A stretch of DNA of 61,354 nt, the filler included, from Deltaproteobacteria bacterium (lineage in GTDB: Bacteria; JAEEML01), in assembly GCA_016283195.1 (NCBI GenBank). It is 6 parts of 6 records of this genome, joined end to end, with 100 filler letters (N's around TTAATTAATTAA, not from the genome) between each part and the next. Parts side by side here need not be neighbours in the genome. Positions count along the whole stretch, not along the records: positions 52,878 to 57,244 come from JAEEML010000053.1; 5 more parts are not named here. One strand, written 5' to 3'. Made by a program: the position numbers and the translations under genes. Shown here one piece after another: positions 1-61,354 of the stretch (positions are counted from its first letter, which is position 1; the number at the start of each line of letters is the position of its first letter). The notes under the pieces were generated by a model, which made no database searches, was not told where the DNA came from, and saw nothing but the letters and a program-made list of their open reading frames with translations.

Positions 1-1322
1 AGTTTGGTCTTTTTTTGCGCTTTGGAAAGGCGGTAAAAAGCCAGGACAAAAAGGGCGGCTATAGCGGTAAAGATGAGCATATAGCCGGTGCTGCCCTGGG
101 CCAGGCCAATGAGTTTGAAGCCGTAATTGAGCATGGCGATGAGCGAGATGAAAGCCAGAAGCATGGCGCCCACATTGAGAACAAGGGTCATGCCTTCGCC
201 GGCGCCTCTGGCCGCCGCGCCGATGATATTGGCATCAAGGCGCTCCACTTCGCTATTGGCGCCGCCCATGGTTTTGGGCTTATCCACTTCGGGAATGATC
301 ATTTTGGCAAGAACCAGGCCTGCCGGCGCGTTCATGATGGAAGCGGCCATGAGGTGCCCGGCGATATCTGGAAAATAGCCTTTTAAAATAGCTACATAGC
401 CGGCCAAAACGCCGCCGGCTACCGTAGCAAAACCGCCGGTCATAATGGCCATGAGCTCACTTTGGGTCATATCTTTGACATAAGGCTTTACCACGAGAGG
501 CGCTTCGGTTTGGCCAACAAAAATATTAGCTGCCGCGCTCATAGACTCGGCGCCGGAGGTGTTCATGGTCTTTTGCATAATGGAGGCCATGAATTTTACC
601 ACAATTTGCATAATACCGAGGTGATAAAGCACGCTCATAAGAGCGGAGAAAAAGATAATGGCCGGGAGAGCGGTAAAGAGGAAATTGGTAAAGGCCGGCT
701 CCACTTTATTGGTGACATAGCTACTGATGAGGAAGTTAGTACCTTCATTGGCAAAGCCGAGAATTTTCAGCACAAAGATATTGACGGCGCTAAAAAGCTC
801 AGCTCCCACCGGTGCCTCATAAATCCAGTGATAAAGGGTGGCGGGGCCGGAAGGCTCAGCTGCCGGCGCAGGGAGGGCCAAAAAGAGCAAAAGGAGCAAA
901 AGGAGAGCACTGCCGCAGATTATTGTGGCTTTCTTCATCTTTTGCCAAATCTTAGCTTTCTTTTCGCGGCGCACCTGCCAAAAACCGGTGCCCAAAATAA
1001 GCATGGAAAGCAGAGTTAATGCCATCCACACCGGCTTAAAGATGAATAAGGCAAAAGTAAATTGCAAACCAATGCCCCAAATCACCAGTTGCCAGTTGAT
1101 GCGCCGTTTGGCATTGCTCAGCAAAAAGGCACAGGCCAAAATGGCTACCATGCCGATAATACTGGTAAAATGCCATCCGCTCTCGGCGACGGCCGGCAAC
1201 AGGGCTGCAGCCTGGCCGGCCAGCGTATCGGCGGCGGCCGCGCTAGCAATTGGAGGCAAAATGGCCCAGCAGGTGCCGGCGATAGCCAGGGATATAAGCA
1301 TTAAGCGAAGCCACAATTTCAT
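1..1322 (-). CDS. nupC: NupC/CNT-family nucleoside transporter (3' end runs off the window)
   Basis: My translation from ATG 1322 (GAGG upstream) gives motifs IIFFSALMSVLYHLGIMQ, SGAESMSAAANIFVGQTEAPL and MTGGFATVAGG. Absent from the ORF track because it is open at the edge. Follows pdp on the same strand. Confidence 0.92.
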   Translation of the reverse strand, partial: MKLWLRLMLISLAIAGTCWAILPPIASAAAADTLAGQAAALLPAVAESGWHFTSIIGMVAILACAFLLSNAKRRINWQLVIWGIGLQFTFALFIFKPVWMALTLLSMLILGTGFWQVRREKKAKIWQKMKKATIICGSALLLLLLLFLALPAPAAEPSGPATLYHWIYEAPVGAELFSAVNIFVLKILGFANEGTNFLISSYVTNKVEPAFTNFLFTALPAIIFFSALMSVLYHLGIMQIVVKFMASIMQKTMNTSGAESMSAAANIFVGQTEAPLVVKPYVKDMTQSELMAIMTGGFATVAGGVLAGYVAILKGYFPDIAGHLMAASIMNAPAGLVLAKMIIPEVDKPKTMGGANSEVERLDANIIGAAARGAGEGMTLVLNVGAMLLAFISLIAMLNYGFKLIGLAQGSTGYMLIFTAIAALFVLAFYRLSKAQKKTK

Positions 1323-1365
1323 TATTCGCACCTCTGGTAATTATGACTGAAGTTATGAAATTTAT

Positions 1366-2682
1366 TCAGTTTTTGGAGCTTAGACGCTCAAGTACCAACT
1401 GCGGAGCTTTAAATTCCGGTACCTCTTCGATGGTATAAGCGGCCAGGAAGGTGTCTCTGGCGGCGTTAATTTGAGCCTCGTTATTATAGTGGACCAGAGC
1501 CAGCGGCTCGCCTTTATTAACCTTTTGCCCGAGTTTGGCTTTGATTTCAAAGCCCACGGCCGGGTCGATGGTATCTTCGGCTTTGGCGCGGCCGCCGCCC
1601 AGTTTTACTCCGGCCATACCAACGCCGGTGGTATCAATGGCGGTGATTACGCCGGAAACGGGAGCCACAAATTCGCCGATATGCTTGGCAGTCGGCAGGA
1701 GATCCGGGTTATCGAGAACGCGCGGGTCGCCGCTTTGAGCGGCAATAACTTTGCGCATAACTTCCACGCCGGAACCATCGGCCATAGCTTTTTCGATTTT
1801 GGCACGGCCTTCTGCGGCATCTTTGGCTACATGGCCGAGTACCAGCATTTCAGCACCCAGTTCCACAGTGAGCTCACGGCTGTCAGCTGGGCCGCCGCCC
1901 TTCAAAATATCAATAGATTCGCGAATTTCCAAAGCGTTGCCTACCATGACACCCAGTGGCTGTTCCATGGAGGTAAGGAGTGCTCGCACAGAGACGCCGG
2001 CATGCTCGCCGATTTGAATGAGCGAAGTGGCAAGAGCTCTGGCATCGGGCAGAGTCTTCATAAAAGCGCCGCTGCCAACTTTCACATCGAGCACCAGGCC
2101 ATCAATGCCTTCGGAGAGCTTTTTGCTCATAATAGAGGCCGAAATTAAGTCTATAGACTCTACTGTGCCGGTGACATCGCGGAGAGCATAGAGTTTTTTA
2201 TCGGCCGGAGCAATATCCTTTGTTTGTCCGGCCAGGCAGAGGCCCAGTTCATTAGTTTGCTTTTTGAAAATATCCGGCTCGATATCCACTCTAAAGCCGG
2301 GAATTGATTCCAGCTTGTCCAAAGTGCCGCCGGTGTGGCCAAGACCGCGCCCGGAAACCATGGGCACTTTTACGCCGCAAGCAGCAACGAGGGGAGCCAG
2401 AGGTATGGAGATTTTATCGCCGACGCCGCCGGTGCTGTGTTTATCGACTTTGCGGCCGGGCACGCCATCCCAGTTAATAACTTTGCCGGAATCGCGCATG
2501 GCCAGAGTCAAAGCACCCCTTAGAGCAGGGGTAAGTCCTTGAAAATAGACAGCCATCAGCCAGGCTGTCACTTGATAATCAGGCACTTCTTTGGCTGTTA
2601 CCGCCTTGATAAAATCCTGAATATCCTTTTCGCTTACTTCTTCTTTGTCTCTAATCTTTCTGATTAACTCAACTACCAGCAC
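1366..2682 (-). CDS. pdp: Pyrimidine-nucleoside/thymidine phosphorylase
   Basis: Motifs DKHSTGGVGDK, SGRGLGHTGGTLDKLESIPG, DVKVGSGAFMK. Start moved to GTG 2682, which follows GGAGG. Confidence 0.95.
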   Translation of the reverse strand: MLVVELIRKIRDKEEVSEKDIQDFIKAVTAKEVPDYQVTAWLMAVYFQGLTPALRGALTLAMRDSGKVINWDGVPGRKVDKHSTGGVGDKISIPLAPLVAACGVKVPMVSGRGLGHTGGTLDKLESIPGFRVDIEPDIFKKQTNELGLCLAGQTKDIAPADKKLYALRDVTGTVESIDLISASIMSKKLSEGIDGLVLDVKVGSGAFMKTLPDARALATSLIQIGEHAGVSVRALLTSMEQPLGVMVGNALEIRESIDILKGGGPADSRELTVELGAEMLVLGHVAKDAAEGRAKIEKAMADGSGVEVMRKVIAAQSGDPRVLDNPDLLPTAKHIGEFVAPVSGVITAIDTTGVGMAGVKLGGGRAKAEDTIDPAVGFEIKAKLGQKVNKGEPLALVHYNNEAQINAARDTFLAAYTIEEVPEFKAPQLVLERLSSKN

Positions 2683-2818
2683 TTTAGCCTCCTTTGGTGT
2701 GGAAAGAGCAATAACTTTCAACCGCTAGCAATTTTAGCGCGCTTGGTCAAGCTGTTTTCCGCATTTTGATGATTTTTTTTAGCGTTTTTTTCACTTAAAT
2801 AATTTTTTTATTGGTATC

Positions 2819-2848
2819 TTGACATTCGTCTGAAGTTGATCCTAGGAT
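2819..2848 (+). promoter_or_regulatory. Sigma70-like promoter
   Basis: TTGACA-18 nt-TAGGAT upstream of the ORF at 2906. Confidence 0.5.
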
Positions 2849-2905
2849 AAAGCATTATCCTTTATGGGTAAGTTCTCGGCTACCGAATAGTTTGGTTTTG
2901 GAGAG

Positions 2906-3301
2906 ATGATGCCACACGCTATTTTTGACACTTCACACTATCCGCTGGTTGTCGCCACCTTTCCCAGCGACGCCACTCCGGAAGATTGCAGGCAATATTC
3001 ATACGATATTGCCGAAATTTGCCGGAAATATTCCAATATTCTTTATCTTATAGATGCGAGAAAAGTTGACGAGCGCAGTGTTAATCAAGAACTTAGAACG
3101 GCCATGGCCGAAAGCTTTAATGAGGTAACCGATATTTTCGATAAATCGATCATCGCCAGAGCTCATCTGGTGAGCAACCAGGTGATGATTGGAATGTTTG
3201 CCGCTTTCCATTGGCTGCTCACCAAACAGCTTACCTCCCCGCGCAAGATTTTTACCGATTACGATGAAGCTATAACCTGGCTCATGCAGTTTAAAAAATA
3301 A
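2906..3301 (+). CDS. STAS/SEC14 (SpoIIAA-like) domain hypothetical protein
   Basis: 131 aa, GGAGAG RBS; YPLVV, LIDAR and PRKIFTDYDEAITWL match the pattern of this family. Confidence 0.55.
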   Translation: MMPHAIFDTSHYPLVVATFPSDATPEDCRQYSYDIAEICRKYSNILYLIDARKVDERSVNQELRTAMAESFNEVTDIFDKSIIARAHLVSNQVMIGMFAAFHWLLTKQLTSPRKIFTDYDEAITWLMQFKK

Positions 3302-3509
3302 TTTTTTCCCTGCCACAGTTATTTACTAAGTTTTAGCTAATTTTTAAGCCTGGTTGCCGGCGGCCTAGTAGGCCTTTGGGGGGCATACTAGATTTAGAAA
3401 AAGTATTTACACACACCAACTAAAGTGTTAGTGCTCAAAGTTTTGTAGAGAGCTGCTGCTTGACTGCAGCTTTTGCATGAAATTTCTTTTGCTGGGGAGT
3501 GTTTAGCCT

Positions 3510-5585
3510 ATGAAGCAAGTTGAAAATAGCGATCTTTACGTGGATCGTAAACATACAATTCATTTCCGAGTGACCATGGGCATGATTATACTTGGCACCA
3601 TAAGTGCCTCTTTAATGGCCTTTTTATCACTCATTTCGATGACCATAGGCTCCTCATATTTAAGTAGCGGCAATGCCAGGCGCTATGTACCGTTTGTCGC
3701 TTCTTCCATCAGGGCCGCCCTTGATAAAGAGAGCTCCTCCAAAGAATTAGCCGAGAAAATTGAGCAGCTGAGTTATCTGGACAATATAGACTATGTCGCT
3801 CTTTTGGACGCGCAGGGCAAAGCCCTTTCTGAGTGGCACCGCCCCGGGGCAAAGAGAGATTTTAGCTCTAAATTTTTCCCAAAAATAGAAGAAGATACGC
3901 TTACCAGATTCGGAACGAGCCTTTATATTAAAGAGCCGCTTAATGAAAAAAATGACTATTACCTCCTCATGGGCATTGACCCCATAGCGCTCCTTTTAAT
4001 CCAACTTACCCAATATGGCTCTTTTTATTTGCTCTTTTTTGTCGGGGCTTTTGTGGTTATCTTAATAGCCAACTATTTTGCTAATGTTCATCTTGTTAAG
4101 CCTTTGACGGGGGTTTGTAAAAGCACTGTCGATATGCTGGAAAAGCGCGATTTGACTTTTTCGCTGCCGATAGCTGCCGGTGCGGAAATCGGCAAATGTA
4201 CACTGGTTATAAATACAATTGCCGAAAAGCTGCGCACTATGCTTTTGGCTCTTAGAAAAGCTTGCGAACAGTTTGAAGAAGTAGTGAAAAATCTTGAGGA
4301 ATCCGGCAACAATGTTTCAAAGGATTCGCTGGTTATAAAGCAAAACATAGATAATACCAACGACAAAATGAGTGAGCTTGATAAGTCGTTTTGGACAGTT
4401 ACCGAAGAATTGCAAAAACTGACGGCCCAATCCGAGCGCAGTTCTACCACCGTTTATGAAATGGGACAGGTTAATGAGGAGGTTTTTGAAAATGTCACCG
4501 CCATGAGCGCGGCGGTTACGCAGTCCATCGGCGCGATTGAGCAGATGAGCGCGGCCATAGAGCAAACTTCCGGATTTGTTGACCAATTGAATACAGATAT
4601 CGAAAGCGTCAACGAATCTATGCGCCGCCTTGACTCTTCGATTGCCTTAGAGCAAAAGAGTGCCACCGATTCGATAGACCTCTCCAAAGAGCTGGCCCAA
4701 AATGCCGATAACGGTATGGCGGCCCTGGAGCAGACTATTGGCGGTATTGACCAAATTCAGAAAAATTCGGCCGAAATTGCCAAAGTGGTAGCCACTTTTG
4801 AAGAGCACGCCATGAATATCGGCAATATTCTTCATGTGATAGATGATGTTACCAAGCAGACCAACCTCCTCGCTTTAAATGCCGCTATCATCTCCGCTCA
4901 GGCCGGGGAACATGGGCGGGGCTTTGCAGTTGTGGCCGAAGAAATCGGCGCTCTGGCCAGTCGTACTAAAGATTCTACCAAAGAAATAGCGGAACTTATC
5001 GAGGCTATTCAAAATGAAACCCGCCTGGCAGTAAGCGTTATGCAGGAAAATAATTCAACCATCGAGAATGGAGCCAAATTAGGGGCGGAAGCCGCTAAGG
5101 CTTTTGCCAAACTTAAAAATTCGGCCGATAAATCGACAGCTCAAGCTCAGGTGCTGGCTAAGGCCACCGCCGAACAGGTGACAGATGTCAAAAATGTCAC
5201 CCAAGCTATTGGTAGCATAGTAAATACAGTTTCAGAGATGAATCGTTCTGCGCGGCGTCAGGCCGAAGAGGCGGATTTATTAAATAAGGCCGCCGGTAAT
5301 ATGAATATGCTGAATCAGCAGGTGGCCCGTTCGAGCGAGGAGCAGTCACAATCGGCCAAAGAGGTTTTGAAGTCCATTAAAAATATTTCGCAAATGGCAG
5401 AAGCGGTAAATAAGCGCCAAACGGCCCAAACCGCAGGTACCAAACTGGCTGTTTCCACCATAGGCCAAGTGGACGAGTGCGTAAAATTGCAAAATGAAGC
5501 GGCCCGGCGACTCACCAAGGCCATTGAAGAAATCGGTAATCATATCGGTAAGTTAACCAGCTATACCGCCGAGTTCAAAATATAA
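3510..5585 (+). CDS. Methyl-accepting chemotaxis protein (2 TM, HAMP, very long signalling domain)
   Basis: [30 protein letters not shown] hairpin tip; two hydrophobic segments. Confidence 0.95.
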
Positions 5586-5650
5586 ATGCCAAAAGCGTTT
5601 TATGGATGAAAGTGCCGATAAGTTTTTTATTCTTAAAAGAGGCAATTTAG

Positions 5651-7756
5651 ATGCAAAGAGAAGAAATAAAAGCCGATATCGCAGCCAAAGCGCGTGAAAT
5701 GAAAAATGATTTGGAGCGGGGAAAGAAGACGCTGCACTACCTTTTTTCAACGCGCATCGGTGGCGTTGGGGGCATGACCGTTGCGGTGATGCTGGTTTTT
5801 CTCTATGTGGCCATGGCTTATGGGCGCATAACTTACCAGCTTGGCCTTGATAGAGCGGTGGTAAATTTAAAAATGCCAACTATTAATGGACTTATAAATG
5901 ATACTGTCACAGATGCGACTTTTGATGAAATACTGAGTGATTTTGCTGCTATAAGTTATGTCGATTACGCGGCGTTTTTGGATGACCAGGATAAGGAAGT
6001 AGCCGTTTGGCGACGCGATGCAAAAAGCCGGGCCTATAATCCGCGCGAGGCTAAGAGGCTGGCCGCCGGAGAGCTGAAATTTACCGGCCACGGTATTTAT
6101 ACCAAACATGAATTGCCTGCGGGATACCATTTGGTGCTGGGGGCCAATATTATGGTCATAGCCATAAAATCAACCGATGGGCCGTGTGTTATTACTTTAA
6201 CTGTTCTCTCGGCCATTTTGGGCCTTTTGATCTGCTTGCTCTTTAAAATTTTTAACGAGAAAATCATAAATCCGCTGGTTAATCTCACAAAGCACGCCAG
6301 TGATATTGTTGATAGAAGAGATTTAACAAACCTTATCCCTGTGGAAAATACTAATGAAATCGGCCAGGTGGCTAAATGCATTAACTTGGTGACTAATAAT
6401 TTGCACAGTATTTTGTGTGACTTACGCGATACCTGCCAAAAATTTGCCCTCATTACTAATGATTTGGGTGAGGCCGGCGGCGATATTGCCGGTAATTCGC
6501 GGACTATTCGCGAAAGTATTCAAACGGCTCAAAAGACGATAAGTGATTTAAATGATTCATTTATGGATGTCTCTCTTAAGCTCCAGGAGCTGGCCTCCCA
6601 ATCTGAGCAAGGTTCCACTACCGTTTACCAGATGGGCCAGGTTAATCAGGAAGTTTTTAATAATGTAAAGGCCATGGGCTCCTCGGTGGAGCAGTCGCTC
6701 ACGGCTATTAAGCAGATGAATCAGGTTATAGAGGAGACAGCTGGCTATATAGCGCAGCTAAACGGCGATATCACCAGTGTGAATACCTCCATGCAGCGTT
6801 TGGATTCTTCTATCTCCCTCGAAGAAGAGAGCGCCTCGAGCTCTATAGTGATTGCCAAAGAGCTGGCCGATAATGCTAATAATGGTTTAATTGCCCTTAA
6901 ACAAACAGTTAACGGTATTGAGCAAATTCAAAAAAGTTCTGCCGAAATGGCTAAAGTTATCAGCGCTCTCGGCAAGCATGCTATGGATATCGGCAATATT
7001 CTCCATGTTATAGATGATGTCACCAAGCAGACAAACCTTCTCGCTTTAAATGCCGCCATTATCTCCGCTCAGGCCGGAGAGCATGGGCGCGGTTTTGCCG
7101 TTGTGGCCGAGGAAATCGGCGCACTTGCCGGGCGCACCAAGGATTCCACCAAAGAAATAGCCGAGCTGATTAATACCATCCAAAATGAGGCCAGGCGGGC
7201 GATAAATGTTATGAATGAGGGTGAAGCCACCATTGCCGAAGGGGCCAAATTTGGTGTCGAAGCCGCCAAAGCCTTTGATAAGTTAAAAGATTCGGCCGAT
7301 AAATCCACCATCCAGGCCAAAGCTCTGGCTAAGGCCACCACGGAGCAGGCTGAGGATGTGCGGGCTGTCACCAAAGCTATAGAAAACATCAGTACTACGG
7401 TGGAGGAGATAAATACCTCCGCTCATCACCAGTCTGAGGAAGCTGCCGCTCTTAATCAGGCCGCAGGTAAAATGAATCTCTTAAACCAGCAAGTGGCTCG
7501 CTCCAGTGAAGAACAAGCACGCTCGGCCGGCGAGGTTTTGAAGGCCATACAAAATATTTCTACTATGTCAAACATGGTGACAGAGTGCCAGGCAGCCCAG
7601 ATGAAAAGCACGCAAGAGGCCAGCAAAGCTGTTGATTCTGTTGATAAAAATGCTATATCGCAAAACAATGCGGCCGTAAGACTCAATAATATTATTGCCA
7701 CCATCAACGAGCAGCTGAAAGAGCTATTGATCTTTACGGAAGAATTTAAAATCTGA
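5651..7756 (+). CDS. Methyl-accepting chemotaxis protein, tandem paralog
   Basis: Same hairpin-tip motif and architecture; divergent sensor domain; ends EFKI like the upstream paralog. Confidence 0.95.
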
Positions 7757-7761
7757 GAGCA

Positions 7762-8960
7762 CTATTTATTAGTAATTAATTTTTTGATTTTATTGCCGAT
7801 ATCATTGCTGTAGATGAGATGAATACTTTTATCGTTTTGCGAGTTTAGGCGCATCATAAAAGTAGGATTTTGCGGCTGCTGAGATCGCTCTTGATATAGG
7901 CGGCGGCGCTTTCATCGTCACCTTTTATATCCTGGAGCTTCTTTTTCCCATGGCCGCCCCAGATTTTTTCTTAATACTGCTTTGATTATAGGCAATACGC
8001 ACATTTATGCGCAAATCATGAATGATTCCCGCTTCTTCCAGAGGCTTAAGCTCCCCATAGACATATTCTTCAAACCAGCCGCCGCTTAAATATTTGGCAA
8101 AATTGTGCCAGCCGCGTATTGGGCCATAGAGTTTACCGCCCAGGATAACAGTTCCTTCCTGGCTGTTTTTGGCTTTATGGAATACTTTACATTCACTCGT
8201 TTCATAGACCGGCAGCTCAAAATCTTTGATGTTGTTGTCATCATTATAATTAACGAGATCGGCATATAATTTTTGAATTTTTTCATGATTTTTGAAAAGA
8301 GCGGCGCTGAGTTCCTGGCGCACGTTGCCTTGGGTTAGGCGGGCTCTAATGTTCTCCCAGGCGCCGTTGTTTTTAATATATTGTTCTTTGTCCAAGCAGT
8401 TGAGCTTAATTAAGTCGATGGAGCTGGTGATTGGTTTTAAGGGACGGCGGGCGCCGGTTTGCAAATTGACGATATTGTTTTCCGCCAGATTGAAATAGAG
8501 CGGGGTGGCATTGACTTTGCTGCAAGCGCTAAAAGCGCCGGCATACATTAATTTAGTGCCGCCCGTTAGGTTAAAAGCCATGACCGGCGTTCCCGGGCTC
8601 AAATGAAAAGTTACTGTCGCATCTTTCTTTTCACCGTTTGTGGCCTCAGATAAGGCTGTTTTGGCTGCCTGAAAAATGCCCTCGCTATCATTAAGATTTT
8701 TTAATGGCACAGGTTTAAAATTAAGCTCAAGTTGCCGCCCGTTTTCCGCGAGAGCCGCTTTTAACCAATTCATATAATGGCAGTGAGCCCCGGGTGTATT
8801 GGCGTATTCATAGACTTTTTGACCCGCGGCCTCATTAGGCAGCAGATGTACTTTTGAAAGCTCATTTTCTGCTACTTCGGCCTTTTGTTGATTGGTGTAT
8901 CCTAGGATAAGTGCCCGGTCATAATTATTGGCAAGTAAAGCGCCCAAAACCGGGCCGCCG
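7762..8960 (-). pseudogene. Decayed CARF-nuclease (DUF1887/Card1-like with an extra N-terminal CARF-like module)
   Basis: GPVLGALL..YD, LSPGTPVM fused directly to FNLTGGTKLM, and GGWFEEYVY. No proper start, frameshift near 7965, and the ELDV/ECK catalytic segment is missing. Confidence 0.72.
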
Positions 8961-10364
8961 GCTACGGCGCGGGCGGCGGCTGCCGCTAGTGTTTTCGGAT
9001 TCCGGCACTATTTCTACTTCGGCACCAACCATTTTTAGCAAAATAGGCATAATAACGGCAAAAAGTTGTAAATCAGGTGCCAGCTGTGCCGAAAGCCCTT
9101 GCAAAAGTCCCATGGTGCGCCCGAGGAGCACCAGCTCTTCAGGTAATTCCATGTTTAGCTCGCGCACTATAAATCGCACTTCGGCAAAAAGGGAAGGGGC
9201 TTTTTCGGCCACATGACCTTCGAGAGCTTTAAGTTCGCCAAGAGAGCCCTCCTTAAAGTGGCGCCCGGCTCTTTGCAAATAAGGCAGCACTTTGGGAATG
9301 TCCTCTTCTTTGAAACAGCCCATATCGGAAAGAGCCTTGGCGAGAGCCCACCCGTCGCGGCTTAAAATGGCAAAAGCGGCGCGCCGCATGGCGGCGGTAA
9401 AAGCCGGGGAGAGCTCTTTGGCCAGGCCAAAATCCACAATGCCCAGGCGTCCGTCCTCTAGGGCAAAGAGGTTACCAGGGTGGGGGTCGGCCTGAAAAAA
9501 GCCATCTAAAAAGAACTGTTTGGCATAGCACTCTATGGTGGTGGTCATCAGCTTGGTGCCGTTGATATTATTGGCTTTAAGAGAGGCAAAATCGGTGATT
9601 TTAATACCATCGATAAAAGAGAGTACCAGGACTTTAGGCCCGGAGTATTCCCGGTAAATTTTTGGGATAACCACCTTGGGCGATAGAGCAAAATTATGGG
9701 CCAGGCGTAAGCCGTTTTCTGCTTCGTTTTGGTAATCGAGCTCGCGCCAGGTGCAATTAATAAGCTCTTTTAAGAGGGCTTTAAATTGCATCTCGGGAAA
9801 AAGGCGGTTAAGCCAGGCAAAAACCAGCGAAACCAGAGCCATATCTACCTTTAGAGTGCGTTTTATGGCCGGGTGCTGCACTTTTATGGCCACCTTTTCG
9901 CCATTTTTGAGGATGGCTCTATGTACCTGGCCAAAACTGGCGGCCGCTATGGCCTCGTGCTCAATGAGAGTAAAATCTGCGAGGCGGTTTTTTAAGGCTT
10001 TTTTTAGCGTGTGTTCTACCAAATACCAGGGAGTTGGAGTGACGCGATCTTGCAAAGTGGAGAGCGGCGCCAAAAACTCCGGCGGCAAAATATCGGCCCG
10101 GCTGCTTAAAAGCTGCCCCACTTTAATGAGGCCGCCTTTTAGCTTGTTGGCAGTTTTTACAAAATGGCGCACGGCTTTTTCGCTCTTTGCTAAAAGATCT
10201 TTTTTTTCGCTATTAATTCTTAAAATATGTTTTTTTATGTACCAAAAAATTAGCGGAGTGGCCATATAGACAATGGCTACTACCAGGCGGATCGTGTGCA
10301 AACTTAAGGCAAAAGGTGCTGTTATACTATGGCCGATATGGCGCAGCCTAGGCACGGGAAACAC
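8925..10364 (-). CDS. ABC1/UbiB (AarF) atypical kinase family protein
   Basis: Motifs KVGQLLSSR, AAASFGQVH, VAIKVQHP, ELDY, ADPHPGN, DFG. Confidence 0.92.
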   Translation of the reverse strand: MFPVPRLRHIGHSITAPFALSLHTIRLVVAIVYMATPLIFWYIKKHILRINSEKKDLLAKSEKAVRHFVKTANKLKGGLIKVGQLLSSRADILPPEFLAPLSTLQDRVTPTPWYLVEHTLKKALKNRLADFTLIEHEAIAAASFGQVHRAILKNGEKVAIKVQHPAIKRTLKVDMALVSLVFAWLNRLFPEMQFKALLKELINCTWRELDYQNEAENGLRLAHNFALSPKVVIPKIYREYSGPKVLVLSFIDGIKITDFASLKANNINGTKLMTTTIECYAKQFFLDGFFQADPHPGNLFALEDGRLGIVDFGLAKELSPAFTAAMRRAAFAILSRDGWALAKALSDMGCFKEEDIPKVLPYLQRAGRHFKEGSLGELKALEGHVAEKAPSLFAEVRFIVRELNMELPEELVLLGRTMGLLQGLSAQLAPDLQLFAVIMPILLKMVGAEVEIVPESENTSGSRRPRRSRRPGFGRFTCQ

Positions 10365-11003
10365 CTATTTCCCGGAAATAACAGATAAAATTTTGGCTAC
10401 ATAATCTGTGTTGCCGCTGATGGAGAGCTGTGAGCCCATGAGACTGGCGATATCGGTATCTTCTGGGCGGCTGATAGATAAGAGGCGCATCAGATCATAT
10501 TTTATGGTGATATAGGGGCTATTTTCGCCAGGAGCGCCGATTTCCATAGTGAGCACATGCTCATCGCCGAGATCGTCGCTAAAGCGAAAATCCACCATTG
10601 CCGGGTCGCTTAGGGCAATATTTTGCAAAAGGCTCAATTTGCCAAGGCTGGAAAGAATTTTTTTGGCGCCGTAATCGCGCCATTTTTCCAATTCACCATT
10701 ACGCTTAAAAGTGTTGTAGCGCTGAGTGATGGCGCCGTAGAGGGCATTAAAAGCCGCTCTGTCCATAGTAAAAGCGGCAATGGCCTCATCGGCTGCTCCG
10801 GCGGCGATAGTGAGCTCGCCTGCAGCCGATACTTGGGCGCTGTAAATACCGCCGCCGGTGCCTTCAAATTCCCATTCGGTTAAAATATCAATGCCCGGTT
10901 TTAGCGGAACGGCATCTTTAAAAACAGCCCAGAGTTTTGGTACTTCGCTATTCACAAAATCGGCCGGGGAAATCCGCCGGGGGAGGGAAGGCCAATCTAC
11001 CAT
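10365..11003 (-). CDS. Hypothetical protein with SCP2-like (lipid-binding) segment
   Basis: FEGTGGGIYSAQVSAAGELTIAAGAADEAIAAFTMD resembles the SCP2 motif; abuts the UbiB-family gene. Confidence 0.5.
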   Translation of the reverse strand: MVDWPSLPRRISPADFVNSEVPKLWAVFKDAVPLKPGIDILTEWEFEGTGGGIYSAQVSAAGELTIAAGAADEAIAAFTMDRAAFNALYGAITQRYNTFKRNGELEKWRDYGAKKILSSLGKLSLLQNIALSDPAMVDFRFSDDLGDEHVLTMEIGAPGENSPYITIKYDLMRLLSISRPEDTDIASLMGSQLSISGNTDYVAKILSVISGK

Positions 11004-11923
11004 GGAAAGCGCTCCTTAGTACTGACGGTAATGGCTTTTTTCAGCTCGCGATAACGTTTGACAATATCGTCGCGGGTGAGGCTTCCCAGGCGCTCCAAAG
11101 AAAAGCCTTCAACAGTAAAAGAGGCCATGACCGTGCCAAAAATGGTGGCTTCGCAGAGATTTTCAAAAGATTTATCGCCGGTTGCCGCTAAATAGCCCAT
11201 AAAGCCGCCGGCAAAAGTATCGCCCGCGCCGGTCGGATCTTTGATAGTATTTAAAAGCATAGCCGGCATATTAAACCAGCGATCTTCGGCAAAGAGCAGA
11301 GCGCCATATTCGCCGCGCTTGATAATGAGGGTTTTTACGCCCATTTTAAGCACTTCGTTAGCGGCTTCTATGAGGTGATATTTGCCGGTTAAAAGGCGGG
11401 CCTCTGTTTCATTTAAAGTAAAAAGCGGCACCTTTTTAATGAGGCTTAAAAGCTCATCTCTTGTTTTATCAATCCAGAGATTCATGGTATCGCCGGAGAT
11501 AAAGCAGCCGGGAGCCATGTGGGCGGCTACATCCAGTTGCAAAGCCGGATGGATATTAGCCAAAAAGAGGTAAGGAGCCAGGGCAGCTTCGGGGCTGAGC
11601 TTGGGCACAAAAGTCTCAAAAACATTGAGCTGCGTATCCTCGGTGATGGCCTGGCTTAAATCTTTGTCATAGTGGCCCTTCCAGCGGAAGGAGCGCCCAC
11701 TGGCTTTTTCCAGCGAGGAGAGGTCAACTCCGTGTTTTTGCAAGAGATCTATGTGCTCGGCCGGAAAATCTTCGCCTACTACGCCGACAATGCCCACACC
11801 ATCTGTTAAATAAGAAGCAGCAACAGAGGCATAGCTGGTGGAGCCGCCAAGGACCTCTTTGCGCTCGCCAAAGGGAGTTTTTACAGAATCAAGAGCAATG
11901 GAACCAACAATTACCAGTTTCAT
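10997..11923 (-). CDS. PfkB/ribokinase-family carbohydrate kinase
   Basis: Motifs GSIALD, LGGS, NETEA, DPTGAGDTFAGG. Confidence 0.92.
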   Translation of the reverse strand: MKLVIVGSIALDSVKTPFGERKEVLGGSTSYASVAASYLTDGVGIVGVVGEDFPAEHIDLLQKHGVDLSSLEKASGRSFRWKGHYDKDLSQAITEDTQLNVFETFVPKLSPEAALAPYLFLANIHPALQLDVAAHMAPGCFISGDTMNLWIDKTRDELLSLIKKVPLFTLNETEARLLTGKYHLIEAANEVLKMGVKTLIIKRGEYGALLFAEDRWFNMPAMLLNTIKDPTGAGDTFAGGFMGYLAATGDKSFENLCEATIFGTVMASFTVEGFSLERLGSLTRDDIVKRYRELKKAITVSTKERFPW

Positions 11924-11985
11924 TTTGTGCCTTTACAGTTTGAGGGCCTTTCCCCTCAAAAAACATTGCGGCTACACTAGCACAA

Positions 11986-13191
11986 TTACATATTTCCTGC
12001 CATAGAGAAGGTTGGCAGATACATAGCGATAACCATACCACCGAGGACAACGGCCAGGCCGCCCATGATCACCGGCTCTAAGGCGGCCATCATGGTATCG
12101 ACGGCGTCATTCACTTCCTGATCATAAAAAGCGGCAACTTTATTGAGCATGGAATCCATGGCGCCGGTGGTCTCACCGACGGCCACCATTTGCACCACCA
12201 TAGTGGGGAAGATTGGTACATTGGCCATTTCGGCGGCAATACTTTTACCTTCGGCCACGCGGGCTTTGATAGTGTTGATACCTTCGGCCACCACCACATT
12301 GCCGGAAGCTTTGGCCACAATATCGAGCGCATCGATAATGGAAACGCCGGAAGAGAGCATAGTGCCGAGAGTGGAAGTAAAGCTGGAGACAGCCATCTTA
12401 GTGACAAGCGGGCCGAAAATAGGCGCTTTTAGCATTAAACTGTCCCAGAGATAGCGCCCTTTTTTAGTGGAGAGCGCTACTTTGTAGCCCACGACTATGC
12501 TGATTAAAACAGCAAAAATAGCTACGACATGGTCCTGGAAAAACTGTGAAATATCAATCATTAACTGGGTAGGCCAAGGCAATTCGTTGCCGCCGGCCAT
12601 AAACATTTCCTGAAAGACGGGGATAACCCAAACCATGAGGACGATGGTGGCTAAAATGGCCACTACCAAAATAATGGCCGGGTAGGTCATGGCGCCCTTC
12701 ACCCGCTTAATAATGTTGCTCGATTTTTCGATATGTTCGGAAATACGCACCATAATGGTATCGAGCACACCGCCGATTTCACCGGCCGCCACCATGTTGA
12801 CAAAAAGGGAATCAAAAACTTTGGGGTGCTTGGCCAGCGAATCGGCAAAAGTGGCACCGCCTTCAACGCTGGTTTTTACTTCCAAAAGCACCCGGCGAAA
12901 TTCGGGGTTTTCGGCCTGTTTGCCCAAAAGGTCAAGACATTGTACTAGAGGCAGACCGGAGGTGACCATGGTGGAAAACTGCTTGGTAAAAATGATTAAA
13001 TCCCGCGTGGTTACCTTGGCACCAAGGCCGGGAATTTTTAACTGTATATCTTTGGGCTTTTTCTTGATTTTAACTGGCACAAGCCCTTGAGACATGAGGC
13101 GTTGGCGTACCTGCGCTTCGCTGTCGGCCTCCATCTCGCCTTCTTTTACTTTGCCATTACGCTGTTTGGCTTCCCATTTAAATTCCGCCAC
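11986..13191 (-). CDS. pilC: Type IV pilus platform protein PilC
   Basis: T2SSF repeats (AGEIGGVLD, VGETTGAMD, EP..M); pilB-pilT-pilC order. Confidence 0.95.
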   Translation of the reverse strand: MAEFKWEAKQRNGKVKEGEMEADSEAQVRQRLMSQGLVPVKIKKKPKDIQLKIPGLGAKVTTRDLIIFTKQFSTMVTSGLPLVQCLDLLGKQAENPEFRRVLLEVKTSVEGGATFADSLAKHPKVFDSLFVNMVAAGEIGGVLDTIMVRISEHIEKSSNIIKRVKGAMTYPAIILVVAILATIVLMVWVIPVFQEMFMAGGNELPWPTQLMIDISQFFQDHVVAIFAVLISIVVGYKVALSTKKGRYLWDSLMLKAPIFGPLVTKMAVSSFTSTLGTMLSSGVSIIDALDIVAKASGNVVVAEGINTIKARVAEGKSIAAEMANVPIFPTMVVQMVAVGETTGAMDSMLNKVAAFYDQEVNDAVDTMMAALEPVIMGGLAVVLGGMVIAMYLPTFSMAGNM

Positions 13192-13194
13192 AGC

Positions 13195-14301
13195 TTATCT
13201 CCTCTGCATCTGCATAGCGTTATTGGGCATAGCGCCGTTTTTGGCCATTGTTTGCTTCATCTCATCAAGCTCGGTACTGCGTTCCAGCGCTGTTTCCTGG
13301 GAAATAATGCGCCGCTGGAAGAGCGAAAACAGGCACTGGTTCATAGTTTGCATACCTGTTAAGGCCTGGCCGACTTGCATTTGTGAATATATTTGGTGAG
13401 TCTTTTCTTCGCGGATCAGATTGCGAATAGCCGGATTGGGGATCATAATCTCGGCGGCCAGAATACGCCCGCCGCCAACTTTGGGCACCAGTTGCTGCGA
13501 GATAACCGCCTCCAGAACAAAGGAGAGCTGGGCGCGCACCTGGGGCTGCTGATGCGGCGGGAAGATATCGAGAATACGGTTTATTGTTTGCACAGCGCTG
13601 TTGGTGTGCAAGGTACCCAAACAAAGGTGGCCCGTTTCGGCAATGGCGAGAGCCGCTTCCACGGTTTCCATATCGCGCATTTCGCCGATGAGCACAATAT
13701 CGGGATCCTGCCGCAAGACATAGCGCAGAGCGTCTTTAAAGGACTTGGTATCGCTACCGACTTCGCGCTGATTGACCAGGCAGTTTTTGTGCGGATGGAG
13801 AAACTCGATAGGATCTTCAATAGTCAAAATGTGGTGATGCTGGCTCTCGTTAATGCGGTCGATAAAAGAAGCCAAAGTAGTGGTTTTACCGGAACCTGTC
13901 GGCCCGGTGACCAGAATAAGGCCGCGCGGACGAGTTGTCAGCTCAATAACCGATTTTGGCAGGCCTAAAGAGTCAAATGGCGGAATTTTAAAGGGCACCA
14001 CGCGGATAGCGGCCGCCACGGCACCGCGCTGCACAAAGATATTAGCGCGAAAACGCGAAAGATCTTTAACGCCGAAACTGAGATCGAGTTCGCTCGATTC
14101 TTCAAATTTGCGTTTTTGCTCTTCGGTCAAAATAGAGTAACAGAGCTGCCGGGTGTCGGTTGGAGTGAGTACCGGCAACTTAAGGGGCACCAATTTGCCG
14201 TCGATACGCAGTTGTGGCGGGGTGCCGGTGGTGATGTGTAAATCGGAAGCGCCATTTTTGATAATGGCTTGCAAAAGTGCATGTAAAGTATAATCAGCCA
14301 C
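13195..14301 (-). CDS. pilT: Type IV pilus retraction ATPase PilT
   Basis: Motifs GPTGSGKTTT, TIEDPIE, LRQDPD, AIRNLIRE. Confidence 0.96.
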   Translation of the reverse strand: MADYTLHALLQAIIKNGASDLHITTGTPPQLRIDGKLVPLKLPVLTPTDTRQLCYSILTEEQKRKFEESSELDLSFGVKDLSRFRANIFVQRGAVAAAIRVVPFKIPPFDSLGLPKSVIELTTRPRGLILVTGPTGSGKTTTLASFIDRINESQHHHILTIEDPIEFLHPHKNCLVNQREVGSDTKSFKDALRYVLRQDPDIVLIGEMRDMETVEAALAIAETGHLCLGTLHTNSAVQTINRILDIFPPHQQPQVRAQLSFVLEAVISQQLVPKVGGGRILAAEIMIPNPAIRNLIREEKTHQIYSQMQVGQALTGMQTMNQCLFSLFQRRIISQETALERSTELDEMKQTMAKNGAMPNNAMQMQRR

Positions 14302-14320
14302 AGTTATCTTGCCTCACAGG

Positions 14321-16030
14321 TTAATCGGCCACAGAGCAGCGCAGGACTTCTTCAACAGTTGTCATGCCCAGGCGCAATTTGTTAAGCGCAGCGGCGCGCA
14401 GTGTTTGCATGCCGTTTTGGATAGCTACCGCCTTGAGCTCGGCCGAGGAGGCGCCGTTTAAGACGGCCTCACGAATGGGATCGGAACAAACAAGAACTTC
14501 ATAAAGAGCCACACGGCCCTTGTAACCGGTATTGGAGCACTTTTCGCAGCCGCGCCCCTTATAGAGCTTGAAGGTGCCAATCTCCTCCGGCTTGATTTGG
14601 ATATCCAGGAGCGTTTGGTCGGGCACAGTTATCTCTTCTTTGCAATTTTCGCAAATGCGGCGGGCAAGACGCTGAGCCAAAATGGCGTTTAAAGCTGCGG
14701 TGATGAGGAAGGGCTCAACACCCATGTTCAAAAGACGGCTCACCGTACTTGGCGCGTCGTTGGTGTGCAAAGTAGAGAGCACCATGTGGCCGGTAAGAGC
14801 AGCTTTGATAGCAATTTCAGCTGTTTCAAAGTCACGAATCTCTCCAACCATGATGATATCGGGATCCTGCCGCAAGAAGGAGCGCAGAGCGGCGGAGAAG
14901 TTGAGGCCGATATCTTCGTGCATCTGCACCTGGTTAATACCGCCCAAGTTGAATTCCACCGGGTCTTCGGCGGTGGAAATATTTTCGGAAACTTTATTGA
15001 GCTCAGAGAGAGCCGAGTAAAGAGTAGTGGTTTTACCGGAACCGGTGGGGCCGGTAACGAGCACCATGCCGAAGGGCTTATGAATAGCCGATTTAAAGTC
15101 GCTTAGGGGCTTGGGCTCAAAGCCCAGCTTGGTCATATCGAGCTGCAAGTTGCTCTTATCGAGAAGACGGAGAACGATTTTTTCGCCAAAGAGGCAGGGC
15201 AAAACGGAGACACGGAAGTCCATATCTTTGCCGCCGCCGAATTTGAGCTTGATACGGCCATCCTGCGGCAGACGGCGCTCGGCAATGTCGAGGTTACTCA
15301 TAATTTTGATACGGCTGGTGATGGCGTTTTTGAGCTTTAAGGGCGGTGTCATCACTTCGTAAAGCACGCCATCGATGCGGTAGCGCACGCGGAAGGATTT
15401 TTCATAAGGCTCAATGTGAATATCGGAGGCGTGGCGCTTGATGGCATCCATCAAAATAAGGTTGACGAGGCGCACCACCGGGGCGTCTTCGGCTGACTTG
15501 GCGAGGTCAACGGAGTTTAGCTCCTCCTCTTCTTCGCCGACTTCGATATCTTCGTCGTTAAAGCCCTCCATCACCTCTTCATAAGCGGCGCTGCTGTCAT
15601 CGGCTTTACTACCGGCGTAATATTTATCAATAGCACTTCTGATAGCGCTTTCGGAGGCCACAACAACTTCAATATTTAAGCTGGTTTGGAACTTTAGCTC
15701 ATCTATAGCCAAAAGGTTTGAGGGATCGGCCATGGCCACGATAAGGGTGGAACCAGCTCGGTTAATAGCAATGGCGAGATGTTTTACGGCCACATCTTTG
15801 GGAATGAGCTTTACAACTTCTTCGTCTATCGGCTGCTCTTCCAGATTGATGGCCGGCACCCCGAATTTTTTGGAAATAAAGCCAGTGAGCTGCTTTTCAT
15901 CAACGAGGCCGAGCTTAACAAGAGAAGCGCCCAGGCGCCCGCCCTCTTTTTTGGCGCTTATTTGCGCTTGTTGCAATTGTTCAAGGGAAATAACGTGATC
16001 CTGTACTAATAATGTTCCTAAATGGCTCAT
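14321..16030 (-). CDS. pilB: Type IV pilus assembly ATPase PilB
   Basis: MshEN-like N-terminus, ASDIHIEP, GPTGSGKTTTLY, tetracysteine motif, GRVALYE. Confidence 0.96.
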   Translation of the reverse strand: MSHLGTLLVQDHVISLEQLQQAQISAKKEGGRLGASLVKLGLVDEKQLTGFISKKFGVPAINLEEQPIDEEVVKLIPKDVAVKHLAIAINRAGSTLIVAMADPSNLLAIDELKFQTSLNIEVVVASESAIRSAIDKYYAGSKADDSSAAYEEVMEGFNDEDIEVGEEEEELNSVDLAKSAEDAPVVRLVNLILMDAIKRHASDIHIEPYEKSFRVRYRIDGVLYEVMTPPLKLKNAITSRIKIMSNLDIAERRLPQDGRIKLKFGGGKDMDFRVSVLPCLFGEKIVLRLLDKSNLQLDMTKLGFEPKPLSDFKSAIHKPFGMVLVTGPTGSGKTTTLYSALSELNKVSENISTAEDPVEFNLGGINQVQMHEDIGLNFSAALRSFLRQDPDIIMVGEIRDFETAEIAIKAALTGHMVLSTLHTNDAPSTVSRLLNMGVEPFLITAALNAILAQRLARRICENCKEEITVPDQTLLDIQIKPEEIGTFKLYKGRGCEKCSNTGYKGRVALYEVLVCSDPIREAVLNGASSAELKAVAIQNGMQTLRAAALNKLRLGMTTVEEVLRCSVAD

Positions 16031-16098
16031 TGTCTCTCCGCGTGTAAACTGCTATGTTAACGCCAAGGGTCAAATCCTGACGATAATTACACCGCGCT

Positions 16099-16127
16099 AC
16101 TATAGAACACTGAAGGGCGCTTGTCTA
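16099..16127 (-). promoter_or_regulatory. Sigma70-like promoter for the pilB operon
   Basis: TAGACA-17 nt-TATAGT on the minus strand, about 70 nt upstream of pilB. Confidence 0.55.
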
Positions 16128-16309
16128 AAACTTATTTCTTAATAAAGTCATATTTTGTGATAAAAATCCTTTACAAGCAAGCCTGAATTACTGCTGATGA
16201 TGTGGTTGTAAATTGCCTTAAGACAGCCTTTGGCTAATGTGACCGATAAAAGCGGCAAAAAATCGATATATATAAGACTCTTTGAAAAAGATTTATTGGC
16301 AGGCTGGGC

Positions 16310-18160
16310 TCAGTCGGCAAAGACGACAAAGCCGGCAGTGTTATTAGTTGCCAGAGCGGCACAGTTAGATTGGCAAGTGCTACTGCAATCACCAACCGCT
16401 GGGGATATTGAGACAGGAATTGGGTCTGAAGAACCTATTAGTGTAATAGTTTGGCCGGAAATTTGATAAGCTCCGCCAACAAGTACAGGATTGGTAAGAT
16501 TAGGTGAGAGGGTGATTGTGCTGTCACTGGCTTTAGTGGCTCCTTTGCCTCTAAAAGCGGTTATTTTGCCTTTGCATACGCATGTGCCGCTACAGCTTGA
16601 GCCACTTGGGCTGCCACTACAATTCCAGGTTGGACATGAGCCATGAACAAAGCTGTAAGTTACTTGTCCATAGGCTTTGGGCGCGTAAATGCCATTTAAT
16701 TTAGCTTGAGAAACAGAGCTGTTCTCCAGTTCAGCTCCGGAGACGCAATTAGTGCAACTTAAATCTTTAGCTACATTGGCTGTGCCGACGGTGGCAGAGG
16801 CATAAGCGGTGGCTTTTTGTATTTTGCCGTTGCTATCAACATAAACTGGTGTAGTGCTGTCGCCGATAGCCGGGTGGCTGCTTGAGGAGCCGATAGCGGC
16901 GGCATAGCTGGCATTGGTGGCATTTGCTGCGTTGGTGGCATTGGTAGCATTAGTGGCGTTTGTAGCGTTTGTAGCACTCGTGGCATTGGTAGCGTTATCG
17001 GCATTGGTGGCTTTGCCAACCGACAGTTTAGACATAGTAACTGCCACCGGCACACCATTACTAAAATAGACCGGGTTAGAATCGCTACCGGCATTGGTAT
17101 TTAATTTGTTGGCACTTGCAGCTGTGCCGCTAATAGTGCCGCTTACTGTCATGCCGCTATTGTTAATGGTGACGAGCGGAGAGGCGCTATTGGCAGAAGC
17201 GATAGACAAAGCGCCGTCATTAGCTGTTATTACAAAGTTTTTGTCATCATCTAAATCTTCCAGCATAATTTGCGGCACGGTATCGGCAATAACGGCTTCA
17301 ACGCCTGTTTCACCGCCGGCGGCGCGTATATGTAACGGAGCTGCCGGTTTGCCGGTGCCGAGGCCCAATTTGCCGCCGTCCAAAACGGCTACAGACGGCT
17401 GCGGAGCTAATATGCCGCTGCGTTTATAGACGATAAAAAGACCGCCGTACTGGTCATAACATTTTTCGCCTTCATCTTCTTCGCTTTGAAAGCTGTTTTC
17501 ACCGCAGTTAGGGCTGCCACTATCTTTATCGCATGAACAAGCAGAAATACCGGCTGGGGCACTGGTTTCTGAGCTATCTTTATCGTAGCTAAAAACGCCG
17601 GACATATATTTACCTTTGTTGTTAATGCCTATCCGCCCGTTTTCTTCGTCGATGCTTAAAACGCTGGCACATTCCCATTCGGTTCTGGCGTCGTTATAAC
17701 GTAAAGAAGCACTGTCGCCGCAGTTGGGCAGAGCGCTATCTTGCATGGCGCTGAAGCTTAAATGCTTTGGTGTGATGCAGCCTTTACATTCAATGTTAGC
17801 ACTAATTGCGGAATACTCGGCGGCCAGAGCATAAGGAACGCTGGCAATCGGAAGGCGTGGTTCCAGCTCGGCACCGTCAATGCTGACAGCCAGCAAAAGC
17901 TGCGCGGCATCAGCCACCGCCGCAACATCAATGTTGTCGATGGTTAAGGCATATAAGCCGGCTTCAATATCAAGTTGTTCCTCTTTTTCCCCAATGATGG
18001 AATTGACCTCATTATAAATGGTGGCTTTGATGAGATGCGAGCCGTTTACCAGTTCGCCATCCTCTTTAAGCACCCCATGGTGAGTAAAAGAGAGCGGCAC
18101 GGCAGCATAAGCGGTGCCGGAGAAAAGCAGAACAAGAGCTAACATCATGAAATTGCGCAT
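16310..18160 (-). CDS. Secreted mosaic tail-fibre/adhesin-like protein
   Basis: ATG 18160 with AGGAG; signal peptide; VPLSFTHHGVL and PRLPIASVPYALAA motifs; GLGTGKP..PLHI; PVYF/PVYV segments; NAT repeats; Cys-rich C-terminus. Confidence 0.65.
   Translation of the reverse strand: MRNFMMLALVLLFSGTAYAAVPLSFTHHGVLKEDGELVNGSHLIKATIYNEVNSIIGEKEEQLDIEAGLYALTIDNIDVAAVADAAQLLLAVSIDGAELEPRLPIASVPYALAAEYSAISANIECKGCITPKHLSFSAMQDSALPNCGDSASLRYNDARTEWECASVLSIDEENGRIGINNKGKYMSGVFSYDKDSSETSAPAGISACSCDKDSGSPNCGENSFQSEEDEGEKCYDQYGGLFIVYKRSGILAPQPSVAVLDGGKLGLGTGKPAAPLHIRAAGGETGVEAVIADTVPQIMLEDLDDDKNFVITANDGALSIASANSASPLVTINNSGMTVSGTISGTAASANKLNTNAGSDSNPVYFSNGVPVAVTMSKLSVGKATNADNATNATSATNATNATNATNATNAANATNASYAAAIGSSSSHPAIGDSTTPVYVDSNGKIQKATAYASATVGTANVAKDLSCTNCVSGAELENSSVSQAKLNGIYAPKAYGQVTYSFVHGSCPTWNCSGSPSGSSCSGTCVCKGKITAFRGKGATKASDSTITLSPNLTNPVLVGGAYQISGQTITLIGSSDPIPVSISPAVGDCSSTCQSNCAALATNNTAGFVVFAD
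16911..17011 (-). repeat. Degenerate 9-bp coding tandem repeat (Asn-Ala-Thr)n
   Basis: Encodes ATNADNATNATSATNATNATNATNATNAANATNA. Confidence 0.85.
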
Positions 18161-18424
18161 ATTATTTCTCCTTTTAAAGCATTGCCTATAAGTTGTGGCA
18201 ACCATTTGCACTCAGTAGTCAGGCTTATGACAAAACCACATTGAGCCGGCAAAAAGTTGCAAGCTCAATAAAAACGCAAATTATATAATAGTGCAAATCG
18301 GCGGCCGGATAAAGGGAAAACATTGGTGTGTGCTTCTTTTCGGCCCCATATAATTGCCAAAGTGTTATAAGATGTTTAAAAACAAAACAGCCATGCCCAG
18401 ATGGGCACTTCATAGAGGTTTATT

Positions 18425-19036
18425 GTGCGTACCTATATTGATCTTTTTCTCACTTTTGCCAAAGTTGGAGTCACCACCTTTGGCGGCGGCTACGCCATGT
18501 TGCCCATTTTGGAGCGCGAGGTGGTGGAAAACAAAAAATGGGCAACAACCGGCGAGCTTAGCGACTATTTTGCCATCGGCCAATGCACTCCTGGCATTAT
18601 TGCAGTAAATACCGCCACTTTTATCGGTAGCAAACAAAAGGGTATTTTGGGCGCCGTCTTTGCTACTTTGGGCCTGGCCTGCCCCGGCATTATTATCATC
18701 TCACTTTTGGCCGCCGGCCTCAGTCATTTTAACGAAATGAGCGCCGTGGGACATGCTTTTAACGGCCTTAGAGCCGCTATTTGCGTGCTCATCATCAATG
18801 CGGTAATAAAGCTCGGTAAATCTTCTTTAAAAGATGCTTTCTCTCTTTTTCTCTTTTTAGCTGTCCTGGCCGCCGCCCTCTTTTTTAAAATTTCCCCGGC
18901 TCTTTTGGTGCTTAGCTGCGGCTTTTTGGGCCTCTTAGTGGGGCTGTTTAAGGGCCGAAGAAGCGCCAGCAGCAGTAGCGGGGTTAGTGGGGAGAGTGGA
19001 GCCGAAAACGCTGCCCAGGAGGCCAAAAAGTTATGA
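18425..19036 (+). CDS. Short-chain chromate transporter (CHR), first half
   Basis: Motifs TFGGGYAM and GQCTPG. Confidence 0.9.
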   Translation: MRTYIDLFLTFAKVGVTTFGGGYAMLPILEREVVENKKWATTGELSDYFAIGQCTPGIIAVNTATFIGSKQKGILGAVFATLGLACPGIIIISLLAAGLSHFNEMSAVGHAFNGLRAAICVLIINAVIKLGKSSLKDAFSLFLFLAVLAAALFFKISPALLVLSCGFLGLLVGLFKGRRSASSSSGVSGESGAENAAQEAKKL

Positions 19037-19614
19037 TTTTTCTTCGTCTTTTTTATGAATTTTTTATAGTGGGGCTTTTCTCGGTGGGCGGCGGCCTCTC
19101 CACCATCCCTTTTTTGGCCAATATGGGGGAAAATACCGGCTGGTTTACTCTGTCCGATCTCACCAATATGATTGCCGTCAGCGAATCGACCCCCGGCCCC
19201 TTAGGCATCAATATGGCCACCTATGTGGGCTTTAGTGTGGCCGGAGCCGGCGGAGCGCTGGCGGCGGTTTTGGGCCTTATGGCTCCATCGGTGATTATAG
19301 TTTTAATAATTGCCACTTTTCTTAATAAATTCCGCAATAATCACCATGTGGAGGCCGTTTTTCACGGTTTGCGCCCGGCTTCCACCGCTCTTATTGCCGC
19401 CGCCGCTTTTAGCGTCATTACCATGTCGCTAATTACCATAGAGCGCCCCGCCGGCGGGCCATTCTGGGCGATATCGGGGCTCACTTGGCACTTACCGGCC
19501 ATTATTTTGGCTGGGGCTATTTTGCTGCTCACTCACCTGCCAAAAGTCAAAAAGCTGCACCCGGTGGTCTGGCTCGCCTTCTCGGCGGCTATGGGGATAA
19601 TTTTTGAGATCTAA
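19033..19614 (+). CDS. Short-chain chromate transporter (CHR), second half
   Basis: Motifs SVGGGLS and SESTPGP; ATGA overlap with the first half. Confidence 0.9.
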   Translation: MIFLRLFYEFFIVGLFSVGGGLSTIPFLANMGENTGWFTLSDLTNMIAVSESTPGPLGINMATYVGFSVAGAGGALAAVLGLMAPSVIIVLIIATFLNKFRNNHHVEAVFHGLRPASTALIAAAAFSVITMSLITIERPAGGPFWAISGLTWHLPAIILAGAILLLTHLPKVKKLHPVVWLAFSAAMGIIFEI

Positions 19615-19626
19615 CAAAAGATATAA

Positions 19627-21201
19627 CTAGCGGTTTTTCTTTTGATTCATATAATACTTATGCCGAAAAATGGCGGCTTTGGCCAAAAGGTCTCCATCTA
19701 AAGTCATATTGGGAAAACCGGCCGGGTTACAATTATAACACTTGCCGCAGGGGGCGGGGTTTTCTTCGCCGAGAGCCCGCTGCATAAAGGCCATGAGGCA
19801 GCCCTTTTCTCTGATATAGCGACTCATTTCCAGCACCTCGGCTTCTCTTATCGCCTTAAGGCGCTTCTGATATTTTTTGTCCAGGCGGAAGCTGTCAAAA
19901 GTAGGACTTTTTTGCCAGGTAAAGGGCCCGCTGGCCAAAATCGGCGCTCCGGGCGCGGCGGCCAGGTAGTTTAAAAGTTCGCCGCTTTTTTCTTTGGAAA
20001 TACCTGATAAATCGGCAATATCATCTGAGGGCAGCGCTTCATCCACTTCCTCAAAAACATGCAAAATATTATAAATTTCTTCATCTTTTGGCCCGCTATT
20101 CTCAATGAAAAAAGCGGCTAAATCGTCATCCTCCTCTCCTTCTGCCAAAAGGCCGAAGGAGAGCTGGCCGCCGCGCCCGGCCCGGCCCACCTGCTGATAA
20201 TAGTGCACCACCGAGGCCGGGCGCTGATAATGGAGGACAAAGGCTAAATCCGGCTTATCAAAGCCCATGCCGAGGGCCACCGTGGAGACGAGAGCTTTTA
20301 GCTTATTCTGCTGCAAAAGGGCCTCGAGCTCCTCTTTGCTATACGGGTCCGGCCCTTTTTGCAATTTGGCGTGATAGGCTTCGGCAGCAAAGCCAGAGCT
20401 CTTGAGCCAGGCGGCAATCATGGCGCATTCACTGGTAGTTTGCGCATATATGAGGCCGCTCCCGGGGATTTGCTCCAACATGCTGGCCAGCCAGGCCAGG
20501 CGGCTTTCGCGGCTCATGAGGCGCAGATTCATAAGCCGCAGATTTTTGCGCACTAGCGAGCCTCTAAGCACTTTTAAATTATCGCCCAGCTGCTCCTTTA
20601 TATCTAAAAGCACCCGCTTATTGGCTGTCGCCGTGGTGGCCAAAATAGGCACACTGGCCGGTAAATTTGGCAGAATTTCCCTGATGCGCCGATATTCCGG
20701 GCGAAATTCGTGCCCCCAATCGGAGATGCAATGGGCTTCGTCGATAACCAAAAGGCCAATATTATAATTGAGTAATTCCAGGAAATTTTCCTTAAAAAGC
20801 CGGTTATTAAGCCGCTCCGGCGCCACAATCAGCACATCGAGGCGGTTCTCTTTTATAGCGCTAAAAATCGCCTCCCACTCCGGCTTATTGGCACTATTTA
20901 TAAAAGCGGCTTTGAGCCCCAGCCGCTCAGCCGCCTCCTGCTGATTGCGCATAAGCGCCAAAAGGGGAGAAATGAGGAGCGTGGGCCCGGCGCCTTTGGC
21001 CCGGCGCAGCTTAGTGGAGACAAAATAGACCATGCTCTTGCCCCAGCCGGTCGCTTGAATAACCAAAAGGCGCCCGCCTTTAAGGAGAGTCTCAATAGCC
21101 ACATCCTGGCCATCGCGAAACTCCGCCTCTGGGTTATTCATGGCCTGGCGGAAACAGCTTAGCGGGGTCAATTCGCCAATATTACATGGTATTTTAGCCA
21201 T
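19627..21201 (-). CDS. RecQ-family ATP-dependent DNA helicase
   Basis: Motifs ATGWGKS, DEAHCISDWGHEFRP, GMGFDKPD, YYQQVGRAGR, C-terminal CGKCYNC. Confidence 0.92.
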   Translation of the reverse strand: MAKIPCNIGELTPLSCFRQAMNNPEAEFRDGQDVAIETLLKGGRLLVIQATGWGKSMVYFVSTKLRRAKGAGPTLLISPLLALMRNQQEAAERLGLKAAFINSANKPEWEAIFSAIKENRLDVLIVAPERLNNRLFKENFLELLNYNIGLLVIDEAHCISDWGHEFRPEYRRIREILPNLPASVPILATTATANKRVLLDIKEQLGDNLKVLRGSLVRKNLRLMNLRLMSRESRLAWLASMLEQIPGSGLIYAQTTSECAMIAAWLKSSGFAAEAYHAKLQKGPDPYSKEELEALLQQNKLKALVSTVALGMGFDKPDLAFVLHYQRPASVVHYYQQVGRAGRGGQLSFGLLAEGEEDDDLAAFFIENSGPKDEEIYNILHVFEEVDEALPSDDIADLSGISKEKSGELLNYLAAAPGAPILASGPFTWQKSPTFDSFRLDKKYQKRLKAIREAEVLEMSRYIREKGCLMAFMQRALGEENPAPCGKCYNCNPAGFPNMTLDGDLLAKAAIFRHKYYMNQKKNR

Positions 21202-21403
21202 AAAATTTCTCTTTCCATTAGCGGATATGCATCTATTAGACGCGATTAATTACCTCTTTTGCTATCACTCGCGGGCGGAAATGGCAAGAGGAAAAGCTGT
21301 TTATGGGCACTTCTATAGCAGCGCATTGAGGCAGAAAATTGCCCTCATGGGTAAAGCAGGTGAATTTTTTGTTAAAAAGAAAATAACTTGGGGCTAGTTT
21401 AGA

Positions 21404-21609
21404 TTAGCGGAAGTCTTCGATATTTTTATCGGCAGCTTCTTTTTTGGAGAGGCGGATTTTGCCGGTCTTTTCGTCAATGCCGATGACTTTGACCAATACT
21501 TCCTGGCCCTCTTCCAGCTCGTCGTGGACATCTTTCACCCGGTAATCGGCCAGCTCGCTGATGTGGCAGAGGCCGTCGGTGCCGGGGAGCACTTCGATAA
21601 AGGCGCCAA
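21404..21609 (-). CDS. pnp: Polynucleotide phosphorylase C-terminal S1 domain (truncated by contig end)
   Basis: [20 protein letters not shown]...VKVIGID..GKIRLS. Confidence 0.85.
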
Positions 21610-21709
21610 NNNNNNNNNNNNNNNNNNNNNNNNNNNNNNNNNNNNNNNNNNNNTTAATTAATTAANNNNNNNNNNNNNNNNNNNNNNNNNNNNNNNNNNN
21701 NNNNNNNNN
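21610..21709. other. Artificial contig spacer
   Basis: 44 N + TTAATTAATTAA + 44 N. Confidence 0.98.
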
Positions 21710-21710
21710 A

Positions 21711-21815
21711 GAAGATATTGCTGTAAAAAAAGCTAAAAGCAACTATGATGAAATATTATCTGATGAAAAATTTGTAGCCTATTTAAAAGAAAAGAAAATT
21801 TTATCAGTCTTTTAG
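21711..21815 (+). CDS. C-terminal fragment of an AT-rich unknown gene
   Basis: Open frame EDIAVKKAKSNYDEILSDEKFVAYLKEKKILSVF* from the contig edge. Confidence 0.5.
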   Translation, partial: EDIAVKKAKSNYDEILSDEKFVAYLKEKKILSVF

Positions 21816-21826
21816 AATGTATTAGA

Positions 21827-21850
21827 ATTTACCAGCTAAAACTGGTAAAT
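21827..21850 (+). terminator. Hairpin, possible terminator
   Basis: ATTTACCAG-ctaaaa-CTGGTAAAT perfect 9-bp stem just after a stop codon. Confidence 0.45.
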
Positions 21851-21899
21851 ATTCCAAACTGAAGGGCAACAATATCGATAGAATCTAACAGGAGTCCCC

Positions 21900-22943
21900 A
21901 TGAACACTTTCGGCCGCTATTTAAAAATCACCACCTTTGGTGAATCACACGGCCCCATGATGGGCGCTGTTTTAGACGGCTTGCCCGCTAATTTGCCCAT
22001 TGATCCTGCCGTGATAACCGCTGAGCTCGCTCGCCGCCGCCCGGCCGGTGACGCCGTTTCCACGAGTCGCATAGAGCCCGATGAATTCCAAATAGTTTCC
22101 GGCCTCTGTGATGGCAAAACCAGCGGCGCCCCGCTTACAATACTCATACCCAATGTGGCGCAAAATAGCGAAGAATATAAAGATGTTGCCGATATATTCC
22201 GCCCCGGTCACGGCGACTTTGGCTGGTATCATAAATATGGCACTATGCCCGGGCCGGGCGGCGGCCGCCTCTCCGGCCGCGAAACAGTGGCGAGAGTTGC
22301 CGCCGGCGCTATAGTAAAGGCCATTTTAAAAAGGCAGGGCATCAATATATATGGCTATACCAAGCAAATCGGGCCTATTTGCGCCGCGGAGCGCGAAAAG
22401 GAATTTATTGAACAAAATCCCTATAGATTGCCCGATAGAGCGGCCGCCCGCGAGGCTGAAAAGCTCATTGCTGACCTGCGGGCGGCCGGGGACACCATCG
22501 GCGGCCAGGTGGTCATCGTGGCCGAAAATGTGCCCGCCGGCTGGGGGAGCCCCGTCTTTGGCAAGCTGGATGCCACCATCGGTAAGGCTATGTTTTCCAT
22601 TGGTGCCGTTAAAGGGGTGCTCTTTGGCGAGGGGCTTTCTTTTGCCACCATGCGCGGTAGCGAGAGTAATGACCAACTGGGGCCGGCGGGCCCGCTTACT
22701 AACCACGCCGGCGGCACCAACGGCGGCCTCTCAAACGGCGCTCCTATTGTGGTGACTCTTGTGGTTAAAGCGCCGCCCTCCATCGCGCTTACCCAAAAAA
22801 CCGTTAATACCAAGGGCGAGCCCTGCGCGATAACCATTAAGGGTCGCCACGACTGCTGCCTCTGCCCGCGCATTATTCCGGTGGCTGAGGCCATGCTGGC
22901 GCTCACGCTTTTTGATGCTTTTTTGGAAAGGAAATTAGCATAG
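21900..22943 (+). CDS. aroC: Chorismate synthase
   Basis: Motifs TTFGESHG, RPGHGD, SGRETVARVAAG, GRHD. Confidence 0.95.
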   Translation: MNTFGRYLKITTFGESHGPMMGAVLDGLPANLPIDPAVITAELARRRPAGDAVSTSRIEPDEFQIVSGLCDGKTSGAPLTILIPNVAQNSEEYKDVADIFRPGHGDFGWYHKYGTMPGPGGGRLSGRETVARVAAGAIVKAILKRQGINIYGYTKQIGPICAAEREKEFIEQNPYRLPDRAAAREAEKLIADLRAAGDTIGGQVVIVAENVPAGWGSPVFGKLDATIGKAMFSIGAVKGVLFGEGLSFATMRGSESNDQLGPAGPLTNHAGGTNGGLSNGAPIVVTLVVKAPPSIALTQKTVNTKGEPCAITIKGRHDCCLCPRIIPVAEAMLALTLFDAFLERKLA

Positions 22944-22952
22944 GAGAAAATA

Positions 22953-23591
22953 ATGGAAAAAAATGATTTAGAACAGCCTGTTATCAATAAAAAGGCCCTT
23001 AAACGTGAGTTTATCAATGGCACCTGGACTATTCCGCTTAGTATCTTGGCCGCTTTGCCGGCTATATATAATCTGATTTATGCCATAAGCCATAGAATAT
23101 GCCGCGATTATTATACTTTTATCTCATGGTGCTCTACCATGGTGATCTCTCTCCTCATGGTTATTATGGCCACTATTTTGCTCATGAATTATGATAAAAA
23201 AAATAGTGAAGCGAATTACAGTTTATATAAAATCGCCTTTGCCGAAAGTTTGCTGCCAATTATACTTTGCGCTTTTTGGGGCATAAATTTAGTAAGTTAT
23301 TTTTTGTGGAAACATGGTAGCTATCATTATATGGCCGACTGGCATATCCACGCTTTTGAAACACTTGTTACCGATGTTATCGGCTCTTTTCTTATCTCCA
23401 GCTTAGGTATCGTGCTCTCTTTTGTAGCCGAACATAGCCTTTTAAAAACCTTAAAAAATAAGGAGCAAAATGGCCAGGACAGCGAAGAAAATAATAATTT
23501 AAAGCGCCTGGTGCATAAAAGGCGCACAATAAAAATAGCCTTCCTTATAGTGCTGGTGCTGGGAGTGATTATAAAATTAAGCTTGGCTTAG
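22953..23591 (+). CDS. Hypothetical multi-pass membrane protein
   Basis: AGGAG RBS; about five hydrophobic segments. Confidence 0.7.
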   Translation: MEKNDLEQPVINKKALKREFINGTWTIPLSILAALPAIYNLIYAISHRICRDYYTFISWCSTMVISLLMVIMATILLMNYDKKNSEANYSLYKIAFAESLLPIILCAFWGINLVSYFLWKHGSYHYMADWHIHAFETLVTDVIGSFLISSLGIVLSFVAEHSLLKTLKNKEQNGQDSEENNNLKRLVHKRRTIKIAFLIVLVLGVIIKLSLA

Positions 23592-24994
23592 CTCTCTAGC
23601 GATAATCCCTCCTTATTGCTCCTTTTTTTTAAGCTCATTAAAGCCAGAATAAGAGAAATAGCCATCCCGATATGGGGAAGCCAGGGCGGGCATACTATTT
23701 TGCTAGCAGCCGCAAGGATAGCCGGAACAAGGCCAAAGAGCCCGCCCAAACAGACTCCGGCATACCAAAGCGGCTTTCTTATGGCATATTTTTTATGCGT
23801 CATGATAGCTAGAGCGAGCGGCGCCACAATACCCGGCGTATATACCGAATAGGCTATGGTCAAAAGAGCGATAATGTCATGGCCCAAAAGCGCGAGAAAA
23901 GTGGCCAGAGCCCCAATGACAATTACCAGTAAGCGCAAAACGGCAATCCTCTGAGTGCCAATAATATCGCTGCCCAAAATGGCCGCCGAATTGATGAGGC
24001 AGGTATCAGCCGAAGAGAGGAGCGCCGACAAAAGGCCCACCGAGAGGAGCCCCGCCAGCGGGAGAGGTAATAGGGAAACTAGGCGGAAAAGAGGATTGGT
24101 GCCCATGGCCAGAGAGTCCGGAACGTAAGTAGCGGCCCACATACCGAGACTAACAATGAGGATGCTAAAAATAATAATGGCCAAGCTGCCGGCCAAAACA
24201 GCTTTTTTGGCCGCACCCGCCTCTTTTGCCACCAAATTCCGGGAAATAACATCAGGGCCTAAAAAATAGGCGCCACCTACTGTAAAGGTCATCATAAGCA
24301 AATCGGGAAAAGTGAATTTTTCATTTAAAAGCGCAAAGTTACCAAATGTCACCAGCGTTTTCGAAGGATTTTCCGCAGTAATTATTGCCGCTTTTGACTC
24401 CAGCCCGGAAAAGCCGCCAAAAAGATAAATAGCGGCCAGCAAAAAGCCGAGGCTCAAAATGGTAAATTGCAAAGCATCGGTGCGCACAACAGAAAGCTGC
24501 CCGCCAAGAAGTGTATATATAATAACAATAGCCGCGGTGATTAATACCACTTCCTTGCCGGCTTCATGCCCTAAAACCAGGCCGATAAAACCGGCCAGAG
24601 CGGCAAACTGGGCGGCAATAATCCCTATCCACGAGACAGCAATAATTAAGGCCACTAGTTTGCGCCCGCTTTTTCCCACACACTTTTCGGCAATTTCCGG
24701 CAGAGTGCGCACCTTAAGGTCGTGAACTTTTTGGCTCAAAAATATTCCCTGAAGAAAGAGGCCGATAGCCCCAACACCAAGCCACCAAAAAGCGGCAAAG
24801 CCTATCTTTTCGGCCCGGGCGGCAATGCCAACTGTAGCCGAAGCCCCCAAAACCGTGGCCATGAGGCTCATAAAGACCAAAGCGGCACTTTGCCGGCGGC
24901 CGGCGACAACATAATCATCAAGATTTTTCACCTTAAAAAAGTCACGCAGGCAAATAAACGAGAGCGCCAAAAAGTAAATGATAAGCAGTTTCAT
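23588..24994 (-). CDS. Sodium:solute symporter (SSS) family protein
   Basis: Motifs DYVVAGR, YTLLGGQLSVVRTDALQ, SALLSSADT. Confidence 0.9.
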   Translation of the reverse strand: MKLLIIYFLALSFICLRDFFKVKNLDDYVVAGRRQSAALVFMSLMATVLGASATVGIAARAEKIGFAAFWWLGVGAIGLFLQGIFLSQKVHDLKVRTLPEIAEKCVGKSGRKLVALIIAVSWIGIIAAQFAALAGFIGLVLGHEAGKEVVLITAAIVIIYTLLGGQLSVVRTDALQFTILSLGFLLAAIYLFGGFSGLESKAAIITAENPSKTLVTFGNFALLNEKFTFPDLLMMTFTVGGAYFLGPDVISRNLVAKEAGAAKKAVLAGSLAIIIFSILIVSLGMWAATYVPDSLAMGTNPLFRLVSLLPLPLAGLLSVGLLSALLSSADTCLINSAAILGSDIIGTQRIAVLRLLVIVIGALATFLALLGHDIIALLTIAYSVYTPGIVAPLALAIMTHKKYAIRKPLWYAGVCLGGLFGLVPAILAAASKIVCPPWLPHIGMAISLILALMSLKKRSNKEGLSLES

Positions 24995-25192
24995 AATAAA
25001 CCCAGAATAGCACCTTTAGAAATTGCGCCAAGAAGCCGCCGTTCCAAGCAGCTAAGCCTTAGCTGATAACACAGCGGGCGGGCTAGTAAAACAGAAAAAT
25101 ATCGTAGTAGCCGAATGAGCCCAATTATTTAACCATGACAATACGATTAATTACGTTTCTTATGTGTGTGGCTCTCAAAACTGTCTCACCAC

Positions 25193-25226
25193 TGTGTCAC
25201 CTGACACACTTTGGCACGCAATTTGC
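25193..25226 (+). promoter_or_regulatory. Sigma-54 promoter with adjacent inverted repeat
   Basis: TGGCAC-GCAAT-TTGC at 25212-25226 is the exact -24/-12 consensus; TGTGTCA-cc-TGACACA at 25193-25208. Confidence 0.7.
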
Positions 25227-25237
25227 GTTTACAAATG

Positions 25238-25325
25238 CGCGCCACCAACTGACCGACCTAACCTCTCCTCCTCAAGTAGTGGAAATCATTAAAAATCGTC
25301 CCTCCCCGATGCCGGGAGGGACTCC
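25238..25325 (+). ncRNA. Candidate sigma-54-dependent small RNA
   Basis: No credible CDS after the promoter; CTCTCCTCCT tract; closing hairpin GTCCCTCCC-cgatgcc-GGGAGGGAC at 25298-25322. Confidence 0.4.
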
Positions 25326-25410
25326 AATTCTAGGCTTTTTCCCCCTTGCTGTTTTGGAGAGGGGAATTATTCAATAATATCGCTTAATTGCAAGGGGTGA
25401 GGTCAGAGAG

Positions 25411-25724
25411 ATGGCTATCCACTTTCTGGAGCTCCAAAAAGCGGAAAAAATCGTGACTGGGGCTCGCTGATTAAAATCAAGGGAAAGGATGATAAGAGGA
25501 TAGTCGAAGCCAAGAAAAGAATAGCCAAAGCAGAGAAAGAGCTAAGCAAAATCCGACTTCAGTTGGAGCAAAGAGAAACAGCGCTGGCAACTAAGAAAAA
25601 GCAAACAATCGATCAAGGAAAACTTGAGAAAGCCCTGTCCCTGACCAAAAAATTCATGGCTCTTGGCCATAGCCAAGAAGAAGCGGCCGAATTTGCGGAA
25701 ATAGATGCTAACTTACTTGATTAA
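25411..25724 (+). pseudogene. Rpn/PD-(D/E)XK nuclease family C-terminal remnant (frameshifted)
   Basis: MAIHFLELQK in one frame, then DWGSLIK...GKLEKALSLTKKFMALGHSQEEAAEFAEID in another. Confidence 0.6.
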
Positions 25725-25843
25725 TGTTGTTCCGATAAGACTTTATTCTCAGAGGTAGCATACAAAGTTCCATTTATCCGATAGAAGATATTCCACTAAA
25801 ACTTTAGAAAATATGGCGCGAAGGCCTGGGTGCATAGATTAGC

Positions 25844-26338
25844 TTAGCTGTGGGTGCGCATAAAGGCGGCTTGTGAAAGGTCATCGAGCTCGTTTTCTTC
25901 TTTGGCTGCCAGCTCTTTTTTTACCTCTTTTTCCCACTTTTCTTTGTGTTTTTGCAGGGCTTTTAAATCCTGAGTAGCTTTGATCATGGCTTCTCTGGCC
26001 CGCTCCACACCGCGCTCTTTATCTTCTACAACGCGTTGTTGCGAAGCAATGACCTCCTGCTGATTCACCTCTTCTTCTTTTAAACGATCAATATAATGGT
26101 TGCCGGAGATAACAGCTTGGGTACTCATTTCGCCGCGCATCTGTTTTTCGGCGTATTCTTTGCGCTTTTCCTCACGGCGCAGCACCATTTTCTCCAGCTC
26201 TTGCTCCATTTCTTCTTTGCGCTTTTGTTCGCGCAGGAGAATTTTTTGCGCATCGGCAAAGGCATTTTCCGCTTCGCCTTTTTCTCTTTCGCGGATATCA
26301 AGGAGAGTTTGCAAATTGTATTTGGGCATTTGGGGCAT
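25844..26338 (-). CDS. FliJ/SctO(YscO)-like type III export stalk protein
   Basis: ATG 26338 with GGAGG; YNLQTLLDIRER start, all coiled coil, KALQKHKEKW...EENELDD end. Confidence 0.75.
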   Translation of the reverse strand: MPQMPKYNLQTLLDIREREKGEAENAFADAQKILLREQKRKEEMEQELEKMVLRREEKRKEYAEKQMRGEMSTQAVISGNHYIDRLKEEEVNQQEVIASQQRVVEDKERGVERAREAMIKATQDLKALQKHKEKWEKEVKKELAAKEENELDDLSQAAFMRTHS

Positions 26339-26417
26339 AGGCCACCTCCAAGGTAAAGACAATAGACTTCTACAGCCTTTAAGATTCTTTTGCAATCTAT
26401 TTGGATTGATAAAAGGA

Positions 26418-26492
26418 TGGTAGGCGCGAGCGGGGTTGAACCGCTGACCCCCACCGTGTCAAGGTGGTGCTCTCCCACTGAGCTACGCGCCT
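26418..26492 (-). tRNA. tRNA-Val(GAC)
   Basis: AGGCGCG acceptor, TAGCTCAG D arm, anticodon loop TT-GAC-AC, GGTTCAA T loop, encoded CCA. Confidence 0.96.
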
Positions 26493-26504
26493 AGCTCGGC
26501 GCTC

Positions 26505-26533
26505 CTTATATTAAGGCCGGAGGCGCTTGTCAA
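26505..26533 (-). promoter_or_regulatory. Sigma70 promoter for tRNA-Val
   Basis: TTGACA-17 nt-TATAAG, 12 nt upstream of the tRNA. Confidence 0.75.
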
Positions 26534-26540
26534 GATCTTT

Positions 26541-27824
26541 TTACAAATTTTCTGCATTTAAAAATAAATGCCCGTTTTCATTTATATAATTACCAGCAGT
26601 AATTTGGTGCAGCTTAAAAGGCGAAGGCTCTAAATCAGCGCCGGTTTTAAAGTGCACTTCTATATAGTTTTCGCTGGTGCCGATTAGATAAGCACCGTTT
26701 TTCTGCTCAAAAATTACTGATAGCTGGCGCCCTATCTGCCGGGCATAGAGGGCTTTACGCCGTTCAAAATCAAAAGCGTGCACCTCTTTTAAGCGCTCTT
26801 TAAGCACCGGCGCCGGCGGAGTATCGCCCATATTAAAAGCCGGGGTGCCTGGGCGCGGGGAGAAGGGAAAAATATGCATATAATCAAGCGGCACATTTTG
26901 GAGAAAATCCATGGTTTCCTTAAAAGCGGCCGCATCTTCGCCGGGGTGGCCGATTATTATATCACTGCCGATGGTAGCCAGGGGAAAGCGCTCTTTTAAA
27001 GCCAGAACTTTTTCCCTAAACAGGGCTTTTTTATATGGGCGATTCATGCGCTCTAAAACGCTATCACTCCCGCTTTGTAAAGGCAGATGAAAATGGGGGC
27101 AAATACGCGCCTCATATTCGCTGAGAGTATTTAGTAATTCATCTGTAATTTCAATAGCTTCAAGAGAACCGAGGCGCAAACGTACCGCTCTGTTCTTTAT
27201 AACAAGTTCCCGCACCAGCGCGGCCAGAGAGGTGGCTGGTTTTAAGTCTATGCCGTAGCGGCCTAAATGAATACCGGATAGCGCAATTTCTTTATAACCT
27301 TTTTGGGCAATTTGGCCGATAAAGGCCACTGCCTGCTCAAAAGGCGCGCTTTGGCTCGGGCCGCGAGCTTTGGGAATGGTGCAATAGGCACACTTACCGT
27401 CGCAGCCGTCTTGTACTTTTATCTCCGGGCGGGTGCGGTAGCCGGCTACGGCCAAAATGGGCGATAGTTCAGTGGCTATGCTTATTTCCTGCCCCAGAAT
27501 GAATGAGGCGACTTTGATCCAGGAGGCCGGGCCGAAAACAGCGACAACCCCGGCCATCTTTAAAAGAGCGCTGCCTTCGAGAGCCCCCAGACAGCCGGTG
27601 ACAATAATTTTACTGCTGGGATTTAAGCGGACGGCGCGGCGAATTTGTTTTTTTGCTGTGGCGGCGGCGACTGCGGTTACGGCGCAGGTGTTGATAACTA
27701 CCCATTTATTGCCGGAAAGCCCATGATTAACGGCAATATCTCTAGTGAGCAAAAAGCGTTCAAGACTACCTGATTCCGCCTGGTTAACCCGGCAACCAAG
27801 TGTAATTAAGTCAATTGTTTCCAT
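26541..27824 (-). CDS. mtaB: tRNA t6A37 methylthiotransferase (radical SAM)
   Basis: Motifs TLGCRVNQAES, NTCAVT, KVQDGCDGKCAYCTIPKARG, HIFPFSPRPGT. Confidence 0.9.
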   Translation of the reverse strand: METIDLITLGCRVNQAESGSLERFLLTRDIAVNHGLSGNKWVVINTCAVTAVAAATAKKQIRRAVRLNPSSKIIVTGCLGALEGSALLKMAGVVAVFGPASWIKVASFILGQEISIATELSPILAVAGYRTRPEIKVQDGCDGKCAYCTIPKARGPSQSAPFEQAVAFIGQIAQKGYKEIALSGIHLGRYGIDLKPATSLAALVRELVIKNRAVRLRLGSLEAIEITDELLNTLSEYEARICPHFHLPLQSGSDSVLERMNRPYKKALFREKVLALKERFPLATIGSDIIIGHPGEDAAAFKETMDFLQNVPLDYMHIFPFSPRPGTPAFNMGDTPPAPVLKERLKEVHAFDFERRKALYARQIGRQLSVIFEQKNGAYLIGTSENYIEVHFKTGADLEPSPFKLHQITAGNYINENGHLFLNAENL

Positions 27825-27827
27825 GGG

Positions 27828-28490
27828 TTATTGTAGTTCTGAGTTAATGTTGGTCAAAATGGTAAAAAAGAGATTTTGCAAACGCGGCTCGCGGCGAAAT
27901 TCCATGGCGGCCGCGCCTAAAAGTTGGTCAATCGCCTGCTCGATAACCAGGCGCGCATTGCGCCTTTCTACGCGCATACCGCTTTGGGTGTCCTCTTTGG
28001 CTGTGAATTGTTGCATGGCAATAAGATGCTCGAGCATTTGCTCAGCATCATCCAAATCGGCCGGCACAATACCTGCCGCTTCCACTGAGGCCAGATGATT
28101 GCGGGCCACATGCAAAAGAGTTTTGGTGTGTTCGTAGATTTGCAAAAGATCTTTGGGATCGATGGTGAGCCCCACACCAAAGGTCTGCAACATGGCGGGA
28201 TTATCTTTGTAGCGGATATTTATGGCCTCTCTAAAGCTCTGAATCCAGGCTACCAGCTCCTTCTGCGCTTTTTCCTGCGGTGAATCGCAATCCACCGGCG
28301 GACGCAGATGGCCCAAACTGGTGTCGGCCTCTAAAATTTCCACGGCCTTTTGTAATGTTTGGCGAAATTCATCGCCTATCCCGCGATGTTTGAGACGCTC
28401 CTCATGAATCGTTACCAGCCCCAGTGCCTGGCGTCCGGCGGCCAGGGCCTGTTCAAAGGTGAGTCTAGGTTGATTCTTGGCTGGGCTCAT
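27828..28490 (-). CDS. Hypothetical helical protein
   Basis: Long ORF, AGGAG upstream of ATG 28490, in line with mtaB. Confidence 0.7.
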   Translation of the reverse strand: MSPAKNQPRLTFEQALAAGRQALGLVTIHEERLKHRGIGDEFRQTLQKAVEILEADTSLGHLRPPVDCDSPQEKAQKELVAWIQSFREAINIRYKDNPAMLQTFGVGLTIDPKDLLQIYEHTKTLLHVARNHLASVEAAGIVPADLDDAEQMLEHLIAMQQFTAKEDTQSGMRVERRNARLVIEQAIDQLLGAAAMEFRREPRLQNLFFTILTNINSELQ

Positions 28491-28619
28491 TGTCCATCCC
28501 TTTCTCCTAGCGGCAAGTTTAAACACTTTTGTTAACAGCGCAAATTTTTGGCCGTTTTTTTAATATTTTGTGGCTAAATGGGGTGAGAATAAGCGCTAAA
28601 TCAGTCCGGTAAACGGCGG

Positions 28620-29723
28620 TTAATCTAAATATTCGCGCTTAACCGGCAGAATAAGGCGGTAAGATGTAAGTTGATCCGGCTCGCTGAAAATTATCTCCAG
28701 CCGGGCCGTATAGGAGGGCAATTTCGGCAATTTTGTCACCACCAGGGTAAGAGGAGGAGCATCTGGGATAATAGCCGGAAAATCACTAATAATATCAGCC
28801 TCTTTCCCGTGGCCTTCCTGCACTTTGGCCCCGCTTTTATCAAAAATATCAATTTGGTAAGAGAGCGGCTCCTTTATTTTACCCCAAACGGCAAAGTAAT
28901 ATTCCACTTTCGAGCTGCTATCGCTTTCCTCAAAAACCAGTTTTGAACGGAGTAAATCCCAGCGCACACCGCGGGTTATGCTGGTGGCTTCCGGGGCATA
29001 ATTTTTATTTACGAGCTCCAGGAGTTCGCGATATTTGGCCTCCTGGTTCAATAGCTCCTGGGGAAAGGCGGTTAATTTGCGCTCAAAAATTAAATAATTA
29101 TAGGCCATGGCTTGGCCGCCGTCGGGATTTAAATTGCTAAAACAAAAAGCTAGCGGGCTAAAACTTTTAGCCATTTGGTAAGTATTGGTGATGCGGCTCA
29201 AATTATCGTAATAATCAGCCAAAGGTTGGCCGGCGTTTTTTAAGTAGGTGCGATCGTCCTTTATGGCCAGTGCTCCTTGGGCCTCCAAAAGGGCATCATG
29301 GAGCCTTCTAAGCTGCTCCTTATAATCCAGAGCCGGTTGCCAATAGCTGGTAACTTTCCAGTTGCCGTCTTCTTTTATCAGCGGGAGCATACAGCTAAAA
29401 GCCTTATCGTCGCCGCGCAAGGTTATCTCCAGGCTGGTAATGGCATCGGTAGGCGATTGGCGCAGTACAGTGGCATGGCAGATGTCTCTTTTTTGCAAAA
29501 GGCGCAAATCAAAAGTCCGCTGATCCCAGTTAAAGTGGCTATAATCATTTTCTGAAATCTCAGCCCGATTGCGTGCGGAAAGAAGATTATAGGCGCTCTC
29601 AAGTTGGCCGGCGGCGTGGAAGGCGCAAAAATCTTCCGCGGCTTTTTCCGGTGAAGAGCAAGCGACAAATGTCATAACAGTCGGTATTAAAAACAAAAAC
29701 AATGCTTTCTCTTTTTTCGGCAT
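28620..29723 (-). CDS. Hypothetical lipoprotein (possible NTF2-like N-terminus)
   Basis: Lipobox FVAC; SPEKAAEDF...AYNLLS...KEDGNWKV pattern. Confidence 0.65.
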   Translation of the reverse strand: MPKKEKALFLFLIPTVMTFVACSSPEKAAEDFCAFHAAGQLESAYNLLSARNRAEISENDYSHFNWDQRTFDLRLLQKRDICHATVLRQSPTDAITSLEITLRGDDKAFSCMLPLIKEDGNWKVTSYWQPALDYKEQLRRLHDALLEAQGALAIKDDRTYLKNAGQPLADYYDNLSRITNTYQMAKSFSPLAFCFSNLNPDGGQAMAYNYLIFERKLTAFPQELLNQEAKYRELLELVNKNYAPEATSITRGVRWDLLRSKLVFEESDSSSKVEYYFAVWGKIKEPLSYQIDIFDKSGAKVQEGHGKEADIISDFPAIIPDAPPLTLVVTKLPKLPSYTARLEIIFSEPDQLTSYRLILPVKREYLD

Positions 29724-29932
29724 GGAAAACCCCTGATTTTTACTGGCGGCGCATTTACTAATGCCCGCCGGTTTTCACTACAACATTTTTTAGTGCGGTT
29801 GCAATATCCCCATTTGCCGGCAGTGTTTGTTAAAGGCTATTTTGCTCACCTCCAATATTGACTTTTGAGGCAATAACAATAGAATGATTAAGGCTGTTTT
29901 TTTCAAATCTGTTTTCAGGAGGAGAAAGAGCA

Positions 29933-30628
29933 ATGAAAAAAGCGGGATTATTATTAAGCACGGTTTTGACGGTATTTTTAGCTGCTTCTTGTAGCCATCC
30001 GGTGAATGGTGAAGAAGGCGAAAAAGGTTGCGGCAAGTGCCCTGAAGGCACAGAGTGCAATGTAGCTACCAATAAGTGCGAAACTCTTTGCAACGAAGAT
30101 GACGATTGTGGCTCATGCTCAAAATGCGAGCAAAATTTTTGCAATAAATATGCTGATTTCTGTGTTGTTAAGGTGGAGCCGGAATCAAATGCCACCAATG
30201 TGCCGATTAGCCGCCAAACCATGAAAATAACCTTCAGCGGTGAAGTTAATCCCAACAGTGTAACTTCGGCCAATATCGGTCTTTTGCGTAATGATAACGA
30301 GCCTATTACCAGCACTCCAAAAGCTTCCGGTAAGGAGGTGGAACTTTCTATCGGCACCATTTTAAGCCCGGCCACCAAATATACAATTTGGGTAGCTAAA
30401 GAGTTGCAATCAAAAGATTTTATCTTTTTAAATGAGCGCTTTGAATCCAGCTTCAACACTGTGCGCAGTGATTCAACAGCCGCCGGCCCGGCCGGTTTTG
30501 GCCTCTCACCGGTGGCCGGGCAAATGAAGGGCGGCAAATATACTCTTGATGTCGTCGGCGGCCCTATTGCCGGTACTGCCGAAAAAGGTGGCAGCCAAGT
30601 GACTGTCAGCGATGGCTTCTGGAAATAA
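29933..30628 (+). CDS. Lipoprotein with Cys-rich region and Ig-like (Big_5-type) domain
   Basis: Lipobox AASC; Cys-rich stretch; EPESNATNVP...ITFSGEVNPNSV...LSPATKYTI. Confidence 0.7.
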   Translation: MKKAGLLLSTVLTVFLAASCSHPVNGEEGEKGCGKCPEGTECNVATNKCETLCNEDDDCGSCSKCEQNFCNKYADFCVVKVEPESNATNVPISRQTMKITFSGEVNPNSVTSANIGLLRNDNEPITSTPKASGKEVELSIGTILSPATKYTIWVAKELQSKDFIFLNERFESSFNTVRSDSTAAGPAGFGLSPVAGQMKGGKYTLDVVGGPIAGTAEKGGSQVTVSDGFWK

Positions 30629-30642
30629 GCAATAATCTTCCC

Positions 30643-31146
30643 TTATCTTTCTGTAATTTCTTTTAAATCAGCCATATCCCCGGTGGTTATTCCCAGTTTT
30701 TGGCAGAGTCCGCCGTTTATTTCTAAAACATAGCGACTTTTTTGGCCGACAGAACGGCTTTCTAAAGTGAGCGGCTCGGCTTCATGAACTATGCCCACTA
30801 TCTGACCGCCGGAGGAAATAAAGAGCATATCGAGGGGAATGAGAGTGTTTTTCATCCAGAAAGAGCGCACGGCATCATCCGCAAAAATAAAGAGCATACC
30901 TTGCCCTCTGGGTAAACTTTCACGGTGCATGAGGCCAACCATGTGCTCATGGGGAGTTTTTGCGAGTTCTACTTTAAATTCATATACCTCGCCGCTTTTA
31001 GCTGTTATGGTAAGGCGCGATAAGTGCTGTTCATTTAAAACTTCGGCGCCGTTTTTGGCTGGTGCATGGCCGGAGCAGGACCAAAAACTCGCCAAGGCAC
31101 AAAAAATCAGCGTCCGAACAATATAAGGCGATTTTAAAAGTTGCAT
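30643..31146 (-). CDS. DUF192 family lipoprotein
   Basis: Motifs VELAKT, GLMHR, GMLF, FWMKNTLIPLDMLF, VLEINGG. Confidence 0.92.
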   Translation of the reverse strand: MQLLKSPYIVRTLIFCALASFWSCSGHAPAKNGAEVLNEQHLSRLTITAKSGEVYEFKVELAKTPHEHMVGLMHRESLPRGQGMLFIFADDAVRSFWMKNTLIPLDMLFISSGGQIVGIVHEAEPLTLESRSVGQKSRYVLEINGGLCQKLGITTGDMADLKEITER

Positions 31147-31629
31147 TTATTTTTGATCTTTATCACTGGTTCTTGGCTGGCAACGTTTGAAAGTGGCGGT
31201 GGCGTCGGTGGTAGTGGAGGCTATAGTGGCACATTGATAAAGCTTTACATCCTGGCAATCGGAATCTTTTTCGCAAGGAGCAAAGACACAATAAGCTTCA
31301 CCGGCATGGGCCCCCAAATCCTGCACGGCTTGGCAAGTAAAACCATCAGGACAGGGATTATTGTCATCACAACGGCGCGAACAGTATGGGGGCATATTGA
31401 GGTGATTTAAGCAGATAAAAGTCTCGCAAATACCGTCTTGCAAGATTTGTTCATCAGTGATTACCGGCTCTTCACCAACCACAATTTCGTTTTTATTGAC
31501 GCCTTCCGACCATTTTTTTTCATCAACGGCGCAGGGAGTGCCCAAATCTTCTTTATTGCAAGAAGCCAAAAAAGCGGGCAGGAAGCATCCAAAAATTACT
31601 AAAATTACTTTTCTTTTTTGTATTGACAC
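31147..31629 (-). CDS. Cys-rich lipoprotein, CglC-like
   Basis: Lipobox LASC; DLGTPC...CETFICL...YCSRRC...FTC...YC. Confidence 0.55.
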   Translation of the reverse strand: MSIQKRKVILVIFGCFLPAFLASCNKEDLGTPCAVDEKKWSEGVNKNEIVVGEEPVITDEQILQDGICETFICLNHLNMPPYCSRRCDDNNPCPDGFTCQAVQDLGAHAGEAYCVFAPCEKDSDCQDVKLYQCATIASTTTDATATFKRCQPRTSDKDQK

Positions 31630-32036
31630 AGCTTAATCTCCTCGCGCGGGTGCACATTAGGCATGGTTACACAATTAAAAAGCTCTTCATCACCGCAATC
31701 GGCAGCGCTTTTACACTCTTTAAAAGCACAAAATTTATTTTTGGCATAAGGACCTATTTCTTGCACCTGGCGGCAGGTAAAACCAAGCGGGCAACCGCCG
31801 TCATTGCGGCATTTTTGGCTGCAATAGCCGGAGGAGCCTTTGGTGGCGATACAAATGTATGAGGCACAGTCAAAGGCCAGGTCCTGTGAAACAACCTCAT
31901 TGACCGAGGTCATATTTTCTGCTGTATCACTGGCGGCATCTAAAGTTAGCGGGCAGGCTTTGCCGAGGTCGTGATCGGCACAAGAAGCCAGCGGTAATGC
32001 GGCTAGTAGCAAAATAAGAAAGCGCTTATAAGCCAT
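31605..32036 (-). CDS. Cys-rich lipoprotein, CglC-like paralog
   Basis: Lipobox LASC; DLGKAC...CASYICI...GYCSQKC...FTC...FC; start moved to ATG 32036. Confidence 0.55.
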   Translation of the reverse strand: MAYKRFLILLLAALPLASCADHDLGKACPLTLDAASDTAENMTSVNEVVSQDLAFDCASYICIATKGSSGYCSQKCRNDGGCPLGFTCRQVQEIGPYAKNKFCAFKECKSAADCGDEELFNCVTMPNVHPREEIKLCQYKKEK

Positions 32037-32085
32037 TAGTAAATTCCTTTTACCGCGCTTCAGCCAGAAGCGCCGGGCTATTATA

Positions 32086-33492
32086 TCATGAGCCTTCGCG
32101 GCTAACAAGAGACTTGCGCCGCGGAAACCACAAAACTCCGCGCCTGGGATAAACGGCCTTCTCCGGCTCCTTAGTCGTTAATTTGGCGGAAAAGGTGGCT
32201 TCTTCCAAAAGAAAAGCCGGATTATCATCTTTTGTTTGTTGCAAAATCATTTCTTTTGCACCGCAAAGTTGCAATTTATAACAGTGTTTTGATTTTACCG
32301 GAATAAAGCCGCTGACCAGGCGGGCCATGCCCGGGCAAGAGCGCACTTTTTGTGCCAGAGCGGCTATTGGGCCATCGGCCCAGGGGGTAAAAGCCCAGTA
32401 TGACCAGCGCAAAAGCGTATGATCAAGAGAAGTTACATGATCCAGCTCTTCTATTAAGCGCGGGCGCGTCCAGGCACGCTCACTATGGCACCAATCTTTG
32501 CCGCCGATAAAAAGGCGGCAACTTTCATCGTGCAGACAGGGGGCGAGGGTATAAAGGCGCTCTTTAAGAGTTTCCCGACAGGCCAGCAAAGTAGTTGTGC
32601 AATCTTTGGTAGCCGGCTCGATTACCGTGACAAAACCAAGCCCCGGAGCCAGGCGGCTCTCTAAAAGAGTGCGTAAATTTTCGGCTTTTTCTTCCAAAAC
32701 GTTGCGCCTGCTGGCACCTATGACCTCGTTTAAAATATTGGCCATTAAAATAATGTGATAACCACCGGCTACTTTGGGCGCCTCCTGCAAAATATCGCCG
32801 CGAATAGTGCGTATTTTAAGGCGCGAATCTTTAGGCTCGCTAAGCCCCAAATAGTGAGCAAGCGGCCCGATATCAGCGAGTAATTGCGGAGCTTTGTCCA
32901 CAAAATCTAGTTCAATATTCATCTCCTTCGGCATAAGAGTAAGGAGAGTAGCGGCGCAGGCCAGGCCGGCACTGCCCGGGCCGGATCCAAGGTCCAAGAG
33001 ACGCACAACCTTGCAGCCATCTTCGCCCGGCTCTATTTTTTGGAGCAAGATTGTGAGTATTTCCTGCAATTCCCCCATGATAGCAAAAGTGCGGGCGGCA
33101 TTTAAAAGAAAATAGTGGCCGAGGTAAGCAGCTCTGAGGCCGGTTTTTTGAAAGAGATTGGGCTTCATTTGGCCGCGGGCGTGGTTGTAAATCTCGGCCA
33201 GTTCGGCTACATCGTTCCCCAGTAGGCGGGCGAGAGACGGCGCGTCATTTACTTTGGCAGCTCCGTGCTTGGGCCGATAATGTTCCAAAAGATAAGCGGC
33301 AAGTCCGTCTTCCCACTCTCGCGGAATGTAGCGCGGGCGGGGCAAAAAAGCGCGATTTTCTCTTTCCCCGGCTAATTTTTTGGCTGCTACCACCGGCTTA
33401 ATTCTCTCTCGCGGTGATTTATTTAGTTTTTCATTTGTTGATTGCACTTTAGGTAATGTTTCAAAATTACTCTTTTTTTCTGTTCTTTTCAT
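32086..33492 (-). CDS. Rsm22-family SAM-dependent methyltransferase
   Basis: Motifs LLDLGSGPG, NILNE, IEPAT, APCLH...C...DWCH. Confidence 0.85.
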   Translation of the reverse strand: MKRTEKKSNFETLPKVQSTNEKLNKSPRERIKPVVAAKKLAGERENRAFLPRPRYIPREWEDGLAAYLLEHYRPKHGAAKVNDAPSLARLLGNDVAELAEIYNHARGQMKPNLFQKTGLRAAYLGHYFLLNAARTFAIMGELQEILTILLQKIEPGEDGCKVVRLLDLGSGPGSAGLACAATLLTLMPKEMNIELDFVDKAPQLLADIGPLAHYLGLSEPKDSRLKIRTIRGDILQEAPKVAGGYHIILMANILNEVIGASRRNVLEEKAENLRTLLESRLAPGLGFVTVIEPATKDCTTTLLACRETLKERLYTLAPCLHDESCRLFIGGKDWCHSERAWTRPRLIEELDHVTSLDHTLLRWSYWAFTPWADGPIAALAQKVRSCPGMARLVSGFIPVKSKHCYKLQLCGAKEMILQQTKDDNPAFLLEEATFSAKLTTKEPEKAVYPRRGVLWFPRRKSLVSREGS

Positions 33493-33571
33493 GCATCGTG
33501 CCTTAACTTTTAGCAAAATTTGGCCTTTTTAAAATTCGAGCCAATATCTTTAGCTGATACTCCCTTTTCTG

Positions 33572-33600
33572 TTGCACTTCAAGAAGATGATGACTATAAA
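33572..33600 (+). promoter_or_regulatory. Sigma70-like promoter
   Basis: TTGCAC-17 nt-TATAAA upstream of the EF-G-like gene. Confidence 0.55.
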
Positions 33601-33651
33601 AGCTTGTAACACTTTCCGGCAATTAGCTCGGATGCCAAAGGAGTAGTAAGG

Positions 33652-35748
33652 ATGAGCACTTTTGAAAGCAAGGACATTCGCAACATCGCTCTAGTTGGTC
33701 ACAAAGGTACAGGCAAGACATCGGCCGCTGAGGCCATGCTCTTTACCAGTGGTGTGACTACCCGCCTCAACAAAGTTGACGATGGCAACTCAATTCTCGA
33801 CACCGATCCGGAGGAGCAAAAACGCATATCATCGCTTGCTCTCCATGTAGCTAATTGTGAGTGGAAAGGGGCTAAAATCAACATTTTAGACACCCCTGGA
33901 GATGGCAATTTCTTCCAATTTACCCAAAACGCCATTTGTGTAGCTGAAGGCATTATCTCTTTTGTCAGCGCCCCCGACGGTGTTGAAGCCCAAACGCTGC
34001 GCACTTACAAAATGGCCGATGAGCGCAAGATTCCCAAAATTATCTTTATTTCCAAGATGGATCGTGAACGGGCCGACTTTTTGGGCTGCTTTAAACAAAT
34101 TAAAGAGCGCATGGCTCCCGACGCCATTCCCATGGTTTTGCCTATCGGTAAAGAAGATTCCTTTAAAGGCATTGTTGATCTCATCAATATGAATGCCCGC
34201 ATTTTCGAGAGTGATGGCAAGGGCAAATTCCATTTGGAAGATGTTCCGGCCGATATGCTGGAACTCGCCAAAGAGCAGCGTTACAAACTAATGGAAGAGG
34301 TGGCCGGCACCGATGAAAAGCTGCTTGATAAATTTATGGAAACCGATGAGCTGTCACAGGAAGAATTGGTGAGCGGTACTTCCAATGCTCTGAAAAACCA
34401 CCTTTTAACACCTGTCCTCGTGGGCTCAGCTGTGCGCAACATGGGTATTCCCATGCTCATGGATATGATTGTCAACTTGATGCCCTCACCGCTGGAGGGG
34501 CCGCTTCATCCCTCGCACGATAAAGACGGCAAGGAAGTGGAAATTCCCCGCGATCAGCATGGTGATACTAACGCCATTGTCTTTACTACTTTGGTGGATC
34601 AACACGCCGGCAAAATCAATATTATGAAAGTTTTGTCCGGTACGCTCTCTTCCGACAGCACTATTTACAATGTGCGCAAAAACAATAACCAAGAGCGCCT
34701 CGGTACTTTGCTCGCTCTTCAGGGGCGTAAAACCGAAGGTATCGATAAAGCGGTTATGGGTGATATTTGCGGAGTTGCCAAACTAAAAGATACCGACACC
34801 GGCGACACTTTAGCGAGTACTCCAGATGCTCCGCAACTCGATTTGCCACCTATCCCGCCGATTTTGATTTCTTATCGCCTCTTGCCGAAAAACAAGAATG
34901 ATATTGATAAAATAGGCCAGGGTATCAAGCGCCTGCAAGAAGAAGATCAGGCTTATGGTTTCGGCCATGACGAAATCACCCAGGATCTCGTGCTTTCCGG
35001 TTGCGGCGTCACACACCTCGAAGTGGCTTTGGAGCGTTTGCGCCGCCGCTACGGTATTGATGTCGATTTGGCCCCCATCAATGTGCCTTACCGCGAAACT
35101 ATCACCAAGCGGGTGGACAACATCGAAGGCAAGCATAAAAAACAATCCGGCGGTCGTGGCCAGTTTGGTGTGGCTATTTTGAATGTCATGCCTAATCCCG
35201 GCAAGGGCTATGAATATGTCAACTGCATTGTGGGCGGCGCCATTCCCAAACAGTGGATCCCCTCAGTTGATAAAGGTATTCAAAATGCCCTTAAACAGGG
35301 TATTGTGGCCGGTTATCCGGTGGTGGATATTAAAGTTGAATGTATCGATGGTAAATATCACGATGTCGATAGTTCCGAAATGTCCTTCCAAATTGCCGGC
35401 TCCAAGGGTATTAAAGCGGCTATGGCTCAGGCCAAGCCGGTGATTTTGGAACCCATCATGGAGATGGAAGTTATTGTCCCCGAAGAGAACATGGGCGATA
35501 TCATGGGCAATTTGAATAGCCGCCGCGGGCGTATTTTGGGCATGGATACCAAAGATGGTCTCTCCACCATTAAAGCCAATGTGCCGATGGCCGAAGTGTT
35601 GATGTTTGCTCCAGATTTGCACTCGGTTACCGCCGGTCGTGGCACCTTCACCATGAAGCTCGTCTCTTATGAGCGCGTGCCCGACCAATTAGTGCCCAAG
35701 ATTGTGGCCGATAGCCCGGTTAAACCTAAAGCCGAAGAAGAAGAATAA
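33652..35748 (+). CDS. Elongation factor G paralog (EF-G2-like)
   Basis: Full EF-G architecture (DTPG, PYRETI, KQSGGRGQFG, YHDVDSSE). G1 and G2 are divergent (GHKGTGKT, KRISSL) and the gene is not in the str operon. Confidence 0.9.
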   Translation: MSTFESKDIRNIALVGHKGTGKTSAAEAMLFTSGVTTRLNKVDDGNSILDTDPEEQKRISSLALHVANCEWKGAKINILDTPGDGNFFQFTQNAICVAEGIISFVSAPDGVEAQTLRTYKMADERKIPKIIFISKMDRERADFLGCFKQIKERMAPDAIPMVLPIGKEDSFKGIVDLINMNARIFESDGKGKFHLEDVPADMLELAKEQRYKLMEEVAGTDEKLLDKFMETDELSQEELVSGTSNALKNHLLTPVLVGSAVRNMGIPMLMDMIVNLMPSPLEGPLHPSHDKDGKEVEIPRDQHGDTNAIVFTTLVDQHAGKINIMKVLSGTLSSDSTIYNVRKNNNQERLGTLLALQGRKTEGIDKAVMGDICGVAKLKDTDTGDTLASTPDAPQLDLPPIPPILISYRLLPKNKNDIDKIGQGIKRLQEEDQAYGFGHDEITQDLVLSGCGVTHLEVALERLRRRYGIDVDLAPINVPYRETITKRVDNIEGKHKKQSGGRGQFGVAILNVMPNPGKGYEYVNCIVGGAIPKQWIPSVDKGIQNALKQGIVAGYPVVDIKVECIDGKYHDVDSSEMSFQIAGSKGIKAAMAQAKPVILEPIMEMEVIVPEENMGDIMGNLNSRRGRILGMDTKDGLSTIKANVPMAEVLMFAPDLHSVTAGRGTFTMKLVSYERVPDQLVPKIVADSPVKPKAEEEE

Positions 35749-35758
35749 TCCCCAAATT

Positions 35759-36181
35759 ATGAAGTTATTCCTCCCCGGTCCGGAGCCGCGTGAAAGTAAT
35801 CAAACGCTCTGGATTCTCGCTATCGGCAATCTCATACTCCTTGTTATTGCCCGTTTTATGGGCTCTTGGCTGGTTTCGGCCAAACATGATGCGGTGCCCT
35901 TTCTCACCTGCTTTTTTCGCAAGGTCACCGGCCATTACTGCCCCTTTTGCGGCATGACCCGCTCTTTTAACGCTGCTATGCACGGTGAATTTGGACGGGC
36001 TTTTTATGAAAACCCCATGGGCCCGGTGCTAATAATTTCCGGCCTTTTGCTCTTTTTCTGGCAATGCCTGGCTCTTTTAATAAAGCGCCACCCGGCGGAG
36101 AAAGTGTGGAAAATACTTGGCAAAACGCTCTTTGTTATGCTGCTTATTAACTGGATTTATCTCTTTTTTGCCAAAGTGTGA
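35759..36181 (+). CDS. DUF2752 family membrane protein
   Basis: CFFRKVTGHYCPFCGMTRSF motif. Confidence 0.88.
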   Translation: MKLFLPGPEPRESNQTLWILAIGNLILLVIARFMGSWLVSAKHDAVPFLTCFFRKVTGHYCPFCGMTRSFNAAMHGEFGRAFYENPMGPVLIISGLLLFFWQCLALLIKRHPAEKVWKILGKTLFVMLLINWIYLFFAKV

Positions 36182-36194
36182 GATTATAAAAGGC

Positions 36195-36845
36195 TTACGC
36201 TTCTTCAGCTAAAACAGCTTTGATATAAGCGGCGTCAAAAATGCCTTCGCGGGTAATCACTACCTCGCCGTCCTCAATATCCACCACTGTGGAAGATACC
36301 GACTTGGTGAGCTCGCCGGCCTCGATGAAAAGATCGATGCGGCTGGCAAAATTTTTCTTAATCATGGCCGGCGACTGAGCGCCGCTCTTTTTTTGCTTAT
36401 TGGCACTGGAGACCAATACCGGGCGGCCCAAAAGTTTAACCACCTGGCGGGCTACCGGCGAGGCCGGCACGCGTACGCCCAATTTGCCATGGACTCTGGT
36501 GAGCTCTTTGACTACCTGTGGCGGCAGGTTGTCACTCGGGGGTAAAAGGATAGTAAGCGGCCCGGGCCAGCACTTTTCCATGAGCTTTTTAGCCGCGTTG
36601 TCCACGCCGCTCACCACCTGTTTCAGCATAGCTGTATCGGCCACAAAGATGAGCGATGGGGCCTTTTGGGTGCGGCTTTTACATTGCAAAAGGGTAATAA
36701 CCGCTTTGCTGTTGGTGGCATCCACCATAAAGCGGTACGAGCCGTTGCAGGGCATACAAACGAGGCCGCCCCGCTCCAAAACTGCACAAATTTGGCCGTT
36801 GTGGCCGCCGATAAGTCCTTCATTGGGTACTGTAATAGTATTCAC
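36195..36845 (-). CDS. Sua5/YciO/YrdC (TsaC-like) family protein, divergent
   Basis: WPGPLT, GVRVP, SSAN and STVVD present; N-terminal motif reads PCNGSYRF. Confidence 0.85.
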   Translation of the reverse strand: MNTITVPNEGLIGGHNGQICAVLERGGLVCMPCNGSYRFMVDATNSKAVITLLQCKSRTQKAPSLIFVADTAMLKQVVSGVDNAAKKLMEKCWPGPLTILLPPSDNLPPQVVKELTRVHGKLGVRVPASPVARQVVKLLGRPVLVSSANKQKKSGAQSPAMIKKNFASRIDLFIEAGELTKSVSSTVVDIEDGEVVITREGIFDAAYIKAVLAEEA

Positions 36846-37100
36846 GTTAAAGCTCCTCTATCCGGCGGGCTTTGCCATAGAGCCGGAAGCATATTTTTTA
36901 ACATAGCAGGGCTATATTTTATTGCAACATTTGCTTTTCTTGCCAGGGAGAACTTTTCCACGGTGAAACCAACCAAATTAAATTAACTAGTCGCAAATCA
37001 GTTTTTTTAATATTACTCATTGGTTTTGATATTCAAAACATTGGAATATTCCATATTTTTCCAAGAAAAAGCGCAGCATTGAGTAATTCGCGTAAAATAA

Positions 37101-37196
37101 TTACTTTAGTGTGTCAATATCGCTTACCGAAAGGCCGGTTACGGCATAGACAGTGGCAGAGTCCATATTTAAATGCAGCATTCTTTTGGCTGTTCC
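37101..37196 (-). pseudogene. Isolated Rpn-type C-terminal tail remnant
   Basis: Translates GTAKRMLHLNMDSATVYAVTGLSVSDIDTLK*, matching the end of the gene at 57345-58055 (AAQKMLALKMDTATISAVTGLSKSDIDALKC). Confidence 0.75.
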
Positions 37197-37276
37197 CGAT
37201 GTTTTTCATAAAAATCCAACAAGTTAGGAGAGAGGTTTTAGAAAAGCGCCAAGCGCTCCCGGCAGGAACAGGATTT

Positions 37277-38236
37277 TTAAATATCTTGAATATCTAGGAG
37301 CCCCACCACTTTGCCTGCTTCGTCCAGCACAGGCAGAGCGTTTATGTGGTGTTTATTCATAATAACGCGGGCTTCACGCACCAAAGTAGCGGCAGTAAGA
37401 GAGATGCCCGGGCTGGTCATTACCTCGCCCACCAGGCGATCGGCCAATTTGTCATCATGGGCCCAGGCGCGGCGAAAATCGCCATCAGTAAAGACACCTA
37501 AAAGGCTGCCTTTTTCATCAACCACGCAGGCGCAACCGGAACGGGCTTCGCTAATGGCCTCAACAGCCTTTCTCACTTTGGTATCCGGAGAAATTCTGGG
37601 GCAACGCTCGCCGCGACGCATCATTTCGCCGGCGGTACTGAGGCTCAGCCCCAAACTGCCGCCGGGGTGGAGGCGGGCAAAATCGCTCTCGGTAAAACCG
37701 CGCGTCTTTAAGACTGCGGAAGCTAAAGCATCACCGATAGCCAGCATACAAGTCGAGGATGAAGAAGGGGCCAGAGGCAAAGCACAAGCCTCTTTAATCT
37801 CGCCAAGTTCCAAAACAATATCGCTGTTTCTGGCCAAAGTGGAATCGCGACTGGCCGTAATAGCAATAGTGGCAATGCGTCGCTCTTTTAGATGGGGCAA
37901 AAGCCGGCAGAGCTCTTCGGTCTCCCCGCTATGGGAAAATAAGAGAGCCATATCGCCGCTAATCACCATGCCTAAATCGCCGTGCATGGCCTCAGCCGGG
38001 TGCACAAAAAAGGCCGGGGTGCCGGTAGAAGCCAAAGAAGCGGCCACTTTCATGGCAATATGGCCGGCTTTCCCCATGCCTAAAGTCACCAAACGCCCTT
38101 TGCTGTTGACTATTTTAAGCACCGCTTCCACAAAAGTATCATTTAGGCGCGCTGCCAAATCCATAAGGCTTTTAGCCTCAAGTTCTATGACTTCCCGCCC
38201 CTCATCCAGTATTTCATTCCATTTATTCTTTGCCAT
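37277..38236 (-). CDS. kdsD: Arabinose-5-phosphate isomerase (KpsF/GutQ; SIS + 2 CBS)
   Basis: Motifs GMGKAGHI, HPAEAMHGDLG, SGETEE, HPGGSLG, TDGD. Confidence 0.93.
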   Translation of the reverse strand: MAKNKWNEILDEGREVIELEAKSLMDLAARLNDTFVEAVLKIVNSKGRLVTLGMGKAGHIAMKVAASLASTGTPAFFVHPAEAMHGDLGMVISGDMALLFSHSGETEELCRLLPHLKERRIATIAITASRDSTLARNSDIVLELGEIKEACALPLAPSSSSTCMLAIGDALASAVLKTRGFTESDFARLHPGGSLGLSLSTAGEMMRRGERCPRISPDTKVRKAVEAISEARSGCACVVDEKGSLLGVFTDGDFRRAWAHDDKLADRLVGEVMTSPGISLTAATLVREARVIMNKHHINALPVLDEAGKVVGLLDIQDI

Positions 38237-38733
38237 CAGCGCTCCTCTCCGTGAGCTTCATGGGAAATAGCGCACCCGGTGCCGGGCGTCAACAGTGAAG
38301 AAGCTAATACATTAAGTTCCATTAAAATAGCGTTATCAGACGGATTTTCATAATAATTCTCGCGCCGTCCGCTAATAATAAAACCATGCTTTTCATAAAA
38401 AGCGCGCGCCGCCTTATTTTGTTCCGCCACTTCTAAAAAGAGGCGCTTTACCTGCAAATCTAAAAGCGCGGCCAAAGCCGAAAAAAGCACTTTTTCTCCA
38501 AGCCCCCGGCGGCGAGCTGTCGGCAAAACCATAATCTTTGTGAGCTCGGCTTCATCAAAAACGGGCAAAAAAGAGGCCAGAGCCAGCAAGCCGCCAAAGC
38601 CTTTAATGCCCAAAACTTTACTCTGGCGCAGCTCGGAAAGCCAACTGTTTACCTGCCACGGAGCAGCAAAACAAGCCGCATCCAGCTCACAAATTTCATT
38701 GATATTTTCGGCAGTTAGTGGTTCTACCAGCAT
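38236..38733 (-). CDS. rimI: Ribosomal protein S18 alanine N-acetyltransferase (GNAT)
   Basis: Motifs RRRGLG, LEVAEQN, FYEKHGF, RRENYY, AILM. Confidence 0.85.
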   Translation of the reverse strand: MLVEPLTAENINEICELDAACFAAPWQVNSWLSELRQSKVLGIKGFGGLLALASFLPVFDEAELTKIMVLPTARRRGLGEKVLFSALAALLDLQVKRLFLEVAEQNKAARAFYEKHGFIISGRRENYYENPSDNAILMELNVLASSLLTPGTGCAISHEAHGEER

Positions 38734-39941
38734 TTTGTACCCAATTCGATTACCGGCTCTTTACTGAGATCAACTTCCAGCTCGCCATCAGCGCCCAGTC
38801 CCTCTTCGGATGCTTCGGTTGTTTCTTTATGTTCAAAACTTTCCCATTTGCCATCGGAACTGGCATGAATGCCGGAATAACGCAGAGCAAAATCATCGGG
38901 ATGAGTAGCTTGCCGCAAGGCTTCTTCATAGGTGATTTCTTTGGCTGTAAGGAGCCCCATGAGCGATTGATCAAAAGTTTGCATGCCGTAATTGATATTG
39001 CCGTCGGCCATGGCATCGGTAATCTCTCTGGTTTTCAGCGGATCATCAATAAGTTCTCTGATATGCGCGGTCATGCGCATAATTTCCACCGCCGGCACCC
39101 GCCCCCGGCCATCGGCTGTCGGCACCAGGCGCTGCGAGATAATGGCCTTTAAAACCGTACCAAGTTGAGTGCGAATCTGCTGGTGCTGATATTGCGGGAA
39201 GAGAGAAACAATGCGCCCTACAGTTTCCACCGCATCGAGAGTATGCAGAGTAGAGAGCACCAAATGGCCCGTTTCGGCGGCGGTTAAAGCTATCTCAATA
39301 GTTTCCACATCGCGCATTTCGCCAATTAAAATAACATCCGGATCCTGGCGCAAAGCGCTTTTTAAGGCCGCGCTGTAGCTAAAGGTATCAAAGCCGATTT
39401 CGCGCTGGCTGATAGCCGAATAGTGGTCTTTAAAAATAAATTCTATCGGGTCTTCAATGGTGACAATATGGTTGGCCCGGTGAGAATTTATGTAATCGAT
39501 AATAGCTGCCAGGGTGGTGGATTTTCCGGAACCGGTGGTGCCTGTCACCAAAATAAGGCCGCGCTCTTCGGCGGCAATCTGTAAAAGCACTTGCGGCAGG
39601 TGCAAACTTTCGATAGTAGCCAGATTAAACGGAATTAAGCGAAAAACTGCCCCCATAACACCGCGTTGCTGAAAGACATTTAAGCGAAAACGCGCTACAC
39701 TAGGAACAATATAAGACATATCCAGCTCATAGGTGGCGAGATATTGCTCCTTCTGCCGCTTATTCATAATAGACGTGATGGTATTAAAAAGTTCGGCGGC
39801 GGCCAGCGGCTCTTCATCGGGAATAGGCATCAAGCGGCCGTCTATGCGCATCAGCGGCTTTAAATCACTCTTAAGATGAATATCGGAAGCACGATAACGC
39901 GCAGCTTTGGTGAGAATACTGTTTAAATCCACAATTACCAC
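38724..39941 (-). CDS. Second PilT/PilU-family ATPase
   Basis: Motifs ASDIHL, GTTGSGKSTT, TIEDPIE, AETGHLVLSTLHT, GMQTFDQSL; acidic tail. Confidence 0.92.
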   Translation of the reverse strand: MVIVDLNSILTKAARYRASDIHLKSDLKPLMRIDGRLMPIPDEEPLAAAELFNTITSIMNKRQKEQYLATYELDMSYIVPSVARFRLNVFQQRGVMGAVFRLIPFNLATIESLHLPQVLLQIAAEERGLILVTGTTGSGKSTTLAAIIDYINSHRANHIVTIEDPIEFIFKDHYSAISQREIGFDTFSYSAALKSALRQDPDVILIGEMRDVETIEIALTAAETGHLVLSTLHTLDAVETVGRIVSLFPQYQHQQIRTQLGTVLKAIISQRLVPTADGRGRVPAVEIMRMTAHIRELIDDPLKTREITDAMADGNINYGMQTFDQSLMGLLTAKEITYEEALRQATHPDDFALRYSGIHASSDGKWESFEHKETTEASEEGLGADGELEVDLSKEPVIELGTKCW

Positions 39942-40627
39942 TCTGGCAGCGGCGCCGGCTCCGCTTTAGATATTTGAAACAGTTCCGGCGAAATTTTAGC
40001 TTTGGCGCGCGGTTTTTCATAGCTGATTTTGGTATAATCACCACCGGCCTCATGCATGGTAACACTTGCCACCTGGCTGAAATCGGCGGGAATTTGCAAC
40101 TCTATCCAGCTGATATTTTTGCGCATATTTTTATTTTTGGGCACCATTTTGATCTGGTAGCTCTCGCCGTTTTTAAAAACACTAAGCTCATATTGTTTTT
40201 GGCTGAATCTGATATTGCCTCGCAGCCAAAGAGCTATCTGGGCCGTCACCTGCCCCATAGCACTCACGGCCGCGCCGGTTAATTTATGCCACGGCTTATC
40301 TTTGGCCACCCGCTCATAACGGGCCAGTTCTTGCCCGTTGCTGATAAGTACCGTTTGAAAAGGAGCTACTATCTCATGGCGGATATGATCCGGAGCTTCA
40401 AAAATAGTCATGCCGCCGGCTGTTAAATCTTCCGCAAAAAGCTCCACATGGCGAGTCTGGGTAAAATTCACAACCAGCGTCTCAACGCGGCCCAGTGTAC
40501 GCTCAAGCCCGTTCCAAAAGCCATCAAGAGCTTCTCCCTTGATCTCCTCGGCGCCAAGGGCCAGGGCCGGTTTAAAAGACAAAAGCAGAGCCGCACAAAA
40601 AACTGTGGCTAGATGGCGTTTTAACAT
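39935..40627 (-). CDS. LolA-like periplasmic carrier protein
   Basis: Signal peptide; FTQTRH..F, G...FEAPDHIR, GDYTKI, ELF pattern. Confidence 0.7.
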   Translation of the reverse strand: MLKRHLATVFCAALLLSFKPALALGAEEIKGEALDGFWNGLERTLGRVETLVVNFTQTRHVELFAEDLTAGGMTIFEAPDHIRHEIVAPFQTVLISNGQELARYERVAKDKPWHKLTGAAVSAMGQVTAQIALWLRGNIRFSQKQYELSVFKNGESYQIKMVPKNKNMRKNISWIELQIPADFSQVASVTMHEAGGDYTKISYEKPRAKAKISPELFQISKAEPAPLPEW

Positions 40628-40664
40628 TATTCTTAAGCTCCGAATAAATATGCGCTAAAAAAAA

Positions 40665-40964
40665 TTACGGCAAGCGTTTTATATGGTCTATATAAATATA
40701 TTTCTTATCTTTTTTGGCAACGTGGGCTTCTATTTTATCGCCGGCGGACAAATAAAATGCCGAGAGATTATCCTGAGCGGCTTTTTTATCGAGCGCCAGT
40801 TTATTACCCCGCCCCGGCAAAAGCACTACTGCGCGGTAATTTTGTTTTTCCGCTACATAATCGTTTTTGCCCATGAGCTGGCGCACTTTGAGCGTTATAA
40901 CAGCCTCGGGAAACTCGCGGCGCTGCACTGCCACCACGTTGGCGGTAAAGCACTTTTCCAGGGG
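40665..40964 (-). CDS. Hypothetical protein, C-terminal fragment
   Basis: Frame is open to the contig edge. Confidence 0.55.
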   Translation of the reverse strand, partial: PLEKCFTANVVAVQRREFPEAVITLKVRQLMGKNDYVAEKQNYRAVVLLPGRGNKLALDKKAAQDNLSAFYLSAGDKIEAHVAKKDKKYIYIDHIKRLP

Positions 40965-41064
40965 NNNNNNNNNNNNNNNNNNNNNNNNNNNNNNNNNNNN
41001 NNNNNNNNTTAATTAATTAANNNNNNNNNNNNNNNNNNNNNNNNNNNNNNNNNNNNNNNNNNNN
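40965..41064. other. Artificial contig spacer
   Basis: 44 N + TTAATTAATTAA + 44 N. Confidence 0.98.
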
Positions 41065-41071
41065 CCGCCGC

Positions 41072-43795
41072 CTAGTGGGCTTTGGACCAATTATCACCAA
41101 AATGGGCCTCCACTTTTAGAGGCACTTCCAAAGTAACGGCATCTTCCATGGCCGTAACAGTAGATTCTAATACATCAAGACGCTCCGCGTCCAAAACTTC
41201 CAGCACTAATTCGTCGTGAACTTGCAAAATAATGCGTGAAGAGAGGTTGGCAGCCTTAAGAGCGCGATCGAGGCGCAGCATAGCCACTTTGATTAAATCG
41301 GCGGCACTGCCTTGAATGGTGGTGTTTATGGCCATGCGTTCGGCTTGATTGCGCATATTGCCGTTTTGGCTCAAAAGCTCAGGCAGGTAGCGGCGGCGGC
41401 CGAAAAGAGTGGTGACATAACCCAGGCGGCGGGCCTCTTTCAAAGTCTCGTCCATAAAGCGCCTAATGCCCGGATAGCGGCCAAAATAGCCATCTATGTA
41501 CTCTTTGGCCTCCCGGCTGCTAATGCCCAAATCCTGGCCCAATCTAAAGGCGCTAAGGCCGTAAATAATGCCAAAGTTGATAGTCTTGGCCCGCTGCCGG
41601 AGCTCGGGCGTTGAGTTGCCGAAAAGTTCTTTGGCCGTGCGCTCGTGAATATCGGCGCCCTCGCGGTAGGCAAGGGTAAAGGCCGGATCGCGGCTAAAGT
41701 GGGCTAGGAGCCTAAGTTCTATCTGCGAATAATCGGCCGAAAGCAGGGTAGAGCCCGGTGCGGCAATGAAGGCTTTTCTTATCTCGCGCCCCAGAGGCGA
41801 GCGCACTGGGATATTTTGCAAGTTGGGATCGCTGCTGGAGAGGCGACCGGTGGCAGTGCGTGCCTGGTTGAAGGTGGTGTGCACACGGCCGTTTTTGTCC
41901 AGTACTTTTAAAATGGCATCAACATAAGTGCTCTCGAGCTTACTCAGCTGGCGATGCTCCAAAACCAGCTTGGGGAGCGGATGCAGCAGGGCCAGGGTCT
42001 CCAAAGTTTCTTGGTCGGTGGCATAGCCGGTGGAGCGCTTCTTCTGGTGTGGCAAGCGCAGTGTCTCAAAAAGATAAGTCGAAAGCTGCTTGGGTGAAGA
42101 AATATTAAGCTCGGTACCGGCGGGCAGGAGCGCATTAATCTCGCTGTTTATGCCGGCTATTTGCTCTTTAAGGTGGCGGCCGAAATCCAGAAGGGCGTCT
42201 TGATCTATTTTTACGCCGTCCCACTCCATTTGGGTGAGGAGAGTGGTCAGCGGCAGCTCTATTTCATGGTAAAGTTTGAGCATACCGCTATGTTCCAATT
42301 TTTTGAGCAAAATTTCATGCAAAGCGGCAATGGCGCTTGCCCTGGTGCCAAAATAGGCGGCGCAGTTTTCCACAGCCATGTCGCTGAGCTCGGCTTTGCC
42401 TGGTTTTTGGCCAAAAAACTGCTCAAAATGGAATTCGCGCCCCAGATAGACGTGCATCAGGTGTTCCAGGCCGATGCCGTGATTTTCCGGGTCTAAAAGA
42501 TAGGCGGCCAGCATGGTATCGCCGCTGAAAATCGGCAGTTTGCCGGCCCCGATTTTCATGAATGTCCAAATGGCTCTGGTGATATATTGGCCAACGAGTT
42601 TTTTGTTTTTTATAATGGGCAGCAACTTATCCAGCACTACAGGTAGAGCCAGTTGTTCCGGCATTCCGAGGTAACTATGGTTTAGCGGAATATAAGCAGG
42701 AGCGCCATTATCAGGCTTTAAAGCCAGGCCAAGGAGCAGAGATTTTTTGGCGTTCATACCGGCTAACCCGGCTTCAATAACCAAAGTTTCGGCCGCTTCC
42801 ATAGTTGTCGCCAGCTCATTAAGCGCGCTTTTGGTGGTTATGATATTTACTTTTTCGTCTATCTCCGGTGCTGCCGGCGGCGGCTCTTCCTCTTGTGTTT
42901 CCGGAAAATCCATCTGCCTTTCAAATTCCAGCCTCTCTGCTTCCATGGCACTGGCTTTTACTCTGGAGGCTAAATCGCGCATTTCCATCTTTTGGAGAAA
43001 GGGCAGCAAGGTGGCAAAAGCGAGGCCCTTAAAAGTCATAGCGGGGAAAGGCGGTACATCTGGTACTGTGTGGCAAATAGTGGCCAGAGTGCGCGATAGA
43101 AGCGCCTGCTCTTTATTCTCCAAAAGGCTCTTTTGCACCGAGGGCGGCGTGATGGCCGCGGCATTTTGTAAAATAGCATCCAAATTACCATACTCGGCCA
43201 AAAGGCGGGCGGCGGTTTTAGCGCCTATTTTTGGCACTCCGGGGATATTATCTGAAGAATCACCCAAGAGGGCCAGATAATCCACCACTTGCTGCGGATA
43301 AACACCTAGTTTTTCAATGATTTTGCCATCGGTATAATGGTTGCCGCTGGTGGGGTCGATGAGCTCTATGCCCGGGCCCACCAGCTGGGCCAAATCTTTA
43401 TCGCCGGAGACCACCACTACTTGGTAGCCCGCTTTTTGGCCGGCCGCGGCCAAAGTGCCAAGCAGGTCATCGGCTTCGTATCCCGGGCGCTCCCAGGAAA
43501 AGAGGCCCATAGCGGCTATGAGCTCGCGCACCAGCGGAAACTGGGCTACCAAATCCTCCGGTGGGGCCTGGCGGTTAGCTTTGTAATCGGCATATAACTC
43601 ATGGCGAAAAGTGGGGCCTTTCATATCATAGCAAACACAGATGGCATCAGGCTCTTCGCTCGAAAGCAGGTTTAAGAGCATTTTGGCCACGCCGTAAACG
43701 GCATTTACCGGCGTGCCGTCGGCGGTGGATAGCGGCCGGATACCATAAAAAGCGCGGTGAATATAACCGGAGCCGTCAATCAGATATAGCCTCAT
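41072..43795 (-). CDS. polA: DNA polymerase I
   Basis: 5'-exonuclease (EADD, GDSSDNIPGV) and polymerase motifs TGRLSS, DYSQIELR, KTINFGIIYG, QVHDEL. Confidence 0.97.
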   Translation of the reverse strand: MRLYLIDGSGYIHRAFYGIRPLSTADGTPVNAVYGVAKMLLNLLSSEEPDAICVCYDMKGPTFRHELYADYKANRQAPPEDLVAQFPLVRELIAAMGLFSWERPGYEADDLLGTLAAAGQKAGYQVVVVSGDKDLAQLVGPGIELIDPTSGNHYTDGKIIEKLGVYPQQVVDYLALLGDSSDNIPGVPKIGAKTAARLLAEYGNLDAILQNAAAITPPSVQKSLLENKEQALLSRTLATICHTVPDVPPFPAMTFKGLAFATLLPFLQKMEMRDLASRVKASAMEAERLEFERQMDFPETQEEEPPPAAPEIDEKVNIITTKSALNELATTMEAAETLVIEAGLAGMNAKKSLLLGLALKPDNGAPAYIPLNHSYLGMPEQLALPVVLDKLLPIIKNKKLVGQYITRAIWTFMKIGAGKLPIFSGDTMLAAYLLDPENHGIGLEHLMHVYLGREFHFEQFFGQKPGKAELSDMAVENCAAYFGTRASAIAALHEILLKKLEHSGMLKLYHEIELPLTTLLTQMEWDGVKIDQDALLDFGRHLKEQIAGINSEINALLPAGTELNISSPKQLSTYLFETLRLPHQKKRSTGYATDQETLETLALLHPLPKLVLEHRQLSKLESTYVDAILKVLDKNGRVHTTFNQARTATGRLSSSDPNLQNIPVRSPLGREIRKAFIAAPGSTLLSADYSQIELRLLAHFSRDPAFTLAYREGADIHERTAKELFGNSTPELRQRAKTINFGIIYGLSAFRLGQDLGISSREAKEYIDGYFGRYPGIRRFMDETLKEARRLGYVTTLFGRRRYLPELLSQNGNMRNQAERMAINTTIQGSAADLIKVAMLRLDRALKAANLSSRIILQVHDELVLEVLDAERLDVLESTVTAMEDAVTLEVPLKVEAHFGDNWSKAH

Positions 43796-44059
43796 TATTT
43801 TCTCCTTCTATGCTCATCACATTATCGGCCCAGAGCTCGCACTGGCTCATCACGGTTTGGATGGCATCGTCCATGCCTTCAGGCGGATATTTATGATCTT
43901 TTAGCAATTTTCTTATCATCAAGCGATCTTCGCCGGCAGTGATGGTCCGGCGTGACTTTCGGATAAATCGCTCAGCACGCAAATGGCGTTATAAATAAAC
44001 ATGGCCGAAATGGCATGCATATAATTTCTGATTTGCAAATAAGCTTCGGTGTAGGGCAT
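43776..44059 (-). pseudogene. hsdR: Collapsed type I restriction subunit R remnant
   Basis: ATG 44059 with AAGGAG; MPYTEA/YLQIRNYMH..SAMFIYNAICVLSD..AG, frameshift, TITAGEDR, then LMIRKLLKDHKYPPEGMDDAIQTVMSQCELW (DUF3387-like C-terminus). Confidence 0.8.
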
Positions 44060-44469
44060 AATGCCGCTCCTTCATGCTCTTTGGCCCCTAAAAAAGACAC
44101 TGGGGCGCCAGCAGGAGGTTATACCCATTAAGTTTTATAGTCCAATTTTAGGGCTGGGCGCCGGGCTGCGGGAAATTTTCATATAATAATACACAGCTGT
44201 CCCACACCTTTTAAAGCAAATAAAGTTATTTAGTTTCAACAAGTTCTCGCGTTTGGCTTATGAGAAAGTCTTCCAAATTTTCCAAGAATTCATGTCTCGA
44301 AATAAGGCCTAGCAAATCATGGAAAATAGTGTTAGTGTGCATTTCGGCTTATATAATTTCGATATAAGTAGGTTTTTTTGCACAATCTTTATATTGAAAA
44401 CCTGGGATATAAGCCACTTTTTTTAGATTTCTGTGGAACAGCAGTGATTTAGAGGAATATGGAGGTTTT

Positions 44470-45171
44470 ATGAAAAAAGTCAAGCTATTATCATCTATCA
44501 TCATCCTGGCCACGGTAGCTTTTATCGCTGCTTGCGGCTCTCATGGCCAAAACTCACCGGAAGAAAATGAGCCGGATGGCGATACTTGGAGCGGAATTTA
44601 TATGCAGGATACAGCCGGCAAAAGCTATAGAGCCATAGCAATTGGCCAGCAAATCTGGATGGTAGATAATATGGCCACCGATACAGCCACCGATGGTAGC
44701 CCTGTTACCTGTTTAAGTAACTTTCAGGCCACCAGTGATTATGGCTGCCTATATAACTCAACCGATGCTATGAAAGTATGTCCGGCCGGCTGGCATTTGC
44801 CGGATAGGGCCGAGTTTGAGACTCTTTTAAAGAGTGCGGGAACCAATAACAATCAGGAAACACCCAATCCGGCCGCTCTAGCTCTCATGGCCAAGGATGC
44901 GGCCTGGCAGAGTGAATATAGCGATAAAGCCAATAATAGCACATTATTTAGCGCCCTGCCTGCCGGATACTGGAACAATGGCAACTATCATAATTTTGGT
45001 AAAAGCGCCGCCTTCTGGTCGGCCACAATAAAAGAAGAAAACATGCCTGATGGCGCCAATTCAAATGGAAATTACTATGCCTATTATCTCGATTTGGGTA
45101 ATGGCCAGGCCAGTGTGTCTTATGTCCTATCTCATTACACCTTATCTGTTCGCTGCGTAAAAAATAACTGA
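44470..45171 (+). CDS. Lipoprotein with a FISUMP (Fib_succ_major) domain
   Basis: Lipobox IAAC; IGQQIWMVDN, YGCLY, CPAGWHLP, FSALPAG, FWS, SVRCVK. Confidence 0.92.
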   Translation: MKKVKLLSSIIILATVAFIAACGSHGQNSPEENEPDGDTWSGIYMQDTAGKSYRAIAIGQQIWMVDNMATDTATDGSPVTCLSNFQATSDYGCLYNSTDAMKVCPAGWHLPDRAEFETLLKSAGTNNNQETPNPAALALMAKDAAWQSEYSDKANNSTLFSALPAGYWNNGNYHNFGKSAAFWSATIKEENMPDGANSNGNYYAYYLDLGNGQASVSYVLSHYTLSVRCVKNN

Positions 45172-45239
45172 GCGCCGGCTAAAGAAGTTTTTTCCTGTTT
45201 TCGCCCCGTTGGGCCAGAAAGTGCGAGCTGGTTTTTAAT

Positions 45240-45323
45240 ACAAAGCACTCAGGCGGCATCCCAAAGTTGCTTTTCAAAACCGATATTTGCCGGTGAAGAT
45301 TCTGCTTTTTTCTGTCTGGCCAT
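45240..45323 (-). pseudogene. hsdM: Type I R-M methyltransferase N-terminal remnant
   Basis: ATG 45323 with GGGGAG; MARQKKAESSPANIGFEKQLWDAA*VL matches the HsdM N-terminal motif. Confidence 0.7.
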
Positions 45324-45341
45324 CTTAATAACTCCCCAAAA

Positions 45342-46040
45342 TTACCTTATTCGCTCCAACCCGCGGCGCTCCATCTCTTTGGTAAAATAACCGCCGGTCA
45401 GGCCGTCCAAAATGGCCTCATATTCCTGAATGCGCTGTGCCAGAGTCAGTTTGGCTAAAGCTTCGCTAGCAGGTTGAGAAAGATATTGTAGCACTGCCTG
45501 GCGGCGGGCAAAATAGGCCCGCGTAACCTCTTTTACCAGATTATTGCGCATCCCGTGCAGGGCATAAGTTTGCAATTCCGCCGGGTTAAAGGCTAAAGTG
45601 GCCAAATCCCAGGTGCCGCCGACAATGAGCCCCCAGCCGCCATATTGCTCTTTAGAGAGCGAATCCATGCCCAAAGTAGGATCGCGCAGAGTGCCGGCCG
45701 TTTCGTGCCAGCCGTAGCCGTATTGAGCAGAAAAAGTAGGCAAAAGCGCCCGCAAATTGGAGGCGGTATTAATGCTTTTGATATTTTGCGGAGCCACTTT
45801 GTTATATTTTGCCGCTTGTTCCATCACCTCTTGCGGGGTGGGCTCGGTAGCAAAGCGGCGAGCCGCAATAACCGCCGGATCAATAATCGGTAGGCCGCCG
45901 GGGCCGGGAGGCACAGGTGGGAGATTGGTGGCTTCCTCACCGGCCGGCACCACCGGGCCTTTGTCCGGAGTAGCATTTTTGTTCACAGGCGTAGGGTTGG
46001 CCAAAAATAAAGCGATCAAAAGTAGGGTACTAGGGTGCAT
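45342..46040 (-). CDS. Secreted protein with a single OEP/TolC-like repeat
   Basis: AGGAGG RBS, signal peptide, LLPTFS..., TWDL, EVTRAYFARR, LDGLTGG. Confidence 0.55.
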   Translation of the reverse strand: MHPSTLLLIALFLANPTPVNKNATPDKGPVVPAGEEATNLPPVPPGPGGLPIIDPAVIAARRFATEPTPQEVMEQAAKYNKVAPQNIKSINTASNLRALLPTFSAQYGYGWHETAGTLRDPTLGMDSLSKEQYGGWGLIVGGTWDLATLAFNPAELQTYALHGMRNNLVKEVTRAYFARRQAVLQYLSQPASEALAKLTLAQRIQEYEAILDGLTGGYFTKEMERRGLERIR

Positions 46041-47469
46041 ATATAACCTCCTTATTTCCACTCAGGGATATAGTGTGAAAGTTCTTGTTATCACTATAAT
46101 TATTTAATAATGCCGTGAGTTCTTCCAGGCGCAGCAATAAAATATTAAGCTCTTCTTTGTCGCTTGGGGCCTCTTGATAAAGCTTTATCAAAAGCTGCCG
46201 TCTCTCAGTATAAGTATCGGTAATTTCAGTAATAAGCGCATTGCGCAGCCGCTCCAGACGCGGCCACTGGCGGCCGGTAATGCGGCTATCGTGAACCAGC
46301 CCCCAAATGTCCCAACTGGCCACCAGCTTAATGCTCCAAATGGTTTTGTCATCATCGGCTGTCCAGCCATCCATCTGTTGCAAAAACTTGGTGGGGTTCC
46401 ACCATTGATTGCCCAAAGCGTGTTTGCGCCGCCGCACAATCGGCGCTCCGTGGGGCACAGAGCCCAATTTACCAAGACCAAAAGCCTGCCAGGTCATGTA
46501 ATTGCTGCCGGCCGAAAAGTCCAAATTAACATAGGGCAAAAAGTGCGATAACATAATGTGTTTTTTATGCTTTTCAATATCTTCGCGCCGGAGTTTATAG
46601 GCCGTGAGTATATCATCTAAAGCAGTGGCCAAATCTGGGTCGGCGGTCAAAATATGGGCAATATTTTTCTGCCAGGCCGGAGCGGGCAGGGTAGGAGCGG
46701 CAGCAATGTATTCATAGATTACTTTGGGGGTAATAAGCCAAATTTGCTCAGGTTTTTCCGCCGGAGCATAAAATGATGGTTCTTCTGTCACCTCCGGCGG
46801 CAAAAAGGCATCCGGCGGCGGAGAAACTTTATTTTTCGCTTTTCCCGGCTCTCGAGGCATTTCTCCGCCCCAATGAACCCAACTAAGCCCTCGGTCAGAG
46901 GAACGGTAAATTCCGTCAGAAGTCGCCGCCAATATTGTTTTGTTATCGCTTAAAACAGCTATTTGATTGATGGTAAGCGGCGCGCGGCCGTTATCCCACA
47001 GATAATAGCCCAATATATTGCCGGGGTCACTCCAGCTGACAGAGCGCCGCAGAATGCCATAGTCATAGCCGGTAAAATCCTTGCCGCGCACCCGGCCGAT
47101 ATCCGGCTGGTAATGGATGGAATTTGTTGTCATTTTGGTGAGCGGGAAATTGAGCTTTGGCTGCTTATCGCGCCGGCCGGTATCTGGTAGCTCGATTTCT
47201 TCCATATACATATAGTCGTATTCATGGTTATTGGCGCCTAAAAGAGCTTCCTGCCAAGTGCGGCCATTATCATGAGAAATATAAATAATTCCGCGATTTG
47301 TACCCACATAGACACTCTGGCCGTCGGGAGAAAAAGCCATATTTCTAAATAGCGTTTTTTGCCGCTGACCGGTGAGCTTGGGGAGAAAATATCCGGCCTG
47401 CGCACTCTCGCGCCACAAAAAGCTGATGAGCAGCAGGAGCAGCATTAGTGAGAAGCGGCGCGGCATCAT
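46030..47469 (-). CDS. Secreted protein with BNR/Asp-box repeats and a C-terminal domain paralogous to the downstream gene
   Basis: Asp boxes SHDNGRTW and SSDRGLSW; FLPYVNL, SWDI, EITDTYTERR, LEELTALL. Confidence 0.6.
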   Translation of the reverse strand: MMPRRFSLMLLLLLISFLWRESAQAGYFLPKLTGQRQKTLFRNMAFSPDGQSVYVGTNRGIIYISHDNGRTWQEALLGANNHEYDYMYMEEIELPDTGRRDKQPKLNFPLTKMTTNSIHYQPDIGRVRGKDFTGYDYGILRRSVSWSDPGNILGYYLWDNGRAPLTINQIAVLSDNKTILAATSDGIYRSSDRGLSWVHWGGEMPREPGKAKNKVSPPPDAFLPPEVTEEPSFYAPAEKPEQIWLITPKVIYEYIAAAPTLPAPAWQKNIAHILTADPDLATALDDILTAYKLRREDIEKHKKHIMLSHFLPYVNLDFSAGSNYMTWQAFGLGKLGSVPHGAPIVRRRKHALGNQWWNPTKFLQQMDGWTADDDKTIWSIKLVASWDIWGLVHDSRITGRQWPRLERLRNALITEITDTYTERRQLLIKLYQEAPSDKEELNILLLRLEELTALLNNYSDNKNFHTISLSGNKEVIYAP

Positions 47470-47472
47470 AGA

Positions 47473-47739
47473 TTAACCGGTGATGAGTTTAGCAATATTT
47501 TCCCAAAAAATTAGCACCAAGATAGCGCATATCGCGCTGCAAACCGAGAGAAAAATCAAGCATTTTTGCCAAATACTCATCTCTCCAAAGAGGGCCATCT
47601 TTTGGGCAAAAGCGGAACGTTCATCACGCCTGCTGCGCCTTATTTGCATACTCTTTTGCTGCATATTATTCAGCTGGGCCAAGGGGACATAAATGGCCAG
47701 CAAAACAAAAATAAGCACATAAATAGCAAGCTGGCTCAT
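47473..47739 (-). CDS. Small two-TM hypothetical protein
   Basis: Two hydrophobic segments; tight operon spacing. Confidence 0.6.
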   Translation of the reverse strand: MSQLAIYVLIFVLLAIYVPLAQLNNMQQKSMQIRRSRRDERSAFAQKMALFGEMSIWQKCLIFLSVCSAICAILVLIFWENIAKLITG

Positions 47740-47741
47740 GA

Positions 47742-48299
47742 CTAGCGCACCCACCCGGGCGGTACCCCAGCTTTCCGCGCCTGCTCCGGCAAATCTTTTT
47801 CAAGAAATTTCTTTGTATTTTCGATTTCTTGCAATTTCGCCGCCCGCATTTCTTCAAATTCGCGGATTTTTTGCTTATTTTGCAGCAAAAAGGCTAGCTC
47901 TCCCATGTTTCTGAGAGCAGCCAGTTCCTCTTCGATTTTGGCAAATTCATCGGTAAGGGCAATTAGTTTTTGGCGATTTGTGTGCAAGATATTTTGCCAA
48001 TATTCTTTGCTTTTTTCCGGATATGGCGAAATTGCCGGAGCCGGATTATTGTCATAGAGTTTCGGCGTCGGCGCCGCGGCCGCAGGGCGCGCCAAAATAA
48101 TTTTGCCGTTTTGGTCTTCTTTTACCTCACCGCGAGCCTTTAATTCCTCGATTTTTTTTAAATAAATTGAGTAATATGGCTCTGGTATCTGAGTCATATC
48201 ATCAGTGATGTGGATAACACCCTGTTTATCGACCCAGCGCAAAAGGAGGGGCTGATTCGTAGCAGTGGCCAATAATAAAAATAAAGCTAACCACTTCAT
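47742..48299 (-). CDS. DUF4124-domain protein
   Basis: RWVDKQGVIHITDD..IP; coiled coil; ARKAGVPPGWVR ending. Confidence 0.8.
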   Translation of the reverse strand: MKWLALFLLLATATNQPLLLRWVDKQGVIHITDDMTQIPEPYYSIYLKKIEELKARGEVKEDQNGKIILARPAAAAPTPKLYDNNPAPAISPYPEKSKEYWQNILHTNRQKLIALTDEFAKIEEELAALRNMGELAFLLQNKQKIREFEEMRAAKLQEIENTKKFLEKDLPEQARKAGVPPGWVR

Positions 48300-48322
48300 T
48301 CTGGCCTCCGTGAAGAAATATT

Positions 48323-49738
48323 TTAGATGCTAACAAAATCGTTATTAATGAGATAAGCAGCCAGTTCGTGGGAGATAAAATTCAAAATACCCACCTCTTC
48401 GGGATTATAAGGGCCGCTGGCTGTGCGATTTATGAGCTCAATAACGCCAAAAACACGGCCGTTTTTCTGCGCCGGGCTGCAAAGAATTGTGCGATTATCA
48501 TAAGAAAGACTTTTGGATATTTCGTTATAAAAACGATTATCTGCCTGCACATTGCCCACAGCCAGGGTAACGCCGTCGAGGGCCGAAAGCCCAACAATTC
48601 CCACACCCATGGGTACACGGAATTTCATCACTTCATGCGCTTTGGGGCCGCGAGCGGCAGCAAAATAAAGATCATGCTGATTTATATCGGCAATAAAGAC
48701 CGAACCTGATTCTGAGGGGATATACTTTAGTGCCGCATCAAGGAAGAAATAACAGGCACTCTCAAGATCGGTAGCCGCAAAATAAACATCTTGCATCTCT
48801 TCTAAAAGCTGGGCGTAAATTTCGGCTGTTAACTCTCCGGCTTGGACAACTTGCGGAGCCGGGGGCACAAATTTTTCAGCCGGCTTAAGCGGCTGTTGTT
48901 TAACAATCTTTTGCGGCGCGGCACTCGGTGACGGCGGAGGAGGATCCGGCAAAACCATTTGGCCGGCATAAACCTCAGGAGCCGGCGCAGGAGATGGCAC
49001 GGGCGCAGGTGCAGGAGTAGGAGGAACAGGGGGAGCAGAAACAGGGGCCACCTGAGCAACCACTCTGGCATTTAAAGAGCTGGCAGCAACCGGTGGGGCA
49101 ATATGCGCATCGGCAAGTTGCTTATTGATAAGCGTATTGGCATCTACCGGGGCCTTTAAAATAGCTGTTGCCATTACAGGAGCCGGAGCAGGCACAGGCG
49201 CTGGAGCAGGCACAGGGGCCGGAGCGGGCACAGGAGCCGGAGCGGGCACAGGAGCCGGAGCGGGTACAGGAGCCGGAGCGGGCACAGGAGCCGGAGCGAG
49301 TACAGGTGCTGGAGCTGGTACAGGAGCTGGAGCAGGTATAGGTGCCGGAGCTGGCACAGGAGCCGGAGCGGGTACAGGTGCCGGAGCAGGCACAGGCGCT
49401 GGAGCAGGTATAGGTGCCGGAGCTGGCACAGGAGCCGGAGCTGGCACAGGCGCTGGAGCAGGTATAGGTGCCGGAGTGGGCACAGGTGCCGGAGCTACAG
49501 GCTGCGGAGCTTCATCTTCCGGCAATTCGCGAATTCTAATGGTGTAATCTTTACCTGGCTCGGTAATATACATCCCGTCATCGCGAAAATCACATTCGAC
49601 ATTTTTAATATCGGTAATATTGCCAAGCTTAGCCAAGCCAACTTTCATGGCTTGCAACATGGTATTAGCTTTTATTTTAGCAGTAATATTGAAGCCTGTT
49701 GTCTCATTGGCCGGAATAAAGACCTCAAAATTGGCCAT
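48323..49738 (-). CDS. GAF-domain protein with a long Pro/Ala linker
   Basis: C-terminal GAF ([25 protein letters not shown]); (PAPAPV)n linker. Confidence 0.85.
49176..49499 (-). repeat. 18-bp coding tandem repeat, (PAPAPV/I)n, about 18 units
   Basis: Repeating acaggagccggagcgggc-type units on the plus strand. Confidence 0.92.
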
Positions 49739-49813
49739 TTAATAACCTCGCGTTTTTATTGATAAATAGCTATGATTCCTGTTGCTCTTACTGGCACTTG
49801 GCATCATCGTATT

Positions 49814-49915
49814 TTAAGATTGGCAGGCCGGCTTTTTTATCGGTCATCGTTAAGGTCTTAACATTGCTCACCCCGCTGACCTTGGGCACCGGCGTATACT
49901 TGTATTCAAAGCTGA
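49814..49915 (-). CDS. C-terminal fragment of an unknown gene
   Basis: SFEYKYTPVPKVSGVSNVKTLTMTDKKPACQS* open from the contig edge. Confidence 0.5.
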
Positions 49916-50015
49916 NNNNNNNNNNNNNNNNNNNNNNNNNNNNNNNNNNNNNNNNNNNNTTAATTAATTAANNNNNNNNNNNNNNNNNNNNNNNNNNNNN
50001 NNNNNNNNNNNNNNN
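49916..50015. other. Artificial contig spacer
   Basis: 44 N + TTAATTAATTAA + 44 N. Confidence 0.98.
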
Positions 50016-51569
50016 AGCAATGATAACCATGAGACAACCTGTGCCGAAAATTATTGCAAAATCACTATGCTCGCCGAGAAAAAAATCACCGGTGATACCA
50101 TTAGCCTGGGCACACTCTCTAAGAGTTTGGTAAAAGATACTCAAGGCATTGCCATGGAAAGTGATGTAACGCTTTCTATCCCGGCTAAGGATGTTTTCTT
50201 TAACCATCTTATCTCCAGCACAAATCCGGCTTCTATGAAAGCGGCGATAAATATTGATGCCTTAACAGATTATGTGGCCGGCCATTTTAACGGCGCTACT
50301 TTGCTTAGAGTTTATGGCGATAATTTAGATGCCGAGGTGCTGACAAAATGGTTTAAGAGCTCAGTTATCAGCGGCGCTACAGTAGAAGGCGATTTATCGA
50401 AAATAACAGGAGAATTTAATAGCACTAACGGCAACTGGGGCTTTTGGGAGATGGTGCTAAAGGGTATTGATATTGTGCCTGATGATCCCGGTAAGCCGGT
50501 GATCTTTACTCCCCAGGATGCCCTAACCGATCAATATGGCATAAGCTCCGGAGTAGTTATCGCTGTTTATCAAAATGATAATGATGAATTTAAAATAAGA
50601 GCTCTACAGGAGAGCGGCGAAAAGCATTACACAGCTAGGTATATTCTTGATGATGATGATAGATGCGGCGATGGCAAGCTCACCCAGGATGATACAATCA
50701 ATATCGATTTGGGCGCCATCGGTTATATGGACTTTTCCGCAAATATGGCTAGAACGGTAGCCCAAGTGCTTGTTAAGCAAAAATTGCAGGAAATCGATGG
50801 CGTTTCTGACGTGGACTGTAATACTAATGGGAACCTCTATAGCGCTAACTATATAGCTTGTAACTACACAGGAAAAGATATTAGCTGGGATGAGCCGCTG
50901 GAGCTTAGCATGGAGCAATTCCCCAATTTGCGGGTTACTCTGCCGCCGACCAATGCCCTAAATATTAAAGCCGAAGTGAAATACTCCTTGCCCGGCGACG
51001 GTATGCTGATGAGCAGCGATATTATTACCGTCACCAAGAATTGCTATGTTGCTGATGATGACTTCCTTATTAGCATGGCTATGAAAAAGGCTTTAGGCGG
51101 TAGCAATGTTTCATTAATAGGTAGTGCCAGTTTTGATGATGACAAATATATCTATATTTACCAAGGTGAGCCGCTCGATATTAGTAATGGCCTTAAGGTG
51201 CCGCTAAATGACTATAGCGGTAAAAATGTTCTGGCCGAGATGCTCATTCAGGAAGATGCGGTACCAGATGCCGTATTTACTTATGTAGCCGGCTCTCTCG
51301 ATGGCGATAGCGCTCTTTATGAAGCTGCTCCTCTTAGCGCTGGTGCCTATCAGTTTGTTGCTGCCGATATGCCCACAGCCGATGGCCTTTACGGCGCTAT
51401 TACTGTTCCCGGAGCGGAAAATAGCAGCGTTTATGGGCCAAAGCGGGGTAGTGGTGAGTGGGATTATTTCTACTACGGATTAATGGAAATGTTATATGAA
51501 TTTAATTTTGGTCGTATTCCGGTTGGGCCCGGGCCTATCTGGCCTATCTGGCCTATTATCGACCCATAA
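50016..51569 (+). CDS. Acidic hypothetical protein, probably extracellular (5' truncated)
   Basis: Frame is open from the contig edge; more than 500 aa; no recognised motif. Confidence 0.7.
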   Translation, partial: SNDNHETTCAENYCKITMLAEKKITGDTISLGTLSKSLVKDTQGIAMESDVTLSIPAKDVFFNHLISSTNPASMKAAINIDALTDYVAGHFNGATLLRVYGDNLDAEVLTKWFKSSVISGATVEGDLSKITGEFNSTNGNWGFWEMVLKGIDIVPDDPGKPVIFTPQDALTDQYGISSGVVIAVYQNDNDEFKIRALQESGEKHYTARYILDDDDRCGDGKLTQDDTINIDLGAIGYMDFSANMARTVAQVLVKQKLQEIDGVSDVDCNTNGNLYSANYIACNYTGKDISWDEPLELSMEQFPNLRVTLPPTNALNIKAEVKYSLPGDGMLMSSDIITVTKNCYVADDDFLISMAMKKALGGSNVSLIGSASFDDDKYIYIYQGEPLDISNGLKVPLNDYSGKNVLAEMLIQEDAVPDAVFTYVAGSLDGDSALYEAAPLSAGAYQFVAADMPTADGLYGAITVPGAENSSVYGPKRGSGEWDYFYYGLMEMLYEFNFGRIPVGPGPIWPIWPIIDP

Positions 51570-51673
51570 AACCAGAATCCCCTAGTTGCTGCGCTTTTTT
51601 ATCTTGCACAATATTGGGACACATATTCGGTTTCTTATTGGCTCCAATTTAGGAGAATTTTTAGGAGAATTAT

Positions 51674-52777
51674 ATGAAAAGACCAAATGTAAAAACAATG
51701 TTAATGCTTCTGCCTCTAACCTTGGCCGCCTGTGCCGGGGGAAGCGGCGCTAATGAGGCGCAAAATGCCTTTAAAACGGTTGACCAGCTGAGTTCCAAGG
51801 AGTGTAGCGCGGCCGAAGTCGGCTCCATGCTTTGGGAAAAAAAGAGTGGCACCATGTATGCCTGCACCGACGGCACCTGGCTGCCCCTTGGCGGCAATAG
51901 CCAGGCTATTAGCTGTGAAACCAAAGAGAGTGCCGATGGTTCCAGCGTGGCCATTATTTGCAACGGCGAAACCATTGGCTCGGTGAAAAACGGCGCCAAT
52001 GGGGAAAGCTGCCAGATCGTTGGCGAGCCGCTGGCCGATAACAGCCGGGGGGTAATGACGCTAACCATTAAGTGCGGCGAAGCCGAAACCAAAATGGAAG
52101 TCCCCTTCACGCCCGTGAACACCAATGAGTACAGGAAGCATGTTGTCGTGCGTTTCCCGGTGCAGGCCATTAAAGAAACAAAAACCGATGACATCTACGA
52201 AGAAATCTGGAAGAACTTTAAGGGTGGCGACAATGCAGAACTTACCGTGACGGACCTTGACTAAAAGTTCGCCCCGAGCGGCAAGGTGTTTATGCAGGAC
52301 CTCTTTGCCTCGGCCAATAAATCCTTTGTGACAATCGAAGAAACCAACGAAAAAGCGGTGGAATACAAGGTTGCCCGCCTCGAAGGGGACATCGACATTA
52401 CGAACCTCACAACCCCGGTTGTGAAGCTCCGCGTCAAGTTGAACTTGAGTACTAACGCTTTCGGCGCCTTTGGCGGATTTGGCTCGAACTCAACGGATGT
52501 CATTTACAACGCCAATGCACACTTGTCCGAGGCGTCCGATACGGTCGCCATCGACTTCCTTACCGACTACAAGGCTGCCCGCGTAAAGAACTTGGTTGAT
52601 GCTGGTTCTAAATTTGCCGCTGCCAACAAGCAGGCTAACGAAGAACTTGCCGCAGCACTTTAATTGAACAATAAGAAGAGCGAAGAATATCCGTTTTTCG
52701 AACATTATGCCCCAAATCAGATTGGCCTGGACGAAAACTTCAACAGCATCGTGTGGGTGATGGCGCTCATTGACCAA
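51674..52777 (+). pseudogene. Lipoprotein gene interrupted by two in-frame TAA codons (3' truncated)
   Basis: Lipobox LAAC; the frame continues through TAA 52262-52264 and TAA 52661-52663 to the contig end. Confidence 0.75.
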
Positions 52778-52877
52778 NNNNNNNNNNNNNNNNNNNNNNN
52801 NNNNNNNNNNNNNNNNNNNNNTTAATTAATTAANNNNNNNNNNNNNNNNNNNNNNNNNNNNNNNNNNNNNNNNNNNN
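52778..52877. other. Artificial contig spacer
   Basis: 44 N + TTAATTAATTAA + 44 N. Confidence 0.98.
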
Positions 52878-54244
52878 ACATCGGCAAAGCCTTTGCCAGT
52901 CGTCATCTCTTTGATAATTGTGTATTTATTTAGCGCATATATGTAAGAGAGGTAAATAGCGCTCTGGAGAGCATCTTCGTTATTGTAACTTCTATTGCTG
53001 GTTACATGAATATGGCTTTCATCGAGAGCCCTAGCCACCGCTTCGGCATTACCGGCGAGAGTTTCTGCTAATAGCTCGCGCGATGATTCAATAATATGGT
53101 TAGTTACCGCGTAATCGTCATTGGCTTCGATAGCGTTAAACCACTCCTGGCGCACCTCTTTATTAGGTATGCGGCAAGTGCCATCTTCACGGTTATAAGC
53201 CAGGTACCCCACATGAATGAGGTAAGTAAAAGCGTCGCCCCGGGTAGAAAAATCGGTCATGGTATTCATGTAGCGGGTGACATTTACCGGCACATTTTCC
53301 CCGGCCAGCATTTTTATGACATCATCCTTCATGCCGGCAAAATTGGCCTTAATACGGTCACTTATCACCGCATAAGTGGAAGTTTTGCCCCAATAATCGT
53401 CAAAAATGCCCTCCTCCATGGAGCGCACTACCGACTCGGGGTTATAAATCTCCAGACCATGCTGCTTATAGCCGTCGTACCAGCGGCGGCACTCGGCAAA
53501 ATCCATATTATATTTGGCGCAGAGCTCTTTTACCTCCGGCTCGGTAAAGCCGATAAATTCTGCCAGCGGCCCGCCGTCCAAAATGGTAAATTCCCTAAAA
53601 TTATTGAGCTTCGACTGCACTCTGTCGCGCACGATGGGGAGGATGCCGGTTAAGTAAGCAAAGTGGATAGCCGGGCGCAGGGTGTTACTCTTAAAGAGGC
53701 TATTTAAAAGGTTAAGGTACTGATTAAAAAGCTCTTCCGGTATTTTTTCGCGCACCAAAACATCGTATTCGTCCATAATTATGACAAATTGCTCGCCGGT
53801 TTTGTCAAAGACTTTTTGGAGGCACTGGGCAATGGAGTCATCATCACTAAAAGTAATAGTAGAAAATTGCTCGGCAAATTCTGTGCGAATATTCTGATGG
53901 AGCTTTAAAATGAGCTTTGGTAATTCCAGCGTAGCGCGAAATTCGCTATTGACATCAATATGAATAACATTGAATTTATTGAGATTCTTCTCAAAATCCG
54001 GCGTCCTTGAAATCTTAAATTGGCTAAAGAGCTCTCTTGAATCACAGCCTTTGGAGTAGTAAGCCGCCAGCATATTGCCGGCAATGGTTTTGCCAAAGCG
54101 GCGCGGGCGGGAGACGCAGAGATATTTGTTGCTACTGCGGGCCAGTTTTTCAATAGCGGGAATTAGCATGGTTTTATCCACATAGATCTCCGCCGCCACT
54201 GTTTCCTTAAAGTTATAATTATTAGGGTTCAGATAGATACTCAT
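52878..54244 (-). CDS. AAA-ATPase-like + PD-(D/E)XK nuclease family protein (3' truncated)
   Basis: Motifs YVDKT, SRPRRFGKT, DEYD, TGILP, WYDGY, YNP, IPNKEV, GKGFAD. Confidence 0.92.
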
Positions 54245-54358
54245 AAAAGCCTCCCGGCGGCGCAGTATAGCATAGGCGCCGGTGCCCGGCTAGGGCCTTT
54301 AGGGTGAGAGCTATGACTTGAGCGGTAAAAGTGCCTGCTTTGGCCACTTCCGGCGGGG

Positions 54359-56689
54359 TTAGTCTTTTATGCAACGCACCGAGCGACCGTCCCACTCATG
54401 GCTGCTGCGCACTTCCACGCTGCTATCCACAATTAGGTGGAGATAGCTGCAGCAGGAGCGGTTACTGTTTTTCGTACTGGACCAGAAGCTGGCGCTCGCC
54501 CCGAAAAGCAAGTAGCTTCTTCCGATGTAGGAGTATTCCCCGGCCGGGAGCGCCCCAAAGCCATAGTTATCTTTTCCTGCCCAGCTGCTATGTTTGAGAC
54601 TATCAGCACCTTCTTTTCCTGCTCCAACATAGGCCAATAGTTTTTCAAAATCTGTTTTTGTTGGCAAATGCCAGCCACTGGGACACACCTTTTTAGTATC
54701 AAACCATGAGTATAAGCAGCCATAATTTCTAATAAATCTTGAATCTTTATCAGTATTGGCTTTGCAGTTAATACTATCTTTGAAGATACCACTATCAGTG
54801 ATATACCTCATATTTTCTGCCATCCAGGTTTGATTGCCGATTTTTACAGTTTTATAGGTATTGCCATCGCGCTGGTCGGTAAATGAGCCGTATTCCACCT
54901 TATTCTCAGCTACTGCCTGGGAGGCAGCATTATTGTCTTGAGACTGAACAGGCTCCTTAGTAGCTGTTTTGGAGGCATCATTGCTAAGCGGCGCTTTTTT
55001 CTGCTCCTCATTATTTATCTCTTTTATGCAGCGTACCGAAATGCCGTCACCCTTCCAGTATTCGTGCACACCAGCTTTGCTATCCACAATTAGGCTGTAT
55101 GCGTAGATTTCATTGCTTTCCGTACTGGACCAGAAGCCAGAGCCCGACCCGAAATACTTGTAGCCGCCGTTGGAGTAGTTGCCGGCCGGGAGCGCCGAAA
55201 AGCCATAGTTATCTTTTCCTGCCCAGCTGCTATGTTTGAGATCATCAGCCCCTTCTTTTCCTACTCCAACATAGGCTAATAGTCTTTCAAAATCTGTTTT
55301 TGTTGGTAAATGCCAGCCACTGGGGCACACCTTTTTAGCATCATCCCATGAGTATAAGCAGCCATAATTACTAATAAATCTTGAATCAGCATCAGTGTCG
55401 GCTTTGCAGGTAACATTCTTACTGATATATCTCATATTTTCTGCCATCCAGGTTTGCTTGCCGATTTTTACAGTTTTATAGGTATTGTCATCGCGCTGGT
55501 CGGTAAATGAGTCATATTCCACCTTATTCTCAGCTACTGCCTGGGAGGCAGCATTGCTAAGCGGCATTTCTTCCTGCTCCTCATTATTTATCTCTTTTAT
55601 GCAACGCACCGATAAATAGCTGGCACTTTTACCGCTATTGACTATGGTTTTGCTCGCATCGACATAGAGGCCATAAGCATTCTTTTTATTTTGTTCCGTG
55701 CTGGACCAAAAATAAGCTGCCACCTCGCCCTCTGAACAGCCTTTTTTCTCACATTTGCCGGCCGGGAGCGCTCCAAAACCGGATACATTTTTCCCTCTGT
55801 CCCATTTTCTGTGTCTTAAATTATCCGAACCTGTTTCCCCTTTGCCAACGCTGGTTAAAAGGCGCTCAAATTCTACTCTTGAGGGGAGGTGCCAGCCATT
55901 GGGGCAGACTTTTTTAGCATCGGCAAAATTATATAAATATCCGTATTCATTGGGCTTTTGTGTTGATTTGAAATCTATTCCATCAGCAATATATTTCATA
56001 TTCTCGGCCAGCCAGATTTGCTGTCCGATTTTTACTGTCTTATAAGTATTGCCATCGCGCTGATCGATAAAAGTATTTAGAGTGTTCTCTTCTTCGGCGT
56101 CCTTAATACAACGCACCGAAAGAAAATCTGTACCCTGGCTGTTGCAGCTCTTGGCCGAAACGCTGCCTGGCCCTATCGTCATGGAGTAGGCGTCATTATT
56201 ACTCTCTTTGCTGCACTTGGTAACTGTCCAAAAATAGGCCATAGAGCCCAAAGAAGCAAAGCTATCCGCTTTAAAAGCACCGGCCGGCAGAGCCGAAAAA
56301 CCGGAGCCGTTTTTGCCGTCTTTCCAGCTACTGTCCCGGAGATTTTCAGAGCCTTCCTGCCCTTCGCCGACATGGACCAAAAGGCGGCTAAATTCCACTT
56401 TCGAAGGCAAATGCCAGCCGGCGGGGCACACTTTTTGAGCATCGGCCCAGCTATAGAGGCAGCCGTAATTCTTTACGGAAGCACCATGTTTGGCATCCGA
56501 GCGGCAAGCAATATCATCGGCAATATACTTCATATTTTCGGCCAGCCAGACTTGGTTACCTATTTGCACCGTCTTATATTTAGTGCCGTCGCGCTGGTCG
56601 GTAACCGAGCCATATTCCTGAGCCAAAGCTGTAGAAGTCGTAAAGATCATAAAAGATAAAAACACAGCTTTTAAATAAGCAGCAGACAT
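54359..56689 (-). CDS. Secreted protein with four tandem FISUMP domains
   Basis: Signal peptide; four copies of D.RD...YKTV.IG.Q.W.AEN...CP.GWHLP...ALPAG...FW...SVRCIK. Confidence 0.95.
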   Translation of the reverse strand: MSAAYLKAVFLSFMIFTTSTALAQEYGSVTDQRDGTKYKTVQIGNQVWLAENMKYIADDIACRSDAKHGASVKNYGCLYSWADAQKVCPAGWHLPSKVEFSRLLVHVGEGQEGSENLRDSSWKDGKNGSGFSALPAGAFKADSFASLGSMAYFWTVTKCSKESNNDAYSMTIGPGSVSAKSCNSQGTDFLSVRCIKDAEEENTLNTFIDQRDGNTYKTVKIGQQIWLAENMKYIADGIDFKSTQKPNEYGYLYNFADAKKVCPNGWHLPSRVEFERLLTSVGKGETGSDNLRHRKWDRGKNVSGFGALPAGKCEKKGCSEGEVAAYFWSSTEQNKKNAYGLYVDASKTIVNSGKSASYLSVRCIKEINNEEQEEMPLSNAASQAVAENKVEYDSFTDQRDDNTYKTVKIGKQTWMAENMRYISKNVTCKADTDADSRFISNYGCLYSWDDAKKVCPSGWHLPTKTDFERLLAYVGVGKEGADDLKHSSWAGKDNYGFSALPAGNYSNGGYKYFGSGSGFWSSTESNEIYAYSLIVDSKAGVHEYWKGDGISVRCIKEINNEEQKKAPLSNDASKTATKEPVQSQDNNAASQAVAENKVEYGSFTDQRDGNTYKTVKIGNQTWMAENMRYITDSGIFKDSINCKANTDKDSRFIRNYGCLYSWFDTKKVCPSGWHLPTKTDFEKLLAYVGAGKEGADSLKHSSWAGKDNYGFGALPAGEYSYIGRSYLLFGASASFWSSTKNSNRSCCSYLHLIVDSSVEVRSSHEWDGRSVRCIKD
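54560..55555 (-). repeat. Recent internal duplication of FISUMP domains 3 and 4
   Basis: About 54560-54930 is near-identical to about 55205-55555 at DNA level. Confidence 0.88.
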
Positions 56690-56774
56690 ATAACCTCCAA
56701 CAAAATACCAACCGGTCTATTTAACTCTAGGTGGCGGTAACAACAAGCGGCCTTGCAACAGCCTATAACCGAAA

Positions 56775-57244
56775 CTAGCAGTTAATTTCAAATTCCTCCA
56801 TCAGACACTCGTGGGTCTTGCTCTTTTCATCGTAATTCACGCCGATAAAGAGCAATTTGCCCTGATAATGCGCAAGTGAGGAGAAATATTTCTTGGCTCT
56901 AATCTGGGTGAGCGCCGTTTCCGCGTTGCTGTTTCTTTTAAGCTCAATAATCATGGCCGGAAGGCCCGCTACAAAGGGGATAAAGACCACATCGGCAAAG
57001 CCTTTGCCAGTCGTCATCTCTTTGATAATTGTGTATTTATTTAGCGCATATATGTAAGAGAGGTAGATGGCGCTCTGGAGTGCATCTTCGTTATTGTAAC
57101 TCCGGTTACTGGTTACATGAATATGGCTTTCATCGAGAGCTCGCGCCACCGCTTCGGCATTTCCCGCGAGAGTTTCTTTTAAAAGCTCTTCGGAAGCCTC
57201 TATAATACGCGTAGTTACTTCATAATCGGGCAAAATGGAAACAG
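56775..57244 (-). CDS. Second AAA/PD-(D/E)XK paralog, C-terminal nuclease part (5' truncated)
   Basis: GKGFADVVFIP...IIELK...ALTQI; 56989-57180 nearly repeats 52878-53070. Confidence 0.9.
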
Positions 57245-57344
57245 NNNNNNNNNNNNNNNNNNNNNNNNNNNNNNNNNNNNNNNNNNNNTTAATTAATTAA
57301 NNNNNNNNNNNNNNNNNNNNNNNNNNNNNNNNNNNNNNNNNNNN
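57245..57344. other. Artificial contig spacer
   Basis: 44 N + TTAATTAATTAA + 44 N. Confidence 0.98.
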
Positions 57345-58055
57345 AACGACGTCTCTTTTATCATCGACGAGCAGATGAATCTCTATGAGCAGCAATCGAG
57401 CTACAACCCCAATATGCCACTCCGCCTCTTTCAATATGCTGCTTCTCTTTTTGAGCAATATATTACAAATCACAAGAAAAACCGTTTCGGACCTAAGCTG
57501 TTAATGCTGCCCACCCCCAAGCTGGTGGTCTTTTACAATGGTAAAAAGGAAGTGGCCGATGAGACAATTCTGCGCCTTAGCGACAGCTTCAAAGATGGAG
57601 ACAAAGGCGATATTGAAGTTAAAGTGCGTATGCTTAATATCAATTATGGGCATAGTCAAAAACTTTTGGCTGCTTCTGCGCCGTTAAAGGAATATTCATG
57701 GATTATTCACCACATAATGAGTTATAATAAGGAGATTGGGCTGGCCGAGGCTATCACCAAAGTCATAGGCGAGATGCCCGGCGATTTTGTCTTAAAACCC
57801 TTTATGGTGCGTCATCGGAGCGAGGTGCTGGATATGCTGCTTACAGAATACAATGAAGTAGAAGAGCGCGAAATTATGTGCCAAGATGCTTGGGAAGATG
57901 GCGAAGCCAGCGGTATTATAAAAGGACGGAAAGAAGGCAAAATCGAAGGCAAACGTGAAGCAGCTCAAAAGATGCTAGCCCTAAAAATGGATACCGCCAC
58001 TATATCTGCTGTAACCGGCCTTTCAAAGAGCGATATTGACGCGCTAAAGTGCTGA
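57345..58055 (+). CDS. Rpn-like PD-(D/E)XK nuclease/putative transposase (5' truncated)
   Basis: NDVSFII, EQQSSYNPNMPLR, VVFYNG, LNIN, EGKIEGK repeats, VTGLS tail. Confidence 0.85.
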   Translation, partial: NDVSFIIDEQMNLYEQQSSYNPNMPLRLFQYAASLFEQYITNHKKNRFGPKLLMLPTPKLVVFYNGKKEVADETILRLSDSFKDGDKGDIEVKVRMLNINYGHSQKLLAASAPLKEYSWIIHHIMSYNKEIGLAEAITKVIGEMPGDFVLKPFMVRHRSEVLDMLLTEYNEVEEREIMCQDAWEDGEASGIIKGRKEGKIEGKREAAQKMLALKMDTATISAVTGLSKSDIDALKC

Positions 58056-58086
58056 AAATTATTTTCGCCTACAACTACTTATCCAC

Positions 58087-58290
58087 CGAGCCCCACCCCG
58101 CCGGGGCAGCTACTCAGATCCGGTCTCAAGTGCGTCCCTTGGTCGTGCAAAGGAAGAGGGGGTTCGGGGAGGAACTTTACAAATTCTCCAAATAGCATAG
58201 CTTTAAATCCATGGGGTGTGTACCTGACCCAAGCCACGGCGCGGCTCGCAGCAAGGACCGCCCAGCCGGTTAACCGTGGAAGAGCCGGCA
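58087..58290 (-). ncRNA. Candidate structured non-coding element
   Basis: Nested long-range pairing between 58087-58142 and 58209-58248; GC-rich island in an intergenic region. Confidence 0.45.
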
Positions 58291-58505
58291 ATTTTTTCAA
58301 GATCAGTTGAGAACTGCGCTATTTTCAAGGGGTCTCATACGGATAATCGGCAAAGTAGGCACGAAAAATGGGGGGGAAAATGATGGAATATCAGGACAAA
58401 GTTGCAGAACCATGCTCTATTAAAGAGAGCATAGCTAATGGCGATTGAAGAACTTGCAGCTGGTGGAGAATCTTTGTGACATAGCAAGGAAAAAAAGCAC
58501 CTCCA

Positions 58506-58534
58506 TTGACTCTTTGCGGAAGGTGAACTATATA
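58506..58534 (+). promoter_or_regulatory. Sigma70-like promoter
   Basis: TTGACT-17 nt-TATATA before the AGGAGG RBS of the gene at 58558. Confidence 0.5.
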
Positions 58535-58557
58535 GAGCTGAATTTTAGGAGGCTCAA

Positions 58558-59181
58558 ATGAGACTTGGATTAGTTAAAAGAATAACGCTGCTATTAATGA
58601 GTGCCGCCATGGCCATTATATTTTTATACCCCGAACAAAGCTATGCCCAGAAAAGCGTCAGTGAACTGGAGGCGAACGTCAATGCCAGCGGGCGAACTCA
58701 CCTCAACATGGGGGCGCGCATTTCCGGCGAAATAGGCATGGGGCTTCTCGGGGCCGTCAGCGCCTTAGTGGGCGGCGGGGTAATATTTTTGGCCACCATG
58801 AGTTTCGGCGGCATAGCCGGCGGTATATTGGGCTACGAACTGACCGTTACCCCGCTGGTAGCCGGCGGCACCTATCTCGGCGGCTGGCTGGCCGGAGGGC
58901 GCGGCAAGGCCGGACCGGTATTTGGCGGCGCCTATATTGGCTCTATACCCGGTTATGTGCTGTTTGTACTGGGAATCACTGTCGGTACTCGTGACGCTTT
59001 GCTGATAGCCTCAGCCATCGCTACCCCCCTTCTAAGTTTGCTGGGAGCAATCGTTGGTTATGAACTCTCCGAAAAAGCTCAAACCAGGCGCCTGCAAGAC
59101 GAAAAGAACGCTCTAACTGCCGGTTCCACCGGCAAGCTGTCGTCCCCGTTTATGATTAACCTTCTTTCGGGAACTTTTTAA
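58558..59181 (+). CDS. Gly-rich hydrophobic secreted/membrane protein
   Basis: Signal peptide, GxxxG-rich helices, C-terminal LLSGTF. Confidence 0.7.
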   Translation: MRLGLVKRITLLLMSAAMAIIFLYPEQSYAQKSVSELEANVNASGRTHLNMGARISGEIGMGLLGAVSALVGGGVIFLATMSFGGIAGGILGYELTVTPLVAGGTYLGGWLAGGRGKAGPVFGGAYIGSIPGYVLFVLGITVGTRDALLIASAIATPLLSLLGAIVGYELSEKAQTRRLQDEKNALTAGSTGKLSSPFMINLLSGTF

Positions 59182-59203
59182 TTCCCGGCCGAGTTGTTTG
59201 CAA

Positions 59204-59908
59204 ATGAAGAAAACCATAGTTTTGACAATTCTGTGCTTAATTCTGCTTCTCTTTATTTATGGAGGATTGCTGGGAACTTCCTATACGCTGAACTGGTGGT
59301 GGCCGGAATATGTGGAAAAGACAGAGGAGCAGGGTATTGAATTTGCGGCCATGGCGCGCAATGACTGCCCCTTTCCCAATCATCATATTTACCAGAAATA
59401 TCGGCTCTTTGCCAAAAGAAAGTGGTATTACCCCTATGATGAGCTGACTGACTCCTATTTTATTGCCGATTCAGAATTGTACCCGGGGAGTTTTGCGCCG
59501 CGGGCCCAGGTTTTTACTTTAGATGGCCAGCAGTATGTGGCTGTTTTTGAGAAAACCGCGACTAAATATGAACCTCTCACTGAGCGCTTAGACAAAATTG
59601 TTATCTTTGAGCCCCAGAAGCTGGGCGAACGGGGGGTATATAAAACAATTAGATGGATGAAAGATTTTAATTGCGCGGTGGATTATTCGCTGTCACGCGA
59701 CAAAACCGCGCTAACGAATATTAAAACCGTGCTTAGTAATTTGGGACAGGATACTTCGTGTATTGATAATATTATCGCTTGTTTCCCGGATTACAGCTGT
59801 GAAAACGTGGAAAATAGAAATGTACCGAGAAACAGTTATAAGCTTTTCGGGATTATCGAGGTCACGGTTAGTGAGCACAAAAATCAGTATGCGGTTTTAA
59901 GCAAGTAA
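59204..59908 (+). CDS. Hypothetical membrane-anchored protein
   Basis: MKK plus hydrophobic N-terminus; 234 aa. Confidence 0.7.
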   Translation: MKKTIVLTILCLILLLFIYGGLLGTSYTLNWWWPEYVEKTEEQGIEFAAMARNDCPFPNHHIYQKYRLFAKRKWYYPYDELTDSYFIADSELYPGSFAPRAQVFTLDGQQYVAVFEKTATKYEPLTERLDKIVIFEPQKLGERGVYKTIRWMKDFNCAVDYSLSRDKTALTNIKTVLSNLGQDTSCIDNIIACFPDYSCENVENRNVPRNSYKLFGIIEVTVSEHKNQYAVLSK

Positions 59909-60281
59909 ATTCTTTGCGCAGCTGGGCGGCGAGAATATAGGATAGCCGAACCTATGTAACCATTGATATTTATATATAAATTAATTTAATGATATTCGGA
60001 ACAAAAATTTAATCTCGCCAGCTCTTCACAGAAATGGTGTCTGTAGCAGACAAGCTGTTTTTTTGCTGTCTTAGCCCGGGACGCTGTAATTAGGCTCATA
60101 TAGCATGGCTGTTTTTTTTTCGAAAGAACAACGCAGATGCCCCCACAATTATCTAATAAAGTAGTGGACAACGGTTGATATTTGCAGTATTTTTCGCGCG
60201 CCTGATTTATGGGTACAGAGATAACGGCTTTGGTTTAAGCTGGGCCGGATGGAGATAAAGATGTCGCAAAGCTTAGAGGAG

Positions 60282-61354
60282 ATGAGAAACGTTCATATAG
60301 AAAAGAAGTATATGCTGAGGTATCGCGTCCCCGCTATTTTTGTCATTTGTGCTTGTATAGGCGGTATGCTGATAGCTGGTATTTCTTTTGTAACTATGAC
60401 CTTTTCATCTATCAGCCATAACGGAAGAATCGCTGCGCAATTTATAGATTTTTTGGCCCCCACTCTAAACAGTATCATTGCCAAAGGTGATGCTGCCGCC
60501 ATCGAAAAAAAATTTGCCGAAACAAAGCATCTTTCCGGCATAGCATACGGTGCTTTGCTGGATGCCAAAGGAAAAGTTTTAACCGAATGGCAATCGGAAG
60601 AAACGGAACTCGATTTTAATGCCAAATATGTGCAAGGTATAGAATCCTCATCGCTGGAGAGAAAAGGAAATACCTTTTACCTTAAAATACCGCTGGATAA
60701 AGCCGAAAACCACGCGGTGCTGGTTGGCCTTGACGCCGGTAGAATCATGGGCGAGCAGATCTCGAAGTTTGGTATTTTTTATTTTATCTTTTTATGCGGA
60801 TGTTTAGCATTTTTCTTTGCTGCTCTTTATGAGACTAAAAAGCATATGACCAGCCCTACAACCAGTATTTGTGAATATGCCGCCGATATTTTGCAAAATA
60901 ATGACCTCACCCGTACTCATCCCGTTGAAGTCAGAACGGAAATCGGCCAGATGACTGTTGTCATTAATACTATTACCGAAAAAATGCATACTATGCTTTT
61001 GGCCCTTAAAGATACCTGCGTGAAGTTTGAAGAGGTAGTTAAAGAGCTTGGCAACTCCGGCAATAATATTTCGCATGATTCCGTAATTATTAAACAAAGC
61101 GTGGTTAGTGCCAATGCCAAGATGGATGAGCTCACCAGTTCGTTTTTTGAAGTTACGGCTAAATTGCAAGAGCTGGCCGCCCAGAGCGAGCGCGGCTCTA
61201 CCACGGTTTATGAGATGAGCCAGGTTAATCAGGAAGTCTTTGACAATGTGAACGGCATGAGTGCCTCGGTTAGCCAGTCGCTTAAAGCCATTGAGCAGAT
61301 GACGGGAGCCATTGAGAAGACAGCCGCCCATGTGGAGCAGCTTAATAACGACAT
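60282..61354 (+). CDS. Third MCP paralog (3' end runs off the window)
   Basis: ATG 60282 after GAGGAG; reads KLQELAAQSERGSTTVYEMSQVNQEVFDNV, matching the MCPs at 3510 and 5651. Confidence 0.9.
   Translation, partial: MRNVHIEKKYMLRYRVPAIFVICACIGGMLIAGISFVTMTFSSISHNGRIAAQFIDFLAPTLNSIIAKGDAAAIEKKFAETKHLSGIAYGALLDAKGKVLTEWQSEETELDFNAKYVQGIESSSLERKGNTFYLKIPLDKAENHAVLVGLDAGRIMGEQISKFGIFYFIFLCGCLAFFFAALYETKKHMTSPTTSICEYAADILQNNDLTRTHPVEVRTEIGQMTVVINTITEKMHTMLLALKDTCVKFEEVVKELGNSGNNISHDSVIIKQSVVSANAKMDELTSSFFEVTAKLQELAAQSERGSTTVYEMSQVNQEVFDNVNGMSASVSQSLKAIEQMTGAIEKTAAHVEQLNND

Follow-up and report, generated by a model that had tools for sequence, protein, structure and literature searches.

Proposed duplication of FISUMP domains with divergent tips in a predicted secreted protein of a Deltaproteobacteria bacterium

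DGR targets of the FISUMP family and the architecture of the locus

Proteins of the DUF1566/Fib_succ_major family are targets of DGRs, and the parts of Wu 2018 (PMC5758913) used here place them in category d / CLec2, with Legionella LdtA as a named example of the class. FISUMP-family targets also occur in the sections of Ye 2014 (PMC4159848) and PMC11661182 available to us, so that the use of FISUMP as a DGR target, named in a sequence-only reading of this DNA, is borne out by all three sources, as far as those sections go. The supplement to Wu 2018 (PMC5758913) has, in the excerpt used, an Ornithobacterium entry with a 190-nt variable region (VR) at the gene end and two Fib_succ_major targets at distances of 319 kb and 1,452 kb to the reverse transcriptase (RT). 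Internal VRs are rare but on record in the same portions of Wu 2018 (PMC5758913). Targets with several VRs are likewise rare on record: a single CLec1 target has three VRs in these portions of Wu 2018 (PMC5758913), and seven targets have two or three in the part of PMC11661182 at hand.

The window, which is the whole 61,354-nt stretch of DNA analysed, is composed of six contigs linked by N44-TTAATTAATTAA-N44. The contig considered here spans 52878..57244 (4,367 bp), and all of the features described below are on the minus strand. A gene at 54359..56689 has a 776-aa product with a probable signal peptide and four FISUMP (C-type-lectin-like) domains but without a C-terminal anchor. PF09603 matches the protein in four stretches (E 5e-106; 353 bits against a cut-off of 33.9), as does TIGR02145 (548.5 bits against a curated cut-off of 41.65), and PF07603 matches it more weakly; CLec2 DGR variable proteins belong to the same domain superfamily (PF09603, weaker PF07603). 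The N-terminus is hydrophobic and signal-like, conserved cysteines are seen in the alignment, and the translation suggests a probable Sec signal peptide at aa 1-23 (56621..56689) with a hydrophobic core up to ALA/QE and no lipobox cysteine. With four profile-matched domains and this putative signal peptide, the product looks like the multivalent secreted binder that had been proposed for it.

Domain 1 (aa 23-200, 56090..56623) and domain 2 (aa 201-369, 55583..56089) are followed by a pair of high-identity repeats with a period of 627 nt, which is above the 500-nt limit of Tandem Repeats Finder, and that program accordingly reported no repeat. Copy A (aa 360-502, 55184..55612) is made up of the end of domain 2 (SVRCIKEINNEEQ), a short linker and the domain 3 scaffold. 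Copy B (aa 551-716, 54542..55039) consists of the end of domain 3, a linker that is 17 codons longer than that of copy A, and the domain 4 scaffold. Each repeat leads into a variable tip that is framed in both domains by ALPAG and SVRC. The domain 3 tip (aa 503-550, 55040..55183) is internal to the protein, rich in NNC codons and has a GC content of 52-55%. The domain 4 tip (aa 717-769, 54383..54541) is also NNC-rich, with a GC content of 55-57%, and lies at the protein end, where it is followed by SVRCIKD and the stop codon; it is longer than the domain 3 tip by five codons, in two indels. The domain 3 scaffold contains a second variable patch (aa 423-434, 55388..55423), and the corresponding patch of domain 4 (aa 631-648, 54746..54799) has a 6-codon insertion.

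As in CLec2 DGR variable proteins, the variable stretch comprises the last ~50-60 codons, ends in a constant S-V-R-C and is rich in C-ending codons for Y, S, G and N. The tips match a true CLec2 VR in both position and length (190 nt at the gene end). The window protein differs from the CLec2 proteins in that its copies differ from each other by indels and third positions, its share of K/E/Q/M/W is ordinary, and the window has no template repeat (TR) or RT.

An AlphaFold2 model of domain 4 (pLDDT 85, pTM 0.82) is least confident in the patch at aa 631-648 (pLDDT 55-75). Its best Foldseek match is the C-terminal domain of Legionella pneumophila Lcl (8q4e; probability 0.99), which is a weak match (E 0.036; TM 0.34/0.45; 12% identity). 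Next in rank are dozens of C-type-lectin-like domains, together with 4eps, a Bacteroides fimbrial protein that is superimposed on TvpA in the portion of Ye 2014 (PMC4159848) used here. There are no Foldseek matches at E<=0.001, and no PDB chain matched the sequence at E<=1. The C-type-lectin-like fold previously assigned to these domains is in line with the kind of structure that ranks best against the model, although the resemblance itself is weak.

The gene is flanked by two paralogous AAA-ATPase_like genes, which have 92% amino acid identity across 79 common residues. The downstream neighbor (52878..54244) is truncated by the contig end, as is the upstream one (56775..57233), of which the C-terminal PDDEXK_9 part is present. 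A terminator and promoter scan gave nothing informative after the 776-aa protein gene, and the Rfam scan of the window returned one tRNA and nothing else.

Divergence and codon composition of domains 3 and 4

Domains 3 and 4 had been described as near-identical DNA with last ~60 codons that diverge sharply, and a MAFFT DNA alignment agrees with this description. The 369 aligned nucleotides before the ALPAG motif are 92.1% identical, compared to 66.0% for the 144 aligned nucleotides after it (Fisher p = 2.9e-12), and three anchors quoted in the sequence-only reading have the same sequence in both copies. Amino acid identity is 85% for the scaffolds and 0.43 for the tips.

We tentatively favor, at somewhat less than an even chance, a scenario in which lectin-like binding modules were recently duplicated in tandem, with scaffolds that are alike and ligand-binding tips whose history is older or faster. 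According to this account, the secreted protein would display four C-type-lectin-like (FISUMP) binding modules, and domains 3 and 4 would be a lineage-specific tandem duplication in which the preceding linker was copied along. The 92% identity of the scaffolds may reflect either a recent duplication or gene conversion that holds them alike. The last ~50-60 codons and one upstream loop would presumably constitute the ligand-binding surface, with a history that is separate from that of the scaffold and either older or faster. The tips would have diverged through small indels and through point changes that affect every codon position, and selection for distinct specificities may have kept them different.

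Several details fit better with such ordinary divergence of duplicated domains than with DGR activity, and a DGR reading of the two tips is not established. Codon pairs that differ at positions 1 and 2 and keep position 3 had been listed as a DGR-like signature; the listed pairs are present, but the pattern does not extend to the whole segment, in which 19/17/13 differences fall on codon positions 1/2/3 of the DNA alignment (p = 0.20 for sparing of position 3) and 18/17/17 on those of a protein-guided alignment. The accompanying caveat about some third-position changes and small indels was apt, since there are 13-17 position-3 differences and indels of 6 and 9 nt. The tip has a dS of 0.43 and a dN/dS of 1.18, compared to 0.12 and 0.68 for the scaffold, and among codons for conserved residues, purely synonymous differences affect 4 of 21 in the tip compared to 8 of 123 in the scaffold (p = 0.076). 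The patch at aa 423-434, ~70 codons upstream of the tip, accounts for 7 of the 20 scaffold amino acid differences (p = 0.0008) in addition to its 6-codon indel. We counted this patch, which is outside any plausible VR, in favor of duplication, along with the occurrence of differences at all codon positions. Transversions, which are commoner in the tip (transition:transversion counts of 25:27, compared to 24:12 in the scaffold), were counted against it.

The tips could instead be relic VRs. Under this explanation, which we regard as doubtful but worth serious weight, adenine mutagenesis from an AAC-rich template once wrote the tips or the ancestor that they share, after which the retroelement disappeared or the gene moved away, and the tips drifted through ordinary substitutions and indels. 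The place and length of the variable stretch, like those of a true CLec2 VR, and the standing of the family as a known DGR target speak for this history, and so does a drop in adenine, which makes up 24-26% of the tip compared to 34% of the scaffold. Against it, there are 13-17 third-position differences in 48 codons, compared to ~9% per codon in the scaffold, and it would therefore still require that the scaffolds be homogenized.

Codon usage is one argument for a DGR past. The ratio NNC/(NNC+NNT) changes from 0.45 upstream to 0.69 in the tip for domain 3 and from 0.42 to 0.79 for domain 4, and no such shift occurs in domain 1, domain 2 or the other FISUMP gene of the window. When the expectation is drawn from codon-family usage in the window itself (22 ORFs, 11,032 codons), the domain 3 tip has 22 C-ending codons where 15.3 are expected (p = 0.009), and the domain 4 tip has 26 where 17.3 are expected (p = 0.001). 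The variable segments had been called NNC-rich and unlike the DNA just upstream, and these counts support a local excess of that kind. It is specific to C rather than to G+C (third letters per 48 codons: C 23-26, G 9-10, T 6-10, A 6), and is found in variable codons (29, with an expectation of 20.4; p = 0.002) as well as in codons for conserved residues. Relative to 148 other FISUMP domains, it ranks at the 95th to 99th percentile or higher. GC-biased gene conversion was rejected as the source of the codon shift, since G-ending codons show no increase.

The NNC excess is the one feature that the duplication account does not predict. The C-rich third positions may be a mark of ancestry in an AAC-templated (DGR) variable region, and to that extent the codons of the tips hint at DGR origins. 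However, the two excesses may represent one inherited event rather than two independent ones. The amino acid repertoire at the variable tip sites is ordinary, which also argues against a relic: K/E/Q/M/W make up 12 of 54 residues (22%), no different from ordinary FISUMP pairs (16.5% of 28,702, p = 0.27) and unlike 12 DGR-like pairs (41 of 644, 6.4%, p = 0.0003). Composition alone cannot decide between a DGR and ordinary divergence.

The altered codon usage extends across the whole tip, conserved-residue codons included, and is accompanied by a step up in GC content, which is 33-43% for the scaffold and 52-57% for the tip. Both observations would also be explained if the tips had been swapped in by recombination from FISUMP paralogues or from foreign copies with other codon usage, with the conserved ALPAG and SVRC anchors as the bounds of the exchange. 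These anchors are common even to domain 2, and FISUMP genes are highly paralogous, with 17 to 119 copies per Fibrobacteres genome save for one genome with none, according to the part of PMC4704652 used here. We nevertheless find such an exchange highly unlikely. A donor was not found, the tip of the window's other FISUMP gene is unrelated, no shorter protein among 5.8 billion clustered proteins is >48% identical to domain 4, and there is no full-length relative with domains 3 and 4.

Template repeats and reverse transcriptases

A DGR-type RT is usually accompanied by an accessory gene and is, as a rule, near its target. The window was reported to lack an RT and a TR, and every search of its 61 kb concurs. 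No third copy of the tips was found by blastn with a word size of 7 or by an adenine-tolerant scan of both strands, which does recover the TR of a control DGR locus (L062). RVT_1 matched none of the 112 ORFs of at least 110 aa, and phmmer with the L062 RT as the query found no match. Since the gene lies on a contig of just 4.4 kb and the window consists of six contigs, this absence says little about the genome. The small portion of the genome seen, only 61 kb, was counted against duplication, as were the documented remote targets of FISUMP type.

If a TR and an RT elsewhere in the genome now rewrite both tips, then one of these active VRs would be internal to the protein. The compositional evidence is the same as for a relic, the Ornithobacterium Fib_succ_major targets (319 kb and 1,452 kb from their RT) provide a precedent for remote action, targets with two or three VRs, some of them internal, are on record, and the shortness of the contig could hide the other components. 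We consider it very unlikely, however, that both tips are under active rewriting. They differ in length by 6 and 9 nt, their third positions are not spared, their residue repertoire is ordinary, no TR or RT occurs across the six contigs, and the 90% cluster of the protein has one member from one contig and therefore no variants on record. Domain 2 is also at odds with it, since this domain has the same anchors and is undiversified.

The two tips also constrain what a template could look like. When each is treated as the template of the other, A accounts for 18 and 15 of the 52 mismatches, compared to 14 of 17 in the L062 control; neither tip, judged from these mismatches, can be the template for the other. 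A single TR shared by both tips would need to be 50% A with 13 of 48 codons prone to become stops, which makes a common template seem implausible and would require two separate templates if a DGR is active. The bona fide L062 DGR has a TR 0.7 kb from its VR and an adjacent RT, and this TR is 35% A with 0 of 29 stop-prone codons. Its TR and VR also differ by one-codon indels.

The IMH is located 3' of a DGR variable region and is often followed by a hairpin. The sequence 3' of either tip does not form a DNA fold that exceeds shuffled sequences in stability (z = -0.80 and +0.83).

Other candidates were considered and set aside. The A-rich tip of domain 2 has mismatches with domains 3 and 4 beyond its adenines when compared by eye, and the adenine-tolerant scan was empty for it. 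A self-blastn screen for adenine-biased repeats in the window and 75 related loci gave two hits, the L062 DGR and a window repeat (49373-49495 versus 49175-49297) in which 11 of 13 mismatches fall on one base; the latter is a low-complexity PAPAPV coding repeat and not a DGR. Another locus (L066) has a weak RT-like ORF (E 6e-5, 227 aa) with no repeat within 5500-10500. A tblastn search for phage comparators led to two unannotated 735-kb uncultured phage records with 30% identity, which are useless for DGR comparison.

Relatives and the family-wide pattern

The host appears to lie outside Fibrobacterota and Bacteroidota, as its EF-G shares only 52% identity with that of the nearest relatives that have a name, namely MAGs of Myxococcota and Deltaproteobacteria. 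The closest relative of the 776-aa protein is 70% identical and is without domains 3 and 4, for which there is no orthologue in the nearest relatives. Domain 1 shares 92% scaffold and 83% tip amino acid identity with an orthologue (P0002), and the domain 2 tip is 94% identical to that of the same protein. The 5' anchor (17 nt) and the 3' anchor (20 nt) of domains 3 and 4 are also present in domain 2, and the conservation of the domain 2 tip in spite of these anchors was counted for duplication. A search for related loci with the whole protein returned 75 loci with a best segment identity of 45%, and orthologous DNA is therefore lacking among them. The best match to domain 4 among shorter proteins, in 5.8 billion clustered proteins, is 48% identical; with no closer relative, the ancestry that a relic DGR would imply cannot be traced.

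The FISUMP (TIGR02145) paralogues of Fibrobacterota and Bacteroidota are also multi-domain, secreted proteins with conserved cysteines, and their tips are always much more divergent than their scaffolds. Over 467 within-protein domain pairs from 235 proteins, mean identity is 57% for scaffolds and 23% for tips. Regression over FISUMP pairs predicts a tip identity of 0.37 at a scaffold identity of 0.85, and 0.43 is seen in domains 3 and 4. This nearness to the family regression was counted for duplication. If no DGR is involved, the window protein is a case for caution, because FISUMP tips outpace their scaffolds and duplicated domains can consequently mimic DGR targets.

The NNC excess sets the window pair apart from ordinary paralogues. 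At three other, independent MAG loci (L006, L030 and L049), seven domains that have a high-scaffold/low-tip partner show a median NNC excess of +0.19, compared to -0.02 in 141 other domains (p = 0.0002), and the excess in the tips of domains 3 and 4 is likewise absent from these 141 ordinary domains. The recurrence of the excess with high-scaffold/low-tip pairs at these loci adds to the case for relic VRs, and it suggests that one shared mechanism operates across the class. As a group, such pairs combine an NNC excess with K/E/Q/M/W depletion, yet they have no template in the same locus, as is true for all 202 FISUMP domain ends of the 75 loci and the window.

These observations can be joined into a broader interpretation, which we think quite unlikely. 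Domains 3 and 4 would contain two VRs, an internal and a terminal one, that a trans-acting DGR diversifies in a poorly sampled lineage, and tandem FISUMP arrays with nearly identical scaffolds and hypervariable, AAC-repertoire tips would form a large unrecognized class of multi-VR targets. P0011, a Fibrobacter isolate protein in which as many as four domains are of this kind, and the three MAG loci would be further examples. The templates would be far away, or else the tips would be diversified by a mechanism other than a DGR. If a DGR does write both tips of the window protein, then this protein would be a multivalent binder in which several lectin-like heads, including an internal one, are diversified independently and driven remotely. 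The excerpts of the literature available to us contain no description of hypervariable tips in tandem FISUMP arrays.

The array protein P0011 (Fibrobacter sp. UWH1) resembles the window pair in having tandem domains with near-identical scaffolds and linkers and with tips that are 40-52% identical. It differs in that its scaffolds are 100% identical across 111 residues, compared to 85% identity in the window pair, and in that K/E/Q/M/W make up 2-3% of its variable residues rather than 22%. A tblastn search of the 75 loci with 12 array proteins, P0011 among them, found no match of at least 80%. High-scaffold/low-tip arrays elsewhere, P0011 among them, have cleaner DGR-like signatures than the window protein, and FISUMP arrays in Fibrobacter and Bacteroidota with identical scaffolds, clean AAC-type tips and no nearby template may matter more than the window case. 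Across the high-scaffold/low-tip pairs as a group, the variable positions are dominated by Tyr, Asn, Ser, Asp and Gly.

Divergent tips on near-identical FISUMP domains

The ORF at 54359..56689 (-) encodes a 776-residue protein with four Fib_succ_major stretches (Pfam, E = 5e-106), four TIGR02145 stretches (NCBIfam, 548 bits against a cut-off of 41.65) and an additional, weaker Pfam match to Lcl_C. The translation, judged by eye, begins with what reads as a putative Sec signal peptide, and the fourth domain ends where the protein ends. AlphaFold2 gives a confident model of domain 4 (pLDDT 85, pTM 0.82). The top Foldseek match of this model is the C-terminal domain of Legionella Lcl, with weak scores (best E 0.036, TM 0.34/0.45), and many C-type-lectin-like domains and 4eps rank next, also weakly. 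No solved DGR variable protein is among the 50 Foldseek matches listed, and a PDB sequence search returned no match.

The DNA of domains 3 and 4 is 92.1% identical over 369 aligned nucleotides up to the ALPAG motif (the scaffold) and 66.0% identical over the next 144 (p = 2.9e-12), as the sequence-only reading had described. The divergent tips occupy 55040-55183 (-) in domain 3 (residues 503-550) and 54383-54541 (-) in domain 4 (residues 717-769). This contrast is genuine and not random. The unit of high identity extends back through the linker into the final codons of the preceding domain. Three anchor sequences quoted in that reading are identical between the two domains, and the small indels that it mentioned amount to one of 6 nt and one of 9 nt. 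Its proposal that third codon positions are kept does not hold overall: differences at positions 1, 2 and 3 number 19/17/13, 18/17/17 or 19/17/17, varying with the alignment.

Of the 20 amino-acid differences between the scaffolds, 7 cluster in a second variable patch at residues 423-434 (p = 0.0008), which also has a 6-codon indel. About 70 codons separate this patch from the tip downstream, with only seven amino-acid changes in between, and the patch is the least confident region of the AlphaFold2 model. Between the two domains dS is 0.43 in the tip and 0.12 in the scaffold, and purely synonymous changes affect 4 of 21 tip codons and 8 of 123 scaffold codons (p = 0.076). Synonymous divergence thus appears higher in the tip, consistent with the tip being older or with gene conversion having homogenised the scaffold. 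Ordinary evolution of duplicate domains is the likeliest reading of this pair, at a little under an even chance. The scaffolds would have been held alike by recent duplication or gene conversion, and the binding surface would be older or faster-evolving.

The tips are rich in C-ending codons, as had also been noticed. NNC codons make up 0.45 of NNY codons in the scaffold of domain 3 and 0.69 in its tip; for domain 4 the shares are 0.42 and 0.79. The excess persists after correction for codon-family usage in the window (p = 0.009 and p = 0.001). It is present in both variable and conserved-residue codons and is specific to C, with no rise in G-ending codons. The share is unchanged in domains 1 and 2 and in a second, single-domain FISUMP gene of 233 aa and ordinary codon usage on a different contig (44470-45171 (+)). 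Exchange of tips as cassettes with paralogues is very unlikely; the tip of this second gene is unrelated to tips 3 and 4.

The FISUMP ORF lies on a contig of 4,367 bp (52878..57244) and is flanked on both sides by truncated AAA-ATPase_like/PDDEXK_9 paralogues (52878-54244 and 56775-57233, both (-)) that share 92% identity over 79 overlapping residues. The window joins six contigs of 21.6, 19.3, 8.9, 2.8, 4.4 and 4.0 kb (GC 46-50%) through five N44-TTAATTAATTAA-N44 linkers (21610-21709, 40965-41064, 49916-50015, 52778-52877 and 57245-57344), so neighbourhood across linkers is meaningless. An ORF at a contig start (57375-58055 (+)) has a weak, below-cut-off match (37 bits against 52) to the Rpn family of recombination-promoting nucleases or putative transposases; this ORF fits a pattern of contigs breaking at repeated mobile genes. 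The nearest named relatives of the EF-G on another contig (33652-35748 (+)) come from Myxococcota and Deltaproteobacteria MAGs and share only 52% identity with it, and therefore either the source is a poorly sampled lineage or this EF-G is a divergent paralogue.

Search for a template and reverse transcriptase

A bona fide DGR occurs at 15538-18955 of L062, a related locus from a Paludibacteraceae MAG. It comprises a target ORF (15538..16920) with a weak Lcl_C match and a VR at about 16807-16913, an AAC-rich TR at about 17550-17656 that shows one-codon indels and 17 mismatches, 14 of them at A, and an RVT_1 RT ORF (17747..18955). Upstream, at a distance of 2.3 to 6.5 kb, are two FISUMP genes. 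AAA-ATPase_like/PDDEXK_9 genes with 50% identity to those of the window stand on both sides of the complete cassette (13388-14971 and 18985-20586). This family appears in only 3 of the 75 related loci, all from the same MAG, and its presence beside both the FISUMP gene and this DGR may be coincidence or may mark a mobile context.

No RT or TR was found in the window, in agreement with the sequence-only reading. With blastn at word size 7, none of the four tips turns up a third time there. An adenine-tolerant scan of 60-nt windows, requiring a match of at least 85-90% at the non-A positions of a candidate template and at least 5 mismatches at A, recovers the true TR of L062 as a positive control, with matches at 31 of 33 non-A positions and 15 mismatches at A. 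The scan detects no template for any tip on either strand of the 61 kb, and no template match within the same locus for any of 202 FISUMP domain ends (75 loci and the window). None of 112 stop-to-stop ORFs of at least 110 aa in the window matches RVT_1, and phmmer with the L062 RT finds no match there. The 90% cluster of the 776-aa protein has one member, and among 5.8 billion clustered proteins the best shorter match to domain 4 reaches 48% identity.

Tips 3 and 4 cannot be templates for each other: with either one taken as the template, A is the mismatched base in 18 and 15 of 52 differences, versus 14 of 17 in L062. The ORF at 48323..49738, whose product has 471 aa and a C-terminal GAF domain, contains a long PAPAPV-type proline/alanine repeat (49142-49530 (-)). 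Two 123-nt copies within it show 13 differences, of which 11 involve one base, and this low-complexity coding repeat mimics a DGR TR/VR pair in an automatic screen.

Weighing a possible DGR origin of the tips

The tips had been proposed to be DGR-like variable regions. A remote or extinct DGR is possible, and it is the sole reading that predicts the excess of C-ending codons. Such an excess is uncommon: the NNC shift of 148 other FISUMP domains has a median of -0.01, a 95th percentile of +0.20 and a 99th of +0.31, compared with +0.24 and +0.37 for domains 3 and 4. It recurs in three unrelated MAG loci, where 7 domains with a high-scaffold/low-tip partner have a median shift of +0.19 versus -0.02 in 141 others (p = 0.0002). 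Passages of PMC5758913, PMC4159848 and PMC11661182 record the FISUMP family as a DGR target class, which counts towards such an origin. In the PMC5758913 supplement, the Ornithobacterium entry lists a Fib_succ_major target whose gene ends in a 190-nt VR, and two targets at distances of 319 and 1,452 kb from the RT, a precedent for remote targets. Passages of PMC5758913 and PMC11661182 describe targets that carry two or three VRs, internal ones among them.

In its simplest form, with one template rewriting both tips, a DGR origin does not fit their indels, residue repertoire, third positions or implied template. A single TR with adenine at every differing site would be 50% A with 13 of 48 codons stop-prone, whereas the real TR of L062 is 35% A with none of 29. 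K, E, Q, M and W, which AAC-type codons cannot yield, account for 12 of the 54 variable residues (22%) in the domain 3/4 pair, similar to the 16.5% of ordinary FISUMP pairs (n = 28,702, p = 0.27) but unlike the 6.4% (41/644) of 12 other pairs in which scaffold identity is 0.8 or higher and tip identity 0.6 or lower (p = 0.0003). Domain 2 carries the 17-nt 5' anchor of domain 3 and the 20-nt 3' anchor of domain 4, yet it shares 94% tip identity with the orthologue P0002 (83% for domain 1), so anything homing on such anchors spared domain 2. The patch at residues 423-434 is out of reach for a DGR variable region, and no stable structure was found in the DNA 3' of either tip. Small indels are by themselves no bar to a DGR, since one-codon indels separate the true TR and VR of L062. 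On balance, it is possible but rather doubtful that tips 3 and 4 are relic variable regions, and quite improbable that an active DGR with a remote template is rewriting them.

Tandem FISUMP arrays in other genomes

Across 467 within-protein pairs from 511 near-complete domains of 235 proteins, mean identity is 23% in the tip versus 57% in the scaffold. Regression predicts a tip identity of 0.37 at a scaffold identity of 0.85; the domain 3/4 pair has 0.43. Scaffold identity reaches at least 0.8 in 14 pairs, 13 of them with tip identity of at most 0.52 and one (in protein P0027) with identical tips. The extreme case is P0011 (1008 aa; Fibrobacter sp. UWH1 according to its source), in which three domains have scaffolds 100% identical over 111 residues and tips 40-52% identical, with K/E/Q/M/W at 2-3% of variable positions. 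Together with P0051, P0004, P0102, P0108, P0139 and P0044, it forms a group of tandem-domain proteins with scaffolds 81-100% and tips 29-52% identical, whose variable positions are mostly Y/N/S/D/G (K/E/Q/M/W 2-12%). Judged from their protein sequences, P0011-type arrays look like the product of adenine mutagenesis at several regions in one protein.

Neighbouring genes or domains in L049 (8806-13700, three tandem FISUMP genes), L006 (9949-11332) and L030 have scaffolds 74-87% and tips 51-63% identical, with an NNC excess in the tips. No template was found on the 19.9-kb contig of L049, where runs of codons such as CTC/TAC/GGC vary at positions 1 and 2 while the third base stays C or T. This general pattern across FISUMP arrays is a better lead than the domain 3/4 case. 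LR756501.1 and LR756503.1, 735-kb unannotated records of uncultured phage, also encode a FISUMP-like domain (171807-172268) with 30% identity to domain 4.
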